Positions 1 to 64,000 of a DNA stretch of 64,000 nt are shown piece by piece. Within the stretch, counting starts at the first letter, position 1, and each line of letters starts with the position of its first letter. Source of the stretch: a virus. The position numbers were made by a program, and so were the translations under genes. The notes beneath the pieces were generated by a model. It was not told the DNA's origin. It ran no database searches and saw only the letters and a list, made by a program, of their open reading frames with translations. The DNA lies in IMG/VR virus record IMGVR_UViG_3300025778_000010, positions 44,357 through 108,356 of that record; one strand, written 5' to 3'.

Positions 1-97
1 ACATTAATCTATCTTGTCTAACAATACGAGGAATTACAATCGTATTTGTTGCTGGATTAAAGGTGTAGTATACCTTTTCAATCATTCTTCTTGCCAT
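1..97 (-). CDS. 5' part of a probable virion structural protein (runs off window)
   Basis: ATG at 97 preceded by AAGGAG; open to window edge (MARRMIEKVYYTFNPATNTIVIPR...); follows the tail gene block. Confidence 0.6.
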   Translation of the reverse strand, partial: MARRMIEKVYYTFNPATNTIVIPRIVRQDRLM

Positions 98-109
98 TTT
101 ATATCTCCT

Positions 110-727
110 TTAAAATAAGTAGCTGCTTGCTGCAAACTTACTTGTTAATTGTGATTGTGTTAAGGTACTTGTGTATTTTGGATACCAAATTCCTAAATTT
201 AATTGTGCATCATTTGCATACAACTGCATTGCTGCATATGTTGAGTTTGCTAATGCACTTCCTGAAGGTCCCGTTGGGCCAGTCGCACCAGTTGCACCTT
301 GTGAACCTGTTGGTCCTTTAAGATTTCCCTGCAATGTCCATGTAGGTGTAGGTGTTGCACTATATTGAAAATAATTTCCTGTTGTTGTATTTAAATATGT
401 ATCTAATGCTGCTGGCGATGCTGGATTTGTTCCAACTACTGGGTCAGCGATTCCTGTATAAGCATATGAGCCACGTTGTCCCGCAACACCCTGTGGTCCT
501 TGTGAACCAGCTGCACCCGCTGGAATTGAAAAATTAAGAACTGCAGCTGAAGCAGTTCCAGAGTTTGTGACTGATGCATTTTGTCCTGATGCAAGAGTTG
601 TTGTTGTTCCAATTGCAATTGTTGCAGAGGAACCCGCTGGTCCTGTTGGACCTGTTGGGCCTTGTGCACCTGGTTGTGAGCCAGCAACGACTACCCAAGC
701 ACTACCGTTCCAATATTTTAAAGACAT
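110..727 (-). CDS. collagen-like (Gly-X-Y) tail/virion fibre protein
   Basis: GAQGPTGPTGPAG and GPTGSQGATGATGPTGPSG triplets; KYWNGSAW fibre motif. Confidence 0.8.
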   Translation of the reverse strand: MSLKYWNGSAWVVVAGSQPGAQGPTGPTGPAGSSATIAIGTTTTLASGQNASVTNSGTASAAVLNFSIPAGAAGSQGPQGVAGQRGSYAYTGIADPVVGTNPASPAALDTYLNTTTGNYFQYSATPTPTWTLQGNLKGPTGSQGATGATGPTGPSGSALANSTYAAMQLYANDAQLNLGIWYPKYTSTLTQSQLTSKFAASSYLF

Positions 728-782
728 TTATTACATCACACTCCTTTTAGAATTATATCACCTTAAGCTTAAAAACCTAATA

Positions 783-1586
783 TTATACTAAACCTGCTGA
801 CATCCATTCTAATGCTGAATTATCTAAGTTTTTTAAACTTAGGTTATATGCAAAATTTGCTGTTTGATTAACTGAATCTAACAAGTAGTTAGCGTCAGAA
901 ATTGTTGAAAGTCCCACCCAGTTTCCATTATATGCATAATAAACTTTTCCAAACTGTGCTTCTTGAACAATTCTGCCAGGGACTGTTGAAGGGTCTGGAA
1001 AATTAGAAAATGTTGTATAAATCTGAGCATATTGAGCTACATTAGTTGTATCTGTTGGATCTGCCCAAAACTCATAAATAGTAGGATCTGGAGCAGTTGT
1101 AGCAATAGTAACAGCATTATTGCTTGTAATATCATTACTTGCCCAAAACTCTCCAACATATGGATTTGTTGGTGCAACCGATGAAGTATAAAATAATGCT
1201 CCACCATAATCTGATGGGTCTGCCCACAATTGATATTGTGTTGGGTCTGGAGCAGATCCTGCTCCTTGATACAAAAGGTTTGGTGGGATTGTAGATTGAT
1301 CATCTGTAACAATCCACATATCTCCAACAAGAGGTTGAGCTGGAGCATTTGTTTTTGACCCTATAACAAAATATTGATTATTAACAATTGAATTACCTTG
1401 ATAATTAACAAATATTTGTCCAGTTCCACCGCCACCGCCTGAACCTGAACCTAAATCTTGCCAATATGTTGTATACCCACGAAATTTATTTGTAGTTGTA
1501 TTAAAATAAACTTGACCAGGAAGTCCCACAGATGGATCGGTAGTTAAACGAGCTACTTGCAAAGCTGTTAAATATGATTTAGCCAA
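783..1586 (-). CDS. virion tail-associated protein with internal repeats
   Basis: repeated APDPTxY(Q/E)(L/F)WADP and PxVG(D/E)xW units; GQVYFNTTTNKF fibre-type motif. Confidence 0.65.
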   Translation of the reverse strand: MAKSYLTALQVARLTTDPSVGLPGQVYFNTTTNKFRGYTTYWQDLGSGSGGGGGTGQIFVNYQGNSIVNNQYFVIGSKTNAPAQPLVGDMWIVTDDQSTIPPNLLYQGAGSAPDPTQYQLWADPSDYGGALFYTSSVAPTNPYVGEFWASNDITSNNAVTIATTAPDPTIYEFWADPTDTTNVAQYAQIYTTFSNFPDPSTVPGRIVQEAQFGKVYYAYNGNWVGLSTISDANYLLDSVNQTANFAYNLSLKNLDNSALEWMSAGLV

Positions 1587-1600
1587 GTGGGACTCCTAAA

Positions 1601-4015
1601 TTATCCAGTAATTACTACGTTGTAAAGAATTCCTGTTGATGGAGCAGATGCAAATCCAATTGTTACCGTATTTGTATCTTTGTGAGTAATATCTACTTCA
1701 ACTTCAGCCCATTGAGTATCTGGTGATGCTGAAGCTTGATAAACAGCAACTGTAACATCTCTTGTTGATAAGTTATGAACAATATCAAAGCTAGATGCTG
1801 AGTTATTACCCGTAATTGTAGCAGATAGTTTTTGGATTCCATATGTTCTTGCTCCACCGCTAACACCTGTTGCAGTTTGTGAAACCGTATCAGATGAAAG
1901 AATAATGTTATTGCTTGAAATTGCAAGACCAGTTCCAACATTTACCTTTAATCCGCTATTTGTTGTTGACAAACCACCTGCGGGATTAAGATTTAATTGA
2001 AGTGTTCCGTTGTAAAGGGAAAGACCTGAATTACTTGTAGGTCCCGTGCTTGTTGTGTCAGAAGAAGAACCTAATGATACTGAAACTTGTGAACCAACAA
2101 CCAAAATACCATTTCCAGCTGTAATTGTTCCAGAACCAGAGAACTGTGTCCAGTTAATTGGATCAGTTCCAATAACAATAGATTGTTTGTTTCCTGTTCC
2201 TTGGGTGTTCATTACCCAACCAGTGTTATTTTGTGTTGGTACTGTTACATACTCGCTTGTGTTTACAGCAACGAATACTAAGTCTCCAGGTGCTACTTGT
2301 CCAGCAATATGGTTATCTGAATCTACTGCACGAGTAAGTACCCACTTGCTTGAAGAACTACCAGTATTTGTTACAACATAAATACCGTTCCATGTTGCAT
2401 TTGTTTCATTCTTAATAAGAACACGATCATATTGATCTGGTGTGTAATTATCAATTGTAAATACACCGTTAATTCCAGATGTAAGTGTTGCACCTACACC
2501 GTAACCTCCGCCATTATCAGCTGTTCCAGCAGTATAAACTACTGTTCCATAAGTTGATCCTAATGGTGCTGTGGTTGCTGCCTCTACTGCATCGTGTGAG
2601 TTAAATCCTGTTCCTAAGTTATCAACATATTGCTTTGTAGCAACTTGTAGAGCTTGACTTGGATCTGCAGAAACATATACTTGAGCAAATGTTGGTGTAG
2701 CTGTTGATCTAATATCTTGAGCTGTATCAAGAGTAATTGAACCGCTGCCATTTGTAATTGTTACGCCATTTGTTGCACCTTGTGAAAGTGTAGCAACTGC
2801 ATAAGTTCCATCTGCTTTACCGATTAAAATCTTTCCTGATGTAGGAGTTGTTGAGGTACCTGTGCCACCTTGTCCAACTGAAAGAGCTGTTGTTAAACCT
2901 GAAAGGCTTGTAATACTTGAGTTAGCTCCAGATTCTGCTGCACCCAAGTTAGTACGTGCACCAGCTGCTGTTGTTGCTCCAGTACCGCCATTTGTAACAC
3001 TAAGAGCATTTGTTAAGCTAAGTGTTGGAATTGTTACTGTTCCAGTAAATGTTGGAGATGCAAGTCTTGCAACAGATGCAGGAATATCAGCATCTACAAG
3101 AGACCTAAATGTTGGTGTTGCATCTGAACCAGTTGCTGGGCCAGCAAAAACTGTATTCTTTGCTTGAGTATTAAGTGTTGCTGTAAGTGTTCCAGTTGTT
3201 GTTACTGGTGAATTACTTACTGTAAAGATTGATGGGAGTGACAAAGCAACGCTTGTAACACCTGTATTAGCAATAGTTAATGTATCGCCAAGATTTGTTG
3301 TTACAGTTGATGTACCACCATTTACAGAAATTCCAGTTCCTGGGGTTACTGTAATTGAAGGGTGTACAAGTGCTGAGTTAGGAATATTTGTAAATGTATT
3401 TGTTGATCCTGACAAAGATTTATTTGTAAATGTTTGTGTTGAATCAAGATCAGCAATTGTATGTGTTCCTGAGTTGTAATAAGCCTTAAATCCTGCTGTT
3501 GAATCTAACCAAATATCACCAGCTACTGGTGCAGTTGGTGCAGATGTTGCAACTGGAATATTAATTGATGCTCCACCTGTAGTTGAAGCAGTAAATGTTG
3601 ACTTACCGCCTGTTACAGTAAGAGTTCCGCCCAATGTTGTTGCTGAACCGTTTGGTACAGCCAATGATCCTGGTAATGTAAGAGCAGAGGCAAGAGAAAT
3701 AGTAACTGTATTTGTGGCATTAGATACAACTACTTGATTGCTTGTTCCTGCTACTGTTACGGCTCCAGTAAAGTTGTTTACAGAGCTTACTGTATTGTAG
3801 GTAGAGCTAATTTGCTCCCAAGCATAAGTTGCTGGGGTTGTTGGGTAGTTTGACCAATATGATTGGTAAAGGGCACCACGATTGTTGTTTGCGGTGGTGC
3901 TAAAGTATAGTTGACCTGCATTATAAATTGATGGTGCAGATGATGCTGAATGGATTACAGCATTTAATAGCTGATTTCCTTTAAGATTAATATTTGTTAA
4001 AAACGTTTTTGCCAT
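1601..4015 (-). CDS. long tail fibre protein
   Basis: 804 aa Thr/Ser/Gly-rich; VTNGGTGATTAAGARTNLG, VATKQYVD and DRVLIKNETNATWNGIY motifs typical of phage fibres. Confidence 0.8.
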   Translation of the reverse strand: MAKTFLTNINLKGNQLLNAVIHSASSAPSIYNAGQLYFSTTANNNRGALYQSYWSNYPTTPATYAWEQISSTYNTVSSVNNFTGAVTVAGTSNQVVVSNATNTVTISLASALTLPGSLAVPNGSATTLGGTLTVTGGKSTFTASTTGGASINIPVATSAPTAPVAGDIWLDSTAGFKAYYNSGTHTIADLDSTQTFTNKSLSGSTNTFTNIPNSALVHPSITVTPGTGISVNGGTSTVTTNLGDTLTIANTGVTSVALSLPSIFTVSNSPVTTTGTLTATLNTQAKNTVFAGPATGSDATPTFRSLVDADIPASVARLASPTFTGTVTIPTLSLTNALSVTNGGTGATTAAGARTNLGAAESGANSSITSLSGLTTALSVGQGGTGTSTTPTSGKILIGKADGTYAVATLSQGATNGVTITNGSGSITLDTAQDIRSTATPTFAQVYVSADPSQALQVATKQYVDNLGTGFNSHDAVEAATTAPLGSTYGTVVYTAGTADNGGGYGVGATLTSGINGVFTIDNYTPDQYDRVLIKNETNATWNGIYVVTNTGSSSSKWVLTRAVDSDNHIAGQVAPGDLVFVAVNTSEYVTVPTQNNTGWVMNTQGTGNKQSIVIGTDPINWTQFSGSGTITAGNGILVVGSQVSVSLGSSSDTTSTGPTSNSGLSLYNGTLQLNLNPAGGLSTTNSGLKVNVGTGLAISSNNIILSSDTVSQTATGVSGGARTYGIQKLSATITGNNSASSFDIVHNLSTRDVTVAVYQASASPDTQWAEVEVDITHKDTNTVTIGFASAPSTGILYNVVITG

Positions 4016-4037
4016 GTTTTGTTACTCTCCCTTTTGA

Positions 4038-4592
4038 TTATGATAAATACGCATAGCCTGATACAGGTGTATTGAAATCTAATTCAATATTATTTGCATC
4101 AATTTGCGTGATATCACATTCTAAATTATTCTGACCATAATCCGTGACTTGCACATTTGGGCGATAATGCAGGTTATGGTTTATATGCCAGGTCGTGCTG
4201 TTTGTTTGCTGCTCGTAAATATAAGAAAAATTTGATGGATTTACAAGAACTTGTCCTGCATTCCATGAGTCACCTAGTTTTGTATAAACAGTATTGTTTG
4301 ACGAATCAATAAAAATATCACTAGGATATCCTATTGTGTTTGATGGTGTAGTTGTTCCAATGTAGATCTGTTGTCCACCAATTGGAAAATTTGGTGTTCC
4401 CCAGCCATTTTGGGTTTTTGGCCCATAAAATTGTTTTGAAGCAGAATCAATATAGTAATCACCAACAACTCCTAAAGTTGAGCTTGGTGTACCAACATTA
4501 CTATAAATAATGCTTCCACGAGGACCTTGGACTCCTGTAGAAGAAATGTTAGCAATGTTATCTTGTTTGATAACTGTTACATTTTCTGCCAT
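4038..4592 (-). CDS. tail-associated structural protein
   Basis: GVQGPRG, GDYYID...FYGPK and WHINHNL motifs shared with phage fibre/baseplate proteins. Confidence 0.65.
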   Translation of the reverse strand: MAENVTVIKQDNIANISSTGVQGPRGSIIYSNVGTPSSTLGVVGDYYIDSASKQFYGPKTQNGWGTPNFPIGGQQIYIGTTTPSNTIGYPSDIFIDSSNNTVYTKLGDSWNAGQVLVNPSNFSYIYEQQTNSTTWHINHNLHYRPNVQVTDYGQNNLECDITQIDANNIELDFNTPVSGYAYLS

Positions 4593-4948
4593 TACATAAT
4601 CACCCCTGGTTCAACTAAAAGCCAACCTTGAAGAATTGTTTGAGCAATTCCACCACTGCTGGTAAGTTGTATTTGATAAGCACTTCTTGGAAGAACAAAG
4701 TTTTTTGTCATTGAAGGTGGTAGATTAATTTGAATGATACCTGATTGAAGATTTGGAATTGTAATTCCACTTCCAATTATTCCCGTTGCACAAACAATTT
4801 TACCGCCTGGCTTATCTCTTACTTCAATAGTTGCGGTATATCCAGTTAAATCAATAGGAATATTATTTGAGTCTGTATAGGTAATACTCAAAGTGAATGA
4901 ATCACCCTGAATAACATTATAGTTGACTTCTTTTTGATTCACGGACAC
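4592..4948 (-). CDS. BppU-like baseplate/tail adaptor domain protein
   Basis: IQGDSF...PIDLTGYTA...YQIQL...ILQG pattern. Confidence 0.6.
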   Translation of the reverse strand: MSVNQKEVNYNVIQGDSFTLSITYTDSNNIPIDLTGYTATIEVRDKPGGKIVCATGIIGSGITIPNLQSGIIQINLPPSMTKNFVLPRSAYQIQLTSSGGIAQTILQGWLLVEPGVIM

Positions 4949-5005
4949 ACCTCTATATTAAAGTATTTCAGTATTGATTATAGCATTTTAATTTGTTAAT
5001 TCATA

Positions 5006-5045
5006 GAAAAACCCCTGCCACGTATTCGCCGTAGAAACAGGGGTT
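5006..5045 (-). terminator. intrinsic terminator after nrdJ
   Basis: AACCCCTG/CAGGGGTT stem followed by a T-run on the minus strand. Confidence 0.6.
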
Positions 5046-5061
5046 CTTAAATTAAATTATA

Positions 5062-6996
5062 TCAGTTTTGACCAATATCAACAATTTCACATTCTCCAGA
5101 TACGCAAGCTAATGCTTGTGTCCCTGTAGTACTATCTTCAAGTTCATACATTGACAAAGCAGCCCAATTAATTGATTTTGGCATCTTTGCAACCATTTCT
5201 TCATATGCAGCCTTATTAACTTCTTGATAAGGAGCTTGTACATAAGTATGTTCTGAATATGGCAAAAATGAAATTCCTGAGCATTCATCAAAATGCTTGT
5301 ACACCCAAGCACCTACTTCCATCCACTCATCTTCTTTTACAGAAATTGTTACAGATGGCTTATGTTCGCACCAATGGCGTTGGTAAACAAGCCAAATTTC
5401 AAGTTGTTCTAATGCTGAAACTTTATCTCTTGTAATAGCATTTTTTGGTGCTTTTACTGGAAATGAAAATACAGTAGTAGCGTCTGGTTTCATTACATCA
5501 TCTTCTGCAGGAATACCTGAATCTTGTAAGAACTGGGTGATAGGATCTTTCTTGTCACCACGAACTGTGCGAATATAATACTCTGAATGCCATGCATGCA
5601 TTCCTGAAGACACCCCGACCAATTGAGATACTGTGCCCGAAGGCTTAACGCAAGTAATTGCTGCTGAGGCGGGAATCCCAATTTTCTCTGCCTCTTCAAT
5701 ATTTGTTGTAACTGCATATTCACGAAGTCTGCTTAAAACATCTCCGAGTTTATCTAATCCTTCTTGTCCAGAAAAGAACTTATGTCCAAACTGTCCAGTA
5801 AGAGAAACTCCTAATAAACGCTCTTCTTCTGTATTGTCTTTCCAAATTTTACGAATGTACTTAAAGTCTGTAAGAGTTGATTGCCATGTCCCAAGAATTG
5901 TTGCAAGACGGACTTTATTAGCAACATCTTCAACTGTATCTTTTTCACGAAGTACGACTTCTGAAAGATTACAAAACTGGTAAGGACGTAAAATAATTTC
6001 TGAGCAAGGGTTAGTTCCATAGTGAATATCTGCACTACGTCTTCCGTACTTTGCTGCTTGAGCTTGGGCTGCTGCCACATTGTAGATACCTCTTTCGCCC
6101 GACTTTGAATCATATAAAGACTTCCATTCTGAAATAAATTGTGCCATCTCTGGTTTGCGAGAATAAGCAACAGAGTTATTTGATAAAGCACGTTGGGCAT
6201 TTGATTCCCACCAGTTACCAGCTTTTGCTGCTGCCATTTCAATATCATTAATATTAGAAAGAGAAATTAATGCTGAACGACGAACTCCTCCAACAACTAC
6301 AACTTCTCCAATTTTACACATTATGTCATGAGCTTCAATTGGCTTAAGTTGACGACCAAGTGCTCCTTTAAAAACTTTAATTGTAAAATCAAAAAGATTA
6401 ACTAATGGTTGTGGTCCTGAAGATCTTCCTCCCATTGTCTTTAAGCGAGCACCTGAAGGACGAACTTTACTTATATCAACTTGAGGAATATGTCCTGCCC
6501 ATAAAAGTCCAAGGAGTTCACGATAAGCTTTAGCCCAACCTTCTTTTGAATCACTAACAATAATTGTTGTGTTTGATTTGTCTAATGTTTCTGGAAGAAC
6601 GGGGAGTTTATTAACATATTTATATTCAACAGAAAAACCAACACCAGTGCCACACATAAGAATATACATTGCTTCATCAAATGATCTAGGATTATCAACT
6701 GGAATAAATGAACAATTATATCCAGCAACATTTTCTCTTTCTAGTGCTGGACCAGCAGTCATAATAGAACGCATAGATGGCATTACATTACGATTAAATA
6801 CTGCATCACGTAACTCTGCAACAATCTTTGGGTCAGGAGAATAATTATTATTTTCTTTTAACTTTGAGACCATAAAGTTAAAGTAACGATCTACTGTTTC
6901 ACCCCATGTCTCACGACGATTTTCGTGTTCTAACCATCTTGCATATCGAGATAAAGCAATAAAATTTTCATATGGATTTTCGATAGTATTAGACAT
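5062..6996 (-). CDS. nrdJ: class II (adenosylcobalamin-dependent) ribonucleotide reductase
   Basis: GYNCS, GTNPCSEI, TCVKPSGTVSQL, C-terminal ACVSGECEI; 644 aa monomeric RTPR size. Confidence 0.93.
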   Translation of the reverse strand: MSNTIENPYENFIALSRYARWLEHENRRETWGETVDRYFNFMVSKLKENNNYSPDPKIVAELRDAVFNRNVMPSMRSIMTAGPALERENVAGYNCSFIPVDNPRSFDEAMYILMCGTGVGFSVEYKYVNKLPVLPETLDKSNTTIIVSDSKEGWAKAYRELLGLLWAGHIPQVDISKVRPSGARLKTMGGRSSGPQPLVNLFDFTIKVFKGALGRQLKPIEAHDIMCKIGEVVVVGGVRRSALISLSNINDIEMAAAKAGNWWESNAQRALSNNSVAYSRKPEMAQFISEWKSLYDSKSGERGIYNVAAAQAQAAKYGRRSADIHYGTNPCSEIILRPYQFCNLSEVVLREKDTVEDVANKVRLATILGTWQSTLTDFKYIRKIWKDNTEEERLLGVSLTGQFGHKFFSGQEGLDKLGDVLSRLREYAVTTNIEEAEKIGIPASAAITCVKPSGTVSQLVGVSSGMHAWHSEYYIRTVRGDKKDPITQFLQDSGIPAEDDVMKPDATTVFSFPVKAPKNAITRDKVSALEQLEIWLVYQRHWCEHKPSVTISVKEDEWMEVGAWVYKHFDECSGISFLPYSEHTYVQAPYQEVNKAAYEEMVAKMPKSINWAALSMYELEDSTTGTQALACVSGECEIVDIGQN

Positions 6997-7045
6997 TGGT
7001 TCTCCTAGTTAGATTGAATTTAGAACTTAATTGTAGCACATTTTT

Positions 7046-8050
7046 TTAATTGAAATATTGCTTTTCAATTTCTTGAAGCCTTTTAATAGCTGGCTTAGAA
7101 ACTTTTTCCCAGTTGTAATCTTTATGAATTAAAAATGCATTTTTATAAGTTTGTTCTGCATATTTTTCATAATTTTTTACAACATCTTTCATGTAAAATT
7201 TTAAATCATCATATTTTGGTTTTAACATAGAGCCAGGGTGAGTTTGTTGCCAAGGAGATGGGTGCCAATCTGAATCTAATGGCATAATGATAAATCTTTT
7301 ATATGTTGCCCAGCCTTCGGTGCAGATAGTTGGCATTCCTGAAGCCATTGATTGTAAAGGGTTAAAACCAAAACCTTCTCCCCAAGATGGATAAACAAAT
7401 ACATCACATAAATCGTATAGACCTTTCATTTGTTCTACCGATAAAAATGATTCAATAATTTTAATATTTTTATAAAATGCATTTGGTGAACCAATTACTG
7501 CTTTTGTAACTGGGTCAAAAATTTTTGTTGTATTTAAATTGCTGCATTTTAAAACAAGCTCGTAATTTGGATCATCGCCATATAGTTCAATAAAAGCGTT
7601 GACTACTGATTGAGCATCTTTTCGAACTGCTGGCTCACCAATATGTAAAAATCTAAAAGGGCGGGAAGGATCTAAAACTCTTTTCTTAGGAATCCATTCA
7701 TCTTCAATACCATGCTCATATACAAATACAGGAGTTGTAGTTTTAGATCTATATATTTGAGCTACCCATTCAGATGTTGCCCAAATTTCATTACACACTT
7801 TATTAAAAATATGATCCCAGCCAACATAAAGATCTGTTGATTCCCATGGGGTGTATCCGATTTTAAATTGATTTAATCCAAATTTATAATCTTGTGGTTG
7901 AGAAAATGCTATACCAATATTTGGTTTTGCAGAATTAATTAAACATTCAATTCCATTTTTAGTAAATTCATTATATACGTGAAATGATGCTTCACCATAG
8001 CCTACATTGCGATCCATATACTCTGGAGCACCAGTAAAAGATACTTTCAT
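7046..8050 (-). CDS. glycosyltransferase family 4 (GT-B)
   Basis: DVFVYPSWGEGFGFNPLQSMASGMPTI signature; likely start MKVSF at 8050. Confidence 0.85.
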   Translation of the reverse strand: MKVSFTGAPEYMDRNVGYGEASFHVYNEFTKNGIECLINSAKPNIGIAFSQPQDYKFGLNQFKIGYTPWESTDLYVGWDHIFNKVCNEIWATSEWVAQIYRSKTTTPVFVYEHGIEDEWIPKKRVLDPSRPFRFLHIGEPAVRKDAQSVVNAFIELYGDDPNYELVLKCSNLNTTKIFDPVTKAVIGSPNAFYKNIKIIESFLSVEQMKGLYDLCDVFVYPSWGEGFGFNPLQSMASGMPTICTEGWATYKRFIIMPLDSDWHPSPWQQTHPGSMLKPKYDDLKFYMKDVVKNYEKYAEQTYKNAFLIHKDYNWEKVSKPAIKRLQEIEKQYFN

Positions 8051-8125
8051 TGATTTCCTGACTTGTTTTTCCCAGTATATCATGATACGATAGATTTTAC
8101 TACTCTTTCCTCAAGGAGGTTCAAA

Positions 8126-8809
8126 ATGAACAATGAGAACAAAACAAGGATAAGAACAGCATGGGTAATGATTGGTGTGAGTATTATCACAATGATTTTT
8201 GGCATCAATCCCGCACATGCAGCACAAATGCAAGAAGCAATAGTGTATAATAAAAATATATTATATATTAATAAATATACTAATTTAGTTAATATTAAAA
8301 ATATTATTAATATAGATATATTAAATAATAATAAAGAAAAAAACAGTAACACAGATTATTTAATTAATGATCTGTCTTCTGGAAAAACTTTTTTAATGCC
8401 CGCTTATAGCATCAAGCTAAATTTAAATCAAAGAGTAGATCAGCGAGTAATAATTTCAAGACTAGCAAATGCAATCAAGTCAGTGGAAACTGGCGGGGTT
8501 AACGCATATTATCGCAAGTCTTATTCCAGTAGTGCATGTGGTGCCTATCAGTACATGCAAGATACGTGGAACAACTTTATGGGATATAAGAGTGCATGCG
8601 ATGCACCAGAATGGGTACAGGATCAACGTATGATTGCCGAACTAAAATCGTCATATAAAACTTACGGTTCTTGGCCCGCTGCCGTCGCAGCCCATCTTTG
8701 CCCATCAAGGGCGGGCAATGTAAAGACTTGGTTCAAACCAGTACCAGGCAATCCTACTGTCTTCCAATACGTCTCAAGTATTTTTCAACAGGCAAATATC
8801 GCATTCTGA
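8126..8809 (+). CDS. secreted lysozyme-like/transglycosylase domain protein
   Basis: AAGGAGGT SD; signal peptide ending PAHA; AIKSVETGG...SSACGAYQYMQDTW lysozyme-fold motif. Confidence 0.75.
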   Translation: MNNENKTRIRTAWVMIGVSIITMIFGINPAHAAQMQEAIVYNKNILYINKYTNLVNIKNIINIDILNNNKEKNSNTDYLINDLSSGKTFLMPAYSIKLNLNQRVDQRVIISRLANAIKSVETGGVNAYYRKSYSSSACGAYQYMQDTWNNFMGYKSACDAPEWVQDQRMIAELKSSYKTYGSWPAAVAAHLCPSRAGNVKTWFKPVPGNPTVFQYVSSIFQQANIAF

Positions 8810-9045
8810 TGAAGATACAAGTCTTTTCTCAGTATTACAATTTGGCTAGGGCAGGCAAAGTTAAACCTTTGTACTGCCCTAATCATCAAAGTGAGTATGC
8901 TCACAACGATGGGTACCTTTATTGGCTAGTTCACAAAATGGTAAGTGAAGATATCGTGTTATACTGTACAGCATGTGGGTATGAACAAAAAGCAGGCCTA
9001 CAACTTTACGAAAACATTTTAAAGGAGATAGTCAATGTCACATGA
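8809..9045 (+). CDS. small zinc-ribbon protein
   Basis: CPNH...CTACGY; coupled to upstream stop (TGATG). Confidence 0.55.
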   Translation: MKIQVFSQYYNLARAGKVKPLYCPNHQSEYAHNDGYLYWLVHKMVSEDIVLYCTACGYEQKAGLQLYENILKEIVNVT

Positions 9046-9514
9046 ACCAGTTGTTGGAGATTACTTTGTAGTACATACTACAGGTTGGGCAGCAAAGTTA
9101 ATTCAATTAGGTACATGGTCTAAATGGAATCATGCTGGAATCTATATTGGCGATGGCAAAATTATTGAGGCCCGTCCGACGGGAGTTTCAATTCAAAATC
9201 TTTCAAAGTATGATGGCAAGCCACTTATGTGGAGCGATGAACCATCTTTAACAGAAGATCAAAGACATAATATTGTAGAATTTGCAAAACATTTTGAACA
9301 TTTTAAATATGGCGTTTGGTCAATTATTGCTCTTGGCTTTAAGTGCCTTGGAATTAGCTTATTTCCTGCTGTAAAGAGAGCTGAAGCTGAGAATAGCGTT
9401 ATCTGCTCACAACTAGTAGCCTGGACCTATTCGCACGTAGGAATTAAGCTTTCAGTTAAACAACATGCTTTAGTAACACCTAAAGATTTGGCCGAACGAT
9501 TGAGCCGAAAGTAG
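9035..9514 (+). CDS. permuted papain-like (YiiX/YebB, NlpC/P60-related) amidase
   Basis: GD...WNHAGIY...IIEA N-terminal His and ICSQLV C-terminal Cys. Confidence 0.8.
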   Translation: MSHEPVVGDYFVVHTTGWAAKLIQLGTWSKWNHAGIYIGDGKIIEARPTGVSIQNLSKYDGKPLMWSDEPSLTEDQRHNIVEFAKHFEHFKYGVWSIIALGFKCLGISLFPAVKRAEAENSVICSQLVAWTYSHVGIKLSVKQHALVTPKDLAERLSRK

Positions 9515-9520
9515 GATCTC

Positions 9521-10033
9521 ATGGATTTTCTACCTATAGTTGAAGGTAGGTCCTGCGGGGACTGTACAAAATGCTGTGAAGGGCATTTGAGGGCTGATAT
9601 CAACCTAAAAGATGGAACCCCTACAGTCTGGATGGGTATAGATGAGGTTGGTCGTAAACCTTGTGCATTTGTAAAAGTTGGAGAAGGATGCACAGTATAT
9701 GAAAAGCGTCCTGATAGCCCTTGTGCAATATTTAGATGCGACTGGTTAACAAATCCCGATATGCCTGAATCATTTAAACCGTCAAGAAGTAATTCTATAT
9801 TTACTACTCGGTCAGTACGTGGAGTTCAATACACAAAATTGATTGAGGCGGGACGGAAACTGGATTCAGAAGTACTATCTTGGGCATTTGAGTATTATAT
9901 GGGCAATGCACTCAATTTTTCTTGGAATGTGCTCGAAAATATTTTTTGGCTCGGATCAGAAGAATTTAATAATATGATGGAAGAAGATTATCCTTTGCTG
10001 GCTAATCCTGGACATGGCAAAGATTCGCATTGA
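9521..10033 (+). CDS. YkgJ-like CxxCxxCC metal-cluster protein
   Basis: CGDCTKCC...CAF...CTVYEKRP...C. Confidence 0.7.
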   Translation: MDFLPIVEGRSCGDCTKCCEGHLRADINLKDGTPTVWMGIDEVGRKPCAFVKVGEGCTVYEKRPDSPCAIFRCDWLTNPDMPESFKPSRSNSIFTTRSVRGVQYTKLIEAGRKLDSEVLSWAFEYYMGNALNFSWNVLENIFWLGSEEFNNMMEEDYPLLANPGHGKDSH

Positions 10034-10259
10034 AAGAGCTTATATCGAGCCTCATGACAAGTATGAAGATAATTTTGCCATTACTTTAGAGATAAAAGAT
10101 GGAAAAGATTTAATTTTGGTGGGGAAGATAGATTTGGATAATCCCAAGCCTTGGCTATATACTATGAATAACGAAGATAATGATCTAGTGATCAATAATT
10201 CGGCGGGAATGGAAGCCAACAAATGGGATTATATAACCAAGGAGATATTAGGTGGGTAA
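10014..10259 (+). CDS. hypothetical protein
   Basis: 81 aa ORF overlapping its neighbours in an operon. Confidence 0.55.
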   Translation: MAKIRIERAYIEPHDKYEDNFAITLEIKDGKDLILVGKIDLDNPKPWLYTMNNEDNDLVINNSAGMEANKWDYITKEILGG

Positions 10260-10485
10260 TTTGGGGGAAGAGATTATAAACCAGGAAGCCTTTGATATAT
10301 TAGTTAATATGAGAGAGCTATTAGGGGCTATATTTATTCAAAGCCAGAGGAATTATGATATGTTGTCCATTATTGCTGATAAGCTAGGTGCTGATGCTAC
10401 TGCTTTGACTAAATTGCACGAATCTGGACAGATTCTAGCTCCCGCCCCATCTTTTGTATTTGAAGAAGATGAAGAAAATGCCTAA
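10252..10485 (+). CDS. hypothetical protein
   Basis: 77 aa ORF with AAGGAG SD. Confidence 0.6.
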   Translation: MGNLGEEIINQEAFDILVNMRELLGAIFIQSQRNYDMLSIIADKLGADATALTKLHESGQILAPAPSFVFEEDEENA

Positions 10486-10641
10486 AAGATATTTTTTAAA
10501 ACACGCTAAGCAGATACACTATCGTGATCTGCCTCGTTTTCAGAAGATCTCATCTTTTGAACGCATGATAAACAAAATCGCAAAGTTTTTCCATCTTTAA
10601 TACTTAAAAATCTAGCTTTAAAATAACCACATCTGTTACAA

Positions 10642-11310
10642 TTATTTGTTTCTTGAGATAAAGTCATTTAAGATAGCCTCCGTTGCTGTTAATCCAAATC
10701 TTGTAGCTCCTGCATCATATAATTCTAGTAAATAATCTAAACTTCTGATCTTCCCCGCAGCTTTTACCTCTACTTTTTCAGATACCGACTCTTTCATGAG
10801 CTTAATATGCTCAACTTTAGCACCTTCAGGAGCATATCCTGTTGAAGTTTTCACAAAATTAGCTCCAGCTTGCTCAGATAACCAGCATCCTTGCTCAATT
10901 TCTTCATCTGTAAGGTATGCAGTCTCTAAAATTACCTTTAAAGGTCTCATTTCTACTGCTTGCTTTACAGTTTCAATGTCTTTTACCACCACATCATACT
11001 GTTTTGACTTCAATGCAGCGATATTTAAGACCATATCAAACTCATCTGCTCCATGCATTACCGCAATTTTAGCTTCTAACATCTTTACTTCATGAGTATT
11101 ATAGCCAAAAGGAAATCCAATGACTGTTCCAATTTGTAAACTACTCGATTGACTGAGATTTTTTGCAAATTGTACATGTGTTGGTCTTACCATTGCTAAT
11201 TTTACACCATATCTTAAGGCCAAATTAATGCCTTCTGCAATTTCATACTCAGTTAAAGTAGGTTGTAGCAATGAATGGTCAATCATATTTGCTAATTGTG
11301 TGTAATTCAA
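10642..11310 (-). CDS. deoC: deoxyribose-phosphate aldolase
   Basis: IDHSLL, VIGFPFG, GADEFDMV, LKVILET, FVKTSTG, VKAAG, GATRFG. Confidence 0.93.
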   Translation of the reverse strand: MNYTQLANMIDHSLLQPTLTEYEIAEGINLALRYGVKLAMVRPTHVQFAKNLSQSSSLQIGTVIGFPFGYNTHEVKMLEAKIAVMHGADEFDMVLNIAALKSKQYDVVVKDIETVKQAVEMRPLKVILETAYLTDEEIEQGCWLSEQAGANFVKTSTGYAPEGAKVEHIKLMKESVSEKVEVKAAGKIRSLDYLLELYDAGATRFGLTATEAILNDFISRNK

Positions 11311-11862
11311 TTAATATCTTTCTAATGTAGTAGGATTTAAGTTCTTAATTTGGTCATTTGACCAACCAGTATAAATCATACCAGCTCGGGGAGCTTCTAA
11401 TGTAATAACTCCATGTTTCCATCCTTCAGGAATATAGATTACATCTCCTGGTTCCATAATATACTTAACTTCCTTGCCATTTTCTATAACTGTCCATAAT
11501 GCTTTTCCTATGCAATTCCAGTGAATTTGCTTACCAGGATCAACATGCATAAAAAGTCCCGACCCATGCTCTGTTGTTTGAGAATAGATCATTACTGGTT
11601 CGTTCCAAAGATAGAGTCCAAAAGCTTTGAGCATTGCATCCTCAAATTCTTTAAACCCATTAAAGGCATAAAGCATAGGAAGCTTTTCTCCAGTGTAGTA
11701 AATTGTCAAAAATTCATTTTCTTTTCTAAGCTTACTTTTTGGTACCATCTGACTGCTTTTTACAAAAGTTTCAAAATTAGGCACAACAGGAAAAGCGTTC
11801 TTAAAATGAACAACTTTGTCGTCTTCTAATCTTGCTTGTTTCATTCTTTCTATAAAACTCAT
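11311..11862 (-). CDS. JmjC/cupin-like domain protein
   Basis: HVD...MEPGDVIYIPEGWKHGV. Confidence 0.75.
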   Translation of the reverse strand: MSFIERMKQARLEDDKVVHFKNAFPVVPNFETFVKSSQMVPKSKLRKENEFLTIYYTGEKLPMLYAFNGFKEFEDAMLKAFGLYLWNEPVMIYSQTTEHGSGLFMHVDPGKQIHWNCIGKALWTVIENGKEVKYIMEPGDVIYIPEGWKHGVITLEAPRAGMIYTGWSNDQIKNLNPTTLERY

Positions 11863-12098
11863 ATGCTATATTGTAGCACATTTCCACCAATTTTTTACAA
11901 TGTAACGTGTATCACACTAAATTAGATTTGATCAAAATGTTAATGGATTTTTAAAATGCATGATTCACTTTTAAAAACAAAAAATCAAATTTGAATAGTG
12001 CGCCCGAAATGTCCAAATTGCCCTGGTATGTACCCTAAAGATGTGGTCTATCTCACAAAGTTTTTTTAAAAGATGTCCGATTTGTACGCATTTTGGAG

Positions 12099-12127
12099 TT
12101 GAAAATGTCAGTGGTGTGTGTTATAGT
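12099..12127 (+). promoter_or_regulatory. sigmaA-type promoter with TGTCAG spacer element (first of the class)
   Basis: TTGAAA-17-TATAGT, TG extended -10, TGTCAG at 12106. Confidence 0.7.
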
Positions 12128-12183
12128 TACACTATAAGAAATTAACAAAGGTTGTTAGTTTAACTTAAAGAAAGGAAGTCAAA

Positions 12184-12408
12184 ATGACTTCACTAAATAA
12201 CTACTATAATGAAATCCGTATGGATATTGCTAAAGATTTTGGTCTAGAGGCAGGTGGCTATGCTCCCCGCCCTAAGTTAATGCCTATCACTATCGCTCAG
12301 CGTATTAACGCTAAGTATCCTAGTGTAGATAATGGCTCTCGTTGGGGTCAGCCTAATCCAAAGGCTATCCTAATCGCTAAGCGTTATCACGCTCTGTTTG
12401 TGGCGTAA
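12184..12408 (+). CDS. small early hypothetical protein
   Basis: AAAGAAAGGAAG SD; 74 aa. Confidence 0.7.
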   Translation: MTSLNNYYNEIRMDIAKDFGLEAGGYAPRPKLMPITIAQRINAKYPSVDNGSRWGQPNPKAILIAKRYHALFVA

Positions 12409-12423
12409 GTCACAATCACGGCA

Positions 12424-12464
12424 CGGCGTGTCGAGTTGATTTTGTCAGCCCTATCTGATAGACT
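12424..12464 (+). promoter_or_regulatory. GACAC box plus promoter
   Basis: CGGCGTGTCG, then TTGATT-17-TAGACT with TGTCAG spacer. Confidence 0.7.
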
Positions 12465-12494
12465 TCCAGTCATACAAATTAAATAAAGAAAAAT

Positions 12495-12568
12495 CCTAGT
12501 TGAGCCTCTGAGCCTTAGCAAATAATCCGAAAGGTGAGCCTAAGCAAATAAGAGCAAATAACACTAGG
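12495..12568 (+). ncRNA. candidate structured RNA: long hairpin with three identical internal loops
   Basis: CCTAGT/ACTAGG, CTC/GAG, CTTAG/CTAAG and CC-GAAA-GG stems separated by TGAGC opposite CAAATAA three times; downstream of a promoter. Confidence 0.7.
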
Positions 12569-12619
12569 CAAGGAAAGATAGATAAAAGGTTTATCTATAA
12601 AAAAAGAAAGGTGACTAAT

Positions 12620-12766
12620 ATGTCATACTCATTCGATAATAATAATAAAGACCGTTGGTCAGAACTAGCAGACAATTATCAATCAATGCTAGATGAACTA
12701 GCAGAATCAGAATCAGAATCTGTATTTATCCCCGTACCTGCGTTTGATGTAGACGAGGTGCTCTAA
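12620..12766 (+). CDS. small acidic protein (48 aa, not in ORF track)
   Basis: AAAGAAAGGTG SD; MSYSFDNNNKDRWSELAD... Confidence 0.65.
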   Translation: MSYSFDNNNKDRWSELADNYQSMLDELAESESESVFIPVPAFDVDEVL

Positions 12767-12859
12767 TGACTATAAATAGTTTAACTCTCATTTCACTATT
12801 GCTAGTGTCGTACCTATCTGCTAAACTACTAACCGATAAAGAATGGGGAAAGAATAAAA

Positions 12860-13066
12860 ATGAAAACTAAGATTATCGTACTAGGATTAGCACTCGCTCT
12901 AATTCCCGCCGTTGCTAACGCTCGTGGCACAAGCCATCATTCTTATAGCCTGTCTAGTGTAGGTCGCTACACTTATCACTATCACAAGCCTAGCCATATC
13001 TATTGCCCATATCAAGGCTGTAAAAAATCGTTCTCTAGTTTCACTAGCACTAGTGGCGGAAACTAA
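12860..13066 (+). CDS. small secreted His/Tyr-rich protein
   Basis: signal peptide MKTKIIVLGLALALIPAVANA. Confidence 0.6.
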   Translation: MKTKIIVLGLALALIPAVANARGTSHHSYSLSSVGRYTYHYHKPSHIYCPYQGCKKSFSSFTSTSGGN

Positions 13067-13123
13067 TGTCAGTGGTCTATGGTAGACTACTATTAACAAC
13101 AACAAGAAAAGGAAAATAAATAA

Positions 13124-13288
13124 ATGACAATCGAAAATCGTACTTACCAAATCGGTGACCTATTCACCACACAACGCTCAAAGGTAACAGGAACAATTAA
13201 GGAAATTGTAAATGTAAAGCCTAACCAATCTCGTGTGAAGTTGGAAGTTGACGGCAAAGACCGCTGGACAACTGTCACAATCAAGTAA
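13124..13288 (+). CDS. small beta-rich protein, paralog 1 (54 aa, not in ORF track)
   Basis: AGAAAAGGA SD; TYQIGDLFTT...VTG motif shared with 13368..13538. Confidence 0.75.
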   Translation: MTIENRTYQIGDLFTTQRSKVTGTIKEIVNVKPNQSRVKLEVDGKDRWTTVTIK

Positions 13289-13308
13289 AGTTTAGCAAAT
13301 CGCTAAAC

Positions 13309-13335
13309 GACCTGAGCAAGTCGGAAAAAGGCTCA
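13309..13335 (+). ncRNA. small H-type pseudoknot element (copy 1)
   Basis: GAC-CTGAGCAA-GTC hairpin whose loop TGAGC pairs with downstream GCTCA. Confidence 0.5.
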
Positions 13336-13367
13336 ACTAATACCCAACAAAGAAAAGGAAAAAAAGA

Positions 13368-13538
13368 ATGACACTACACGGATACACTTATCAAATCGGA
13401 GATTTATTCACCACATCAAAGACAGGCGTAACTGGACGAATTAACTCGTTCTCTCCTGTATCAAATAAAGTAACTCGTGTTGGTCTAACTTTAGCAAATG
13501 GCTCAAAGCGTATTGCTATGGTAAAGACAACGAAGTAA
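13368..13538 (+). CDS. small beta-rich protein, paralog 2 (56 aa, not in ORF track)
   Basis: AGAAAAGGA SD; TYQIGDLFTT...VTG. Confidence 0.75.
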   Translation: MTLHGYTYQIGDLFTTSKTGVTGRINSFSPVSNKVTRVGLTLANGSKRIAMVKTTK

Positions 13539-13619
13539 AAATAAAATAAGTTTAGGCGGGACTGCACACTAATAACGACACTCCCGCCTAATTCACAAAA
13601 CACGAAAGGAAAACTAATT

Positions 13620-13802
13620 ATGTCAATGTCACGCAAGGACTATGTTTCAACCGCTGAAATTATTAATTCTTATGCTTCAGAAATTAAACTCGAAGTGCTA
13701 GAAGATCTAGTAAATGATTTCATCGAAATGTTCGCATCAGATAACGAGCGATTCAATAGCGATAGATTTTGGGACGAGTGTTTTAAAAACACAAATCACT
13801 AA
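13620..13802 (+). CDS. small early protein
   Basis: GAAAGGA SD; MSRKDY...DNERFNSDRF. Confidence 0.7.
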   Translation: MSMSRKDYVSTAEIINSYASEIKLEVLEDLVNDFIEMFASDNERFNSDRFWDECFKNTNH

Positions 13803-13816
13803 ATAAAAATAAAAGC

Positions 13817-13850
13817 TTAGGCGTAGCAAAATTGCTACGCCTAATTTTAT
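13817..13850 (+). terminator. intrinsic terminator (potentially bidirectional)
   Basis: TTAGGCGTAGCAA/TTGCTACGCCTAA perfect stem with T/A tails. Confidence 0.7.
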
Positions 13851-13870
13851 TAAAAAATAAAAAAAAATAA

Positions 13871-14097
13871 CGGCGTGTCGGCTTGACAAAGCCGAGCCGA
13901 GGGGCTGGCCCAAAAAATCGGACATTTACGGCATTTAAGACATTCGATATACACAGATTTATCCACAAGCTGTGGATTATTGTTCATCTTAAATTAACCT
14001 AAAACTTACGGCGTGTCGCTTGATTTTTTCGATTTTATCTGATAAACTTCCAGTTATAAAATTAAATAAAGATATAAAAAATGTGATGTACTTCACA
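13871..14097. promoter_or_regulatory. composite regulatory module
   Basis: GACAC boxes (13871, 14009), GCTGGCCC (13904), 9-bp repeats (13917), DnaA boxes (13947-13979), PHO-like repeat (13982), promoter (14020-14048), perfect CRP palindrome (14082). Confidence 0.65.
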
Positions 14098-14206
14098 AAG
14101 TACACGCTCCAAATATTGAGACTACTCCCCAGTATACTCGATAGTAGCGAAAAAGTATGTTAAACTAGCGATAGTTAAACAGTTAAAAAAGAAAGGTGGT
14201 CATAAA

Positions 14207-14506
14207 ATGGCTACACTAGAAGTAAAAGTAAATGATAGTTTTGTTCCGCTTGAGTATGCTCCAAGCGATGTAAAGATTTCTCTTGAGTGGGCGTTAATGA
14301 ATAATGCTCCAATGGTAGTAAAATCCACTACCCCCGCCGTTGTTCGTGTTTGCAAAGTTTGCGAATATGCACACGAAGGTTTGTATTGCACAAATTGTTT
14401 CACGGGTGAGCGTGTAAATTGCTCCCCTGCTGGCAAGTTTAATAAATGGTCAAAAGTGATGCGAATCACACCAACTACTTGCAACAAATCTCGGCGTGTC
14501 GCCTAG
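14207..14506 (+). CDS. small Cys-rich (CxxC x2) protein
   Basis: GAAAGGTGG SD; CKVC...CTNC. Confidence 0.65.
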   Translation: MATLEVKVNDSFVPLEYAPSDVKISLEWALMNNAPMVVKSTTPAVVRVCKVCEYAHEGLYCTNCFTGERVNCSPAGKFNKWSKVMRITPTTCNKSRRVA

Positions 14507-14566
14507 ATAATGTCAGTATAATCTGATATAATTCCAACTATCAACAAAAAGAAAGGTGGCAACTTA

Positions 14567-14791
14567 ATGCTAATCTCAGAAGCCTTAGAAGGCAAATATG
14601 TAAAGTCCTCAAAAGGACAAGGCATAATCCAATATGCAGATTTCCGAAAGGATATGCACCACTCTACCCCTGAGGGTTATCTTGCTTATGCTTGCAAGGT
14701 TCGCCCTACTTATAACCCTGAAGTGCATAAGTTTATTCCAGAAGATTTCTGGACAACAATTTATGTCGGATTGGATAGTGAATTACTATGA
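14567..14791 (+). CDS. small early protein
   Basis: own TGTCAG promoter (14504-14532) and GAAAGGTGG SD. Confidence 0.7.
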   Translation: MLISEALEGKYVKSSKGQGIIQYADFRKDMHHSTPEGYLAYACKVRPTYNPEVHKFIPEDFWTTIYVGLDSELL

Positions 14792-14994
14792 CAATTAAAA
14801 TTGGTGGGCTAGGGCAGACAATTTCTGCCTATTGCCCAGTATGCTCTCAAAAGATGACCCATATGTGTATCGCTACACTTGGAACGGGTAAAACAATTCG
14901 CTATGAGTGGCAATGCCAGCCTTGCGAATTATCTCTAAAGTCTGACTCAACAGGCTATGCTCATCTACTCACAGAAATGGCTTACTATGTCTGA
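14788..14994 (+). CDS. small zinc-ribbon protein
   Basis: CPVC...CQPC; ATGA overlap with upstream gene. Confidence 0.65.
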   Translation: MTIKIGGLGQTISAYCPVCSQKMTHMCIATLGTGKTIRYEWQCQPCELSLKSDSTGYAHLLTEMAYYV

Positions 14995-15103
14995 TAAAAT
15001 TTTCATATGTGATGAATGTGATACCCTTGCCACAATGTCAGTGCAAGGTGATACAATAACTATAAATAAATGTAAGTGCTTAACTTTAGAATGGAGCAAC
15101 TAA
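14987..15103 (+). CDS. 38-aa Cys-containing peptide (not in ORF track)
   Basis: overlaps both neighbours; CDEC...CKC; contains the TGTCAG promoter in frame. Confidence 0.5.
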   Translation: MSDKIFICDECDTLATMSVQGDTITINKCKCLTLEWSN

Positions 15104-15309
15104 TGTACAAAATTACAACAACCTATGACGGAAATCCCGTCCCACACTCTATTCACTCTTATGCTGATGCACTTGATGCGTTTGACTCGTTTGGTCGTTG
15201 CACCGATTGGGGATTTGCAGATGAATATGCAACCTACAATTTAACTTTACCTGATGGAAAAATGTACACAAAGATTTTTTATCGTAGCGGAAAAGTTGGT
15301 GGAAAGTAA
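15103..15309 (+). CDS. small early protein
   Basis: GGAG SD, TAATG coupling; MYKITTTYDG... Confidence 0.65.
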   Translation: MYKITTTYDGNPVPHSIHSYADALDAFDSFGRCTDWGFADEYATYNLTLPDGKMYTKIFYRSGKVGGK

Positions 15310-15517
15310 TGGCAACAACAATTCACCTTGGCGGAATAGAATCAGAATGTGAGAAGTGTCGTGAAATTGCGGGAGAAAATAATGAATAAAGTAAATCGTG
15401 TTCAAGAGTTGCGGAGATCAAATGCTGCAACTCCAATTCGTAACAAGAAAAAATATACACGTAAAAATAAATATAAAAATAAATTTGAATAAATATTTAT
15501 AACATTGCATAGCTATG

Positions 15518-15635
15518 CGACACGCCCGAGTGCGGCTGGCCCCTGTCAACTCGACACGCCGATTACGGGGTGTGATTTTAATCTCCCAAATACTGGCGGG
15601 TACAACTAGATAATGTCAGTGGGTTCTGCTATACT
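15518..15635. promoter_or_regulatory. composite regulatory module
   Basis: GACAC boxes, GCTGGCCC, CRP-like site and TGTCAG promoter; near-duplicate of 17216-17358. Confidence 0.65.
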
Positions 15636-15665
15636 TCCGATATCAAGAAAAGAAAGGGGCATTAA

Positions 15666-15893
15666 ATGTCTACTGTTGCCACATATTGCAAAGATTGCAA
15701 TAAGCGTTTATCTGATATTTCAGTATATGACGCTCCCTATACTTCCGATTCTACTTGCTGGGAGTGTATCTTCAAGTCCTGCGATAACTGCTATGGTCAA
15801 GGAATTACTGGATGGGTATCTCCAGATGGTGATTTTGATTTTGATTATTGCGAGTGCAACCCACTTTGCCTAACACTAGAAGAGGTCAAATAA
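15666..15893 (+). CDS. small Cys-rich protein
   Basis: four CxxC/CxC motifs; GAAAGGGG SD. Confidence 0.65.
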   Translation: MSTVATYCKDCNKRLSDISVYDAPYTSDSTCWECIFKSCDNCYGQGITGWVSPDGDFDFDYCECNPLCLTLEEVK

Positions 15894-16084
15894 TGACTAA
15901 TGAAACTATTTTTGAAGTAGCCTGCCTATACTATGAAGTATGCGGTACAAGCGAAGTATTCTACTCTGAAGAAGAGTATGATATCTATGGCGATGATTAT
16001 GTCTGCCCTGAGTGCTATTATCAGATGGCGGAAATGGAGTCTGATTCCTTCCCGCTATCTTTAGAATATGATGAGGGGGAATAA
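15893..16084 (+). CDS. small acidic Cys protein
   Basis: GAGG SD, TAATG coupling; CPEC. Confidence 0.6.
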   Translation: MTNETIFEVACLYYEVCGTSEVFYSEEEYDIYGDDYVCPECYYQMAEMESDSFPLSLEYDEGE

Positions 16085-16218
16085 TGTCTGACAAGTCTGC
16101 TCAAGATCTATTTAATGAAATGGATACCCTTTGGGATAATTTCAAGAAAGCCACATGGCAAATGTCAGTGGTGCCTGCTACAATAACATCCTTAACCCAA
16201 CCAAAGAATGGAAACTAA
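16084..16218 (+). CDS. 44-aa peptide (not in ORF track)
   Basis: GAGGGGG SD, TAATG coupling. Confidence 0.5.
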   Translation: MSDKSAQDLFNEMDTLWDNFKKATWQMSVVPATITSLTQPKNGN

Positions 16219-16693
16219 CATGACAACAACCCTAACCCGTGGCGAAGCCAAAGATACAATTGATTTCGCAATTGAACAATTTATCAACGAGATTGAAGTC
16301 TCTGATGATATGCTATTAACGATTACCTATGCCGTAAATAATGACTTGCAGATTCGTGATTACTTCCTTGGGCTCCCGTCCGATTATGGTATGCAGGTAT
16401 GCGTTGATTTTGTCAACTATCTTTCACGAGTAACTAATGCACGAGAAGGATATGCATATGACACAATTTCTGCAATGTATCATATTGAACAAGGCAACAC
16501 AGACTTGGCTAAGTCTCTGCTAGAAATTGCAGAAAAAAATAATCCTGATTATAATCTCATGAAACTTGCGAAGAGAATTCTTTCAGCAGGTTGGCCAGGT
16601 TCCGAATTAACTAGAATGCGTAATGAATTGCATTCTTCAGTTGTGGATACTATCACCGAAGAGCCAAATATTTTAATTGAAGAGGTGGCGTAA
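16208..16693 (+). CDS. helical hypothetical protein (DUF4192-like)
   Basis: DLQIRD...A..L..A....PDY.L..L....L.AGWP pattern. Confidence 0.55.
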   Translation: METNMTTTLTRGEAKDTIDFAIEQFINEIEVSDDMLLTITYAVNNDLQIRDYFLGLPSDYGMQVCVDFVNYLSRVTNAREGYAYDTISAMYHIEQGNTDLAKSLLEIAEKNNPDYNLMKLAKRILSAGWPGSELTRMRNELHSSVVDTITEEPNILIEEVA

Positions 16694-16851
16694 TGTCAGC
16701 ACCATATGCAACAATTAACGGCGTTGAGGTTCATGAGGACCTCAACGGCTATGCCGTGGTCATGAAGAATGGCAAGGTAATTAAAAAGTATACCAACTCA
16801 AGAGAAGACGCATTAGGCAAAGCAATGCACTATGCACAGGAGATTAAATAA
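16693..16851 (+). CDS. 52-aa protein (not in ORF track)
   Basis: GAGGTGG SD, TAATG coupling. Confidence 0.6.
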   Translation: MSAPYATINGVEVHEDLNGYAVVMKNGKVIKKYTNSREDALGKAMHYAQEIK

Positions 16852-17067
16852 ATGGCAAAGCATCCACCAGTCAACAGTGCACAATGGCATTCTGTATTTG
16901 CAGATGATCAATGCAAAATTTATCAAGACGGTAACGATGATATTTTTTTCAAGGTCATGATCAAGGGCCAACGTGTTAAATATTTTTATAATGAAACAGC
17001 TCATAGCGACGTTGCACGTTACTGCAGCGACGAGCTTGGAATTAGCTATTGGTCCGTATTAAATTAA
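16852..17067 (+). CDS. small early protein
   Basis: AGGAG SD. Confidence 0.65.
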   Translation: MAKHPPVNSAQWHSVFADDQCKIYQDGNDDIFFKVMIKGQRVKYFYNETAHSDVARYCSDELGISYWSVLN

Positions 17068-17182
17068 TTTAACTTGGGTGGGGAATAAAATGCAAGCGGT
17101 AGCATATGTATTGGTCTATGGATCTGCATTCGCTATCGCATGCATTTTTTATTTTATATTTTCTAAAAAAGATTTTTAAATG

Positions 17183-17358
17183 CGGTGTGTCGAGTTGACA
17201 ACCGTTGATTTTTGGGCTGGCCCGTCAAGCCGACACGCCGTTTACGGGGCGTGATTTTAATCACATGGAATGGGCGGGGACAAAACGGACATATCAGACA
17301 AATCATTATTTAACTTAGGCTTTACGGGTAGACAGATGTCAGCCTTATCTGCTAGAAT
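17183..17358. promoter_or_regulatory. composite regulatory module with inverted GACAC-TTGAC arms around GCTGGCCC
   Basis: CGGTGTGTCGAGTTGAC...GCTGGCCC-GTCAAGCCGACACGCCG, CRP site 17250, 9-bp repeats 17278, promoter TAGACA-18-TAGAAT. Confidence 0.7.
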
Positions 17359-17389
17359 AGGCATACATTAACAGAAAGAAGGAAAAAAT

Positions 17390-18430
17390 ATGACTAACCC
17401 AATGTCACAGGTTCATCGCTCAGAAGTTGAGGATGGTTCTGTATCTCTTGCTGTATCACTTCGCACAAATCCTGCATGGCACTCTTTTGCTAACAAGGTA
17501 TTTGCTAAGGATGAGCAAGTCACAACCGCACAAATGCTAGATGCTGCTAAACTCTCAAATTGGAATGTTTCTCTTGAGTCTGTTTCAGATTTATTGCCAG
17601 ACAACTATGATTCTGTTAGCGAGAATTTTTTGGTTGTTCGTGATAACCCTTACACAGCAGGACAAAAAGATGTTCTCTCAGTTGTAGGCTCACGCTATAA
17701 GGCTGTTCAGAATGAAGAACTCTTTTCTTTTGCAGATAACCTACATGATGGAAACCCTGATGTAAATTGGGAAAGTGCAGGTTCTCTAAAGAATGGTCGT
17801 GTTGTATTTGGCACAATGTCAATTCCCCGCACTATGGTTCTTGACCCTAATGGTGCTAATGACACTACCAATCTTTATCTCGTAGTTTACACTTCACACG
17901 ATGGTTCAGTTGCGGTTCAATCTGCAATTACCCCTGTTCGTGTTATGTGTCAAAACACTCTTAATTTCGCTATGCGTAAGGCTAAGCAATCTTTCAAGAT
18001 TCGCCACACTCAGACAGTAGATGGAAAAATTGCTGCTGCTCGTGAGACTCTAGGTCTAACTCTTGCGTACATGGATGAATTCGAAACACAAGCAAAAGAA
18101 CTTTTCTCTCGTGAAGTGACAAATGCTAAGTTTAGCGAAATCATTAACAAGATGTATCCTAAGCCAGAGGCAGATGTTAAGGGTTCAATCAAGAAGTGGG
18201 AAAACAAGGTTGTTCTGCTTGATGACCTTTACCATAACTCTCCTACTAATGCTAATATCAAGGGTACAGCATGGGGCGTTGTAAATGCTCTAACCGAACG
18301 CCTTGATTACTATCGCACAGCCCGCAAGGGAAACAGCGATTCGCTAATGGCAGGTGCAAGCGGATTTGACCCTGTTATCACAGCAGAAAAAAATAAAATT
18401 GTTAAGCAGGTTCTTGCACTTACCGCTTAA
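17390..18430 (+). CDS. DUF932-family phage/plasmid protein (TIGR03299-like)
   Basis: PAWH, VGSRYKAVQN, ESAGSLKNGRVVF, SHDGS, TPVRVMCQNTL, GTAWGVVNALTE. Confidence 0.85.
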   Translation: MTNPMSQVHRSEVEDGSVSLAVSLRTNPAWHSFANKVFAKDEQVTTAQMLDAAKLSNWNVSLESVSDLLPDNYDSVSENFLVVRDNPYTAGQKDVLSVVGSRYKAVQNEELFSFADNLHDGNPDVNWESAGSLKNGRVVFGTMSIPRTMVLDPNGANDTTNLYLVVYTSHDGSVAVQSAITPVRVMCQNTLNFAMRKAKQSFKIRHTQTVDGKIAAARETLGLTLAYMDEFETQAKELFSREVTNAKFSEIINKMYPKPEADVKGSIKKWENKVVLLDDLYHNSPTNANIKGTAWGVVNALTERLDYYRTARKGNSDSLMAGASGFDPVITAEKNKIVKQVLALTA

Positions 18431-18436
18431 TAAATT

Positions 18437-18465
18437 GTGAGGGGCGAAAGCCCCTCACCTCTCTT
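18437..18465 (+). terminator. GAAA-capped hairpin (terminator or processing signal)
   Basis: GTGAGGGGC-GAAA-GCCCCTCAC. Confidence 0.55.
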
Positions 18466-18539
18466 GATTCCATAGATCAATTGGTTAGATCGCTACCCTG
18501 TCACGGTAGAGGTTGCGGGTTCAAGTCCCGTTGGAATCG
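18466..18539 (+). tRNA. tRNA-Asp(GTC)
   Basis: GATTCCA/TGGAATC acceptor, CTACC-CTGTCAC-GGTAG anticodon arm, GGTTCAAGTCC T-arm. Confidence 0.92.
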
Positions 18540-18559
18540 CAAAGTTTAAATGGTCATCA

Positions 18560-18718
18560 CGGCGTGTCGAGTTGACAAAACAGCTGGGGCGGGCTGGCCC
18601 CATAAAATCCATAATGTCAAGTCTTTACGGATGTGATTATAAACACATTTACGGATGACCGATATGTCCGATTTGTCTGCGTGTCTAAATTGATTACTCA
18701 TGGGTAACTTGCTATAAT
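18560..18718. promoter_or_regulatory. composite regulatory module
   Basis: CGGCGTGTCGAGTTGACA, GCTGGCCC (18593), CRP-like site (18632), 9-bp repeats (18655), TTGATT-17-TATAAT. Confidence 0.65.
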
Positions 18719-18726
18719 ACTCACCT

Positions 18727-19368
18727 ATGGAAAATGTAAAAGAAACTTGGTTCAAATGGGATTATGTATGCCCAAATTGCGATGCACATATTGAGATGAC
18801 TATTAAATCTAATGGTCATCCACATAGCGAGATTTGTTCTAAATGCTATGAGCGTCTAACTCTGATGTCAGTGGTAGATGCTACAATATACCCAACTCAA
18901 AAGAAAGAAGAACAAACTATGGAAACAACAATCGCTGAACTTTATAACCCAAATATGTTGGTTACATATAAGAAGATTACTGATGGTAATACTGAATATA
19001 TTACTGATAAGGTAACTGATATTGAGTGGGCTCTTGCTCAATCCCGCCGTAACTATGAGAGCCTTACAGAGCAACAAAATAATTGGTATCTCAAAGAGTC
19101 AAAACTACGCACTTTGCTAAATGATGTATTTCACGATTCAGAAGACCAAGACACACTTGAAAAAATTGCTGATATTTTTGATGTTCCACTAACTAAGGAA
19201 ATCGAAGTAACCGCTTGGGTCAATGTCAATATGACTATCGAAGTTGATATGCGTGAAGGCGAATATGATGTTGAAGACCTTGTTCGCAATAATCTCACAG
19301 TAGATGCCTATGGTGGAGAAATCACAGTTCACGACTTTGATGTAGACCGAGTAGAGGAGCAATACTAA
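18727..19368 (+). CDS. zinc-ribbon plus acidic domain protein (probable second internal start)
   Basis: CPNC...CSKC; internal TGTCAG promoter (18866) and A/G-rich SD before METTI. Confidence 0.65.
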   Translation: MENVKETWFKWDYVCPNCDAHIEMTIKSNGHPHSEICSKCYERLTLMSVVDATIYPTQKKEEQTMETTIAELYNPNMLVTYKKITDGNTEYITDKVTDIEWALAQSRRNYESLTEQQNNWYLKESKLRTLLNDVFHDSEDQDTLEKIADIFDVPLTKEIEVTAWVNVNMTIEVDMREGEYDVEDLVRNNLTVDAYGGEITVHDFDVDRVEEQY

Positions 19369-19640
19369 TGGCAGTAGCAGTTATTGAAGTCCCGTCCCCT
19401 GCTCGTATGGCGAACGGGATTAGCAAATGCCTAACCGCTGGAATTGAATATGAGATGCTGGGTGGGATGCAGGTAGAGATTACTTGTGCTGATGAGATGA
19501 AGTTAGCTAGAATAATTACAGCCTTTGGCGGTAAAATCCTAAGTGCTTTTAATCATAAACCAATCACACCAGATGCCCCTAAGCACGAAGTCCAATATGC
19601 TAGGACACATAGACCAATTCAGACACGCCGAAAGAATTGA
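19368..19640 (+). CDS. hypothetical protein
   Basis: GAGGAG SD, TAATG coupling. Confidence 0.6.
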   Translation: MAVAVIEVPSPARMANGISKCLTAGIEYEMLGGMQVEITCADEMKLARIITAFGGKILSAFNHKPITPDAPKHEVQYARTHRPIQTRRKN

Positions 19641-19705
19641 CATAAGCACCCCGCTTGTGTTAGAATACAACCTCAACCCCTAACAAAGAAAAGGAAAACC
19701 CAACA

Positions 19706-20122
19706 ATGGCAAAAGCAATCTCAGTTAAAGTAGCAACACCAAAGGTAATCGCCGCTTTGGAAACAAAGTTGGAAACAATAAAAACAACTAAGGCAAATGA
19801 AAAGCAATTAGAGGCTGCTTTCCAAGAAGAACTAAAGGCTTGGAATAAGGCTTTGTTTGATTATGCTCTATCAAAGTTTGACTCTGCTACAAATATCCGC
19901 ACCAATTATCGTAGTTGGTCAAACTCTCTTAACATTGACTTTGATGTTGATACACAAGGCAAGGATTTTCCTGCTCAACCTACTCGTCAATTTGAGCAAC
20001 TTCACGACCACAACTATCGTGAAATTGTTGATGAAATTGAGAACGCAATTCGTATTCTCAAAATGACAGATGAGGAAACAGTTAATGCTTCCACATTTAA
20101 GTCAATCGCACAGTATCTCTAA
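19706..20122 (+). CDS. conserved phage hypothetical protein
   Basis: TTGACA-18-TAGAAT promoter, AGAAAAGGA SD, 138 aa. Confidence 0.75.
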   Translation: MAKAISVKVATPKVIAALETKLETIKTTKANEKQLEAAFQEELKAWNKALFDYALSKFDSATNIRTNYRSWSNSLNIDFDVDTQGKDFPAQPTRQFEQLHDHNYREIVDEIENAIRILKMTDEETVNASTFKSIAQYL

Positions 20123-20135
20123 TTAGTTAATCACT

Positions 20136-20166
20136 TGGGAGGGAAGTCTTGACTTCCCTCCCCTTA
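20136..20166 (+). terminator. hairpin terminator overlapping the next -35
   Basis: GGGAGGGAAGTC-TT-GACTTCCCTCCC. Confidence 0.55.
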
Positions 20167-20251
20167 TCTGATAGGATACGCAAATGGCAATCATATTTTT
20201 ATTAGGCACAATTTTTGTAATCGCAGTAATAGCACTAGGAGGAATACTATA

Positions 20252-20620
20252 ATGGGAGCACGAGTTAATTTTGTTTTCAAGACCGAGGAAGACAAGCCAA
20301 AGATTGTTTTGTATAGTCATTGGGGAGAATACTCATGGCGTGAAGATTTGGCTAATGCCTTAGATAAGGCAACACCTAGATTAAAAATGGGTGATAGTTC
20401 ATATGCTCTCCGTATTATCATTGACCAACTAACAAAAGAAGGTCGGGATGAAGAAACAGGCTTCGGTCTTTATATTGCGGATGAAGACCAAATGTATTGG
20501 GATACCACAGTTGAAGTAGACCTTACAACTCAACAGGTAAATGATGAAGGAAACTGGCATTCATTTTCATCATTCATTGAATATCAAGGTGAGGTGTTAG
20601 AGTATCATGTTGGGGTATAA
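20252..20620 (+). CDS. conserved phage hypothetical protein
   Basis: AGGAGG SD; MGAR...LYSHWG motif. Confidence 0.7.
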   Translation: MGARVNFVFKTEEDKPKIVLYSHWGEYSWREDLANALDKATPRLKMGDSSYALRIIIDQLTKEGRDEETGFGLYIADEDQMYWDTTVEVDLTTQQVNDEGNWHSFSSFIEYQGEVLEYHVGV

Positions 20621-20877
20621 ATTAGAGGATTTGAATAAGATGATTGATGCTACTTATTTAGCTTTAAATTATCTTCCCCCCGCACAAACAGATCTTGCAG
20701 ATAATCTAGCCAAAGCAAATGATTTTCTCCAGGGTCTTTGGGCAGAGGGCTACTTTGAGTAGCCTGAGCCTGACCAGTAATTTGGACATTTACGACATTA
20801 CGGACATTACGGAGGATCGCTTGAACACATTTACGAGGGGCTTGACAAAACCTTTTACGATAGGATAAAATAGGGCT

Positions 20878-21063
20878 ATGAAAGAATACGAGATACTAGC
20901 AACCCAATCAATTTACCTATCAAAGAAGGTAATGGCTGAAACAGAGGCAGAAGCAAATGCTATTGCTGCAAACACACCAGTAGATGAGTGGACAACTGAT
21001 TCTACTGAATTAATTATTGATTTCCTACGCACAGAACCTGTGCAGTTACGACTTGACATCTGA
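20878..21063 (+). CDS. small protein, probably leaderless
   Basis: TTGACA-18-TAAAAT ends 6 nt before the ATG. Confidence 0.6.
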   Translation: MKEYEILATQSIYLSKKVMAETEAEANAIAANTPVDEWTTDSTELIIDFLRTEPVQLRLDI

Positions 21064-21116
21064 TATCTTGATGTAGTAGAATACCCATACTGACCAACTA
21101 GTAGAAAGAATGACAA

Positions 21117-21839
21117 ATGCCAAACTGGGTGTATAACGGATTAACCATTGAAGGTAGTCCTGAATCTGTAGATAAACTTGTATCTCAACTTAATCAACCA
21201 TTTACTGTGATGCACGAAACATGGGATATTTCTACCAATTCTTTTATTAAGAAAAATACTCTTTATTCAAACCCTGTTTTTGCATTTTGGAATATAGTTA
21301 AACCAACAGACATGGATGCATATTATGGTCCAAGTCCAAAAGTTGATTTAAATAAGCCTATTAGATTTGATTCAAATCATTGGTACGACTGGAATGTGCG
21401 TAACTGGGGAACAAAATGGGATGTAGCCATATCTGTAACTGAAAGCCATCCAGAAACATATATGGAAGGCCCTATTAATAACGGTGATAATAAAGTAGTT
21501 TATTATAACTTTAATACTGCTTGGAGTTATCCTGAGCCTGCTATTAAGAATCTTTCTTTACAGTTCTCCGACCTTTTATTTACGTTAGGCTACGAAGAAG
21601 AAACAGGCTGGGGTGGCGAAGCAGAATTCCTTAGAGGCGAAATAATTAGTCATAATCAATATGACTACAAATGTAAAGACTGTGAATATGCAACTAGTGA
21701 TGCATTAGAGTTTTGCGAAGACTGCTCAGATTATCCTTGTCCGCAATGTGGTTGGGCGAGTGCAGTTGACGAATGCCCTGTCCATAGTGTAGAATACGAC
21801 CAGAAACAAACCCAACTACAGGAGGCAAATAATGTCTGA
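21117..21839 (+). CDS. YubB/DUF1281-like ferredoxin-like domain protein
   Basis: MPNWVYN, WYDWNVRNWGTKWD, FNTAWSYP. Confidence 0.8.
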   Translation: MPNWVYNGLTIEGSPESVDKLVSQLNQPFTVMHETWDISTNSFIKKNTLYSNPVFAFWNIVKPTDMDAYYGPSPKVDLNKPIRFDSNHWYDWNVRNWGTKWDVAISVTESHPETYMEGPINNGDNKVVYYNFNTAWSYPEPAIKNLSLQFSDLLFTLGYEEETGWGGEAEFLRGEIISHNQYDYKCKDCEYATSDALEFCEDCSDYPCPQCGWASAVDECPVHSVEYDQKQTQLQEANNV

Positions 21840-22092
21840 CCAATTAACTTTAGACCCATATCTACAACGTATGGTTGAAGCAGGTATGGACGGTGCGGAT
21901 ATCATGCACGGTCATCTTAAGGTCCTAATGGCACGTGCAGAGAGTGCATTAGCAGACGCCATAGAGGACGAAGAGGCTTCGGGTGAGGCCATGGATAGCA
22001 TGGAGCGACGGTACTGGGAGGGTGTGGAAGAAGCATACTCAGAACTGTATAAATTAACTTATGCTATTGCATTTGCAAAGGCGGGTAAGTAA
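21832..22092 (+). CDS. hypothetical protein
   Basis: AGGAGG SD. Confidence 0.65.
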   Translation: MSDQLTLDPYLQRMVEAGMDGADIMHGHLKVLMARAESALADAIEDEEASGEAMDSMERRYWEGVEEAYSELYKLTYAIAFAKAGK

Positions 22093-22216
22093 TGAAGACT
22101 TATCGTATCACTTTTATCTGTGATGAAAAATGGTTAGAAGCCATTAATAAATTTACAGATGTAGATGTATATGACAACGAAATATTATACATAGAGCACT
22201 TTGAGGAGATCAACTA

Positions 22217-22531
22217 ATGTCATCATCAATGTTTGTACAAACCAATTCATATCTAGATAATCTAAAATGGGAGTTTCCTAATCATGCCCCGTTGGTCCTA
22301 TTGTACATGTGGGACATCACCCGTGATGTCTTTCAAGATATTGAATTATCTGACGGGGATTCTTCTTGGGGAGAACTTATCCCAGTTCCTGGAACTACTT
22401 TAGAGGATGTATGGAATAAGTTTATTAAAGATCCTTGGGGCGGATTTGACGTAGAAGAATATGATGTAGTACAATGGTTGTCCCGTGAAGACTTTATCCA
22501 AGACTATGAGGGCGAGGAAGTAGATGAATAA
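22217..22531 (+). CDS. acidic hypothetical protein
   Basis: GAGGAG SD. Confidence 0.65.
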   Translation: MSSSMFVQTNSYLDNLKWEFPNHAPLVLLYMWDITRDVFQDIELSDGDSSWGELIPVPGTTLEDVWNKFIKDPWGGFDVEEYDVVQWLSREDFIQDYEGEEVDE

Positions 22532-22820
22532 ACTAGAAGAGCGTACATATAAAAAGCTTGTAGAAGGCCTTGGACACAACGATGTCTCACCTGCAGCAAT
22601 GGCAAGACATATGTTAAATGAATCTCGTTATGTTAACGAATCGTTCATCCAATTGTTTACAAACTACATAATCCAAATGGGCACCGCACATACGGTCCCA
22701 CTATATCTAAAAGAATCACACGATTTGTGCAAGTACATGCTTACCACCCTGCAGGAGTTGGGCCTAATGGGAGAATATGGAAGAATGGAACTTGACACAA
22801 ACGAATACCTGTCGGTATAA
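22524..22820 (+). CDS. hypothetical protein
   Basis: overlapping operon gene, GAGG SD. Confidence 0.6.
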   Translation: MNKLEERTYKKLVEGLGHNDVSPAAMARHMLNESRYVNESFIQLFTNYIIQMGTAHTVPLYLKESHDLCKYMLTTLQELGLMGEYGRMELDTNEYLSV

Positions 22821-22875
22821 TAGGTATTCGAACAAAATCCTAGCGTTCAGGTGTCAGCCAAGTTAGGTATACAAG

Positions 22876-22915
22876 GGCAGTTCACGAGTCATTCCGTGAA
22901 CTGCCTTTCTCTTTT
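22876..22915 (+). terminator. intrinsic terminator closing the plus-strand island
   Basis: GGCAGTTCACG/CGTGAACTGCC followed by TTTCTCTTTT. Confidence 0.8.
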
Positions 22916-22942
22916 CCCAGAGCCAGAGATCTAAAAACCCAG

Positions 22943-23275
22943 ACATTACGAAGGGGCTTAAAATTCACGGGGAGTTTGCTGGTTTAAACTAACACATTAA
23001 TAAAAATATATCAAAGCCAGTATAAGAAATATACCAGACATTACGAAGGCATATACGGTAACATTTGTCAAGAGATATCTGTGTGATCTTGATCATATAT
23101 TTATATAAAATGTATAATAAAATAAAAACATTACGATTTCGATCAAAATTCACACGATATTCTATACATTTAGATCAAAATTGTCTAATATTATATCAAA
23201 ATTGTCAAAAATGTGTGCAAAATCACCCATATTTTTATGTGATATATATCATATCGCACGGATTTGACATTACGA
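22943..23275 (+). repeat. four dispersed ACATTACGA repeats
   Basis: copies at 22943, 23038, 23128, 23267. Confidence 0.75.
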
Positions 23276-23359
23276 AGGGCATTATGGTATGCTCTATAAC
23301 TTGATACAATCTATCTATATATACTAACTGAGTTTATTTAACATAATACTGTGTATATT

Positions 23360-23385
23360 CTCCACTTTGCTCCACAATGCTCCAC
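23360..23385 (-). promoter_or_regulatory. triple GTGGAG-N4 repeat (MraZ-box-like)
   Basis: plus strand CTCCAC-TTTG-CTCCAC-AATG-CTCCAC. Confidence 0.6.
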
Positions 23386-23458
23386 ATATAGCCCATAAAA
23401 AGGGCGGAAACGAGCGTTAGCGAGTCTACTTTATATAGCCAGATAGCAACCTATAGCC

Positions 23459-25077
23459 CTATAGATTAAATTTCTTTCCATATCTATTCTGCTCTAATCT
23501 CATCCATGCCTTGACCATATTGTTGATATCATGATCCTTCTGGATAATAGATGCTCCATCTGGAAATGTGATCTTACATGATTCTTGGTCATATTGTTCT
23601 ATCTTGATATTCTTCTTACCCATTATATTATCCTTATCTATTATAGCTATTATAGGCACGTATTTGGACGAGATCCTTTAGGGATTCCCGCCTAATTTTC
23701 TCCTACTTTTCCGCTCATTTTACTTCGTATATTTGACCACAATAATCGCACTTCATTTGCTGTGCAACTAGTGTCCATTTATGCTTACATTCTTCTTTAT
23801 TCTTCAAAATTCTCCATAGATTCAAATAGGTCTGGTTGATTATCTATATCCAGTGTAGTCTTAATTGATCTTTCTTCTGCTGGAAATACATTATTGGCAA
23901 TCCCCGCCCATTGTGAAGATTCATATTGAATTGGCATGGCATTGCGAAGGGCAGAATTTTCCGTCTTTAATGCCTTAACCTGAGCTTTTAAGGCCTGATT
24001 ATCCACATCTAGGATTTCGTTGATCTCCAACTGATAATGTATGGCACTATGCTCTGATTCATAGGCATTTTCATATAAACCTGCCTTATCCTCTGCTTTT
24101 CTCGCTAGATCGTTATATTGACTGGCAAGTTCAGATACATTACAATATGCGTTATATGTCTCAATAAAATCTTCTTCTAACTCTTTATAATCTATATTTA
24201 ATTTGGTAACCTTATCTTCATAATAGTATAATAAACCTATTGTAAATAAGGCTTCAAATCCCATTGTTGTAAGTATTAAGGCTATCACTTTTGCTCTTCC
24301 GCTGCCTTATTTTGAGCTTCTACCATTGCTTGCATAGCCTTGACTCTATATGCAAGGTCATTAAACTTCTTAAGTTCCTCAGATCGTTTCTTTCGTGCCA
24401 CATTCTTCATATGACGCTTATGTCCACGTGCTGAAACTTCCTTATTATTCTTTCTCATTTTTCCCCCTTTTTTGCCTCAATATCTCGTGCGTTTCATAAC
24501 ACTGATTACATGCATAATGCAATATTGCACCATCTGCTACCAACTGCGTTTTACCCTTTTTCTTACAGTAATAACAGGTAGATTGTTTAATCTTATTTAT
24601 TTCTCTAAAGGCTTCTTTATATATCTCTGACATCTGTTAGCCTTTTTAATTGCTCCCGCAAATTATCATTAATCTGTTTTTCTTGTCTAAGTTCAAATTG
24701 CTCCAGCTTTAATCTAAAGAATAAGATTAAACATAATGGAATAAGACAGTAAATCAAACTTGTGCCTGCTTCCACTCATCCGCATCTTTGTATCCTAATA
24801 ATAATTGATCTTCGTCTAGTTCAAACCTGTAATCTTCTTTTTCTGGCTTGTACTTTGAGATGATGTTTGTAATCTCTTTAAACTGAGATAGATAGGCAAA
24901 TGCTTTTGCTTCCGCCTCTTCAACTGTACGTGCTTCGCCTTGATCAATATTGCCATTGAACTCTGCCCAGTACAGCCACGCTGTTGAACCCTCTGTAAAC
25001 TTATCTAAAGAGAATAATGCTACTGCTTCTGTGTTACTTGTCATCTTTGCTATCCGCCTAACTTGCGACTTGCTCAT
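23459..25077 (-). other. cluster of short minus-strand hypothetical genes (23459-23659, 23797-24288 membrane-anchored coiled coil, 24445-24633 CxxC, 24754-25077)
   Basis: co-oriented ORFs in the ORF track; no recognisable family. Confidence 0.55.
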
Positions 25078-25420
25078 AGTTATATGGTACCATTTTTCCG
25101 CCTTTTAGTCTATAGAAATCCATATCTAAGGCTTGTGCTACTATTGCTTCTAACTTTGCCCCTCTTGATTCCCGCCAACCATCCAACAATAAAATGCTAT
25201 CAGCCATCATAAGCATTTTTAAATCTTCACGCATATACTTGCCCCAAGAATGACCACTGATTTTAGCGTGTTTAACTGCTTCTTCAAGAGTATAACCATC
25301 TTGCCATGCTGGGTTCAATGCTACGTAACCCAAGCTTCTTATAAATTCCTCTGCATCAAAGAATGCTTTAAAGTTGTAGTTTGTATGCCCTGTCATTGGA
25401 CCTGAAATATAGATTTTCAC
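25058..25420 (-). CDS. DUF4406 / nucleoside 2-deoxyribosyltransferase-like protein
   Basis: KIYISGPMTG...NF.AF...LNPA...W.ESRGAKLE. Confidence 0.85.
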   Translation of the reverse strand: MKIYISGPMTGHTNYNFKAFFDAEEFIRSLGYVALNPAWQDGYTLEEAVKHAKISGHSWGKYMREDLKMLMMADSILLLDGWRESRGAKLEAIVAQALDMDFYRLKGGKMVPYNYEQVAS

Positions 25421-25571
25421 TCTGGGTTGTATCCTGGACCTTTATAGTTTCCAAACAATACATTTACAAAAAAATTAAAATCTTCATCTGTTACAGGTTC
25501 ATATGTAATGCCTTTTTGCTGATCCAGCAACTCTTGCATCTTTTGCTTATCCTGTTTTTCGCTCAATTTTG

Positions 25572-25946
25572 TTACCATAACTGCTTTCTTTTTGGTAGGG
25601 GTATTCTAGGAAAGTTTATTTTAATAAACTTCATAAACTGAAAGTGCCAACATAGCCACCATTTTTTGTTTTCATCCCACATATAAGTACGATAAAAGCC
25701 TATTCGCCTATCTTCTTTTTTACGCCAATCTTTTGCAAAGTTAGCCAAATCTGTGTCACATATCTCGCAGGACATATCACCAATTTTAGAGTCTGCACAA
25801 TCGCAAAAATCTTCTTTCATAATGTCTTCAAGTGATAAGTTAAATCTTTCAAGTGTTTTAACGTATACAAGCCCCACCAAAAAAGCAATATAACCTAAAA
25901 CTGTTGCAGATATGATTATAACCAAGAGAATGTAAGCAAAGATCAT
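25572..25946 (-). CDS. membrane-anchored hypothetical protein
   Basis: N-terminal hydrophobic helix. Confidence 0.5.
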   Translation of the reverse strand: MIFAYILLVIIISATVLGYIAFLVGLVYVKTLERFNLSLEDIMKEDFCDCADSKIGDMSCEICDTDLANFAKDWRKKEDRRIGFYRTYMWDENKKWWLCWHFQFMKFIKINFPRIPLPKRKQLW

Positions 25947-26859
25947 TTGCGTTTAGATTCCTTTAACTTTTTATTTCTGTTAGACCAAGCAAGCTTTTGT
26001 AGTTTTTCAAGCTTTCTATACTCATCTAATGGTGGACATTCATTACACCAGTGAAAACTAGTTGCTTGCCAATGCCCCCGCTTTACCGCACACATTTCAT
26101 AAGTCATTACTTATGCTCCTTTGATATATGATTATTTAAAGTATGATGTGCAAACCCAGAGCGTACTTCTACCTCCCGTTTGCATTCAGGACATATTACT
26201 ATCCTAGCCATTTTCTTTTTGCTCCTTTACCCAAGCATCTCCTGCCATCTCTTCATAGCAATCGCCACATATCTTTTGATCACCCAGCATCATATAACGC
26301 TTTCTGAGGCTTTTGCAATATGGGCATCTATTATAAGTCCCGCTCATTTTTTAGTCGCTATCGCCCAAATTGCAGTAGCAATCATTGCAATTACTCCAGT
26401 TCCCCAAATTCCAAGAACAATTCTATACCACACAATTCCTTGCAGGAACCCTTTATCTCTTGTGTCGTAACCCATTAGTAACCACCTAAACAATTAATAG
26501 ATTTAGTATGTCTTGTGTATTGCATCAGATATTCTGATTTACTTGGAGCATAAAAGTCTTTACCACAAGCCCCGCAATTACCTGACCATTCTTCTTCAAA
26601 GAAGTTATATGTCATGATCTTAATGCGTGGATTTGTAGTTACTGGCGATGTCTTTTTTTGTTTCCGTATTTGTTCTCTACGTCTTGTTTGCATTTGTCTA
26701 CAATCGCTTTCGTTAGTAGTTCAATACGACGGGAAGATTCAAGAGCACGTATATCATCCCAGTCCATAGGATCTTCTTGTTGGTTCATACTGTATTATAT
26801 CAATCAGTGTTGTGTTTTGTCAATAGGGTATTCATCATCAAACTCTTTTTCATTTATCA

Positions 26860-27294
26860 TTAATTAATCCATTCATCAAACAATGTATATTCTACATCAT
26901 CATCTTCTAATTGTAAATATCTAATTTCATCAATAAAATTATATTTTAAAGCAGCTTTTAACATTTTGTCTGACGAGCTACCTTCAACTGGATAAGATGA
27001 AAAATAAACAATGTAATATGCGTTAGCGTTTACTTTTTTTAATAATGCTCCATTAGCAATTGCTTTTTTAACATTATCTGTTCTCTTAGCCCCTGGACGC
27101 TTTTTATCGCCTTCTGCCCCGCCTTTTGCTTCAATATAATGGCCATAGTCGCCAAAAAAATCAACTTGAATGCCAATTTCAGGAATATCAAAATTCTTTT
27201 TTAAATCAATATATTCACGATTAATTAAATCTTTATATACTAAGTCTTCAAACTTATCGCCAGATCTTTTAGATTCGGCTTGAAAGTCAATCAT
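26860..27294 (-). CDS. PD-(D/E)XK restriction-endonuclease-like protein
   Basis: GDKFE...QVDF...IEAKG. Confidence 0.65.
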   Translation of the reverse strand: MIDFQAESKRSGDKFEDLVYKDLINREYIDLKKNFDIPEIGIQVDFFGDYGHYIEAKGGAEGDKKRPGAKRTDNVKKAIANGALLKKVNANAYYIVYFSSYPVEGSSSDKMLKAALKYNFIDEIRYLQLEDDDVEYTLFDEWIN

Positions 27295-27592
27295 TCTTCT
27301 CCCAGTAAGGTATCCCGTTTTCATCATAATCAGAACCAAGTTTATCAAACAATTCTGCATTTTCGTACATTACTTTTTGTATACTAGCTTTCATTAAATC
27401 CATTTTTTTAATATGCCAATTATCCTCAACTGGAGGCTTAGGGTATATTTTTGGGTTGATTTCATATAGTAACTGCCATAGTACTAAACAATCGTCGTGC
27501 TTCCACCATAAGTCGCAGGTGTAATCTTTAATCTGTGGACACAACAAATATCTGTCCAAAATTAACTGAACAATATCTTCTTGATCTTTCAT
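27287..27592 (-). CDS. hypothetical protein
   Basis: 101 aa; -10 element just upstream. Confidence 0.55.
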   Translation of the reverse strand: MKDQEDIVQLILDRYLLCPQIKDYTCDLWWKHDDCLVLWQLLYEINPKIYPKPPVEDNWHIKKMDLMKASIQKVMYENAELFDKLGSDYDENGIPYWEKND

Positions 27593-27714
27593 TAGGCTAT
27601 CCTATCAGATAGGTGACAATTTTGTCAATTATTTCTTATGTTTATTAGCATTATGACATTTAAAAGATAAAGCCATAATAACAAGCATACTAAAATACAT
27701 TAATAAGCATTGCA

Positions 27715-28089
27715 TTAGATTTCCCCCTCATCTTCTTCTTTGAGGACTCTAATGTCTTCTCGAAGATCCCTTACGGCTTCTAGAATTTCTTCCGTCATCC
27801 AGTTGGTCTCTTTTGTATTGCTTAATGTTTTTCTAGATATTTTCTTTTCTGCTTCGCCTTCACGATTACTTGAAGACAAAATAAGTGCTGACAATATAAT
27901 AGCTTCTAAACTTAAAATCATAGTTAAAAGCCCATATGGAAAGGGTTCTACTTTAAACCCTATCCAACAACCCCACCAAACAGCGTGAATAATAAGAAAC
28001 CAAGGGCTTGCGGACGTTTCTGCTGTCCAGTCTGCCAGTTCCTCTATTCTTTTTTCAAATATTCTAAAAGAGTGCTTGATTTTTTTCAT
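27715..28089 (-). CDS. DUF1003 membrane protein
   Basis: SPWF..IH..WW...EPFPYGLLTMILSLEAI. Confidence 0.8.
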   Translation of the reverse strand: MKKIKHSFRIFEKRIEELADWTAETSASPWFLIIHAVWWGCWIGFKVEPFPYGLLTMILSLEAIILSALILSSSNREGEAEKKISRKTLSNTKETNWMTEEILEAVRDLREDIRVLKEEDEGEI

Positions 28090-28118
28090 GATATAGCAAT
28101 TATATCATGTTTAGTTAA

Positions 28119-28850
28119 TTAATTATAATTCTTTTTGTTCCAAAAACTTTTTTTATAATTATCTTCAGTTAATTTTGTTGCTTCATACCCCGATGAATCG
28201 TACTGACTATATTCTCTTGTAACAGATTTCCAATCTTTTCTTTTAAACGGAATGATTTGTATAAGAGGTGTACCAATTTCAAGCTTACCAGTAAATCCTT
28301 TTTTCATTAAAAATGGAAAATTGATTGGCATAGGATGAGTATCAGTATCAACAACTCCCGACATAGTTGTAAATGGCAAATCAAATCTATTTAATGGATG
28401 TGTAAATAAACAAGACCACCCAGGAGCTGTACGAATTATATTTAAATTACGCCATTTATAAGCCATTGGAACATACTCTGGTCCTGCTGCAAATCCTTGA
28501 ACTTGTCTACCATCATGACCTTGGATCATATCAATATCTGAGTTATGGCCAAATGTAAAGGTTTCTTCATCATAAGCTAATTCAATAGGAAGAGAGTAAA
28601 TATAACCAACACTCAATGCATCTAAAACTGGAATACACTTTTTAATTGTACCCATCGGCACTGAATTTAATTTAGGGCTTTTTTGTTTTTCTTCTTGAGT
28701 CACATCCACATTTCTAGCAATATTTTTATACCACTCGGGAATACTTTTTACTGCTGGTTTTGGTTGAGAATCAGAAAAAAAAGATGAAGGTGCAATTGGC
28801 TGAAAATGAATTTCGCCTTCTTTAATTTTATTTTGTTTGAATTTGAACAT
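28119..28850 (-). CDS. conserved aquatic-phage protein (DUF6065-like beta fold)
   Basis: PEWYK, TIKKCIP, GWSCLFTHPLNR, GVVDTD, GTPLIQIIPFKR. Confidence 0.65.
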   Translation of the reverse strand: MFKFKQNKIKEGEIHFQPIAPSSFFSDSQPKPAVKSIPEWYKNIARNVDVTQEEKQKSPKLNSVPMGTIKKCIPVLDALSVGYIYSLPIELAYDEETFTFGHNSDIDMIQGHDGRQVQGFAAGPEYVPMAYKWRNLNIIRTAPGWSCLFTHPLNRFDLPFTTMSGVVDTDTHPMPINFPFLMKKGFTGKLEIGTPLIQIIPFKRKDWKSVTREYSQYDSSGYEATKLTEDNYKKSFWNKKNYN

Positions 28851-29070
28851 TGCTCTTTGCTGATTCCGCTAGTGCAACTAATTCATTAAATTTAATCATG
28901 TATGCATTAATAACATATACTGTGTCATCAATAGCATTTTGAGCAGCCTTATCTTGCTCTGCTTCTTCGTAACGACCATTAATTGCCCAATGCTCTAAAA
29001 GCTCACCTGCAACCTGTGTTACTAAATCTTCTAATTGTTTAAAATGTAATGGAACTGAACCGTCTGACAT
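28828..29070 (-). CDS. hypothetical protein
   Basis: 80 aa coupled ORF. Confidence 0.55.
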   Translation of the reverse strand: MSDGSVPLHFKQLEDLVTQVAGELLEHWAINGRYEEAEQDKAAQNAIDDTVYVINAYMIKFNELVALAESAKSNVQIQTK

Positions 29071-29351
29071 TATTTACTCTTTCTATAATTATGGAATGGG
29101 TTAAATGTAAACATGCTTTTAACCCTTGCTTTCTTTTCATCTGATAGCCATTTATTTATATTTAATGAATAAACTGCAATATAAATTGTTGATCCAAAAA
29201 TAAATCCCCATTGCTTAGTGTTAATAGAATATGCTACCCATGCACACTCGTTTGCAATTCCCACCGCAAATCCGTACCATTTCTTTTTACCTGTAAGCCA
29301 AATTCCAATAACACCTAATATTGAAAGTGCCCACGATACCCACCATGCCAT
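29070..29351 (-). CDS. small PnuC-like membrane protein
   Basis: three hydrophobic helices, W.LS..GV.G.WL.G.K...GF pattern. Confidence 0.55.
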   Translation of the reverse strand: MAWWVSWALSILGVIGIWLTGKKKWYGFAVGIANECAWVAYSINTKQWGFIFGSTIYIAVYSLNINKWLSDEKKARVKSMFTFNPFHNYRKSK

Positions 29352-29380
29352 TTATATCACCTATTCTATTATACCAAAGA

Positions 29381-29402
29381 GGGTAGACTTTTGTCTACCC
29401 TC
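29381..29402 (-). terminator. hairpin terminator
   Basis: GGGTAGAC-TTTT-GTCTACCC. Confidence 0.55.
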
Positions 29403-29416
29403 CCCAGTTGTAATAC

Positions 29417-30445
29417 TTACTTAGTAAGTAATGGCTGACGAAAACGCTTAGCCAAAACATTATACTTGGCAAAAAGTGCCTTGTATGACTTATTTACTGC
29501 AGCAATTGCTGCGGTGTTTGTAGCATTATCTGCAGCGTGTGCTGCCTTTTCAACTGTAAGTGCAGTTGTTGCTGCATCCGACGCAGACTTTGCTGATTCA
29601 ATCTGTGCATTAAGTGATGCAATTTGTGCATTCAAAAATGTAATCTGACCACTTAAATCTGATACTGAAAATGTTGCAATAGCAGACTTAACTGCTGTTG
29701 GTAGGCCAACAGATGTTGCTGCAATTGATGAATCAGTTGCAAGGACTGTAACTGTACCCGCTGCTACTGCAGAAAGTGTACCTGTTGCTGAACCAAGAAC
29801 TGTTACTGGTGTTACACCTGCTGCAGAAGTAACTGCAGAAGTTGTAAGAGTCTTTGTGATTGATGCATCAGAGAAAGTTGCACCAACAAGTGTTACAGAA
29901 ATGGCCTCAGACGCTACTGGATTACCAAATACGTCAGTTGCTAAAACTGAAATTGTAGGAGCAGTATTAACTGCTGCCGATGCTGGAACTGAAACTGCAA
30001 CGTTTGCTGCAACTCCTGCTGTTCCTTGAATATAGACAATTGTTGAATATGAACCGTTTGTAATGGTTACTGATCCAACAGTTGTGCTTGTTGTATAAGC
30101 ATATACTGTTACGGCAACACCTTGAGATGTTAGTGAAAGTGATGATACCCCAGATGCTGAATTTACTGGAGCATTTGTTGTGTTAAGTGCTGAAACAAGC
30201 TTAACGCCTGAAGCAACATATGTTACAACAGTACCTGTATCTGCTGTAGAAGCAAGTGCTACTGTATTTGACGAATCAATTACATTTGATACTGGAACTG
30301 CTACTGTCTTTGGTGCTGCAGAAGTTGTTACGTTTGTTACTCCTGCTACTGTTACCGCAAGCGGTGTAGCGTGAGCAACGGTTGATACGCCTACGATTGC
30401 AAGGGCTGCAGCAGTTGCAATAGCGATCTTCTTTGTTACCTTCAT
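29417..30445 (-). CDS. secreted Ala/Thr/Val-rich surface-type protein with C-terminal coiled coil
   Basis: signal peptide ending VAHA; Ig-like beta-rich middle; basic amphipathic tail. Confidence 0.7.
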   Translation of the reverse strand: MKVTKKIAIATAAALAIVGVSTVAHATPLAVTVAGVTNVTTSAAPKTVAVPVSNVIDSSNTVALASTADTGTVVTYVASGVKLVSALNTTNAPVNSASGVSSLSLTSQGVAVTVYAYTTSTTVGSVTITNGSYSTIVYIQGTAGVAANVAVSVPASAAVNTAPTISVLATDVFGNPVASEAISVTLVGATFSDASITKTLTTSAVTSAAGVTPVTVLGSATGTLSAVAAGTVTVLATDSSIAATSVGLPTAVKSAIATFSVSDLSGQITFLNAQIASLNAQIESAKSASDAATTALTVEKAAHAADNATNTAAIAAVNKSYKALFAKYNVLAKRFRQPLLTK

Positions 30446-30503
30446 GTTTTTCCTATCTATTTAGTATCCCTGTACAGGATAATGGTTGATTATACAACCA
30501 ATT

Positions 30504-30677
30504 CTATTTGTCAATTGGAGTGGGTGCTGTTAATAAAGTGCCACACTCTGAGCACTGTGCACTTAGCTTATAGAATACCAGCTCGTAAGTATCCTTGTCA
30601 AATTTTGCAGTAATATTAAATAAATCTGAAGAACATTCTGGACATTCTGCAGTTGGTATTCCTCTAACATCTAGCAT
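30504..30677 (-). CDS. small zinc-finger protein (57 aa, not in ORF track)
   Basis: CPEC...CSEC. Confidence 0.6.
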   Translation of the reverse strand: MLDVRGIPTAECPECSSDLFNITAKFDKDTYELVFYKLSAQCSECGTLLTAPTPIDK

Positions 30678-31219
30678 TATTTTTTAACTTGTTTCTGTTG
30701 TTTAACAATCTGAAAAGGTCCAGACGTATAAATATCATTGTTAGCAGCAATTTCTAGAGCTTTTTCTACACTTGCTCCAGCGTACAACGCACCAATAGCG
30801 ATTTGTGAACCTGATCCTACACCATAAATGCCGTCGCTATTCAGCAAAACACTAAAATCATTTCCTATATCAAATATCTCTCCGTCAAATGCAAAGAGCA
30901 TATTAAACCCTGAATCTTTTTCTTCTTTATCTTCTTTCCACCCGTACTCTTCTAAGCATTCTTTCATGGCTGGAATAAATTTAACAACCATAAAACGATA
31001 AAGATTTTCTCTTTCCTTTACGGTAGGAACTGGTGGTACAAAAACATGTTGCAATATATCACAAGGTTGTGAGTCACCGCTACCAGCAATCATCCAACCA
31101 TTATTTTTGGTAATCTTCTGCATGCTGGCATGCATATTTGGACGGGCACCATCGGTAACTTGAGAGTCAGCTCCCATTGTGACATTACCATTTTTACATA
31201 CTGCAACAATAGTTGTCAT
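30677..31219 (-). CDS. HslV/proteasome-beta-like Ntn threonine peptidase
   Basis: M-TTIVAV N-terminal Thr, GADSQ, KI, AGSG, GVGSGS..A.GA. Confidence 0.8.
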   Translation of the reverse strand: MTTIVAVCKNGNVTMGADSQVTDGARPNMHASMQKITKNNGWMIAGSGDSQPCDILQHVFVPPVPTVKERENLYRFMVVKFIPAMKECLEEYGWKEDKEEKDSGFNMLFAFDGEIFDIGNDFSVLLNSDGIYGVGSGSQIAIGALYAGASVEKALEIAANNDIYTSGPFQIVKQQKQVKK

Positions 31220-31512
31220 TTACCTAGCTCCTCCAAAATTGCTTCAGCAGTACGTGATTCAATACGATCAACAATCTCTCCTCGCTTCATTGTAAAAATT
31301 TGAGGAATACTCTTGATTCCATAATATTCTACAGTAGATGAGTCAATTTTGTCAACATCTACCAAATAATAATTAGTTTCAGCATCAATTACGGATACTT
31401 TGCCGTAATGTGGTTTTAACTGTTTGCAGGGATTACACCAGTCTGCTGTAAAATAAACTACACATTCATCTTCAGCAATAAATTCGTTTACATCATTTGT
31501 AATTTTAAGCAA
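31216..31512 (-). CDS. thioredoxin
   Basis: YFTADWCNPCK, GIKSIP. Confidence 0.9.
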   Translation of the reverse strand: MLKITNDVNEFIAEDECVVYFTADWCNPCKQLKPHYGKVSVIDAETNYYLVDVDKIDSSTVEYYGIKSIPQIFTMKRGEIVDRIESRTAEAILEELGK

Positions 31513-32203
31513 TTAATTCCTCCGCTGAAATTGTTTTACCAACATAACGATGCTTAAGTATATAATCTCTTACAGACTCAGGACCATTTTGTCTTCCGCC
31601 AAGGATAATAACCCATCGTGGCTCAAATTTTTGATCAATACAGACCTGACACATATAGAGCATTACTCCATTAATTATATCGGATTTTTGTGGATGTAGC
31701 TCATTTTTTGATTTTCCACAGCTAAAGCACAGCATTATAGACCTTCCGTCTCATCAATATAACCTATTCCTATTTCATCTACTATATTAAACTCATCATT
31801 TGGCACTTCTACCAAATATTGAACACCGCCTTCAAAATATTCAATTAAAGATACCCAAGCACCATGTCTTTTTACAGTTCCATAGACATCTTCGTATGGA
31901 AGATATACGTAGGTGATTGAATCTTCAGCGTTGTCCCCGTCTTGCCCTTGCTTGCTCATCAGTGTATTTCATCCCTTCTATTTCGCATGGAGTCCCAAAT
32001 GCTTGAATTAATTCACGAACATGAAGTAAGTATTCCATGATCTGCATTCTTTGACTTTCGTTGTATTCCATAACATTACTTTCATAAACAGTTAAAGCAA
32101 GGTAGTTTGGTCTTGCTCTGACATCTAATATAAGATTTTTAACAGGACATTTAATTGCCCTAATCCTTTTAGCCATTTCAACTGTGTAAGATATTTTTGC
32201 CAT
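31505..32203 (-). other. three conserved small hypothetical genes (31505-31735 CxxC, 31735-31959, 31925-32203)
   Basis: overlapping co-oriented ORFs between whiB and trx. Confidence 0.6.
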
Positions 32204-32504
32204 GAATTTTCTTTAACTGACTCCATATTTCTGGGTCTTTGTGTGAGTTATTTTGTTTATCTATACGACCTAAGTCCATAAAAATACCGCCTCGTACACC
32301 AAACTCTTTATTTGCTACACCTTCTTTATGACATTGTTTAATTACTGGACAATGTAAACAAACTTGATCAATTTGTTTGGCAAGCTCTTTATCTGATTCA
32401 TAATCATCATAAAACCAATTAATTGACATATTTGTGCATGCTGCAAGGTGATACCATTTGATATCAACTTCATCAATTCCTAAATGACTAAATAAACCTG
32501 GCAT
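32178..32504 (-). CDS. whiB: WhiB-family Fe-S transcription factor
   Basis: W...AAC...C..CPV...C...G....EFGVRGG: four Cys plus G(V/I)WGG-like turn. Confidence 0.85.
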   Translation of the reverse strand: MPGLFSHLGIDEVDIKWYHLAACTNMSINWFYDDYESDKELAKQIDQVCLHCPVIKQCHKEGVANKEFGVRGGIFMDLGRIDKQNNSHKDPEIWSQLKKIHGKNILHS

Positions 32505-32718
32505 ACTTATCGCTAACCTTCCAAGTACCACGGTTAGTCATTTTATAATAAGTTGCGTATCCCCACTTACCTTTTCTAAACAAACCATTTGTTGCCATGT
32601 AACCATCAGGGTTTTGATTCCACTTTACTAAAGTATAACCGTCCCAAAAAAAATTGTTTTTAATATTTTTTTCTACAAAAGCATGTGCTTCTTCGTAGTT
32701 TAATTCAAAAGATGGCAT
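32488..32718 (-). CDS. hypothetical protein
   Basis: 76 aa, coupled to groES. Confidence 0.6.
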   Translation of the reverse strand: MPSFELNYEEAHAFVEKNIKNNFFWDGYTLVKWNQNPDGYMATNGLFRKGKWGYATYYKMTNRGTWKVSDKYARFI

Positions 32719-33026
32719 TAGTTGTTTTCCTTTACAACTCCAAGGAGATTTCTCCAGTTAATAAATTGATATTTTTCGCTATCATCATCTTCAACTTCTG
32801 TTGCATGATTATGAGAATAAATTACAGTGTCGCCTGGCTGTAAAGGGATATCATAATGATTGCCTGCATTATCATTATCCCCTGGACCTACTTTAACAAC
32901 TACGCCACGAGACAAATTTGATTCAGCTACAGTTGCAGCAATAACCAAACCTGATTTTGTTGTTCTATCTTCTTGTTTGTTTTCTTTGACAAGTACGAGA
33001 CTACCTAGCGGTTGAATCTGTGTCAT
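32718..33026 (-). CDS. groES: co-chaperonin GroES
   Basis: IQPLG..VLVK, TKSGLVI, GVVVKVGPG, PGDTVIY. Confidence 0.9.
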   Translation of the reverse strand: MTQIQPLGSLVLVKENKQEDRTTKSGLVIAATVAESNLSRGVVVKVGPGDNDNAGNHYDIPLQPGDTVIYSHNHATEVEDDDSEKYQFINWRNLLGVVKENN

Positions 33027-33090
33027 ATTTTTCCTTTGTTAGTAGGGACCTTATATTTATTGTATCATTTATAAAGATGGTTTGTCAAGC

Positions 33091-33459
33091 CTATTCTTTA
33101 ATAAATCTATAGGGAATTGCATATTCTTTTAAAAATTTTTCACACGTGTAAGTTCTTTCTGATGTTCCAAAAAGCAATACAAAATCAGCACCTTTTTCAA
33201 TTAATGTTAAATCATTTAAAGATGATTTAAGTTTAACTAATTCTTCTTTAATTGAATAACCTTTTTGACGCATGTATTTTTCTACTTTACCGATATACTC
33301 AGTAACCATGTTATCAGCACCTTGATGCCCGCCATGAACAAAAACGTGGGACTTATCATCTGGATAAAAATGTTTACGATCATCAAGCAATACTGTTATT
33401 TGACGCATTAGCTCGTTATAATCTGTATAGTTTTTACTACCAAATACTATTACTTTCAT
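33091..33459 (-). CDS. SLOG/YspA-like (DUF2493-like) protein
   Basis: MKVIVFGSKNYTDY...VHGG..GAD. Confidence 0.65.
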   Translation of the reverse strand: MKVIVFGSKNYTDYNELMRQITVLLDDRKHFYPDDKSHVFVHGGHQGADNMVTEYIGKVEKYMRQKGYSIKEELVKLKSSLNDLTLIEKGADFVLLFGTSERTYTCEKFLKEYAIPYRFIKE

Positions 33460-33477
33460 AATCTACCTTTCTGAAAC

Positions 33478-33505
33478 ACACAAGGACGGTTTCCCGTCCT
33501 TGTTT
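33478..33505 (-). terminator. hairpin terminator
   Basis: ACAAGGACGG/CCGTCCTTGT. Confidence 0.6.
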
Positions 33506-33527
33506 GAATATATACGTATATATTAGT

Positions 33528-34358
33528 TTACTTTGTAAATGGGCTAAATGCTCCACCCCAAAGTGATTTCTTCATTTCAGCCTTCTCATCTGCAGCAGTT
33601 TCCTTGGAATCTTCTTCCTTAGACTCTACTTCATCTGCAGCCTTTGTTACAGCTTGATCATCAGCATTATCTTCTGTGACCTCATCTGCTGATGCAGCCT
33701 TTTCGACCTTATCATCTTCTTCTGAAGCGTCAGCTTTGTCCATGTTGCACATATGAACTGCAGGCTTACCGCAATCTGGGCACATATCAGCCTTGTAGAC
33801 TCCTGCTCCGCCTGTTGAAACATCTGGGTTGATGTGTTCAGCTGCTGATGGGGTTACATCGCCTTCTGGACGTGTTTCTTGTGCAATTGTTGTAACTGCA
33901 TCTGGACGTGTTGCATTAGGAAGATCCTTTTGTACAGCGATATCGCCTTGTGGATCTGGTTCTGTTGTATTTGACACTATATTACCTCCTGTCCCATTAG
34001 TAGGGGTGTTTGTATTAAAATTCCCTCTAACATAATTTTCGACAGATCTTTCATCTGCCTCTTGATTTGCTGAAGATGATGTTCCAATTGCTTTTTCAAT
34101 AGCATCTTTAACATCATCAATAAACTTGGTTACCTTCCAATCTTTTGGAAGTAACTTTGCTGCATTTAATGCTTTAGCCCTGGCAATGATATGCTTTTTA
34201 GCTTCAGCATAATTTGATGCACGACCTATAGACTGGATAGCATTATGAAGATCGGTAGTATTTTCGATTGGAAAAGAACCGTCTGGAAGTGCATGACCTT
34301 TGTCTGCCAATTCCTTACGCTTCTTATCAGAGAATTCTCTTTTTTCTACTAATTCCAT
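33528..34358 (-). CDS. acidic putative internal head protein (N-terminal ALPDGSFPI domain)
   Basis: KRKELADKGHALPDGSFPIEN..DL.NAIQSIGRA...KKHII.RA domain; many hydrophobic-X-K-A sites. Confidence 0.6.
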   Translation of the reverse strand: MELVEKREFSDKKRKELADKGHALPDGSFPIENTTDLHNAIQSIGRASNYAEAKKHIIARAKALNAAKLLPKDWKVTKFIDDVKDAIEKAIGTSSSANQEADERSVENYVRGNFNTNTPTNGTGGNIVSNTTEPDPQGDIAVQKDLPNATRPDAVTTIAQETRPEGDVTPSAAEHINPDVSTGGAGVYKADMCPDCGKPAVHMCNMDKADASEEDDKVEKAASADEVTEDNADDQAVTKAADEVESKEEDSKETAADEKAEMKKSLWGGAFSPFTK

Positions 34359-34359
34359 T

Positions 34360-34596
34360 TTACTTTGATCCCGCCTCTGTTGTGGTGATGTTTCCTCCAG
34401 CATACTGTGGAGTGGTCATTGAAACATCACTTCCCTTAAAAGGAGATGCTACGCTCATAGAGCCAGGGTTATTAACTCCGAGATCTGTTTTTGCATCTGA
34501 ACGAAGGCCTGCCTCTGGACCTGCCTGCTCTGTAACTGGTGTTGCTGCAGCAGGTTGCTGCACTCCACCTTCCTTACCTTGTTGATTGTTATCCAT
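34360..34596 (-). CDS. small low-complexity protein
   Basis: AAGGGTGGTG SD. Confidence 0.6.
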   Translation of the reverse strand: MDNNQQGKEGGVQQPAAATPVTEQAGPEAGLRSDAKTDLGVNNPGSMSVASPFKGSDVSMTTPQYAGGNITTTEAGSK

Positions 34597-34618
34597 ATTT
34601 AAATCACCACCTTATAGG

Positions 34619-34951
34619 TTAATTGTCTGGAATTTCTTCTTCATCAAAAGAAAATCCTTGTCTAATTAATTCCTCTTTAGCTTTTTCTGTTAAGCTAAAT
34701 TGGGCATTTAGATTTTCATCATAAGATACTTCTAGTAAATCTCTTTGATATAAATCAATTAATGTTTGATCCATATCATCCATCATTACTTGGTGTAGTT
34801 CTGGCATAACTTCTTCCAAAACATCCATGTCAAACTTATAAAATGGCTCACCGTCTTCATCAATTCCGTCAATTTCTGCAGCACCTTCTGAAACAAGGTA
34901 CTCCATAATCTCTACGTGATCTTCATCAGATGGATCGTATTCCATTTTCAC
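34619..34951 (-). CDS. acidic hypothetical protein
   Basis: 110 aa, GAGG SD. Confidence 0.65.
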   Translation of the reverse strand: MKMEYDPSDEDHVEIMEYLVSEGAAEIDGIDEDGEPFYKFDMDVLEEVMPELHQVMMDDMDQTLIDLYQRDLLEVSYDENLNAQFSLTEKAKEELIRQGFSFDEEEIPDN

Positions 34952-34995
34952 TTCCTCATAACCTATTATACCTTATTTATTATTTATTACTTACG

Positions 34996-35068
34996 TGCCC
35001 TTGGCAGGAATCGAACCTGCGACGCAGACCTTAGAAGAGTCTCGCTCTATCCCCTGAGCTACAAAGGC
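34996..35068 (-). tRNA. tRNA-Arg(TCT)
   Basis: reverse-complement cloverleaf GCCTTTG...AGACT-CTTCTAA-GGTCT...GGTTCGATTCC. Confidence 0.92.
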
Positions 35069-35069
35069 G

Positions 35070-35142
35070 TACCCCAAGACAGATTCGAACTGTCGCTGTA
35101 TGGATTTTAAGTCCACTATCTCTACCGCTGGATTACTGGGGC
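35070..35142 (-). tRNA. tRNA-Leu(TAA), short variable arm
   Basis: GCCCCAG...GTGGA-CTTAAAA-TCCAT...GACAG-TTCGAAT-CTGTC. Confidence 0.88.
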
Positions 35143-35216
35143 AAATAGAAAAGGACCTATTTCTAGATCCTTTTGTAACATTTTTACGAAAGAAAAGAGA
35201 TGAAAGACCTTTGTAG

Positions 35217-35687
35217 TTACATTATAGTAGGCTTTAAAGTGCTTGTCAACTGCCATTGCCAGAATTTGTGTGCTTCTTGTCTTCCTGCAATAAAATTACA
35301 AATACCTTGCTCATCTAATTCATTTGCTACATCATATGTATGTTTAAGTTGGTCCATAACAATAATGTTTGTGTTAACTAATTCTTGAAGCATTTCACGA
35401 GCATTAAGATCAATTGAATCATTAATTTCTAATTCAGGGCTTAATTCTGTCCATGACTTTAATCCAAATGGAGCTTTTGCACCCAGCTTACGAATATTTT
35501 CTGCAATAGGATCAATTGACTCATATAAATCTTCATAAATCTTTAAGAAAAACTTATGATATTGTGGAAAGTTTGATCCTTCTACATTCCAATGATAACC
35601 GTGGGCTTGCACATAATGCTTAACCACCATTGATTTTAAAATTTTTAGTTCTTTAATTAAATCTTCATTAGTTGCCATGATTTCCAT
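35217..35687 (-). CDS. dps: Dps (DNA protection during starvation) ferritin-like protein
   Basis: HGYHWNVEG.NF...H.FF...Y......D..AE.IR.LG; H.K..W.L. Confidence 0.92.
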   Translation of the reverse strand: MEIMATNEDLIKELKILKSMVVKHYVQAHGYHWNVEGSNFPQYHKFFLKIYEDLYESIDPIAENIRKLGAKAPFGLKSWTELSPELEINDSIDLNAREMLQELVNTNIIVMDQLKHTYDVANELDEQGICNFIAGRQEAHKFWQWQLTSTLKPTIM

Positions 35688-35964
35688 CCTTTTTATGTAA
35701 TTCTGCTACCATATCCAACAAAATATCAGCGTCTGGTTTTTCTTTGTCATTATCTGTATACAAAGCTTTCAAAGTCTTTTCATCTTCTTTTCTTTGTGAT
35801 CCCTCGCCCATCATAATAAGCAACATTGCAACTGGAATAAATAATCCAATTGGAAAACTTGCCCACATGTGCGATACATTAAGAATTATTGCTGACATAT
35901 ATCCAGACATTCTGGCTGGGTACTTGTCTACATAAAAAGATATATGGTTAATGACTTTTTTCAT
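35668..35964 (-). CDS. small membrane protein
   Basis: two hydrophobic segments; probably leaderless. Confidence 0.55.
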   Translation of the reverse strand: MKKVINHISFYVDKYPARMSGYMSAIILNVSHMWASFPIGLFIPVAMLLIMMGEGSQRKEDEKTLKALYTDNDKEKPDADILLDMVAELHKKDGNHGN

Positions 35965-35984
35965 ATATCTAATTATACATTAAT

Positions 35985-36050
35985 ATGAGCAGTTTTGAAA
36001 AGGACATGCTCAGGTCCTTACCCTGCGACTCCCCGATGAAAGGGTGCAGT
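35985..36050 (-). ncRNA. candidate small RNA: hairpin plus pseudoknot (copy 2)
   Basis: own TGATATAAT -10 (36058-36066); GGAC-CTGAGCAT-GTCC loop pairs with downstream TGCTCA. Confidence 0.55.
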
Positions 36051-36066
36051 GATTATTATTATATCA

Positions 36067-36525
36067 TTACTTAATTCGGATTGTTTTTGGTTTTGCTTCC
36101 TCTGGAACTTCCCGTTCAATCTTGACGGTTAAAATTCCATTTTCAAGTGAAGCAGATTTAACAATCATATACTCACCAAGAGTGAAGGTCTGTGTAAACT
36201 TGCGACCAGCGATTCCTCTGTAAAAGAATTCTGATTTGTCTTCATTTTCACGATCACTTTTGATAATTAATGTATCTTTATCTACAGTAATATCAAGATC
36301 TTCACGATCATATCCTGCAACAGCTAATTCAACAACATAAGTATCATCATCAATCTTCTTAACATTATATGGTGGAAATGAAGATGATGTTGTTTTATTT
36401 GTTGTCCAACGATGGAATTGATCACCAAATCCTAAGAAAAACGGATCATTAAATACCGTTTCTAATGTTGCAAATGGATTTTGAGTGTAGAGATAATTGC
36501 TATTTTGTGTTCTTAGATGTGTCAT
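36067..36525 (-). CDS. small heat-shock protein Hsp20 (IbpA-like)
   Basis: FPPYNV, ELAVAGY, RGIAGRKF...F.L, A.LENGIL.V.IEREVPE. Confidence 0.92.
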   Translation of the reverse strand: MTHLRTQNSNYLYTQNPFATLETVFNDPFFLGFGDQFHRWTTNKTTSSSFPPYNVKKIDDDTYVVELAVAGYDREDLDITVDKDTLIIKSDRENEDKSEFFYRGIAGRKFTQTFTLGEYMIVKSASLENGILTVKIEREVPEEAKPKTIRIK

Positions 36526-36586
36526 TATTACTTGCTCCTTTTCAGCGAGTTAGTTAGATTTTTGAACCCCCAAAGGCAGTTCATAT
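36526..36586 (-). promoter_or_regulatory. ROSE-like RNA thermometer in the hsp20 5'UTR
   Basis: CUC-G-CU-GAAA-AG-GAG hairpin sequesters the SD with a bulged G; upstream UGAAC/GUUCA hairpin. Confidence 0.65.
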
Positions 36587-36601
36587 ATATTATATCAGAT
36601 T

Positions 36602-37492
36602 TTATGAATTAGATCTACCGTGTTTGTCTGATCGGTTTCCGTACCCCGCTGATGGCTTTCCATCTTTCTGTGGTGGGCTATTGTATGTCGAGTTGTATCT
36701 CGCATCTTGCATTACTGAACCCATCACGGGTGCAAAGGATCCTGACCAAAAACTAAACGAACCAATACCTTCTTGCTCATCTTGCTTTGTTTGATCAGAC
36801 TTAGTTAAATCTGGTTCATTTACTGCTATGGCGTCCATGGCTTCCTGTGCATGTTCTTTAGTTGTATAACAACCAATTACTTGTCCAGTTCCCGCCTTTG
36901 TAATGGCATAACCACCTAAACAATCTGGAACATTGTATTCTAATTTAAATCCTACACCACCAGAAATTCTTCCAGCACCTGCAGATTCTTTTTCAATTTT
37001 ATTTTCTTTATTTACAATGGCACGAGACCAAGCATATCCTGCATCCCCGCCCCAAGCATTCCACATAATTTTTCCGTGAGATGGCTTATCCCAATCTTTT
37101 CCTTGCTTATCAACTTCATGACGTGAGAAGAAAGAATACATACGCTTTACTGTATCAAGAGACATTGATCTTCCCGCAACGATATCACTTGCACGTCCCC
37201 AGCCAACTGGTGTACCTGCTCCGTTTGCTAATCCATCTTCTTTCCATTTTAACGCACGACGTGCTGCTGCTTTCATTCCTGCATTTGGCTGGTAACCATC
37301 TGATTTTTTGACGGGAACGCAATTAGGAACAGTCTTGCCATCTTTTTCTTTAGTTCCAGCATATTCGTAGCCATCCCAACATGGGCCTTGACCTTTATCA
37401 ATGCATGATGCACATTTTTCTGTATCTGAAATATAATGATGATCATTACCTAGATCATCACATCCGCAAGTCATGCATTTATTTGTTGACAT
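36602..37492 (-). CDS. modular putative head-associated protein
   Basis: GPCWDGY...GK.VPNCVP module; AARRAL.W...GT.VGW.RA......SLDTVKRMYSFFSRH...W.AWGGDAG domain. Confidence 0.6.
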   Translation of the reverse strand: MSTNKCMTCGCDDLGNDHHYISDTEKCASCIDKGQGPCWDGYEYAGTKEKDGKTVPNCVPVKKSDGYQPNAGMKAAARRALKWKEDGLANGAGTPVGWGRASDIVAGRSMSLDTVKRMYSFFSRHEVDKQGKDWDKPSHGKIMWNAWGGDAGYAWSRAIVNKENKIEKESAGAGRISGGVGFKLEYNVPDCLGGYAITKAGTGQVIGCYTTKEHAQEAMDAIAVNEPDLTKSDQTKQDEQEGIGSFSFWSGSFAPVMGSVMQDARYNSTYNSPPQKDGKPSAGYGNRSDKHGRSNS

Positions 37493-37499
37493 TTTTATC

Positions 37500-37997
37500 C
37501 TATCCTACGTTATAAATTGTTAGATTAGCACTTGGTGATGCTGGTCTTGCTGGATTTGTTCCTGCTGCTGTAGCCAATAATGACATTCCCGCTGCACCTG
37601 ACCACCAGTGAAATTGAATATAATCTCCTGCATTAACAATAATTGGTGATTCAATATTTGCCAATACCTGTGAACCTTGAGCACTTGTAGTTGTAAATGT
37701 AAATGCGGATGAAGGTACATTTACTCCATTTTTAGAAAACCAAGTTGTAATATTGTAATTAGATGCTCCACCAGTAAAGTTAAATTGACCTAAAAAGTTA
37801 AGGTTGTATGTACCTGGAACTTGAAAAGTAATTTTTGTGGCATCAGTATTACTAATTGACATACCTTTTGAAAGATTTGTTGTGTCCCAAGTTATAACGT
37901 TATCTGTTGTTGTACCGCCAGATGACATATTTGTTGAACGTGCAAAGTTTCCGTAATAAAGAATTTGAGCGGGAACTGTTGAAACTTTAATGCTCAT
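37500..37997 (-). CDS. C1q/BclA-like jelly-roll virion protein
   Basis: ITF.VPGTYNLNF..Q...W...NG...NAGDYIQ. Confidence 0.55.
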   Translation of the reverse strand: MSIKVSTVPAQILYYGNFARSTNMSSGGTTTDNVITWDTTNLSKGMSISNTDATKITFQVPGTYNLNFLGQFNFTGGASNYNITTWFSKNGVNVPSSAFTFTTTSAQGSQVLANIESPIIVNAGDYIQFHWWSGAAGMSLLATAAGTNPARPASPSANLTIYNVG

Positions 37998-37998
37998 A

Positions 37999-38286
37999 TT
38001 AAACCTCTGCTGCTAATACTGCGACATTTGGAGTTCCAGATGATGCAATAGCATAAAGTTGATCGGAAGCAAGAAGATCTACTGTGTATGTTTGACCTGC
38101 TAAAAGAGCAAAACCATAAGATGATGTAGTAACTAAAGAAGATCCTAGATATACAGTAATTACTGGATCTAAATTTTGAACAGAAAGTGAAACTCTGCTT
38201 TCATATACAGCTTCATTTGCTGATGGAATACTTACTAATGTTGCTGTAGAAGCATTAAGAGCTACTACTTGGTGTGTTATTGCCAT
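37999..38286 (-). CDS. small beta-rich virion/decoration-like protein
   Basis: VQN....VYLG...VT.SSYGF.L.AG...LYAI. Confidence 0.55.
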   Translation of the reverse strand: MAITHQVVALNASTATLVSIPSANEAVYESRVSLSVQNLDPVITVYLGSSLVTTSSYGFALLAGQTYTVDLLASDQLYAIASSGTPNVAVLAAEV

Positions 38287-38785
38287 TTATTTCTCCTTGT
38301 TTTTCTTTATTTGTACTAATTATATCATTAATCTTGCGAGATTTCATTTTATTTGGATTTGCCACTACCTCTGCTGCTGGTAGTGTTCCATTTTTTCTAA
38401 ATCGCATGGTTTCCCATAAAGCGTGTGGGAGCGTATGAATACCGTAATGTGTTCTGTGATGGTTTGTACACAAAACCTCTAGATTTCCTGGACTCTCTAA
38501 CCATTGTTGAAATTCCCCGTCATCTTTAAAATTTAAACCAAAATAAGATTCTATCTTTTTAACATCAGCATTTGGTATTTGTGAGAATTCTACATGGGTA
38601 TGATGCAATTCTGGTTCTCCACCACATAAATCGTCATTAATGACACATCTCCACATACCCGCATCTTTAATTTTCTTTTTAGCAGCGATAAAATACTTGT
38701 AATTTGGATCGTGCTCTCGTGGGTCATGTTCTGGAATATGTGCCAAAATATGTAAAGTCATATTTTGATCGTGTTCATCTGTCAT
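38255..38785 (-). CDS. HNH-like domain protein
   Basis: C.....C...ELHH...NLEVLC..HH...GIH. Confidence 0.6.
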   Translation of the reverse strand: MTDEHDQNMTLHILAHIPEHDPREHDPNYKYFIAAKKKIKDAGMWRCVINDDLCGGEPELHHTHVEFSQIPNADVKKIESYFGLNFKDDGEFQQWLESPGNLEVLCTNHHRTHYGIHTLPHALWETMRFRKNGTLPAAEVVANPNKMKSRKINDIISTNKEKQGEINGNNTPSSSS

Positions 38786-38809
38786 AATAGTTTAATTATA
38801 CATTGTTTG

Positions 38810-38880
38810 AGCGAATAGCGGGAATTGAACCCGCACATTAACCTTGGCAAGGTTACGCACTACCACTATGCAATATTCGC
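38810..38880 (-). tRNA. tRNA-Gly(GCC)
   Basis: GCGAATA...TAACC-TTGCCAA-GGTTA...GGTTCAATTCC. Confidence 0.92.
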
Positions 38881-38887
38881 AAATAGG

Positions 38888-39002
38888 GGCTATATGTGAG
38901 TATTCCAGCACCGAATGACGCTGCCCTATCTCCCCGAACTCTTATACTCGGGTACATGTTTATGTGTAACTATATCCATACTAAGGTGTGTCACATATAG
39001 CC
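38888..39002 (-). ncRNA. candidate multi-stem ncRNA between tRNA-Gln and tRNA-Gly
   Basis: 12-bp closing stem GGCTATATGTGA/TCACATATAGCC plus two internal hairpins. Confidence 0.6.
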
Positions 39003-39005
39003 TTG

Positions 39006-39076
39006 CTCTCAGACCTGGACTCGAACCAAGATACTTGCCTCCAAAGGGCAATGTCCTACCATTAGACGATCTGAGA
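39006..39076 (-). tRNA. tRNA-Gln(TTG)
   Basis: TCTCAGA...TTGCC-CTTTGGA-GGCAA...GGTTCGAGTCC. Confidence 0.92.
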
Positions 39077-39083
39077 AAAGTTA

Positions 39084-39671
39084 TTACCTCTTAGAAGTTT
39101 TTACCTTTTTTGCCTTTGTTATTTTTGTTGTAGAAGGAAATGAAAACGTATTTATAATGTTTTTAGGAATACCAGCTGAAAAATCAGGTAACAAGAACCC
39201 AGAAGGGGTTGGGGTTGGAGTATGCGTAACAGCAAAACCTGTTGGTTCAGTTGCAATCACATTTGAAGCTGTTGTAGCACTATTATCAGGAAGAACAACT
39301 GGAATTGATTGTGATGTCGTATTAATTGGAACAACATTGTTTTGAACAACTGGTGTAATCAAATTATTTACAACAGGAGTTACAATTTCAACTAAAGTTT
39401 GCTGAACAATTGTTGGTGAAATTGCTGGTGTTGGTTGCTGAACAATTGCTGGTGTTTCAACTGATACAGCAGGAACAGGCCTTCCATCAGCTGGAGGAAT
39501 AATAAAAGTTGGTGAAACTGAAGATGAAGCAGGTGGCAAAGTATATCCGTATTGAGCTGCGTTTGCTGCTGCTCTTGCTGCTACTTCTGCGGGGCTATCT
39601 GCTAATGCCGATGAAGTTGAATAAAATAATGATAATACGACAATTGGAAAGATCAATTTCTTGAGCTTCAT
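39084..39671 (-). CDS. secreted Pro/Thr/Val-rich protein
   Basis: signal peptide ending ALA; low-complexity body; basic tail. Confidence 0.6.
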   Translation of the reverse strand: MKLKKLIFPIVVLSLFYSTSSALADSPAEVAARAAANAAQYGYTLPPASSSVSPTFIIPPADGRPVPAVSVETPAIVQQPTPAISPTIVQQTLVEIVTPVVNNLITPVVQNNVVPINTTSQSIPVVLPDNSATTASNVIATEPTGFAVTHTPTPTPSGFLLPDFSAGIPKNIINTFSFPSTTKITKAKKVKTSKR

Positions 39672-39694
39672 TGTTTATCCTTTGTTAGTAGTTG

Positions 39695-39934
39695 TTAGTA
39701 TGATTTGCCAATTAGGCGATTTTCTTGAATTTTTTCCCGCTCATCAATTGTTTCATAAGCAAACTTTGATAAAGCAGATTCATTTTTAGCATAGTGATGA
39801 CCGCAAAACATAAGTTCTCCCGTCACACCCTTTACAATAACCAAAGCAGAAGCACTGCATTGATCACATCTATCATTAAGAGTAAGAATATATTCTTTTT
39901 TATCTTCTAAAACTTCTTCTTTAGTCATTATCAT
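39695..39934 (-). CDS. small zinc-binding protein of actinobacterial type
   Basis: DRCDQC.A.A......GEL.FCGHH. Confidence 0.7.
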   Translation of the reverse strand: MIMTKEEVLEDKKEYILTLNDRCDQCSASALVIVKGVTGELMFCGHHYAKNESALSKFAYETIDEREKIQENRLIGKSY

Positions 39935-39968
39935 AAGTATATCTCTTTCTCTAATTAGTTAATAATCG

Positions 39969-40041
39969 CTGCCCCAAGTGGACTCGAACCAATAACCTGC
40001 CGATTAACAGTCGGCTGCTCTGCCAATTGAGCTATGGGGCA
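39969..40041 (-). tRNA. tRNA-Asn(GTT)
   Basis: TGCCCCA...GCCGA-CTGTTAA-TCGGC...GGTTCGAGTCC. Confidence 0.92.
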
Positions 40042-40047
40042 ATAGCG

Positions 40048-40335
40048 TTATTTTACATTACCAAATGGGTTTTTGTCAACCATCTTTAGTAAATCTTCTG
40101 GAGTATCAATCATGCGTCTTTGTGCTTCAAATTTACCAAGCTCAACCATTTCTTGAGCAATTGTAAACATCATGTCAACTAAACCAGCGGCGTAACGTTG
40201 GTCTTTAAGGTCAACACTTTCAATTTCTTTTCGCATGTTGATTGATGATTGTGTAAAATAATCACACAATGATGTTAAAGATATATAAATATCTTTTTCG
40301 TCTTCTATTGTTTTAATTGTTCCGTTTGCTATCAT
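40048..40335 (-). CDS. hypothetical protein
   Basis: 95 aa, probably leaderless. Confidence 0.6.
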   Translation of the reverse strand: MIANGTIKTIEDEKDIYISLTSLCDYFTQSSINMRKEIESVDLKDQRYAAGLVDMMFTIAQEMVELGKFEAQRRMIDTPEDLLKMVDKNPFGNVK

Positions 40336-40347
40336 GTCTGTATTCTA

Positions 40348-42195
40348 TCAAAGTATTCTAAAGCTGTCAATACGCATTCGCTCATCATCTTCATCTTCTT
40401 CAATATTCATAAACTCTCTTAAGTTAGCTGGAATAGACTTTCTTTCTGGCATCTTAATTGTATGCTTAAGTCTTTCATCAGACTCTTTTCTTAATTGCTC
40501 TAACTCGTTTGCAAAAACTCCATCATAAGAATAAATTTCTACTTCCCTATCAAGATCAGGGGGAGTTAAAGCAATAGCGTTATAAATAGACCCACATACT
40601 GCATCTGAAAGGTCTTTTGATCCTTTTCTAGGGTGATCTACTTTGTCTTTAACAATTCTTAATTGTAATAACTCATCAACAAGCAATTGAATTCTTGGCC
40701 CGTGTAATCTTTCTTCAGTTAAAGTAAGAGACATATCTTCATAATGTTTTTTGGCTACTGAAAGAATTTCTGTTTTAATCCCGTGTACACCGAGTTGTTG
40801 CATCATGTCGTGTGAGTTCCATCGGTCAAATGTAACAAGTTTAAGATTAAACCCACGTTCTCTGACGCTTGTAATGTAGTCTTTAACTTCTGTAAAATCA
40901 ACAGATTTTGATGCGGTAGGTGTCCAATATCTTACTGCATCTACTACAACTCTAGGTGCTGCTTCCTTATATTGCTCACCAATTTTCATTGTTACCCAGC
41001 CTTCCACGTGAGCTAATGATACTGCACAGTGGTCATGTTTTTGTGCCAAGTCAACGTGCATAAAATATGTACGATCTGGGTTTGGCTTAAAATCATCATC
41101 AAATCTTCCATATGAATCTACATTTAATTTAGGATTACTAAATGCTTTTTCAATTACTGCACGATTTTTAAAGAATGCATCTGTTGCATCTGGAGGCATA
41201 CATGCAAAACGAGATAATGCATCTGTTGGGTCTGTGTAAAAATCAATTGTAAAATCTTCAATTTTACGTGTTGGATTTACGTCCCAAGTAGGTCTTTTTA
41301 ATGCAAATACTCTTGGTACTTTGTATGAAATAATATGATCTTCTTCCCACTCAATTTCAAATTCATTACCTTCAGTGCCGTCTGGCAGTTCTGGATCTAC
41401 TTTAAATCTACTATGTCTAAGAACAACTTCTTTTTCAGCAACAACTTCATTATATCTTTGTTGAATATAATCGTTTTTAAATCTTGGGAATGAAAGTAAA
41501 ATTACTTTACCAAAATCTGGAAAACGTGAGTTGACTGATGCACGATACATCTTGTAAATTGATGATGCAGTTTTAGCTTGATCATGCCCAGAGGTTGATT
41601 CAAGTTCAAAACCTGAGATCTCATCAAGAATAACTACAAGTACGTTATAACCTTCCCAAGCTTCTCTTTCTGAGTGGCCTGAGTGAACTGTTACACCTTT
41701 ATCAAATTCAACCATATTGGCTTTAGCAACATATCTTCCTTGAAACCAAGGTGACTTTTCAATACGTTGGTTAAAACCTTTAAAGAAAACTCGATTAGCT
41801 TGAATAGCGTTAATAGCAATATTGATAATATCAATTGCATCCCCTGGAGGTTTTCCAAAATATGCTGCTGGATCTTGTAAGCATAAAAGAAGATATACCA
41901 TGTAAGCACAAGCAATTGTAGAGGTATAATCTTTTCCAGAGCCTTTACCTAATTGCAAAATAACTTCATTACATGTTTGTTTAAATATCTTGTTACCCTC
42001 ATCTTCTCCGTAGATTTTGATGAGTGTTTCTTTTTTATAAATTTGAGTTGATGCACGGATCATCGTGTATTGATTTTCTGATAAAGGTGGCAATCCAAGA
42101 TACGCTTTATCTGTAACAAATTGTTCTAGTGTTACTGGAGTTTCTGAAAATTCATCCCCACTTAATGCATCTAAGAATACGTTAAAGTCACTCAT
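40348..42195 (-). CDS. terL: terminase large subunit
   Basis: Walker A LGKGSGKD, Walker B VVILDE, LLSFP motif, nuclease MHVDLA, FDRW, DHP..GSKDLSDA. Confidence 0.88.
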   Translation of the reverse strand: MSDFNVFLDALSGDEFSETPVTLEQFVTDKAYLGLPPLSENQYTMIRASTQIYKKETLIKIYGEDEGNKIFKQTCNEVILQLGKGSGKDYTSTIACAYMVYLLLCLQDPAAYFGKPPGDAIDIINIAINAIQANRVFFKGFNQRIEKSPWFQGRYVAKANMVEFDKGVTVHSGHSEREAWEGYNVLVVILDEISGFELESTSGHDQAKTASSIYKMYRASVNSRFPDFGKVILLSFPRFKNDYIQQRYNEVVAEKEVVLRHSRFKVDPELPDGTEGNEFEIEWEEDHIISYKVPRVFALKRPTWDVNPTRKIEDFTIDFYTDPTDALSRFACMPPDATDAFFKNRAVIEKAFSNPKLNVDSYGRFDDDFKPNPDRTYFMHVDLAQKHDHCAVSLAHVEGWVTMKIGEQYKEAAPRVVVDAVRYWTPTASKSVDFTEVKDYITSVRERGFNLKLVTFDRWNSHDMMQQLGVHGIKTEILSVAKKHYEDMSLTLTEERLHGPRIQLLVDELLQLRIVKDKVDHPRKGSKDLSDAVCGSIYNAIALTPPDLDREVEIYSYDGVFANELEQLRKESDERLKHTIKMPERKSIPANLREFMNIEEDEDDERMRIDSFRIL

Positions 42196-42715
42196 TTACA
42201 ATTACAGCCTCAACTTGGCCAGTAACTTGAGATAGCCTTCTTGATACTTCCCACTTACAATGATCACAATTTGCTGTAACTTCTTTAAGAATCCCGACCA
42301 AAACTTCTTGTTTACGCTCTGATTCTAAAAGTTGATCCGTCATATCATTATTTTCAAGAACGCCAGCTTTGTTAAGCATTTCAATACGCTTTGCTTCAAT
42401 ATCAGCAATTAGCTTTAAAGATTGTGCTTTAACATTAAGTGCATCTTGCATGTCTGCTTGCTCTACTGTACGCCAAGCTTCTTTGATAAGCATGCTGTAA
42501 TGCTCATCTGCTCCCGCTAAAGCTTCTTTGGCTCTAGATTTAATTGCTGTATTGTCGTGCACTAAATCTTTCCAAGTATTAATATGTGCTTCAACCTGAA
42601 CACGTGTTAAATCTAAACTACGTGCGATTTGGGCGGAAGTATTACCTTTTAGTAATTCTTCAACCACCTTGTTCATTTGATCAAATTTTCCTGCAACTTC
42701 TAATTCATTATCCAT
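42188..42715 (-). CDS. HTH protein, probable terminase small subunit
   Basis: N-terminal HTH (LLKGNTSAQIARSLDL), helical; immediately upstream of terL. Confidence 0.6.
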   Translation of the reverse strand: MDNELEVAGKFDQMNKVVEELLKGNTSAQIARSLDLTRVQVEAHINTWKDLVHDNTAIKSRAKEALAGADEHYSMLIKEAWRTVEQADMQDALNVKAQSLKLIADIEAKRIEMLNKAGVLENNDMTDQLLESERKQEVLVGILKEVTANCDHCKWEVSRRLSQVTGQVEAVIVNE

Positions 42716-42887
42716 TGTCTGTTTTATAAAACCCTGATCCTTTAAATTGAATGCCTGCAGGAGAATAAACCCTAGTCATTTTATAGCCACAACTTGAACA
42801 TGGGGGTACGTTTTCAGGTTCATTAAAGCCTCTGACTACATCTAGGCTTTCATCACATTCAATGCATGCATATTCATAAGTTGGCAT
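42708..42887 (-). CDS. FmdB-family zinc-ribbon protein (59 aa, not in ORF track)
   Basis: MPTYEYAC..C...C..CG..M.RV......FKGSGFY.TD. Confidence 0.85.
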   Translation of the reverse strand: MPTYEYACIECDESLDVVRGFNEPENVPPCSSCGYKMTRVYSPAGIQFKGSGFYKTDNG

Positions 42888-42908
42888 ACTTAATTATACC
42901 TCTTTATA

Positions 42909-43235
42909 TTACTTCTTGTCAATTGCAATTTTAAGTAAGATTAAATAACCAATCAAATCATCAATGTCGTTATCTCCAGCAAAACCTTGATTATTTTTTA
43001 CACGATTTAATTTATCATCAATTCTTACTTTCAACTGTTCAATATTGTCAGATTGTGCAAATATTCTGTTTGGCGATAAAGCTGAATCTCCATATGAAAT
43101 GTTTTTTTCTATAAGAAGTTGTGCAATTTCGTGGCAAGCATCCCAAATTCTTTTGCCAGAAGGGGCACTGGTTGAGTGTAAATATAAATCATTACAACTA
43201 AATTGTCTAACATCTTGAAATACTGGTTTAAGCAT
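42909..43235 (-). CDS. DUF1599 / nucleotide-modification-associated domain protein
   Basis: KN.SYGDS...VRIDDKLNR...DDLIGYLIL. Confidence 0.75.
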   Translation of the reverse strand: MLKPVFQDVRQFSCNDLYLHSTSAPSGKRIWDACHEIAQLLIEKNISYGDSALSPNRIFAQSDNIEQLKVRIDDKLNRVKNNQGFAGDNDIDDLIGYLILLKIAIDKK

Positions 43236-44239
43236 TACATTAACCTTTCTGACCAAGTTTTAGGAGTTTTTTCTGTAACAAACTCAAGTGGCAAATGATA
43301 ATCAAATGGCTTTGTACCCTTTATTTTAATCCATTCTACCAATTCTGTCAAGCCCTCATCAAGAGTTTTAGATGTTTTATAATTTAATAATTGTCTTGCT
43401 TTATCTGCAGAACAATTAGCATGTTTTACTTCTTGGGGTCTGCCTGGCATATACTTAATATTAAGATCAAATCCAATAATTTTAGCTAATTTTTGAGCCA
43501 ATTCATTGATTGTAATAAATTCTTCGTCTGGTCCAATATTAACAACTTGACCATCAACTACATCTGATTCACATGCAATCATTAATGGATTTGCTACATC
43601 TTCCCAAAAAGAAAAACAACGCATTTGATTTCCATCTCCATAAACTATAGGCTGTTCACCTTTAAGCATACGGTTAATCATAATTGATGCTACATTTCTA
43701 AATGGGTCGTCATATTTTTGACGTGGGCCAATAATATTATGAGGAACAAGAATAACATATTTCATTCCGTGTGTTTCACAAATGTTTTTAATTAAAAGCT
43801 CTGCCCCATATTTTGCAATGCCGTAAGGATCTTGAGGTTTTGGAATCATGTCTTCTTTAAATGGAACTGTATCTTGTGTGCCGTATCTAGCCATTGATGA
43901 CATATGAACAAATTTTTTAACCCCGCCCCTAATAGATGCTGAAAGAGCAACTGTTGTAATGTGTGAGGTGTTGCGAGTTACAAGTGCAGGACTAAACACT
44001 GATAAGCCTTCGTAAGCAGTGCATGCTGTATGAACAACTAAATCTATTCCTTTAAAATGTTCTTTAACGGAATCAAAATCTCCAAGATCTTTTGAATAAA
44101 ATTCAACACCAGTGGGTACATTTTCATAATAACCGCCAATTAAATTATCAATACCAACCACAGAATGTCCACGTTTTAAAAACTCATCAGCCAAATGGCT
44201 ACCCATAAATCCAGCAACGCCTGTGATTAAAACCTTCAT
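43235..44239 (-). CDS. NAD-dependent sugar-nucleotide epimerase/dehydratase
   Basis: ITGVAGFMGSHL, SSMARYG, PYGIAKY, NIIGPRQ. Confidence 0.9.
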   Translation of the reverse strand: MKVLITGVAGFMGSHLADEFLKRGHSVVGIDNLIGGYYENVPTGVEFYSKDLGDFDSVKEHFKGIDLVVHTACTAYEGLSVFSPALVTRNTSHITTVALSASIRGGVKKFVHMSSMARYGTQDTVPFKEDMIPKPQDPYGIAKYGAELLIKNICETHGMKYVILVPHNIIGPRQKYDDPFRNVASIMINRMLKGEQPIVYGDGNQMRCFSFWEDVANPLMIACESDVVDGQVVNIGPDEEFITINELAQKLAKIIGFDLNIKYMPGRPQEVKHANCSADKARQLLNYKTSKTLDEGLTELVEWIKIKGTKPFDYHLPLEFVTEKTPKTWSERLM

Positions 44240-44240
44240 G

Positions 44241-44894
44241 TTATCCTCTTAACCATTCATTTTCACGTCTTCTTGTAAGATCCCAGCCTTTAACTGTATA
44301 ATCGCCTGATCTTTTCTTTTCTCTGTAATATTCTCCATTTTTATTAAATGTTTCATGATTTCTATTCATTAATTTTGCATCGCTTTTAATTGTTTGTGAG
44401 CCACCGTGATCATCAACTTGTATTCCTGGACAAATAATACTGTCAGATAATCCTGATAATACCATCCTGTCATCATAATCGTTATCTTCAAAATAGGCTG
44501 GATAAATATATTCATCAAACAAACCAACTTTTGCCACTATGTTTTCTCCAATAGAAAAACAACTATAGTGTGCGTTGCTTTTTACAAACTTATTGGGGGA
44601 ACTAAACGAATGCATCTTTTCTAATTCACCAGATCTAAAACTTGTATCTGCAGAAGAAATAAGCCAATAAGGAACATGGGGGTAAAGCTTGATGCCTAAA
44701 TTCCATGAGCCTGCTATCCCTTGATTTGAAGGAAGATTTAAAACTCTAAAGTTTAAATCAAATCTTTTAGGAACGTATTCTTCAATTCCATTATTAATAA
44801 TTAATATCTCATTAATTGGATAATCAATTTCTTCAAGAGATTCATCAAGCAAATCATATCTGTTTAAAACAGGAATAATTAATACTGGTACCAC
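44241..44894 (-). CDS. glycosyltransferase family 2-like protein
   Basis: IIPVLN, IINNG, N.GIAGSWN.G, VGLFDE..YPAYFEDND. Confidence 0.8.
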   Translation of the reverse strand: MVPVLIIPVLNRYDLLDESLEEIDYPINEILIINNGIEEYVPKRFDLNFRVLNLPSNQGIAGSWNLGIKLYPHVPYWLISSADTSFRSGELEKMHSFSSPNKFVKSNAHYSCFSIGENIVAKVGLFDEYIYPAYFEDNDYDDRMVLSGLSDSIICPGIQVDDHGGSQTIKSDAKLMNRNHETFNKNGEYYREKKRSGDYTVKGWDLTRRRENEWLRG

Positions 44895-45067
44895 TACTTA
44901 GTCCACTTTCTAGGTTTCTTAATCAATTCAAATCTTTCTAAAGCCCGCTGAATTGTCATATGAGAGCATTTTGCTTCCATAGCCATATCCAAAACACTTT
45001 TCTTTTCAACTACGTATCTTTTGTATACCCAGTCTTTATTTTCCCAAGGTTTAAAATTTTTAGCCAT
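44894..45067 (-). CDS. small HTH DNA-binding protein (57 aa, not in ORF track)
   Basis: GAGGAGG SD; W..KRYVVEKKS..DMA.EA.CS..TI.R.L. Confidence 0.65.
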   Translation of the reverse strand: MAKNFKPWENKDWVYKRYVVEKKSVLDMAMEAKCSHMTIQRALERFELIKKPRKWTK

Positions 45068-45076
45068 TATACCTCC

Positions 45077-45634
45077 TCACACGATTTCGTTGATTGCATA
45101 CCAGGCGATCCCCGCAGCATCTGCAACATTGTCGGATTCAGTCTGGATGCCAAGCGTTCGCACAAAATCAATAGTACGCTGTTTTCTGCGTTCTCTGATT
45201 TTTCCTTTGATCCAGTTGTCGGATTTGTTTGGAAATTCAAGTTTGATAGCCTCTTTTTCAGCCTTAGTGTAGTTCTTGTTTCCAAGATATGATTGCCAAG
45301 TTATTGGATGAACTTCAACAACTTCCATATTATCACTAAGTAACTCTCCCATTATAGCACCAAATACGTAAGCCATCTTCATTCCCGTTGCTACGGATTT
45401 GACTGAAATAGCTGCTTCAATTACAACAAAATCTGCATCAAGTTCTTTTTTAAAAGATTTAATTTTTCTTTTGGCATCAAGAATTCTTTCGTATACGTCT
45501 GAGCCTTCAAAATTAATTTCTCCCCATTTAACAGCTTTATCATGATGCATAAGGCAAAATGCAAGACTATTTGTACTTGCATCAATACCCAATACTTTGT
45601 TAGATTTTGGTTTAACTAATTTTGCCAGAGACAC
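45077..45634 (-). CDS. RuvC-like Holliday junction resolvase
   Basis: VLGIDAS, VVIEA, HP.TW, DNVADA.GIA. Confidence 0.8.
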   Translation of the reverse strand: MSLAKLVKPKSNKVLGIDASTNSLAFCLMHHDKAVKWGEINFEGSDVYERILDAKRKIKSFKKELDADFVVIEAAISVKSVATGMKMAYVFGAIMGELLSDNMEVVEVHPITWQSYLGNKNYTKAEKEAIKLEFPNKSDNWIKGKIRERRKQRTIDFVRTLGIQTESDNVADAAGIAWYAINEIV

Positions 45635-45914
45635 TTTGTACCATTCTTAAAAGTTCTTGACGTTCTTTTTCTTTTTCTTCTCCTACGCATTTATCACAAA
45701 TATTTGTAGTATTGTATCTACTTAAAACAACATTGCAATTTTTATTTTTACAAATTCTTTTTGCTCCTGCAAGCCTAGCTTTTTTTTCGTAATATGCTTG
45801 TTTTAATTTTTCATTTGTTGCGATTCTACAACACTCATCAGAACAATATTTTTGATTATGTGTTTTAGGAGTAAAATTTATACCGCTTGTACATTTTTTA
45901 TAAGCACATTTCAT
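45612..45914 (-). CDS. Cys-rich zinc-finger protein
   Basis: QKYCSDECC and further CxxC motifs. Confidence 0.65.
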   Translation of the reverse strand: MKCAYKKCTSGINFTPKTHNQKYCSDECCRIATNEKLKQAYYEKKARLAGAKRICKNKNCNVVLSRYNTTNICDKCVGEEKEKERQELLRMVQSVSGKIS

Positions 45915-46699
45915 TTTTCAAGTACCAAAGGTTCAATATAAACATCGCCTTCTTCTGCTTTCATATCTTTCCAACACACTGTTTTTACAGGACAACCTTT
46001 ACATGCCCACTGCGATTTTGTAAAAGTCCTCTCTGGCAAAGTACCTGATTCATAAGCAGCATAAACTTTACGCATCCAATCCCAAACGTCATTAATAAGC
46101 TTTGTATTACGCTCATCCATATTAATTGGAATAATTAAAAAGCTGTTATCATTTTTGTTTTCATAAAAGAAAAATCCTTGATCTGCACCACGGATCTTCA
46201 TGTATGTTAAAAGCTGTACTTTATGATAAGGGAGACCTTGCATCTCTGCTTGTCTAATTGCAAATACTTCTTCTTTAGCAGACTTGATTTCTCCTACTAC
46301 TTCTTTTCCATTCCATTCAATAAATGTGTCTGCAAAGCCTCGAATTGGTGGATCATCATGGGTAACTTCTGTTTCATTTGCTCTGAAGACTGATGTTTTA
46401 GCAAGGACTTTCTGAATGCGTTCATGAACATACGTACCGTTATCCATATTAACGACACCCATAGCATCGGTTTCATTTTCAAACTCAGCACCAGTAAAAG
46501 CAATGAACCAATATCTAGGGCAGTTACCATTACCATAGCCAATACTACTAGGACTAAAAGTTTTCTTTTGAGTAAATTCATTTGGTCTCTTTCCAGCTAA
46601 AACAGCTTCTTCATACATATTTGCAAAAGCAATTGGATCAAATCCTTCTGGGTTAGACATTTTTTGAAATCTTAAGTTAGCTATTAAATCTCTTCCCAT
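45911..46699 (-). CDS. Cas4-like PD-(D/E)XK exonuclease
   Basis: SPS...CPR, GT.VH, G.AD...EIKS, Q...YM, C..CPVK..C. Confidence 0.82.
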   Translation of the reverse strand: MGRDLIANLRFQKMSNPEGFDPIAFANMYEEAVLAGKRPNEFTQKKTFSPSSIGYGNGNCPRYWFIAFTGAEFENETDAMGVVNMDNGTYVHERIQKVLAKTSVFRANETEVTHDDPPIRGFADTFIEWNGKEVVGEIKSAKEEVFAIRQAEMQGLPYHKVQLLTYMKIRGADQGFFFYENKNDNSFLIIPINMDERNTKLINDVWDWMRKVYAAYESGTLPERTFTKSQWACKGCPVKTVCWKDMKAEEGDVYIEPLVLEK

Positions 46700-47026
46700 T
46701 TATGCCCCATATCTTGCTGAATACTTTAACGCATCCACCAATCTGTTAATTGCTTCTTCTGCTGTGTAATATACATTTTTCTTTTTGCTATTCTCCCCAC
46801 CTTTTTCAAAGGTTGTGTAATAGCGTGACATTACTGCAAACTTAGCAGACAAAGCTTGCATCTTTACAATAAGGTCTGGAGCTTTAGATGACGGAACATC
46901 GGGCTTAGCAATAAGCTTAATGATTAGATCTAGGGCATAGTCAAGATCAGCATCATTCATATAAGCTTTAATATCATTAAACTCTGTTAGCTCACTGATT
47001 AATTCAATTACTGGTTTATCTGTCAT
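46700..47026 (-). CDS. conserved helical hypothetical protein
   Basis: 108 aa in the recombination operon. Confidence 0.65.
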   Translation of the reverse strand: MTDKPVIELISELTEFNDIKAYMNDADLDYALDLIIKLIAKPDVPSSKAPDLIVKMQALSAKFAVMSRYYTTFEKGGENSKKKNVYYTAEEAINRLVDALKYSARYGA

Positions 47027-47029
47027 TTA

Positions 47030-47497
47030 TTACCTTAGATTCTGTTCAATAAAAATCTCTAATTGCTCTGGCTTAATTTGTGGATTAAAGTTTAAAACAG
47101 AACCATCTTTTAAAATCAAAAATTTTTCAAAATTCCATTCTATATCAGCATTATTCTTTGAAACAGATTTTAAGTATTTATAGATTGGATGAGCATTTTC
47201 ACCATTAACTTCAATTTTAGAAGCAAGATCAAAAGTAATATTATAGTTCAAATTGCAAAAACTCTTAATATCTTCATCACTGCCTGGCTCTTGTTCATTA
47301 AACTGATTACATGGAAAACCTATAACCTCAAATCCCTGACTATTAAACTTTTTGTAAAGACTTTCTAGTCCAGCATATTGCGGAGTAAAACCACAATAAC
47401 TTGCTACGTTTACAATTAATAAAACTTTGTTTTTAAAATCAGACAAAGAGATTTCTTTGCCAGAGTTACTTAAATAACTATAATCATAAATATCCAT
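47030..47497 (-). CDS. glutathione peroxidase-family peroxiredoxin (Cys type)
   Basis: NVASYCGFTPQY, GFPCNQF..QEPG, WNFEKFL. Confidence 0.92.
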   Translation of the reverse strand: MDIYDYSYLSNSGKEISLSDFKNKVLLIVNVASYCGFTPQYAGLESLYKKFNSQGFEVIGFPCNQFNEQEPGSDEDIKSFCNLNYNITFDLASKIEVNGENAHPIYKYLKSVSKNNADIEWNFEKFLILKDGSVLNFNPQIKPEQLEIFIEQNLR

Positions 47498-47680
47498 TTA
47501 TTCTAACTCCAGCACCTTAATGCAAAAAACACAAGGATCTCCGCCATCATCAAACTCTTGCATTTGCTCATCATTAAGCGGTGGGCCTTCATGAGTATCG
47601 CAGAACACATCACTAATCCAGCCCTGTTGGTAACCGTATTGCATCCATTCATTAAAATCTAAGTTCTTATATTTGCTCAT
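47498..47680 (-). CDS. small conserved phage protein
   Basis: W...G...GWIS..FC.THEG.P...GGDPC. Confidence 0.6.
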   Translation of the reverse strand: MSKYKNLDFNEWMQYGYQQGWISDVFCDTHEGPPLNDEQMQEFDDGGDPCVFCIKVLELE

Positions 47681-47981
47681 TATGTGTCTCCCAACACTCT
47701 ACTAATTGCTCTAATAACGCCCATTCGATAACAGCCAATCTAGTTTTTTGACCCTCTCCTCCAAGGATAAGCTTAAGAACTGGGTATTTATCCCTAGAGA
47801 CCTTAAACGTATCCGTGCAAATTTTAGCCCAAATTTCCTTACTAATTGAAATTGACTTTGCATACTCTTTATAGTCAACCACGAAATTATTCCAGATAGC
47901 ATCACCTTTTTGATAATCCCCACGCCCAGAATTTTTTTGTGCTTTAGCACCATCTCTTTTTACTTCTCCACGTTCTGACAT
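47667..47981 (-). CDS. Hjc-like PD-(D/E)XK resolvase/endonuclease
   Basis: E....GA....NSG....KGD......VDYK. Confidence 0.6.
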   Translation of the reverse strand: MSERGEVKRDGAKAQKNSGRGDYQKGDAIWNNFVVDYKEYAKSISISKEIWAKICTDTFKVSRDKYPVLKLILGGEGQKTRLAVIEWALLEQLVECWETHNEQI

Positions 47982-48175
47982 TAAAGCTTAATCTCCGATT
48001 CATGATTTTTGCTACAATACCATACGACTGTATTTGTAACAACATCATACTTGGCTTCTAATACTATCTCCATACATTCGTCATTTTGACAAGTAAATGT
48101 TCCAGACATATTTTCAAGATCTGCAAGAATTCTTTTTCTTTTATGGCGATTTAAAAAATCATCAAGACTTGTCAT
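47981..48175 (-). CDS. small zinc-binding protein
   Basis: CQNDEC...CSKNH. Confidence 0.55.
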   Translation of the reverse strand: MTSLDDFLNRHKRKRILADLENMSGTFTCQNDECMEIVLEAKYDVVTNTVVWYCSKNHESEIKL

Positions 48176-49166
48176 AAATCTCCTGCTTAATTTTATTTGC
48201 TACATCTAAATTGTCACGCAAATATTCAACAGCTTTAGCACGACCTTGTAATCTTTCTTCATTTACTGTATACCAAGCTCCGCCTTTTTGAACAATACCC
48301 ATCATCTCCGCTGTATCTAGGATTTCTCCTATTGTATCAACTCCGATTTTATCCCCTTGGAAGTAAAAATCATATTGACCGCTGAGGCCCATTGGTCCAG
48401 TTTTATTGTAGTCAACGATCCAGTTAACGGGCCTGCCAACTTTTTGTTCAATGATCTTGTCACCAACTTGGACTCCAGACTTAATAGCATTTGCATCGGC
48501 TTCGGATGCCCAAAGCTTGATGACGGTGCTGGAGAAAAACTTAACTGCCATGCCCCCTGTCGGGATATGCGACGCATGCATAGAACCAAATTGGTTTCTC
48601 TGCTGAGAAATAAGAACGAGTAGCGTATTTTTGTTAGCGTAGTTAAGCATTTTGACTGCATGTGTCATGTCCTTTGCTTCTGCACCAATCTGTTTGGTGT
48701 CTTCTAGTTTCTTAAGGTCAGAGCTGTCTTTTTCAAAATAGATAGCGGGTAGTAGTGCTGAGATAGAATCTACAACAATAATATCTACTCCCGCTTCCAT
48801 TAATTGTTGTGCAACGTCCACCATATCATTAATTGATTTAGCTGGTGAATAGATAAGTGATTCTGAGTCAACACCTAAGCGAGCAGCCCACGCTGGATCA
48901 TATGAAGCTTCTGCATCAATCCATGCACATGTCTTGCCTTCTTTTTGTGCTTGACCAATCATTTGTAAGCAAAAAGACGATTTACCAGCAGACTTATTTC
49001 CCCAAATAAGAACTTGACGACCAAACCCCAAACCACCCTTAAGGCCCATTGTTAAACCAATGCTAGGAGTCTTTTGTTTTTCTACGTTTACTGTTGTTGC
49101 TAATTGCAGCCTTGCTCTTGTTTTTGGGTCTAGCTTCGCTAGAATTTCTTCTGTTACCATCGTCAT
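48162..49166 (-). CDS. recA: RecA-like recombinase
   Basis: GNKSAGKS Walker A, WIDAE, IVVDSI, ISQ.R, TGG.A.KF, KGGAWY. Confidence 0.92.
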   Translation of the reverse strand: MTMVTEEILAKLDPKTRARLQLATTVNVEKQKTPSIGLTMGLKGGLGFGRQVLIWGNKSAGKSSFCLQMIGQAQKEGKTCAWIDAEASYDPAWAARLGVDSESLIYSPAKSINDMVDVAQQLMEAGVDIIVVDSISALLPAIYFEKDSSDLKKLEDTKQIGAEAKDMTHAVKMLNYANKNTLLVLISQQRNQFGSMHASHIPTGGMAVKFFSSTVIKLWASEADANAIKSGVQVGDKIIEQKVGRPVNWIVDYNKTGPMGLSGQYDFYFQGDKIGVDTIGEILDTAEMMGIVQKGGAWYTVNEERLQGRAKAVEYLRDNLDVANKIKQEIYDKS

Positions 49167-49344
49167 GCAAACTCTTTTCTAATTCAATAGCAAGTTCTTG
49201 TATAAAAAGAACTTTACTTTCAGATAACTCATCAATAATTTTGTAGACTGATTTTTTATCTTCTATTCTAATCACAAGAAGATATTCATTTTCTGTTCCT
49301 GCCAGTATGTACGCTTGGGACATAATATATCTATTATACCTTGT

Positions 49345-49611
49345 TTAAGCGTTTTCTGCTGGAGTTTCAGTTGCTGGAAGGTCTACCAATGCAAAAACAA
49401 GAACATTCTTCTCATCATCATGCTGAATTTGGATTGTCTTTCCAGAATAATTCTTGAGAACGTCTGCTACTGGAATCTCAGTAGTGCCGATCTGGTTAAG
49501 AATTGATGCACAAATCTGCTCAAGAGTAATCTGAACGTTTGTTAACTCTTCATTTACTGTTGCAGCTGGTGTGCCTTCTGGTGCTGTACCTGTTACTTCT
49601 ACATCTGCCAT
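49345..49611 (-). CDS. hypothetical protein
   Basis: AAGGAGGTG SD. Confidence 0.65.
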   Translation of the reverse strand: MADVEVTGTAPEGTPAATVNEELTNVQITLEQICASILNQIGTTEIPVADVLKNYSGKTIQIQHDDEKNVLVFALVDLPATETPAENA

Positions 49612-49612
49612 A

Positions 49613-52600
49613 TTAAATCACCTCCTTAACATATAGGGTTCCGTCGTCCATTCTCGCAATTGCTGGATCACAAACAGTTCCTGGTTTCATTTTACCAAGT
49701 GCTGTTGTGTACATTTTTGGGAATGCAATGACTCTTTCTAAATTCTTATCAGAATCAGAAAGAATAATGTGTGCCATCATCTTGTTGGCTTTTGTTTTAT
49801 AATGTGTAAAATCTAACACTAATCTTTTGCCACTATCTATCTTTAACTTATCTTTGTAAAGCCATGTAACAAATGGGTCATCTAACTTTTCAACCACTTC
49901 GTTAATTGTAACATACTTATGAATTCTATTGTCACCAACTAAAAAGAAATACATCATTCCTGTTTCAATTTCTGTATTTTCGGCATGGAATATACCAATA
50001 GACCCAGTATCATCTACAAGCTCTACACGGCTCCAACCTTGACCTTTTTTGATTGATTTAACCATAGCAAGCAATACGTAGCAACCTTCTTCTAAAAATT
50101 CTTCAAGCGGATTAACTTGAGATTTAATTGCGGGACTTAATTTACCTGTATCAAATTTTGGTATACCAAGATATTCGTAAAGATTTTCATTTTCATTTCC
50201 CTTGCGTTTGTTATCTGGAAATGCAGCAGCACCAATTGTGTTAAGGGAGTCAACAGCACGAGAATTAATACCGCTGCCTTTTTCCATAGCGTGAGAGAGG
50301 AAAGATTTATAGTCAGCATAAGGTCTTGCACCGATAATTTTGCTACCAATACCATCTGAAATATATTTAATATTAGATAAACCAAATCTTAATGCGTTTC
50401 CTTGTATGCTGAAGTCAAGGCTAGATTCATTAACATGAGGTAGCAATACTTTGATTCCCAATCGCTTAGCTTCAAGCAAATAGTCAGTACGTGCATCTTT
50501 ATCTTTTTCATTTTTAAGAATGGCAAACATAAATTCAATAGGGTAATAATGCTTAAGCCAAGCAGTATAATAACTGAGCATAGAATAAGCAATTGCGTGA
50601 GAACGGTTGAACGAATATCCCGCATGAGCTTCAAAGTCATGCCATAACTTTGTGGCATCCTCAACAGTAATATGTTGTGAAGCACCCGTGATAAATTGGT
50701 CTTTATACGCATCAAACTCACTCGCATCCTTTTTCTTTCCGATAATCTTTCTAACCTTATCAGCATCAGCCCATGACATCCCGCCCAAATACACACAAGC
50801 CTGCATAACCTGCTCTTGATAAATAATTACACCATAGGTACGCTTTGTAAACTCCTGCATAATTGGATGTGCATACGTAATCATTTCATCGCCACGCTTA
50901 CGCTTAATATACGAAGCACCTACAGTATTCATTGCACCTGGACGAACAAGAGCGTTAGATGCTGCAAGGTCTTCAAATGTACTGACACCCATCTTCATAA
51001 GTAGATTTGTGTATGGTGTTGCTTCTGCTTGGAATACACCCTTTGTAAAACCGCTTGATAAATCAGCAAATACATTCTTATCATCTAGCGGTATGTCTTT
51101 TAAAATTATATCTTTTTTCTTGTTTGTCTTAATAATATTAACTGCATCATCAATAACAGAAAGTGTTTTAAGACCAAGTACGTCAAGCTTAATTAGTCCC
51201 AGGTCAGCAGTCTGCTCCATATCATAAGCAACTACAGGTATACGTCCAGATACAGAGTCGTCTGGATCTTTGCGAGTTTCAATAGGGACATACTTGCTGA
51301 TATCATCTTTTGCAACTACAACTCCAGCTGCATGCATACCATTTCCACGAATTTTACCACGTAGCATAGAGGCATACTTAGTTACCTCTGGATATTTTGC
51401 TCTAAACTCTGATGTGCTTTGAGATGACTCATATTCCTCAAATGTTTCAACACCTTTTAGGGCTTTATTAACTTCTCCTAGCGGTATTAAAAATGCACGA
51501 GCAACGTCACGAATTACGCCCTTATCTTTAAAATATGTATATGTAGAAATAGAGGCAACATGCTTAAACTTTTTACGCAAATATTCTTTTACTTCTCCAC
51601 GACGACGGTCCATGAAGTCCGTATCAATATCTGGGAAGTCATTACGCTCTGGATTAATAAAGCGAAAAAACAATAGGTCAAATTTAATTGGGTCTACATC
51701 AGTAATACCCATTAAATAACATACTAGAGATCCAGCAGCGGATCCTCGTCCTGGTCCAACCATGATTTTGTTATCTTTTGCCCAGCCCACCATATCGCCA
51801 ACAATAAGGAAGTAACTAGCAAAGTTTTTGTCAGCAATGACTTGAAGCTCCTCTTGGAGTCTTTCTCTGTATGTCTCATTGTCCAAATCCTTTTCTATTA
51901 GAGACTTTTCACACATTTCTTTTAATGTTTTTAAAGCATTCTTTTTTGGTACAGGAAGTAAGTCTAGATTCTCATGAAAATCATAAGCTTCAATCTTACC
52001 CGCAATCTCTACCGATGATTCATAGATGTCTTTTCTTTCAAAGCCCGCCTTGATAAAATCCACTTCAATTTCAGAACGGGATTGAATATAAACGTTAATA
52101 TCAGCGAAACTAATAGGGCGGTCGGGATAAATATGATCAAAGCGATCAAGAGTATTAGATCGTTGACGACCGCTTGCATAATCGGCATCTTTATTTTGCG
52201 TAGGCTTGGTTGAGAGGATGAGGAGTAATTCTTCCAAATCCCTCTCCTCTTTCTTTGCAAAATGACAATCTCCTGTAGCAACTGGCTTCACCTCAAATTC
52301 ATCTGCCAGAGCAAGGAGGGCAGTATTTAAACTTTCAGGATTGTGTGCTTGAACTTCAATGTAAAAATCTTTTTTAAAACGATCTTTAAACGTTTTTACA
52401 TACTCTCTTGCTTTATCATTATCTCCACGCTCAATTGCCTTAGAAATAAGACCGTTCATACAGCCTGATACTACAATTATACCGTCACCAAACTCAAATA
52501 AAGCCTCCATGTCAATACGTGGCTTATTGTAATATCCCTCAGTCCATGCAATTTGAGAAAGCTTTTGTAAATTCTTTAATCCCTCATCATTTTTAGCAAG

Positions 52601-52888
52601 AAGGATAATGTGATTATACAAGGAAGTATTGTCATCTCTTTTGGCTACCGCTCTTTTATCAAAACGATCTGTTGCTGAGATATAAGCTTCAAGACCGAGT
52701 ATAGGCTTCATGCCTAATTCTTTGGCAGCGATTTGCATATCTCTGTGAGATGACAAAGTTCCATGGTCTGTAATAGCTAAACTAGTCTGACCTTGTTGTT
52801 TTGCAGCCTCAAGTAATTCATGAGGAGTATTAAGTCCGTCCATAAGGGAGTAATGGCTGTGGACATGCAGATGTACAAAGTCAGACAT
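49613..52888 (-). CDS. dnaE: DNA polymerase III alpha subunit
   Basis: PHP domain HLHVHSHYSLMDG, GRGSAAGS, PDIDTDF, HAAGVV, KLDVLGL, YSFNRSHA. Confidence 0.96.
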   Translation of the reverse strand: MSDFVHLHVHSHYSLMDGLNTPHELLEAAKQQGQTSLAITDHGTLSSHRDMQIAAKELGMKPILGLEAYISATDRFDKRAVAKRDDNTSLYNHIILLAKNDEGLKNLQKLSQIAWTEGYYNKPRIDMEALFEFGDGIIVVSGCMNGLISKAIERGDNDKAREYVKTFKDRFKKDFYIEVQAHNPESLNTALLALADEFEVKPVATGDCHFAKKEERDLEELLLILSTKPTQNKDADYASGRQRSNTLDRFDHIYPDRPISFADINVYIQSRSEIEVDFIKAGFERKDIYESSVEIAGKIEAYDFHENLDLLPVPKKNALKTLKEMCEKSLIEKDLDNETYRERLQEELQVIADKNFASYFLIVGDMVGWAKDNKIMVGPGRGSAAGSLVCYLMGITDVDPIKFDLLFFRFINPERNDFPDIDTDFMDRRRGEVKEYLRKKFKHVASISTYTYFKDKGVIRDVARAFLIPLGEVNKALKGVETFEEYESSQSTSEFRAKYPEVTKYASMLRGKIRGNGMHAAGVVVAKDDISKYVPIETRKDPDDSVSGRIPVVAYDMEQTADLGLIKLDVLGLKTLSVIDDAVNIIKTNKKKDIILKDIPLDDKNVFADLSSGFTKGVFQAEATPYTNLLMKMGVSTFEDLAASNALVRPGAMNTVGASYIKRKRGDEMITYAHPIMQEFTKRTYGVIIYQEQVMQACVYLGGMSWADADKVRKIIGKKKDASEFDAYKDQFITGASQHITVEDATKLWHDFEAHAGYSFNRSHAIAYSMLSYYTAWLKHYYPIEFMFAILKNEKDKDARTDYLLEAKRLGIKVLLPHVNESSLDFSIQGNALRFGLSNIKYISDGIGSKIIGARPYADYKSFLSHAMEKGSGINSRAVDSLNTIGAAAFPDNKRKGNENENLYEYLGIPKFDTGKLSPAIKSQVNPLEEFLEEGCYVLLAMVKSIKKGQGWSRVELVDDTGSIGIFHAENTEIETGMMYFFLVGDNRIHKYVTINEVVEKLDDPFVTWLYKDKLKIDSGKRLVLDFTHYKTKANKMMAHIILSDSDKNLERVIAFPKMYTTALGKMKPGTVCDPAIARMDDGTLYVKEVI

Positions 52889-52913
52889 GTTTATCTTTTC
52901 TATTAGTTGTTAA

Positions 52914-53594
52914 TTACCACTCAACGGCGGAGGAAGATGCCATTGCTGGCTCTGAAGATGAATCAGAAGTAATTCCAAAATAGAATCCTTCTTGATCTGC
53001 ATAAGGTACATCACGAACTGCTGTCTTTTCAAGATCAAACAGCTCATGCTTATCTAAATCAATTGGTCCAACATCTGCGGTTGGCAAAGGAATAATTGAA
53101 TAGTTTGTATCAGTTGCAGTACCTGTACGCTTTAACTTCCAGTTAAGATTTGAGATGCTTCCAGTCTCTCCTGCATAATTAATAATTTCAGGTGTTGCAG
53201 ACTTTGGGCCAGCACCCTGAGAGAAGATTGCAACATAAGGTTCCTCTTGACCATCATCAACAAGAACGTTTGCATAAAAACGTGAGCGACCCTTCCAACC
53301 AGCTTTTGGATCACGACGATGTTGTTCGCAGCCAAAGCAACGTCCTTGATCTTCAATTGTGCAAAGTGCTTTACGCTTATAATCTTTTGGATTTGTATGT
53401 TCAACTGCAATAAATGCTAGTCCTGCTTTTTCAACATAATTCTTTGAGTCTGCATCTAGTTCTTGCATGAAACGAATTTTTAAAGATTGACCATCTTTGA
53501 GTGATAGCCATCTACCCTTTTGTGTTTCACCACTATGTGATGACTTTGATTCCATTTGCTCTGTTAAAGCATTTAAACCTTTAACGATTCCCAT
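52914..53594 (-). CDS. single-stranded DNA-binding protein (gp32-like)
   Basis: L.DG....IRF, Zn-type H/C motif, KRTG...DTNY, acidic tail; sits between primase and dnaE. Confidence 0.7.
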   Translation of the reverse strand: MGIVKGLNALTEQMESKSSHSGETQKGRWLSLKDGQSLKIRFMQELDADSKNYVEKAGLAFIAVEHTNPKDYKRKALCTIEDQGRCFGCEQHRRDPKAGWKGRSRFYANVLVDDGQEEPYVAIFSQGAGPKSATPEIINYAGETGSISNLNWKLKRTGTATDTNYSIIPLPTADVGPIDLDKHELFDLEKTAVRDVPYADQEGFYFGITSDSSSEPAMASSSAVEW

Positions 53595-53670
53595 ATTTAT
53601 TTCTCCTTGTGTAAGGGGCTATATCATGCCCTGTAACTTTAGTATACCACGTGGGTATGACTTTTGTCTA

Positions 53671-54633
53671 CTAGATATTTGCATATTCAAAATGCGGAAT
53701 AGCATTTTTTATGCATGTTTTTATTTCTTCATCTGTGAGATCGCCCACATCTTTTGCATCATGAGGATATACTTTGTCATGGTCATATCTTGCCCACAAT
53801 ACATTTTTATTCTTTAATTTAGTAGCAATTGTATTACCAAGCGACCTGCCTGCTGCATCATTATCAATCATTAATACAACTGTTGATGCATATTTATTTA
53901 AATTATGTATATTAATATCTGATATGCTACCGCCTAATGTAGCTACAGCATTTGGAAATCCCGCTTGCCACAAACGAATGGCATCAAAACTAGATTCAAC
54001 AATAATAATTGTGCCACCTTCACGCTTTGCTTTATGCAAATTAAACATTGTTTTATTGCGTGGAAGATTATGACTATTTTTAAACCTTTTTCCTTCTATA
54101 GATCTGCCAATAATTCCTACTGGAATTCCGTCTGGTGAATGAAGAGGAACTGTTACCATGCCCTGTTTATATGAAAATCCAAGTTTAAAGTGTTCCATAG
54201 CTTCTTCGGTAATTTTGCGGGATAAAAAGTATTTTTTTCCATCTGTCATATATTGCATAAGATTGTTATGTAAAGTGTCAATCTCGCCTTGACTATACTC
54301 TACAAACTCTGGTTTATCATCAAGCAATTCTTTTAATTCTTCTTCTAGAACCTCTGCTGAAGTTAACTTATTAGCAGATATAAATCTAAGGGCTTCGTAA
54401 TCATTTCTTTCAGTTAATTTTTTAACTAAATCTAAAATTGTACCTGCAGCATTACACATTTGATTATAACAAATGTAAAGTCCTTTTGAATGGCTTACTG
54501 CAAATGCTGGCGAATCTGTATTGTGATGAAATGGACAAAGACACATAAAATCTGTACCCGCCAAATAAATAATTTCAATACCGCAAGCATGCAAAATAGA
54601 GCGGAGATCCGCTTTAGTGTATGCTTCTGTCAT
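53671..54633 (-). CDS. dnaG: DNA primase
   Basis: CPFH...C...C zinc finger, TOPRIM IVES.FD, DNDAAG, KD..D. Confidence 0.9.
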   Translation of the reverse strand: MTEAYTKADLRSILHACGIEIIYLAGTDFMCLCPFHHNTDSPAFAVSHSKGLYICYNQMCNAAGTILDLVKKLTERNDYEALRFISANKLTSAEVLEEELKELLDDKPEFVEYSQGEIDTLHNNLMQYMTDGKKYFLSRKITEEAMEHFKLGFSYKQGMVTVPLHSPDGIPVGIIGRSIEGKRFKNSHNLPRNKTMFNLHKAKREGGTIIIVESSFDAIRLWQAGFPNAVATLGGSISDINIHNLNKYASTVVLMIDNDAAGRSLGNTIATKLKNKNVLWARYDHDKVYPHDAKDVGDLTDEEIKTCIKNAIPHFEYANI

Positions 54634-54927
54634 TTATTTTCCTTTAGATATTAAACTCTGACCAGAGAACCCTTCGTACTTTAAAGCTTTGGCTTTACCT
54701 AAGTAAATGCCGTACATTACAAGATTGAAAGTGTAGTGATCTTTGCTTTCATTATATTTTACATTAAATTGTGGTTGCATGTCAAGTACAGGAACATAAC
54801 CTTTGTCTCGCATTTGCTGGACCAAAAGTCTTTCATAGTTCTCCCTTGAGCTTTGGAATTTAGAATCATCTTTAATGGTTCCATTCATCCAAAAGTCATG
54901 TATCTTGCGTGGGTACATGATCACCAA
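54634..54927 (-). CDS. conserved hypothetical protein
   Basis: MRDKGYVPVLD motif; replication operon. Confidence 0.65.
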   Translation of the reverse strand: MVIMYPRKIHDFWMNGTIKDDSKFQSSRENYERLLVQQMRDKGYVPVLDMQPQFNVKYNESKDHYTFNLVMYGIYLGKAKALKYEGFSGQSLISKGK

Positions 54928-54974
54928 TCTTTCTTGATAATTAATTATATCAAGTTAATCAGTGATTACATAAA

Positions 54975-56201
54975 TTAACCAATAGGTACGTCATAAACTT
55001 CTTTTACAATACCTCTGTTTAAGTCCCAATCTAAATACAATCCAAACTCAGTTCCGTGACGATTCTTTCTACTTACAATCTCCATAATATTTGAGTCTGG
55101 ATTTTTATGAATTGCCATAGCCATATCAGCATCATATTCAATTGCTTTAGACCAAGCTACCTGACTTAACATTGGTGGAGAATCATGATCTGCTACCTCT
55201 TCTGCAGTTGCAGCAGTAATATCAATAATTGGAATGTTGTTAGACATTGCCAACTTTTTAAATGATTTAGAAATATTCATATTACGTTCTGTAGGACCTT
55301 TTGAATTTTGATTGTCAGCAAACAATTGATGGTAATCAAGAATTACAATATCAGGCTTATATTGATCAATCTTTCCCTGAATAACATTTGGAGTAACTTC
55401 TCCCATGCCTTCGTTTGATACTAAAATAAATTGATTTTTATCAGCAAACTTTTTTGAACCCCAGTCATCAAATTGGTCCATATTGATGTCACCTCTAGCA
55501 AAATCTGAAGCTTTAAAAAGTCCCGAACCCATCATTGTATAAATACGATCACGCATATTTTCTGGTGTCATTTCAAGTGACACAATCATTGGCTTAAAGC
55601 CCTGTTCCCAAGCTTTGCAGGCTAAATAAGAGGAGAACCAAGTCTTACCCTTACCTGGCCAACCAATCATAACAATAAGGTGTCCTGGAGCCATTCCAGT
55701 AGGGTATGCGTAGTCAATAGCTTTAAACCCTGTCATAATTCCTGGGCTACCGCCCATTGCATCTGAACGATCTTTAATTGCTTGAAAATGTTTTTCTGCT
55801 TCTTTATAATCAGTTAAATCTACATCTCTTACGTTTGCTGTTAGTTTGCCAAGAGAACTGAGTTCTGATTGCATACTTGCAATAACTCTGCCAGAGGCTT
55901 CTGTTTTTAAACTTGCTCCAGAGGTAAGTAATAGGTTACGCAAACGTGAAGCAAGATATTCGTTGCGTAATTGATCTAGATAATATTCTGTTTGACCTTT
56001 TACTTTAACTGGCTCAAAATCTTTAAATTTTTCTGTTAAAACAGAGACATCTGGAACAGCCTTAAACTTTAAGTAATAAGATTTAAGACCTTCCCAAACA
56101 TCTCTATGAGAGGTAAAAATTTCATCAACATTGCTTGACATTACTGTTGAGATATCTTTGTTTTCACAAATTGCTGTAATTACGGCTGACTCAGTATTCA
56201 T
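54975..56201 (-). CDS. dnaB: replicative DNA helicase
   Basis: GWPGKGKT, SLEM, ILDY, AIEYDAD, KNRHG. Confidence 0.92.
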   Translation of the reverse strand: MNTESAVITAICENKDISTVMSSNVDEIFTSHRDVWEGLKSYYLKFKAVPDVSVLTEKFKDFEPVKVKGQTEYYLDQLRNEYLASRLRNLLLTSGASLKTEASGRVIASMQSELSSLGKLTANVRDVDLTDYKEAEKHFQAIKDRSDAMGGSPGIMTGFKAIDYAYPTGMAPGHLIVMIGWPGKGKTWFSSYLACKAWEQGFKPMIVSLEMTPENMRDRIYTMMGSGLFKASDFARGDINMDQFDDWGSKKFADKNQFILVSNEGMGEVTPNVIQGKIDQYKPDIVILDYHQLFADNQNSKGPTERNMNISKSFKKLAMSNNIPIIDITAATAEEVADHDSPPMLSQVAWSKAIEYDADMAMAIHKNPDSNIMEIVSRKNRHGTEFGLYLDWDLNRGIVKEVYDVPIG

Positions 56202-56952
56202 TGTCTCTTTCTTCTACCATAGCCTTGGTGCGGGACCTGATAAGCTCTCTGCGAGTTTTATCTTGTTCAACTTGTTGTAATGTTAAATCTAACTTTTCAA
56301 AATTATAAAAAAACCATTGCATTGTGTGAGGTGCTTTTGGCACCTTAAAATAATACTCAAGTAAAACCTTTGCCCTATCGTACCCTACGCTATCAATAAC
56401 ATCTTGCATAGCCCACTTTTCACGGTACTTGTTTACAACTGGAACCTTTTTATAATTTTCTTTGTACAAAGTACAATACAGCCCAACTAAGCCGTAGGCT
56501 AATTTTGCCTCATCTTTTGTCACTTTTTGCCCTTACTAGATTTAAGCTCATCTTCAATTTCACTTACTTTTTGCATTAATTTATTTTCAACAAATGCATA
56601 TACACGATCTGTTGCTTCATCAGTTGACTCACCTTCACGCTTAAAGTCTTCAATTCCAATACCAATCTTTAAGCTTTCATAATTACCTAAATTTTTGGTA
56701 AACTGCAATTCAACCCTAATGTTCGTCTGATTGCTCATTTGTTTCTTCCTTTTCAACTAATGAAAAACCTGGCTTAAACTTCTTAACATTACCTTCTGAT
56801 AAATGTTGATATAACATCATAAGCCTGTCTGATATAGCTATCATAGCATCAAGGTCTTCTTTTTGTCCAGCCAGCTCCATAGCGTATTCTAGTACTTTTA
56901 AAGATTGATTAAGAACATGTTTTGATTCTTTATTTAACTTTTGATTTACCAT
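56191..56952 (-). other. three conserved hypothetical genes (56191-56523, 56520-56756 NLGNYES family, 56716-56952)
   Basis: overlapping co-oriented ORFs upstream of dnaB. Confidence 0.6.
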
Positions 56953-57461
56953 TCAGGTGCCTTCCAAACTGGGACAAATTCTCCCTCATTATTTTTAATA
57001 TATAAAATGTTTTCTTGTTTCATTAAAGCTTCTAATTCTGCTCTTGAAGGCATATCTCCTGGAGTAACCCCGCCATCAATTCTAGGTCTACCTCTATGAA
57101 CTGTTTTAAAAAAATCATGCATTGCTCTAATATCATCTTCACTCCAAAAATATTTTCCTGGAGTTTTATTACCGTTAAGCGAATAACATCTTTGAGGATA
57201 CTTTAAATCACCTCTGTACAAATGCATCTTAATTGTATCTTCATGTTTTCCAATGATTTTTACTACCTCTGATATAGGGTAAGCATGTTGCTTATTTTTA
57301 TTAACATCAGCTAAACTATAAGCAACACGCTTTCCCAATTGGTAGTCCCATGCGATCAATAGGTCTTCTGCCCTTGAACGTCTTAAAACTTTGTGAAGTT
57401 TATTGTTCAAGAAGAAATAGCGTAGCCGTGTTGAAGAATTTCCTCGTTTTTTGCCAGCCAT
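56946..57461 (-). CDS. HTH (MerR/Xis-like) DNA-binding protein
   Basis: YPISEVVKIIGKHEDTIK...W.EDD; HRGRPR AT-hook-like. Confidence 0.6.
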   Translation of the reverse strand: MAGKKRGNSSTRLRYFFLNNKLHKVLRRSRAEDLLIAWDYQLGKRVAYSLADVNKNKQHAYPISEVVKIIGKHEDTIKMHLYRGDLKYPQRCYSLNGNKTPGKYFWSEDDIRAMHDFFKTVHRGRPRIDGGVTPGDMPSRAELEALMKQENILYIKNNEGEFVPVWKAPEW

Positions 57462-57592
57462 GTTGCAAACCTATTTTCTCTTCTGACCATCCACCTTTTA
57501 CCGCACATAATGCAAAATAGCTCAACTCTAAGGCTCATAGCATAAACCCTATCAATGAATACTCTACCCTTGCACTTTTGACAATTAAGCAT
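57407..57592 (-). CDS. small zinc-ribbon protein
   Basis: CQKCKGRVFIDR...C.MCG.R. Confidence 0.65.
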   Translation of the reverse strand: MLNCQKCKGRVFIDRVYAMSLRVELFCIMCGKRWMVRRENRFATWLAKNEEILQHGYAISS

Positions 57593-57612
57593 TATTAAGT
57601 TGTATCTATAGC

Positions 57613-57795
57613 TTACTTTGCTGCTGGAGTGTTGAAGTGGTCAACGGTAGCCTTAAGAACTGGACCAAGTACACCAACAAGTGCTGCCCATGCTACCTTC
57701 TTGACATCGTGATTTCCACCCTGCCAAATTGCCACTGCAGCTGCTGCAGTTGCATATACATAGTGCTCTACAAGAGCCTTACGCTTTGCGTTCAT
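57613..57795 (-). CDS. small two-helix membrane protein (holin-like)
   Basis: two hydrophobic segments; AGGAG SD. Confidence 0.5.
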   Translation of the reverse strand: MNAKRKALVEHYVYATAAAAVAIWQGGNHDVKKVAWAALVGVLGPVLKATVDHFNTPAAK

Positions 57796-57888
57796 TTTTT
57801 TTCTCCTATTAGTTAGTTGACAGATGGGGCTTCACATGAAGCGGGATTTGAAACCCTCTTATATATAATTTTCCATCTGTTTCTCTGA

Positions 57889-58692
57889 TTAGACAGAGAA
57901 TAGTTTTCCATCTACTACACAAGTGTAGTTAGGTGAAATTTCCACAATCTGCACGTGAGGATGATTACCATTCTCAATAGTTGCGACTGCGAAACCCTTT
58001 TGCCAGTTATGGTTTTGAGTGTACTTCATGCCGTCACTCTTTTCATCACACATATGCCCAATTTCGTATCCTCGAATTGTTCTTCCGCCCGTTGCAACTG
58101 GCAACTCATATGTTTGGAAATGTGAAGCAATTCTGTGTGAATGTCCTCTGATCAATGAAATCTGTAAATCATCAATATCTTTTCTTACAGCACCTGTGTC
58201 TGCAATTGAAAGGCCATGATGTACGTGAATGTCTCCAAAACGATGTCTAGGCAACTCGTTATAATATATATAATCATACCCAAGTGAATCTAGTGACCAT
58301 AGGGATTCTGGTGTAATATCTTGAAGATACTCTGGTAGCTTTTTATCTAGGTAATCAAAAATTCTAATATCGTGGTTTCCTAATGCTGAAAATAATTGTG
58401 CATTAGGCAAAATCTCTCTAGTCTTAGTATAAAAATCTCTAGCACCCTTTGCTTCATGTCGCATCATAGGAACAATAAGATCTTTGCTATCATTTTTGTG
58501 AAGTTGAAGAAACTCTGCTGAACGTCCTTCGGTATATTTGCTGTAACACGCTTGGTCATCTGTATCGCCAAGATAATCTACAACGTCTGGCTTCATCCAT
58601 TTCATTACCTTAAACCAAAGTTCGATGGCCTTGTCATCTTGATACGGGAATTGCTGATCAGATGATAGCATCCATTTTAAATCGTTACTCAT
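57889..58692 (-). CDS. calcineurin-like metallophosphoesterase
   Basis: SD.Q.P, LGD..D, GNHD, HHG, GHSHR, NWQKGF. Confidence 0.85.
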   Translation of the reverse strand: MSNDLKWMLSSDQQFPYQDDKAIELWFKVMKWMKPDVVDYLGDTDDQACYSKYTEGRSAEFLQLHKNDSKDLIVPMMRHEAKGARDFYTKTREILPNAQLFSALGNHDIRIFDYLDKKLPEYLQDITPESLWSLDSLGYDYIYYNELPRHRFGDIHVHHGLSIADTGAVRKDIDDLQISLIRGHSHRIASHFQTYELPVATGGRTIRGYEIGHMCDEKSDGMKYTQNHNWQKGFAVATIENGNHPHVQIVEISPNYTCVVDGKLFSV

Positions 58693-58743
58693 ATAATCCT
58701 TTGTCTAGGTTTAGTTAATTGTATCGCAGGTTATTGTTTTTTG

Positions 58744-59004
58744 TCAAGCAGCGTGTGCTTTATTATGTTCAACTCTTGAACATAAAAAAAGATTGATTAA
58801 TCTATTATCAATCTTATTTTCATTAATATGATGGATTGTTTCCCAATCATTAATTATTCTATTTAATTCTTTTTCAATTATAAGGCGGTGTTCATAATAC
58901 CAGCCTTTAAAATTTTTTGGATGCTCTGGAACTTTAACTACAACATATCCTTCTTTAGTGACTTTCCTATCTCTCTTTGTCCAAGATTTGATAGGCGTAT
59001 ACAT
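58744..59004 (-). CDS. HNH endonuclease-like protein
   Basis: GY......HP....YEHR......HHINE.K.DN...NL......H. Confidence 0.8.
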   Translation of the reverse strand: MYTPIKSWTKRDRKVTKEGYVVVKVPEHPKNFKGWYYEHRLIIEKELNRIINDWETIHHINENKIDNRLINLFLCSRVEHNKAHAA

Positions 59005-59005
59005 G

Positions 59006-59404
59006 TTATAGTTTTTCTCCTTCGTCGTGGACTAAAATTTCTTTTTGCCCAGTCTTAATGATTTCACTATCAAGCCATTCTAACACATCTGGATCTGTAA
59101 TATGTCTGCGTTTTGAATCGCTTATTAAATATATTTTACCATCTGAAATATCTTGTACCAAACTTCCATCACGAAAACCTAAAGTCCCCGCCGTAATGTA
59201 TGAAATCATAATTGATTCTTTTGTTGTTACAACTGGTAAATTCCAAGACAACATTGCTCTATCAGAAACAAATTTAAATCTTTTTTTACCTTTAATGTAA
59301 AAAAATCCTTTTTCTGTATGAGCAATTAATCCACTAGGCACTAGAGGATTATGGTTATGCGTTTGCTTGGGTTGTGATTTCTGAAAGACTTTGAGAATAT
59401 TCAT
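59006..59404 (-). CDS. conserved hypothetical protein
   Basis: two KIY.I...K.R repeats. Confidence 0.6.
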   Translation of the reverse strand: MNILKVFQKSQPKQTHNHNPLVPSGLIAHTEKGFFYIKGKKRFKFVSDRAMLSWNLPVVTTKESIMISYITAGTLGFRDGSLVQDISDGKIYLISDSKRRHITDPDVLEWLDSEIIKTGQKEILVHDEGEKL

Positions 59405-59546
59405 CTGCTGCTTTCTGCTTATCTATTGATTCTTGAAATTTTGTTAGTTCTACTCTAAGTAATGCAATTTGCATTTCATAGTTAGAAACTAACTCGCCAA
59501 TACGTTGTTGTAAAGCCATAATTGTTAGCTCTGCTTCTCTTTCCAT
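59355..59546 (-). CDS. small coiled-coil protein
   Basis: GAAAAGGT SD; heptad pattern. Confidence 0.6.
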   Translation of the reverse strand: MEREAELTIMALQQRIGELVSNYEMQIALLRVELTKFQESIDKQKAADEYSQSLSEITTQANA

Positions 59547-59557
59547 TTTTACCTTTT

Positions 59558-60178
59558 CTATTTAGTCCATGCAACAATGCAGTAACGAGTTCCTTTTGTT
59601 ACCGTGGATACTGAGTGATTGAATGTATAGCCTGCTGGAAATATAACCATGTCGTGTGCTTTTGGCTTAATTGATAGACCGTAGCGTGGAAAATTAATTT
59701 CCCCGCCCTCATAATCTTCATTTAAATACATAGAATACGAAATTCTTCTATGATACTTTAAGCAATCATCCATGTGGTTATTAAAGAACTGACCTTCACC
59801 ATATTTTAAAAATTGGTAGCTGTCTTGATCAACAAAATCTTCAATTCCATATTCTTTTCTATAATCATCCATACACTCTTTTAATGGTTCATAAACATAA
59901 TTATTAATTAATTTAACAAAAGCATCAAAGTCTTCTTCTGGGTCTGCGTCAAATTGTAATAGTTGATTAAAAAATGGTATTTGAAATGTATCTACATCTC
60001 TAATTTTTTCATCAGCAACATCAAACTTCATTCCATTTTTTTCTTTAACAACTGAGCCTTTTGCCCAAAAAAACATTTCTTTTGAGGCAGCATTTTCTAA
60101 TAACTTAATAATATTAGATGCTTGTGGCAAAACGTTTTTATACACCACAATTCCTGGTGCTAACACTGATTTATTCAT
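59558..60178 (-). CDS. 2OG-Fe(II) oxygenase (prolyl-4-hydroxylase-like)
   Basis: H.D, YLNEDYEGGE..F, FP....HSV..V.KG.RY. Confidence 0.88.
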   Translation of the reverse strand: MNKSVLAPGIVVYKNVLPQASNIIKLLENAASKEMFFWAKGSVVKEKNGMKFDVADEKIRDVDTFQIPFFNQLLQFDADPEEDFDAFVKLINNYVYEPLKECMDDYRKEYGIEDFVDQDSYQFLKYGEGQFFNNHMDDCLKYHRRISYSMYLNEDYEGGEINFPRYGLSIKPKAHDMVIFPAGYTFNHSVSTVTKGTRYCIVAWTK

Positions 60179-60192
60179 TTGATCCTGTTTCT

Positions 60193-60447
60193 TTATTTGG
60201 CTGTAGTTGCTGAATCTGCTGCTGCAATTGCTGCATTTTGTGCATCTACTTCAGCTTGAAGTGCAGCTTTTTGAGCAGCAATATCTTTTGCTTGTGCATT
60301 TAAAGAATCAATGTTTGATTGATTTGGAGTAGATGCAGCTTTAGCTTCAATTAAGCTAAGTTGAGCATTATATTCAGAAAATAAAACTGTCTTCATGTGT
60401 TGCTCGGCAATCTGCAACTTTTCTTCTGGTGATAAGTTAATAGTCAT
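60193..60447 (-). CDS. small coiled-coil protein (fibre-associated)
   Basis: AAAGGAGG SD; similar layout to 60469..60699. Confidence 0.65.
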   Translation of the reverse strand: MTINLSPEEKLQIAEQHMKTVLFSEYNAQLSLIEAKAASTPNQSNIDSLNAQAKDIAAQKAALQAEVDAQNAAIAAADSATTAK

Positions 60448-60468
60448 TTTTCCTCCTTTTCTATTATA

Positions 60469-60699
60469 TCAATATTGATTAATATTGTCAATATTATTAT
60501 TTAAATCGTTTAAAATTTTTTGTAAAATATTTATATAATCTGTTAATTGAGATATTTGAGTGTCAATTACATCATTTTCTTGTTCTTGAGATGATTGTTT
60601 ATCTAAATTAAGATTGTATATTAATTTTTCTGTGCCTAAAAGTCTTTCTTGCACTAAACTCTTTTTATCTTCAATAGTTATAAACTGATAATTAGCCAT
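60469..60699 (-). CDS. small coiled-coil protein (fibre-associated)
   Basis: AAAGGAGG SD. Confidence 0.6.
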   Translation of the reverse strand: MANYQFITIEDKKSLVQERLLGTEKLIYNLNLDKQSSQEQENDVIDTQISQLTDYINILQKILNDLNNNIDNINQY

Positions 60700-60725
60700 T
60701 TTTCCTCCTTTTAAAGTATAACATA

Positions 60726-63700
60726 TTATGTGAATTGAACTCCAGTTGATGTGCTGACAGTACTACTTGTTCCGTAGGCATTTGATGCATACACAGAACA
60801 TTTAAAATATCCTGTAGAATTAACAGTAATAGAAGTTCCAGCAGTTGAACTTGATGAGTAGGTTGAGTATGTTCCATTTAAAGTTGTTGATTTGGTAACA
60901 ACAAAATAATATGTAATTGGAGCAGTACCAGTAGATGATGCTGTAAAGTAAAAGTGTCCTCCATGTGGGGATATATCATCGCTTCCGTATAATCCAGTAG
61001 GTGCTGATGGTTTGACTCCCGCTGCTGCCGTTGTAAAGCTATAATATCCCGTTGCGGTATCACCAGTTGTAGAATAAACAGTAACATATCCTGAGTATGC
61101 TGTACTTGAAGACAAGCCTGTTAAAGTTGTAGATGTGGCTAATCCTAAGTAAGTTGTTCCATTTAAATAATCATAAGAAGCATTAGTTTGAGACCAGCTT
61201 ATTACTGCACTGGTTGTTGTTATGCTGCTTACGCTTAATGTTGATGATATTGTAGGGTAAACATGAATATATGTCCACTGAGCATAAAGAGTTGTATTAG
61301 ATGATGGAGTATAAGAACCTCCGCCATTTACAATAAGCGATCCTCCTGAAGCAGCGTTATACCAACCATTAAAACTGTATCCTGAAAGAGTTGGAGTTGG
61401 CGCAGTAACTGAGCCACCTACCGTAGATTGCGTAGATGATGCAGGAGATACTGTTCCTCCATTTGCATTCCATGTCACAGTATAATAAACTGGAGCAGCA
61501 TTTGTAACAAAATACTGATATGTTGAACCTGAATACAGCATATCGTAGTTCATAGATCTCATATAAACATAATAACCAGTACTTGCAGATAAAGAAGATA
61601 TTGTAAAGCTAGTTGCATATACTTGATTCCAAGTTGCATTATCTAATGACCAATAGTTCCAATCAATTGTGTTTGACCCAGGATTGGAGGGGAAACTATA
61701 ATTTACAAGTGCACTGTTATAAGATGACCCTGTTCCTGGTGTAACTGAATTAATGCTTGGTGTAGAGGGATTTGATCCTGTAATATAATAGTAAACAAGA
61801 CTTCCCGAGCTTCCATAATCGCTATATGCTGCCGTACTTAAAGTTCTTGCTGCATCTCTTGCTCTTACTGTATATCTATAGTATCTATAATATGCAGCAG
61901 CATATGTATTTGAAGTTGTTGTTAAATATGGTGCACCAGCTAAAGATTGCAGCACTGTCCATGTAGAGTTATCATTACTTCCTTCATATTGAACTTCATA
62001 ATATGTGGCATTTGTTGATGCATTCCAAGAAGTTGTTAGCGTTCTATTTTGAGTAGGCTCTGAATAACTTTGTGTTGCCCCAGTAGGATAAGCTTTTGTT
62101 CCAGATATAGTTGTAAATGGTTGAGGACTTGGCGGAGTATAAGTTGTTGCATTACCCATTGATTGCCAACCCGAATAAGTTTCGGTATTTCTTCCACGAA
62201 TCCAATAATAATATGTTGTTGAACTAGATAAGCTTAATGTATCTGCATAAGATGAGCCTGTTAATCCTGTATAAGTTGGAGTAACAGAGTTTGCAGGAGT
62301 TGAACTAGATGTTGATCTATAAACTTCATATGAAGCATTGTTATTTCTATAAGTTACGTTATCTCCAGTATATGGAGAATATGTTTGCCAAGTAGCTGGT
62401 GTCCAGCTTAAATCTATTTCTAAGGCTGTTGTACTTGCAGAAACTGATTGATATGCAGTACCTATTGGAATTCCCGCATAAAATATTGTAGAGTTATTAA
62501 TTATTGAATAAGCACTTGTTGAGCCGTAGGAGTTTGTAGCAGTAACATATAAATAATAATATCCTGATGTTGGTATGCTGTAATACAACTTATTTGTTCC
62601 AGAGGAGTATGCGGTGTCATAAGTAATGGTTGTGCCCCAGCTTGAAGATCCCGACCTATAAACTGTTGCTGAAATACTTGTTGATTTATTTGCAGTAGCA
62701 GTTATTGTTCCGTTATATAAATTTTGTGAACCATAATCATAAGTAAATGTTGGGGCATCTGGAGGTGGAGTAGAGTTATAAGAAAATACTGGTCCATATA
62801 TTCCTACGCCATCTGCGTTATATGATATTACACTATAGTAATATGTGCCTGATGGAAGACCTGAATATGCTATTGCAGAACCCGACGTGTATTGAACTGA
62901 TCCAATTGGGGTCCAAGTACCAGAAGATGTTGTGCTAGATGTAGAATAGGTTAATTGATAATGATCAGAAGTATATAAACTGCTCCACGTTACGTTTGCT
63001 GCATTGTCAGAAGTCCAAGTCATAAGAACAATACTTTGAGCATTTGGCGTAGGATAAATTAATTGTGCATTTGTAGCAAAATCAGAAGAAGAGTTTGCTC
63101 CATTTCCGTTTTCTGCAGTTACAAAATATTCTAAATATTTACCTGCAGATCCCGTAGAACTTGTTACCAAACCTCCTAATGTAAAAGAAGTGTTTTGTCC
63201 TTGATATGAACTTTGAAAACCACCTTCTACTCCAGGTGATGTAACTACATTCCAACTACCTTGATTTGATAAAGATATATTGCTTGATGTTGAATATTTA
63301 AATGAAGAAATAATAGGATATGAGCCATTTGGAGTTGGACTCCAATATCCTGTATTTCCAGTAACTGTGGCTCCTACAGTAAATGAATTTTGATTTCCAA
63401 TATATCCCGATGGTGTTGTTGCGGTTAAAGTTGGATATGTTGTTGGAGTTGGAGAATTATTAATTGGCCCAACATAAGCAAATTTTATTGTTGGCCCTGT
63501 TGTTGCAAAATCAGTATTACTGTTATATTGATATTCAACTGCATAATAATAAGATCCTGAACTAATGGTATTTGGAATTAAAGTAGATGATGTTGAATAT
63601 ATTGTTCCATTATTGCTTGGATAAGGAGTATTAATTTGAGCTGTAGAAGATGTTAGTTGTGTTGCTCCCAAAACAATTGCAGAAGCAGATGTATAATAAT

Positions 63701-64000
63701 TTGGACTTACATACCAAACAATAAAGCTTCTTGTTGAGTCGGGTAAATAGTCTGATGTTCCATTCCAATAATTTGTATATGTGAATGAATTAGCACCTCT
63801 TACTGCTAAATCTCCACCCGATACAACAGTTTCAGTTGTTGTTGGACTTGATGAAATTGCAGGGGAATATCCTGAAGCTTCTGTAGGAGGATATTTTCTA
63901 CATACAAAATACCTGTAATTATTTGAATCTGTACTATCTGATCCAGTTACCCCAGTTGTTGTGGTATTTGCAGTAATTGTTCCAACAACATATAGTCCGT
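60726..64000 (-). CDS. large Ser/Thr/Tyr-rich fibronectin-III repeat tail/receptor-binding protein (5' end beyond window)
   Basis: frame stays open from 63671 to the window edge; FN3 motifs (W....A..Y...YYY.V.A.N..G); one Listeria/Bacteroides repeat (YTVTWNANGG...PT.SGY.F.GW...TLYAQW). Confidence 0.78.
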   Translation of the reverse strand, partial: GLYVVGTITANTTTTGVTGSDSTDSNNYRYFVCRKYPPTEASGYSPAISSSPTTTETVVSGGDLAVRGANSFTYTNYWNGTSDYLPDSTRSFIVWYVSPNYYTSASAIVLGATQLTSSTAQINTPYPSNNGTIYSTSSTLIPNTISSGSYYYAVEYQYNSNTDFATTGPTIKFAYVGPINNSPTPTTYPTLTATTPSGYIGNQNSFTVGATVTGNTGYWSPTPNGSYPIISSFKYSTSSNISLSNQGSWNVVTSPGVEGGFQSSYQGQNTSFTLGGLVTSSTGSAGKYLEYFVTAENGNGANSSSDFATNAQLIYPTPNAQSIVLMTWTSDNAANVTWSSLYTSDHYQLTYSTSSTTSSGTWTPIGSVQYTSGSAIAYSGLPSGTYYYSVISYNADGVGIYGPVFSYNSTPPPDAPTFTYDYGSQNLYNGTITATANKSTSISATVYRSGSSSWGTTITYDTAYSSGTNKLYYSIPTSGYYYLYVTATNSYGSTSAYSIINNSTIFYAGIPIGTAYQSVSASTTALEIDLSWTPATWQTYSPYTGDNVTYRNNNASYEVYRSTSSSTPANSVTPTYTGLTGSSYADTLSLSSSTTYYYWIRGRNTETYSGWQSMGNATTYTPPSPQPFTTISGTKAYPTGATQSYSEPTQNRTLTTSWNASTNATYYEVQYEGSNDNSTWTVLQSLAGAPYLTTTSNTYAAAYYRYYRYTVRARDAARTLSTAAYSDYGSSGSLVYYYITGSNPSTPSINSVTPGTGSSYNSALVNYSFPSNPGSNTIDWNYWSLDNATWNQVYATSFTISSLSASTGYYVYMRSMNYDMLYSGSTYQYFVTNAAPVYYTVTWNANGGTVSPASSTQSTVGGSVTAPTPTLSGYSFNGWYNAASGGSLIVNGGGSYTPSSNTTLYAQWTYIHVYPTISSTLSVSSITTTSAVISWSQTNASYDYLNGTTYLGLATSTTLTGLSSSTAYSGYVTVYSTTGDTATGYYSFTTAAAGVKPSAPTGLYGSDDISPHGGHFYFTASSTGTAPITYYFVVTKSTTLNGTYSTYSSSSTAGTSITVNSTGYFKCSVYASNAYGTSSTVSTSTGVQFT

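Follow-up and report, generated by a model that had tools for sequence, protein, structure and literature searches.

The window analysed here, the terminal 64 kb of a virus record spanning 108 kb (GC content 37%), contains an 11.6-kb plus-strand block at 11.86-23.46 kb, hereafter the island, which comprises ~40 tiny genes with almost no Pfam families among their ORFs in profile searches. The island represents 10.7% of the genome and holds all ten WhiA-type boxes, eight of the nine PafBC-type promoters, nine of the 13 CRP-type sites and the only MraZ-type triplet found genome-wide. The original prediction described the intergenic DNA as a non-coding mosaic of sites for several host regulators. 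WhiA, CRP and MraZ motifs are indeed present, together with PafBC-type promoters that had not been listed, whereas the case for DnaA is weak and PhoP falls away (Table 1). The mosaic is not wholly non-coding, as the sites at 14492, 15036, 16163, 18866 and 19621 fall within the final codons of the ORFs that precede them.

Table 1. Putative regulatory elements and associated genes in the window
Feature	Position	Strand	Details
Left boundary spacer	11863..12183	+	footprint kept in 18 relatives
CRP-type boxes, left boundary spacer	11901-11916, 12042-12057		one mismatch each
ATGTCCGATTTGT, left boundary spacer	12073-12086		
Promoter TTGAAA-ATGTCAGTGG-N7-TATAGT	12099 (TTGAAA), 12122-12127 (TATAGT)	+	for gene 12184-12408
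CRP-type box, WhiA box and promoter	12399..12464	+	CRP-type box 12399-12414 (one mismatch); WhiA box 12424-12433; promoter with -35 TTGATT 12436-12441, TGTCAG 12443-12448, -10 TAGACT 12459-12464
PafBC-type promoter ATGTCAGTGG-N7-TAGACT	13060..13088	+	for gene 13124-13288; overlaps stop of ORF 12860-13066
Composite spacer	13871..14097	+	WhiA box 13871-13880 + TTGACA; GGCTGGCCC 13903-13911; ATGTCCGAT (reverse complement) 13912-13925; TTTACGG 13925; DnaA-box inverted pair 13959-13979; PHO-like letters 13982-14003; WhiA box 14009-14018 + TTGATT-N17-TAAACT (to 14048); exact CRP-type palindrome 14082-14097
CRP-type box	14455-14470		one mismatch; within ORF upstream of hybrid promoter
Hybrid promoter	14492..14532	+	WhiA box 14492-14501; TAGATA; TGTCAG 14511-14516; -10 TATAAT 14527-14532
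PafBC-type promoter ATGTCAGTGC-N7-TACAAT	15029..15057	+	within upstream small ORF
Spacer module	15518..15635	+	minus-strand WhiA boxes 15518-15527 (one mismatch), 15552-15561; GGCTGGCCC between them, 15534-15542
Terminator-like hairpin	15555-15574		followed by ATTTTAAT; 5' arm is WhiA box 15552-15561
PafBC-type promoter TAGATA-ATGTCAGTGG-N7-TATACT	15607-15635	+	
PafBC-type promoter ATGTCAGTGG-N7-TACAAT	16156..16184	+	inside ORF 16084-16218; for gene 16220-16693
Spacer module	17183..17358	+	face-to-face WhiA box/TTGAC composites 17183-17200 (+), 17224-17240 (-); GGCTGGCCC between them, 17215-17223; hairpin 17234-17253; CRP-type box 17250-17265 (one mismatch); ATGTCCG (reverse complement) 17279-17292; TTTACGG 17321
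Promoter ATGTCAGCC-N8-TAGAAT	17336-17358	+	for DUF932 gene 17390-18430
Spacer	18560..18718	+	3' of tRNA-Asp (18466-18540); WhiA box 18560-18569 + TTGACA; GGCTGGCCC 18592-18600; CRP-type box 18632-18647 (one mismatch), TTTACGG on both sides; ATGTCCGATTTGTC 18664-18677
Promoter TTGATT-N17-TATAAT	18690-18718	+	ends 8 nt before ATG 18727
PafBC-type promoter ATGTCAGTGG-N7-TACAAT	18859..18887	+	inside ORF 18727-19368; in-frame ATG downstream at 18919
Last WhiA box	19621-19630	-	one mismatch; adjoins first plain promoter
First plain promoter TTGACA-N18-TAGAAT	19637-19666		
Right boundary non-coding block	22821..23458		GACATTACGAAGG at 22942, 23037, 23266; CRP-type boxes 23082-23097, 23238-23253 (one mismatch each); ATCAAAATTGTC-type repeats 23141-23215; promoter TTGACA-N18-TATGCT 23264-23293
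MraZ-type triplet, CTCCAC-N4 x3	23360-23385		in right boundary block; GTGGAG on minus strand
WhiB-like gene	32178..32531	-	Pfam Whib, 37 bits (cut-off 23.6); beyond the stretch first flagged

The geometry TGTCAG-N10-TAnnnT defines eight promoters in the window (1.8 expected), all on the plus strand; as TGTCAGTG-N8-TAnnnT sites, six are exact and two have one mismatch. The published PafBC motif is tGTCgg(N10)tA(N3)T, in which a -26 element takes the place of the -35 (PMC8635444). Similarly, about eight phage promoters lack a -35 and display TGTCAG(TGG) exactly 10 nt upstream of a -10 that is often TG-extended, while at three PafBC-type promoters (12099, 12424 and 14492) a -35-like hexamer and/or a WhiA box is also present. 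Every PafBC-type element is joined to a -10, and the orientation is into the genes (205 forward versus 3 reverse). From 19621..19666 to 22.8 kb the promoters conform to the plain consensus and lack host-factor boxes.

The bare GACAC originally proposed to tile the spacers as a WhiA site is not enriched (59 copies, 70 expected). It is, however, the core of a 10-mer, CGGCGTGTCG (reverse complement CGACACGCCG), which at up to one mismatch occurs ten times in the window against 0.26 expected, all copies lying at 12424-19630. CGACACGCCG matches the M. tuberculosis WhiA ChIP consensus at ten of ten positions. The same sequence is given as the highest-ranking motif from WhiA ChIP in M. tuberculosis, and GACACGCC was found both by ChIP-seq and with purified WhiA (PMC13473873). 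The phage boxes are located 1-2 nt upstream of TTGAY hexamers of the -35 type, and the WhiA-box + TTGAC composite is also found in 38 of 251 Actinomycetes chromosomes (41 matches, one in the control), an example being the region upstream of rpmH. Among the 205 WhiA-box + TTGAY composites in the relatives, only 73 possess a -10 (TAnnnT at 16-18 nt), and in three composites of the window TGGCCC occupies the expected -10 position; many WhiA boxes are thus outside recognizable promoters. The CRP-like box at 17250 and two of the minus-strand WhiA boxes overlap terminator-like hairpins and could be structural elements rather than protein sites. The phage WhiB is likely the partner for the WhiA boxes.

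The CRP sites of the original prediction were borne out, with 12 copies of TGTGA-N6-TCACA in the window compared with 3.0 expected, one of which is a perfect 5+5 palindrome. These CRP/GlxR-type palindromes are ~55-108 nt upstream of inferred start sites, and their distances to TGTCAG peak at 44, 49, 54 and 64 nt. They include a half-turn step of 5 nt, which would not be expected of simple class I activation. The predicted MraZ triplet was likewise upheld: three CTCCAC (reverse complement GTGGAG) with 4-nt spacers, the sole such triplet in the genome, amount to three GTGG boxes at 6-nt intervals, the spacers being A-rich. Published MraZ sites are described as three GTG(G/T) boxes at a spacing of 6 nt (PMC12957436). 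An MraZ N-terminus follows no more than 420 nt downstream of 81 of the 120 chromosomal GTGGAG-N4 triplets, and one ORF behind such a triplet matches Pfam MraZ at 2e-38. The phage triplet has no obvious gene promoter at its position.

DnaA boxes (up to one mismatch) are not enriched in the window (19 versus 23 expected), which contains a single pair, TTATCCACA at 13959-13967 and the inverted TAATCCACA at 13971-13979; in the relatives the motif is enriched, and clusters of 3-5 boxes occur in the terminal block. The family consensus of the DnaA-like box, GGTTATCCACAGGCTTACG, is longer than a DnaA box needs. The proposed PHO box was not supported, as the 22-mer recurs only at the same position in two close relatives and the generic pattern is at control level (19 versus 20). 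Besides the PafBC-type promoters, motifs missing from the earlier list are ATGTCCGATTTGT, TTACGG, GACATTACGAAGG and GGCTGGCCC. Equally conserved are ATGTCCGATTT (125:1 in the relatives, and once in Streptomyces phage Wofford), TTACGG and GACATTACGAAGG, for which no host counterpart can be named.

Conservation was scored in 80 related phage loci (1.35 Mb) as motif versus reversed control. The ratios were 295:1 for the WhiA 10-mer, 208:0 for ATGTCAGTGG, 379:1 for CRP, 277:21 for TTATCCACA and 74:0 for CTCCAC-N4-CTCCAC. Motif flanks are not conserved apart from the -35 and extended -10, the most distant relatives (DUF932 protein 53% identical) still carry the motifs, and no motif strays beyond the interval -8..+7 kb relative to the DUF932 gene. 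Sites are either tied to a -10 or a -35 element or stand at preferred distances upstream of promoters. The WhiA box to TGTCAG spacing of +19 at 14492 occurs 14 times in the relatives, which also display fixed composite modules of WhiA, CRP and DnaA boxes.

The sites are present, enriched, island-restricted, conserved and fixed in geometry. Judged by their sequence, the spacers of the small-gene block of this uncultured actinobacterial phage carry exact, family-conserved copies of predicted WhiA, PafBC, CRP and MraZ sites, and the phage probably uses them to make these genes respond to the condition of the cell. The literature or chromosomes show the motifs to be cognate sequences of the named regulators. 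The fixed spacing to promoters favours host-factor control of phage promoters, and the locking of sites to promoter elements fits the earlier proposal that this DNA senses the physiology of the host and adjusts early genes accordingly. With moderate confidence we propose that expression of the island depends on host signals of DNA damage/ssDNA, cell division and cAMP, the sites being of the type used by regulators of the host lineage. Host RNA polymerase with its housekeeping sigma factor would transcribe the island from control regions built from actinobacterial regulator sites. ssDNA-activated PafBC would read the -35-less TGTCAG promoters via 'sigma adaptation', host WhiA would bind the CGACACGCCG boxes with phage-supplied WhiB bridging to sigma region 4, and the CRP/GlxR-type palindromes upstream of start sites would provide a cAMP input. 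The right-hand non-coding block would contribute an MraZ-type operator, joined in the relatives by DnaA-box clusters. Counted against this reading is the cultured relative Wofford, which lacks the motifs. Our literature search found no paper on such a host-regulator-site architecture.

It could be argued that some or all of the motifs are bound by unrecognized phage proteins, such as products of island ORFans, in which case the likeness to host sites reflects mimicry or coincidence and the island contains a normal early/middle promoter and operator set. As most island ORFs lack a Pfam family, an unrecognized phage DNA-binding protein could read some of the motifs, and the conserved motifs without a nameable host counterpart, as well as the excess length of the DnaA-like consensus, are consistent with this possibility. 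We consider it unlikely, however, since four independent motifs agree with published or chromosomal host sites, by sequence as well as by geometry (WhiA at ten of ten positions, the PafBC core with N10, the three GTGG boxes and the 5+5 CRP palindrome). Six-frame HMM searches of the phage returned no MraZ, DnaA C-terminal domain, Crp HTH, WYL or WhiA HTH; by this measure it lacks a detectable WhiA, PafBC, CRP, MraZ or DnaA of its own. The WhiB that it does encode needs host sigma and, in known cases, host WhiA.

The second role originally suggested, a sponge, would have the boxes mainly titrate host WhiA/WhiB, MraZ, DnaA, CRP and PafBC during phage genome amplification, derailing host division, replication and damage response, with effects on phage transcription being secondary. 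Around two-thirds of the WhiA-box + TTGAY composites in the relatives have no -10 at promoter distance, those of the window form face-to-face pairs (17183/17240) or contain TGGCCC instead, and the MraZ triplet, with the adjacent DnaA-box clusters of the relatives, is in a gene-free block. The M. tuberculosis chromosome displays 149 WhiA ChIP peaks (PMC13473873), and since each phage genome brings ten WhiA boxes, some 100 genomes could compete. Titration does not, however, require fixed geometry or strand, whereas the PafBC-type elements are directed into genes with a coupled -10 and the CRP boxes hold preferred promoter distances; in addition, one MraZ operator and two DnaA boxes per genome would titrate weakly. 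What points specifically to a sponge is confined to the WhiA-box/TTGAC composites without a -10, and we regard this role as improbable. Least probable, and by our estimate very unlikely, is that the repeats are recombination joints of mobile promoter/terminator cassettes that shuffle small genes and convey only basic promoter information. The spacers do combine a terminator-like hairpin with a promoter, gene order and content are mosaic among the relatives with spacer pieces matching at 80-95%, and the GGCTGGCCC modules are genome-specific (one of 80 loci), as expected after recent spread. Recombination joints, however, do not need exact host-factor sequences, and the conservation of short cores within unconserved flanks, down to 53% protein identity, is left unexplained. 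Such cassettes are compatible with control by host regulators rather than a replacement for it.

Among the closest known systems are the PafBC-dependent RecA-NDp (recA P1-type) promoters found in Mycobacterium and other Actinobacteria, which share the 22-nt architecture tGTCgg-N10-tAnnnT (PMC8635444). The phage version consists of TGTCAG(TGG), with N10 from TGTCAG to TAnAnT, and usually lacks a -35 consensus. It differs in being phage-borne, in eight copies serving tiny ORFan genes, and in a -10 that is often TG-extended. The phage shares with the M. tuberculosis WhiA/WhiB2 regulon (PMC13473873), to whose consensus its box is identical, and with S. venezuelae sepX (PMC10243135), a box just upstream of a -35-type hexamer and the presence of a WhiB, here phage-encoded. 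In sepX a WhiB-contacted stretch of ~7 bp separates box and -35 (PMC10243135), whereas the phage box is on the template strand, only 3 nt from TTGAC; unlike both systems, most phage copies lack a recognizable -10 and some form inverted pairs. The T5 terminal repeat contains a DnaA-box array in the untranslated injection-stop region, for which a function has been proposed only (bioRxiv 10.1101/866236). In T5, as in the present family, a large virulent phage has conserved host DnaA boxes within an extensive non-coding section of its small-gene early region, and the relatives cluster 3-5 of them in the terminal block, whereas the window holds a single inverted pair. The promoter-early stem-loop (PeSL) cassettes of T4-type phages, reportedly described by Arbiol et al. 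in 2010, also place hairpin + promoter units between very small early genes, with mosaic gene content among relatives. PeSLs are, to our knowledge, plain sigma-70 early promoters, and we know of no report of embedded host transcription-factor sites, which the spacers described here appear to contain. In the virulent phage phi29, Spo0A boxes are said to lie at early promoters (Meijer et al. 2005). Here too, putative sites for host regulators occupy the early control region of a lytic phage, whose programme would follow host physiology, but phi29 employs one factor, whereas this phage seems to combine at least four host-type sites in fixed modules, including those of an activator that would replace -35 recognition.

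Sites for host regulators had been proposed to tile the spacers of the small-gene island, in the forms of WhiA, CRP, DnaA, MraZ and PHO-like motifs, and when the checks that accompanied this original prediction, enrichment over expectation and conservation in relatives, were run, both held for a WhiA 10-mer and for the CRP palindrome. The relatives comprised 80 loci (1.35 Mb in total, 37.7% GC) from a large IMG/VR family with contigs of up to 120 kb, in which the DUF932 protein is 53-92% identical to that of the window, and each motif was compared with its reversed pattern as a control. The bare GACAC core first taken for WhiA sites is not enriched in the window (59 copies versus 70 expected) and occurs at control level in the relatives, but the 10-mer around that core, CGGCGTGTCG, with at most one mismatch, is present in 10 copies versus 0.26 expected, all within 12424-19630 and with no copy elsewhere in the 108-kb genome, and exceeds its control by 295:1 in the relatives. 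Its reverse complement, CGACACGCCG, agrees in every letter with the top WhiA ChIP motif of M. tuberculosis as quoted in PMC13473873; mycobacterial WhiA boxes share the GACAC core and read GACACGCC or CGACACGCCG, the former by ChIP-seq and with purified WhiA (PMC13473873). The CRP prediction was likewise borne out, as TGTGA-N6-TCACA with up to one mismatch is found 12 times in the window against 3.0 expected and at 379:1 over the control in the relatives.

Missing from the predicted set was the element that resembles a PafBC-dependent promoter. Five exact copies and three variants of ATGTCAGTGG with TAnAnT 7 nt further on are present, all on the plus strand and ahead of genes; in the form TGTCAGTG-N8-TAnnnT there are six exact and two one-mismatch copies in the window versus 1.8 expected, again all on the plus strand, and ATGTCAGTGG reaches 208:0 over the control in the relatives, with 205 of the copies forward. 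The published PafBC motif, tGTCgg(N10)tA(N3)T, provides a -26 element instead of a -35, and RNAP-SigA recognises it in the mode called 'sigma adaptation' (PMC8635444). The window sites have exactly this spacing and mostly lack a -35, the hexamers at that position being AAACTA, GCCACA, TAGATA, TGGCAA, AGACAG and ACTCTG, with TTGAAA only at 12099. Logos from the relatives have sharp motif cores and uninformative flanks, save for TTGACA, conserved two bases past the WhiA box, and the TATAAT with a TG extension that follows the PafBC element, whose logo, AATGTCAGTGG-N4-TG-N-TATAAT, holds no information upstream of the motif.

The relation of the WhiA boxes to promoters is less uniform. Those at 12424, 14009 and 14492 are followed by a hexamer in the -35 position (TTGATT twice; TAGATA at 14492), N17 and TAnAnT, and the remaining seven have no -10; among relatives TAnnnT lies at 16-18 nt in only 73 of 205 composites of WhiA box and TTGAY. 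Three window composites carry TGGCCC, part of GGCTGGCCC, exactly at the expected -10 position, others are arranged face to face, and the minus-strand boxes at 15552 and 17231 double as the 5' arms of hairpins that resemble terminators and precede ATTTTAAT. The four copies of GGCTGGCCC share one polarity and lie 15 nt past a WhiA-box/TTGACA that points rightward and/or immediately ahead of one that points leftward. Because this word recurs in the present genome yet is found in only 1 of the 80 relative loci, it was rejected as a family-level site, and its distribution suggests a recently spread module. On bacterial chromosomes, WhiA box, two nucleotides and TTGAC occur together in 38 of 251 sampled Actinomycetes genomes (41 matches versus one for the reversed control); three of the matches lie upstream of rpmH, with one ORF confirmed as Pfam L34, and the exact composite was not found in the sampled small (1.0-1.5 Mb) Actinomycetes genomes.

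Nine CRP-type boxes lie in the island, one exact and intergenic (14082) and eight with one mismatch, of which the box at 17250 overlaps the tail of a terminator-like hairpin. With the first T of the -10 set as -12, the inferred centres in the window are -54.5, -63.5, -64.5, -76.5, -84.5, -85.5 and -107.5, which looks roughly phased. In the relatives the palindrome starts 44, 49, 54 or 64 nt ahead of TGTCAG, and the half-turn step of 5 nt among these spacings argues against a simple class I picture. In their hybrid promoters the WhiA box starts 19 nt before TGTCAG. Many of the relatives' spacers are fixed composites. In one of these a CRP palindrome lies 8 nt past the WhiA box and is followed, about 12 nt on, by a DnaA box and CGTAAGCC; another consists of WhiA box, TTGACA, GACAAATCGGACAT and CRP palindrome. 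When the window spacers are aligned with those of relatives the same boxes stand out as conserved islands; in the 26 full-length 21-kb relative loci the motifs stay within -8 to +7 kb of the DUF932 gene, and they are also present in the most distant relatives.

The MraZ-type triplet was confirmed at its predicted place, where GTGGAG-N4 is repeated three times on the minus strand (CTCCAC on the plus), the sole such triplet in the genome; PMC12957436 describes MraZ sites as a set of three GTG(G/T) boxes spaced by six nucleotides. In a scan of one genome per prokaryotic species, 81 of the 120 chromosomal GTGGAG-N4 triplet matches listed lie no more than 420 nt upstream of a MraZ-type N-terminus, mostly in Actinomycetota, and one ORF downstream of such a triplet was confirmed as Pfam MraZ (2e-38). 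The phage-family consensus has A-rich spacers (TAAA), as do the chromosomal triplets, and CTCCAC-N4-CTCCAC stands at 74:0 over the control in the relatives. The phage triplet is not in an mraZ/dcw promoter setting, there being no detectable mraZ in the phage; it stands in a block devoid of genes, 60 nt past the start inferred for the promoter at 23264-23293. For DnaA, one site survived, an exact TTATCCACA at 13959 with an inverted one-mismatch partner at 13971, but the class is not enriched in the window, which holds only this inverted pair and no oriC-like cluster of TT(A/G)TCCACA 9-mers. The relatives contain TTATCCACA at 277:21 over the control, and their right-hand non-coding block has 3-5 DnaA boxes directly beside the MraZ triplet. 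The PhoP PHO box proposed at 13982 (GTTCAYY-type 11-nt direct repeats) was discarded, as the generic two-unit pattern equals its control (19 versus 20) and the 22-mer recurs in just two close relatives, there too at the equivalent position. LexA boxes and parS were absent from the window. Further words that recur are ATGTCCGATTTGT (all 5 copies inside the island), TTACGG and GACATTACGAAGG (3 copies). ATGTCCGATTT stands at 125:1 over the control in the 80 relative loci. GATCAAAAT(G/T)T-type words occupy both island boundary spacers, are kept in relatives and could be iterons or boundary repeats.

The island itself is a run of about 40 very small ORFs flanked by minus-strand blocks. The description of its spacers as non-coding is not strictly right, because several sites fall inside the 3' ends of upstream ORFs. 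Almost no island ORF has a Pfam family, the exceptions being DUF932, a DUF1281_C match and two sub-threshold matches, and an Rfam search of 11.0-24.5 kb returned nothing besides the tRNA. Between 19.6 and 22.8 kb the promoters are of the plain TTGACA/TTGACG-N18-TAnAAT type without host-type boxes. Several further features were seen here. The 213-aa ORF starts 8 nt past a consensus -10, and its mRNA may be leaderless for that reason; its N-terminus has a weak DpnI-like match (24 bits, below cut-off), and within it lie a PafBC-type promoter, a ribosome-binding site and an in-frame ATG, making two nested products possible. Two neighbouring genes that encode 54 and 56 aa are paralogous, with a repeat, D8, 73% identical over 59 nt, and an ORF-free leader of about 150 nt separates one promoter from its gene. 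At the right-hand end a perfect TTGACA-N18-TATAAT promoter (12/12) is followed about 50 nt later by a 14-pair terminator hairpin with no ORF, marking a candidate RNA of about 90 nt, the 3' part of which, CCTTTCTCTTTTCC, is complementary to AAAGAAAGG leaders common to island genes.

Coordinates of genes, sites and other features in the window
Feature	Position	Strand	Basis
GATCAAAAT(G/T)T-type words, left boundary	11930-11946		
Very small ORFs of island	12184-22820	+	
Promoter ahead of leader	12424-12464		
ORF-free leader	12466-12620	+	
Gene after leader	12620-12766		
Paralogous small genes	13124-13288; 13368-13538	+	
GGCTGGCCC	13903; 15534; 17215; 18592	+	
Inverted DnaA-box pair	13959-13979		
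DUF932 gene	17390-18430	+	Pfam
tRNA-Asp	18466-18540		
213-aa ORF	18727-19368	+	
PafBC-type promoter within 213-aa ORF	18859-18887		
In-frame ATG within 213-aa ORF	18919		
Candidate RNA	22792-22918	+	
Terminator hairpin of candidate RNA	22873-22908		
GATCAAAAT(G/T)T-type words, right boundary	23141-23215 (23141, 23172, 23195)		
MraZ triplet	23360-23385	-	
WhiB-like protein	32178-32531	-	Pfam Whib
tRNA-like gene	57832-57925	-	ARAGORN

The virus record (108,356 bases, 37% GC), of which the window covers bases 44357-108356, is rated complete by CheckV. An initial reading as a Firmicute phage with plain sigma-A promoters, which drew on the 37% GC and the strong Shine-Dalgarno sites, was dropped in view of the DnaE-type polymerase, which has 57% identity to that of Stanwilliamsviridae phages from Streptomyces (clusters BK and BE), and of the WhiB-like protein (37 bits against a cut-off of 23.6). 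Because the phage encodes a WhiB, and such proteins are described as exclusive to Actinobacteria (PMC6282962), the host is likely an actinobacterium. A near-identity search among cultured phages gave no match, and in a distant search of cultured phages the DUF932/DUF945 gene was the sole match. Elsewhere in the genome, six ordinary phage tRNAs are accompanied by a tRNA-like gene of 94 nt, whose anticodon has four bases (ctaa) and whose amino acid is unassigned, and a whole-genome k-mer census found a tandem array of at least 10 copies of a 12-18-nt unit, in CACCCACTCCAA and CTCCAACACC variants, outside the window at about 26,830-27,050 of contig C1 of the whole-genome record. This record is classed as linear; its first and last approximately 35 bases (window 63965-64000 and the genome start) have 12-mers in common, which suggests a short end overlap, that is, a circular or permuted assembly.

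Judged from these predicted sites, it is rather probable that the island is transcribed by host RNA polymerase and that its promoters have sites for host regulators built into them. In that case expression would be conditional on three inputs, namely PafBC, reported to be activated by single-stranded DNA (PMC11804915), WhiA together with a WhiB, and CRP, and the terminal block would present an MraZ operator, plus DnaA boxes in relatives. The phage's own WhiB-like gene probably supplies a WhiB partner for the WhiA boxes, and no phage WhiA was detected. Three other explanations remain, either as rivals or as additions to such host-driven transcription. The sites might be read by unrecognised phage-encoded proteins; a Pfam scan of 35 island and neighbouring ORFs returned no DNA-binding family, and none of MraZ, the DnaA C-terminal domain, a Crp-type HTH, a WYL domain and the WhiA HTH was detected in the phage genome. 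The spacers might instead be recombination cassettes, or the sites might act as a sponge for host regulators. A bolder proposal, which we regard as improbable, would unite the sponge with transcriptional control, making the island both sensor and weapon: its promoters would answer PafBC, WhiA/WhiB and CRP signals, and the amplified promoter-less WhiA-box/TTGAC composites, the MraZ operator and the relatives' DnaA clusters would drain cell-cycle regulators off the chromosome, so that the host would stop dividing and replicating although the phage made no protein specifically to inhibit it.

This study indicates that large uncultured actinobacterial phages, across a whole family, assemble the control regions of their small-gene islands from at least four different host-type sites. 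Among these are the PafBC -26 element, which takes the place of -35 recognition, and an exact WhiA box, with which a WhiB encoded by the phage is paired. If transcription by the host is as we propose, it would present a naturally occurring example of a virus that uses sigma adaptation and the WhiA/WhiB division switch, would account for the presence of whiB in so many actinophages, and would offer short, portable promoters that can be tested directly in M. smegmatis, C. glutamicum or Streptomyces for dependence on PafBC, WhiA, CRP and MraZ. A literature search found no publication on this control-region architecture. Like the present genome, the cultured Streptomyces phage Wofford (cluster BE) has a small-gene block, at its left end, in which the DUF945 gene is gene 3; the Wofford block has one ATGTCCGATTTGTC and is without WhiA, PafBC, CRP and MraZ motifs. 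Phages that carry sites for one host regulator, for example LexA, Spo0A or DnaA boxes, are known, and the Spo0A boxes of phi29 are among the closest precedents. Another is the array of DnaA boxes in the terminal repeat of T5 (bioRxiv 10.1101/866236).

Follow-up and report, generated by a model that had tools for sequence, protein, structure and literature searches.

The stretch analysed here, hereafter the window, is 64,000 nucleotides long and is part of an IMG/VR genome that is complete at 108 kb and has a GC content of about 36%. Seven tRNA genes were detected in the window. Six ordinary tRNA genes were located at 18466, 34995, 35069, 38809, 39005 and 39968, and ARAGORN reported a 94-nt tRNA with a four-base anticodon (ctaa), left without an amino-acid identity by the program, on the minus strand at 57832-57925. 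A gene of the WhiB family (PF02467, 37.6 bits) is located on the minus strand at about 32283-32456, and the DnaE-type polymerase encoded at 49613-52888 displayed about 57% identity to those of Streptomyces phages of the BillNye group. Based on the WhiB gene and this Streptomyces-phage-like DnaE, the host is probably an actinobacterium. Among sequencing runs, the stretch was present in freshwater DNA metagenomes only, and no RNA run was among those listed.

The locus of interest follows a 74-aa ORF (12184-12408, + strand), whose own promoter (12099-12127, +) has a leader without a loop element. Behind this ORF lies a terminator-like hairpin (12419-12433, +) containing the box ACGGCGTGTC at 12423-12432, and then a predicted early promoter of the sigma-70/sigma-A type, identified by consensus (12436-12464, +). 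Its parts are the -35 hexamer TTGATT (12436-41), a 17-nt spacer, TGa (12456-58) and the -10 hexamer TAGACT (12459-64). The transcription start predicted from this consensus promoter alone is near 12471-12473, about 23 nt ahead of the hairpin element; roughly 25 nt had been proposed in an earlier sequence-only reading of this DNA. The A/U-rich 5′ leader AUACAAAUUAAAUAAAGAAAAAU (12472-12494, +) contains the AWUAAAUA core that is common to most elements (175 of the 248 distinct elements among the matches listed). The element itself (12495-12568, +) is followed by the conserved linker CAAGGAAAG, a second leader hairpin of 9 bp with the loop AGG (12578-12598, +), the Shine-Dalgarno-like sequence GAAAGGUG (12606-13, +) and the first ORF of the operon, which encodes 48 aa (ATG at 12620 to stop at 12766, +). 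The element thereby heads a 1.2-kb operon of six small ORFs (12620-13802), which ends in a bidirectional terminator (13817-13844).

The element is a 74-nt three-loop hairpin defined by sequence, fold, covariance model and relatives. Its order on the + strand is P0, UGAGC, P1, UGAGC, P2, CAAAUAA, P3 with a GAAA cap, UGAGC, P2′, CAAAUAA, P1′, CAAAUAA and P0′. The string given for this segment in the sequence-only reading matches the window letter by letter, and the four pairing stems claimed there are complementary in all four cases. The basal helix P0 has 6 bp (CCUAGU 12495-12500 / ACUAGG 12563-12568) and is followed by loop 1 (UGAGC 12501-05 / CAAAUAA 12555-61), beside which C12562 is bulged. 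The 3-bp helix P1 (CUC 12506-08 / GAG 12552-54) separates loop 1 from loop 2 (UGAGC 12509-13 / CAAAUAA 12545-51). Beyond the 5-bp helix P2 (CUUAG 12514-18 / CUAAG 12540-44), loop 3 is found in the flipped orientation (CAAAUAA 12519-25, plus U12526, / UGAGC 12535-39), and the hairpin is closed by the 2-bp helix P3 (CC 12527-28 / GG 12533-34) with its GAAA cap (12529-32).

The inner two loops are a direct DNA repeat of the 17-mer TGAGCCTNAGCAAATAA (12509-12525 and 12535-12551). Two exact copies of this 17-mer occur in the 64 kb window, and also across the whole 108 kb genome only two, both within the element. The flipped third loop is explained by a direct repeat that contains the pairing core. 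The earlier statement that the element is not a simple tandem duplication thus stands in part: the inner unit is a direct 17-mer repeat for which an origin by duplication is possible, and the covariation presented below shows that its pairing is selected. The segment had also been described as free of ORFs, which is true for the + strand, but the minus strand has a 44-codon frame with a TTG start (12387-12521), the sole ORF overlapping the element.

The minimum-energy fold of the isolated 74-mer (-11.3 kcal/mol) is the proposed structure with one extra pair, and the proposed structure alone scores -8.7 kcal/mol. When flanking sequence is included, the minimum-energy fold departs from the proposed structure, the alternative being slightly better. 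The folding energy was not significantly different from that of shuffled sequence (z = +0.40). Given this z value and the altered fold with flanks, thermodynamics alone would not pick out the element. What lifts it beyond chance is the recurrence of the same architecture, with different and compensating stems, in hundreds of contigs.

The early region is also rich in two DNA motifs. The 10-mer ACGGCGTGTC has 8 copies with at most one mismatch versus 0.58 expected, all of them at 12.4-19.6 kb. Besides the copy at 12423-12432, exact matches were found at 13870-13879, 14008-14017 and 18559-18568 on the + strand and at 17232-17241 on the minus strand, and one-mismatch copies at 14491, 15553 and 19622. 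At least three + strand copies (12423, 13870, 14008) lie directly upstream of a -35 hexamer, the box also precedes promoters in relatives (contig L140), and its opposite strand contains GACAC. A transcription factor probably binds DNA at this 10-mer. The second motif is the CRP/GlxR-like palindrome TGTGA-N6-TCACA, counted 12 times versus 3.0 expected and concentrated in the early region, with a perfect copy at 14082-14097 and one-mismatch copies at 11901-11916, 12042-12057, 12399-12414, 14455-14470, 17250-17265, 18632-18647, 23082-23097 and 23238-23253. One such box is situated about 65 nt upstream of the predicted transcription start of the element. Another makes up the hairpin in the leader of the next promoter (14020-14050); that leader begins in the same way and has a plain UGUGA-N6-UCACA hairpin in place of the element. 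In relatives, TGTGA-N6-TCACA is the apical P3 of two-loop elements with 35-nt spacing. There the stem is invariant and the 6-nt centre varies, which suggests a DNA-level site nested within the RNA element of this one subgroup.

A pattern scan of IMG/VR for the 17-mer returned at least 117 contigs, mostly with two copies spaced 26-35 nt, and two more scans with the helix between the loops unconstrained returned at least 116 and at least 120 contigs. Sequence comparison places the element in a large family of structured leader RNAs, found in hundreds of related phage contigs. Among the matches listed, and with P2 left free in the pattern, P2 was perfectly complementary in 178 of 180 distinct two-loop elements. 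Twelve P2 pair types were seen in these matches, including CUAG/CUAG, CUUAG/CUAAG, CUAAG/CUUAG, CUAC/GUAG, CUAU/AUAG and CUCG/CGAG, and the apical P3 hairpin displayed 77 distinct sequences. The variation of P2 (CUAG, CUAC/GUAG, CUAU/AUAG and others) rules out that CCUAAG serves as half of an 11-nt GAAA-tetraloop receptor. Stop codons in all three frames (UGA, UAG and UAA in the 17-mer) were likewise dismissed as a defining property, being present in the forms with a 5-bp P2 and not in those with a 4-bp P2.

The pairing was evaluated in two alignments. In alignment A1, made of 72 sequences with MAFFT and a structure written by hand, 90.4% of the paired cells were complementary versus 75.4% in shuffles. 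The covariation score was 0.34 versus 0.10, a value reached by 0 of 500 shuffles, and pairing went down to 25-41% in the slid controls. A covariance model, R1, was built from loop-fixed sequences and gave 114 further matches. It matched the window element with 56.1 bits (E about 1e-12). Alignment A2, with 91 distinct rows, was fitted to this model, the free-P2 count (178/180) serving as the independent test. In A2, compensatory double changes occurred in 14 of the 15 modelled pairs, the covariation score was 0.55 versus 0.11, and pairing amounted to 16-49% when the partner columns were slid. A covariance model of relatives had been named by the sequence-only reading as a check on the fold, and the stems indeed covary. 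Across the 24 distinct three-loop forms, of which the window sequence is one, P0, P1, P2 and P3 all covary.

Four topologies were distinguished by the order of UGAGC (U) and CAAAUAA (C) strands, and the multivalent architecture proposed earlier is supported by one to three copies of one loop per hairpin. Most frequent among the matches listed was UCUC, in which two loops are flipped around a 4-5 bp helix (n = 244), followed by UUCUCC with three loops as in the window (n = 41, 24 distinct), UC with a single loop beneath a plain hairpin (n = 28) and UUCC with two nested loops (n = 9). Replacing the tetraloop of a one-loop hairpin by the two-loop unit yields the three-loop form, and the basal stem CCUAG/CUAGG is found in close relatives carrying either the one-loop or the three-loop form.

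The well-aligned helices contained 10 G-U pairs and 0 A-C pairs, which identifies the folded strand as the + strand, the sense strand for the downstream genes. This count and the co-orientation with promoter and downstream genes bear out the original call of a structured RNA on the + strand. A terminator acting on the minus strand, considered on account of the U-rich run that follows in the window, was rejected because this run is non-adjacent in most relatives and the wobbles favour the + strand. The same counts weigh on the possibility that the element works as DNA, be it as a single-stranded hairpin for an HUH/Y1-type enzyme, as a replication-origin structure or as a selfish palindromic insert spreading together with a promoter cassette. 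Units of promoter, leader and element are found in tandem and on both arms, the two-loop unit is seemingly inserted at the tip of one-loop hairpins, and P3 is the DNA-type palindrome TGTGA-N6-TCACA in one subgroup. A DNA-level role is nevertheless very improbable, as G-U but no A-C pairs are present, orientation strictly follows promoter and genes, and the 1-3 copies per genome are always found in leaders and are not dispersed. Moreover, the spacing between TGAGC and CAAATAA ranges from 4 to more than 20 nt, so that only folding unites them.

For the folded RNA, the comparisons identify the putative functional unit as the 5 × 7 nt internal loop (5′-UGAGC-3′ / 5′-CAAAUAA-3′) between helices of arbitrary sequence, not the whole hairpin. 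Its smallest carrier, the one-loop hairpin, measures about 35 nt. Three kinds of closure were seen at the end of the loop that faces away from P2: a purine-purine pair (A.G or G.A), a helix together with one bulged pyrimidine, as in the window, or a helix joined directly.

Most elements were retrieved by patterns in which the loop was fixed, which inflates the apparent invariance of the loop. A sample of 36 loci was fetched independently of the motif, via the neighbouring 74-aa protein; this protein-anchored sample is the least biased by retrieval, though its finder R1 came from loop-fixed sequences. Elements were present in 30 of the 36 protein-anchored loci. UGAGC was intact in 62 of 62 strands, and the opposite strands read CAAAUAA in 61 cases and CGAAUAA in one. 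Pairwise identity within the co-located protein families of the same loci had a median of about 50% and went as low as about 25%. Rare loop variants found elsewhere were AGAGC, CGAGC, UGCGC and CGAAUAA. Invariant loop letters next to proteins at 25-50% identity led us to propose a slowly evolving partner, such as a host machine or a strongly conserved early protein; a co-evolving phage pair of the N/boxB type would not fit.

The reading that we favour, and to which we would give about an even chance, is that a trans-acting factor, most probably a protein, recognises the loop as a module, and that the leader is a multivalent binding platform. Each loop would fold into a defined non-canonical motif read by this factor, and the platform would be displayed on the first RNAs made after infection. 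Candidate partners are a conserved early protein of the phage or host machinery such as RNA polymerase, a termination factor, a ribonuclease or the ribosome. Binding would either govern how early transcripts fare in elongation, stability or translation, or titrate the factor itself. A conserved partner is proposed since the loop letters are invariant while stems and neighbouring genes diverge, and since the loop number varies from 1 to 3 among close relatives and the two-loop unit is pseudo-two-fold. Several features favour a protein: the loop is fixed in sequence, beyond shape alone; its number shifts between close relatives, as if binding capacity matters; the flipped loop pair around a half-turn helix has a pseudo-two-fold symmetry that would suit a dimer; and neither a gene class nor an expression platform is associated with the element. 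The invariant loops could equally fit a small ligand or a purely RNA-level fold.

A bolder version of this reading is that the early leaders, strongly transcribed, are a multivalent RNA decoy that would titrate a conserved host factor within the first minutes of infection, each loop being a self-contained high-affinity aptamer. Termination or RNA-decay proteins, immune sensors and immune second messengers are conceivable targets. We consider this version possible but doubtful. If true, it would represent an RNA-based sponge for host takeover or anti-defence, built from a new RNA 3D motif.

The genomic setting of the family bears on the more specific alternatives. The first UGAGC of the window element is 36 nt downstream of the -10 hexamer, and a same-strand TGnTAnnnT was found 19-50 nt before the first UGAGC in 203 of the 248 distinct elements among the matches listed, with a mode of 35-38 nt. 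Among these matches, 303 elements had a same-strand ORF with a Shine-Dalgarno-like site within 400 nt. Genomes contain 1-3 elements, clustered on both arms of a divergent early control region. Contig L140 has a pair of tandem promoters, each with a separate element. In relatives, one or two elements stand ahead of the homologue of the 74-aa gene (L140, 2715-2788 and 2875-2943). As the elements of relatives precede this gene, the element is one gene further downstream in the window phage.

Median distances to the first downstream genes range between 28 and more than 200 nt. These genes fall into at least 49 unrelated clusters, a diversity that speaks against both a riboswitch tied to one gene and an autoregulatory operator, and the element is accordingly unlikely to be a classical metabolite riboswitch. 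In a wider sense the loop might be an aptamer for a small molecule or ion, binding a metabolite, a second messenger or a metal, and thereby sensing the state of the host or soaking up a signal. Compact invariant internal loops between free helices are typical of small natural aptamers, the invariance across diverged phages suits a chemically fixed ligand, and tandem copies are known for some riboswitch classes. Set against this are the lack of any gene-class association among the 49 clusters and of a recognisable expression platform, the start codon being 28 to more than 200 nt away. There is no overlapping terminator, the ribosome-binding site is unsequestered and the fold has no alternative pairing. 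Finally, the element is confined to phage early leaders and was not found in the bacterial genomes searched. A small-ligand aptamer is decidedly less probable than recognition by a protein and, taken by itself, quite improbable.

Position in the leader and co-orientation with genes would also agree with a structural or processing element without a partner, a rigid non-canonical motif that shapes the 5′ leader. It might block 5′-end-dependent RNases or Rho loading, be a site of the RNase III/E type or enhance translation. The second conserved hairpin downstream points in the same direction; relatives have a hairpin at its position with different stems and loops such as AAAG and CACAAGG. The early RNase III sites of T7, too, are hairpins with conserved asymmetric internal loops. 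Yet an invariant 12-nt loop sequence is unnecessary for stability or insulation, the distance of about 23 nt from the predicted 5′ end would be too far for classical 5′-end protection, and the inter-loop helices of 2-6 bp are short for RNase III. The variation of the loop number from 1 to 3 is better explained by the dosage of binding sites, and we regard a partner-less element as rather unlikely.

Processive antitermination of the nut/put type is a special case of protein binding, in which the leader would bind RNA polymerase directly or via a small basic phage peptide and give the early operons resistance to terminators or Rho. Elements placed directly after early promoters, on both arms and at 1-3 per genome, recall nutL/nutR and putL/putR, every tandem promoter has an element of its own, and many terminator-like hairpins were seen in the early region. 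A candidate peptide also exists. A very basic short ORF (15349-15492, +), with the stretches ...ELRRSNAATPIRNKKKYTRK... and ...VQELRRSNAATPIRNKKKYTRKNKYKNKFE, belongs to a family of 36-47 aa peptides matching PHROG 11957 (unknown function); 91 of 243 element loci have a member in their early region. The peptide is a candidate arginine/lysine-rich RNA binder. A tblastn search with it against isolate phages gave no match. On the other hand, this peptide is not encoded adjacent to the element, and the element has neither boxA/boxB likeness nor an Rfam match. No terminator-like site was found inside the window operon (12620-13802) before 13817, which leaves antitermination without an obvious target there, and the next operon has its own promoter without an element. 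Antitermination is thus unlikely as the specific form of the favoured protein recognition.

Other proteins were screened for a role as partner of the loop. No protein with a CAT_RBD (PF03123), L7Ae or dsRBD domain is encoded by the phage. For the most widely co-located early small proteins, no function was found in Pfam or PHROG, and an ESM Atlas search of the co-located early proteins returned viral hypotheticals only. The 74-aa neighbour was set aside as a binder, its AlphaFold model of three helices (pLDDT 71) being uninformative; it had no Foldseek match at E ≤ 0.001 and no PDB sequence match. The most widely co-located family, present in 157 of 243 loci including divergent ones, is that of a 60-aa protein (13620-13802, +). 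Its members are encoded on the same strand about 0.6 kb downstream of the elements and belong to no Pfam family. Two RNA-level targets were also discarded. Mimicry of a universal rRNA site was examined in E. coli, where AAUAA is absent from 16S, 23S and 5S rRNA, a proxy that is uninformative on actinobacterial rRNA. For a trans-acting complementary phage RNA, the matches were the element's own antisense and one chance site.

The family matched nothing in Rfam 15, GenBank phage isolates, the sampled bacterial genomes or the searched literature. The Rfam search called for in the sequence-only reading was performed as a cmscan of 11500-13500 on both strands (Rfam 15, E ≤ 10) and gave no family. 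Over the element only noise was recorded (rli24 with 17.9 bits against a gathering score of 100, ceN28 with 16 against 70). Comparison of both the region and the element with 50,697 GenBank phage records by BLAST likewise returned only noise; the best row, a 40-nt match beside tRNA genes in Ounavirinae phages, lacks UGAGC and was attributed to chance. No paper containing the core sequence was found in the literature searched. A published catalogue (PMC10690425, 2023) lists 10,006 candidate RNAs from IMG/VR without naming them; its main text does not describe the element, which may be listed unnamed in the supplementary tables.

The carriers of the family are a lineage of roughly 100-kb freshwater phages with WhiB, which probably infect actinobacteria. 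In 150 sampled genomes of one bacterial class, no element was found. Among GTDB genomes the element was detected on 5 MAG contigs only, which have inconsistent taxonomy and are probably binned phage contigs. Weak R1 matches at G000:28392-28478 and in genome G102 were inspected and are not elements.

Supported by covariation, this RNA family is very abundant in environmental phages, and its design is unusual in that one 12-nt internal loop is the building block, used 1-3 times per hairpin and in either orientation. The invariant loop would mark a specific molecular contact at the start of infection in freshwater bacteria, probably actinobacteria, and gene control in such phage-host systems is little understood. 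The one-loop hairpin of about 35 nt is small enough for NMR, crystallography and pull-downs, and a small, modular and sequence-defined RNA handle would be a useful tool.

Several known systems share single traits with the element. The loop may be compared with two internal-loop 3D motifs. Its long strand ends in UAA and its short strand has GAG, antiparallel to it, which we take to correspond to GAN of the UAA/GAN motif, presumably no more than a lead; the element loop is larger (5 × 7 nt) and has four more invariant letters (CAAA) and an invariant C. In the kink-turn, a 3-nt bulge is followed by tandem sheared G-A / A-G pairs, with GA on both strands. A loop of this kink-turn/L7Ae type was not seen in the element, where the long strand CAAAUAA is without GA, and no L7Ae is encoded by the phage.

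CsrB and RsmZ are bacterial stand-alone sRNAs that show GGA in hairpin loops. With these the element shares many copies of a short motif on stem-loops, with a copy number that varies between relatives, and it differs in being an internal loop within phage mRNA leaders. Actinobacteria are not known to have CsrA. The RAT hairpin has two asymmetric internal loops in a pseudo-two-fold arrangement, which are read by a dimer of CAT domains (BglG/SacY/LicT), and would offer the closest structural parallel to the two-loop unit flipped around its 4-5 bp helix. RAT, however, overlaps a terminator, whereas none overlaps the element (no U-tract) and the CAT_RBD domain is missing from the phage. The loop sequences also differ, and the element family adds one-loop and three-loop forms.

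The lambda nut site consists of boxA and boxB and is recognised by the small arginine-rich protein N in concert with host factors. The terminal loop is what is read in boxB, a simple 15-nt hairpin, and boxB/N pairs diverge between lambdoid phages. The likeness lies in a leader site that heads early operons and in the small basic peptide family of the element phages. In the element, by contrast, recognition would use the internal loops, and the loop is invariant across the family. Neither a boxA consensus nor a boxB hairpin with a GNRA-like pentaloop was found at the element, whose sole terminal loop, GAAA, caps a 2-bp stem; in relatives the P3 sequence varies freely. In phage HK022, the early promoters of both arms are each closely followed by a cis-acting structured RNA of about 70 nt (putL, putR); conserved unpaired nucleotides within the stems of these RNAs are essential, and put acts on RNA polymerase. 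The likeness is a promoter-proximal structured RNA on both early arms. A put site is made of two adjacent stem-loops, whereas the element is one rod with repeated loops, followed by the simple hairpin at 12578-12598; there is no sequence likeness, and the window operon is without an internal terminator.

The element was assigned to none of nut, RAT, the sponge RNAs and put: boxB, an overlapping terminator and CAT_RBD or L7Ae proteins were looked for and not found, and its architecture differs from that of put. By analogy, HK022 put and lambda nut would be its closest counterparts in position, the RAT hairpin in geometry and the multi-site sponge RNAs in logic, and the element is a cis-encoded structured leader RNA of phage early operons with an unusual modular build.
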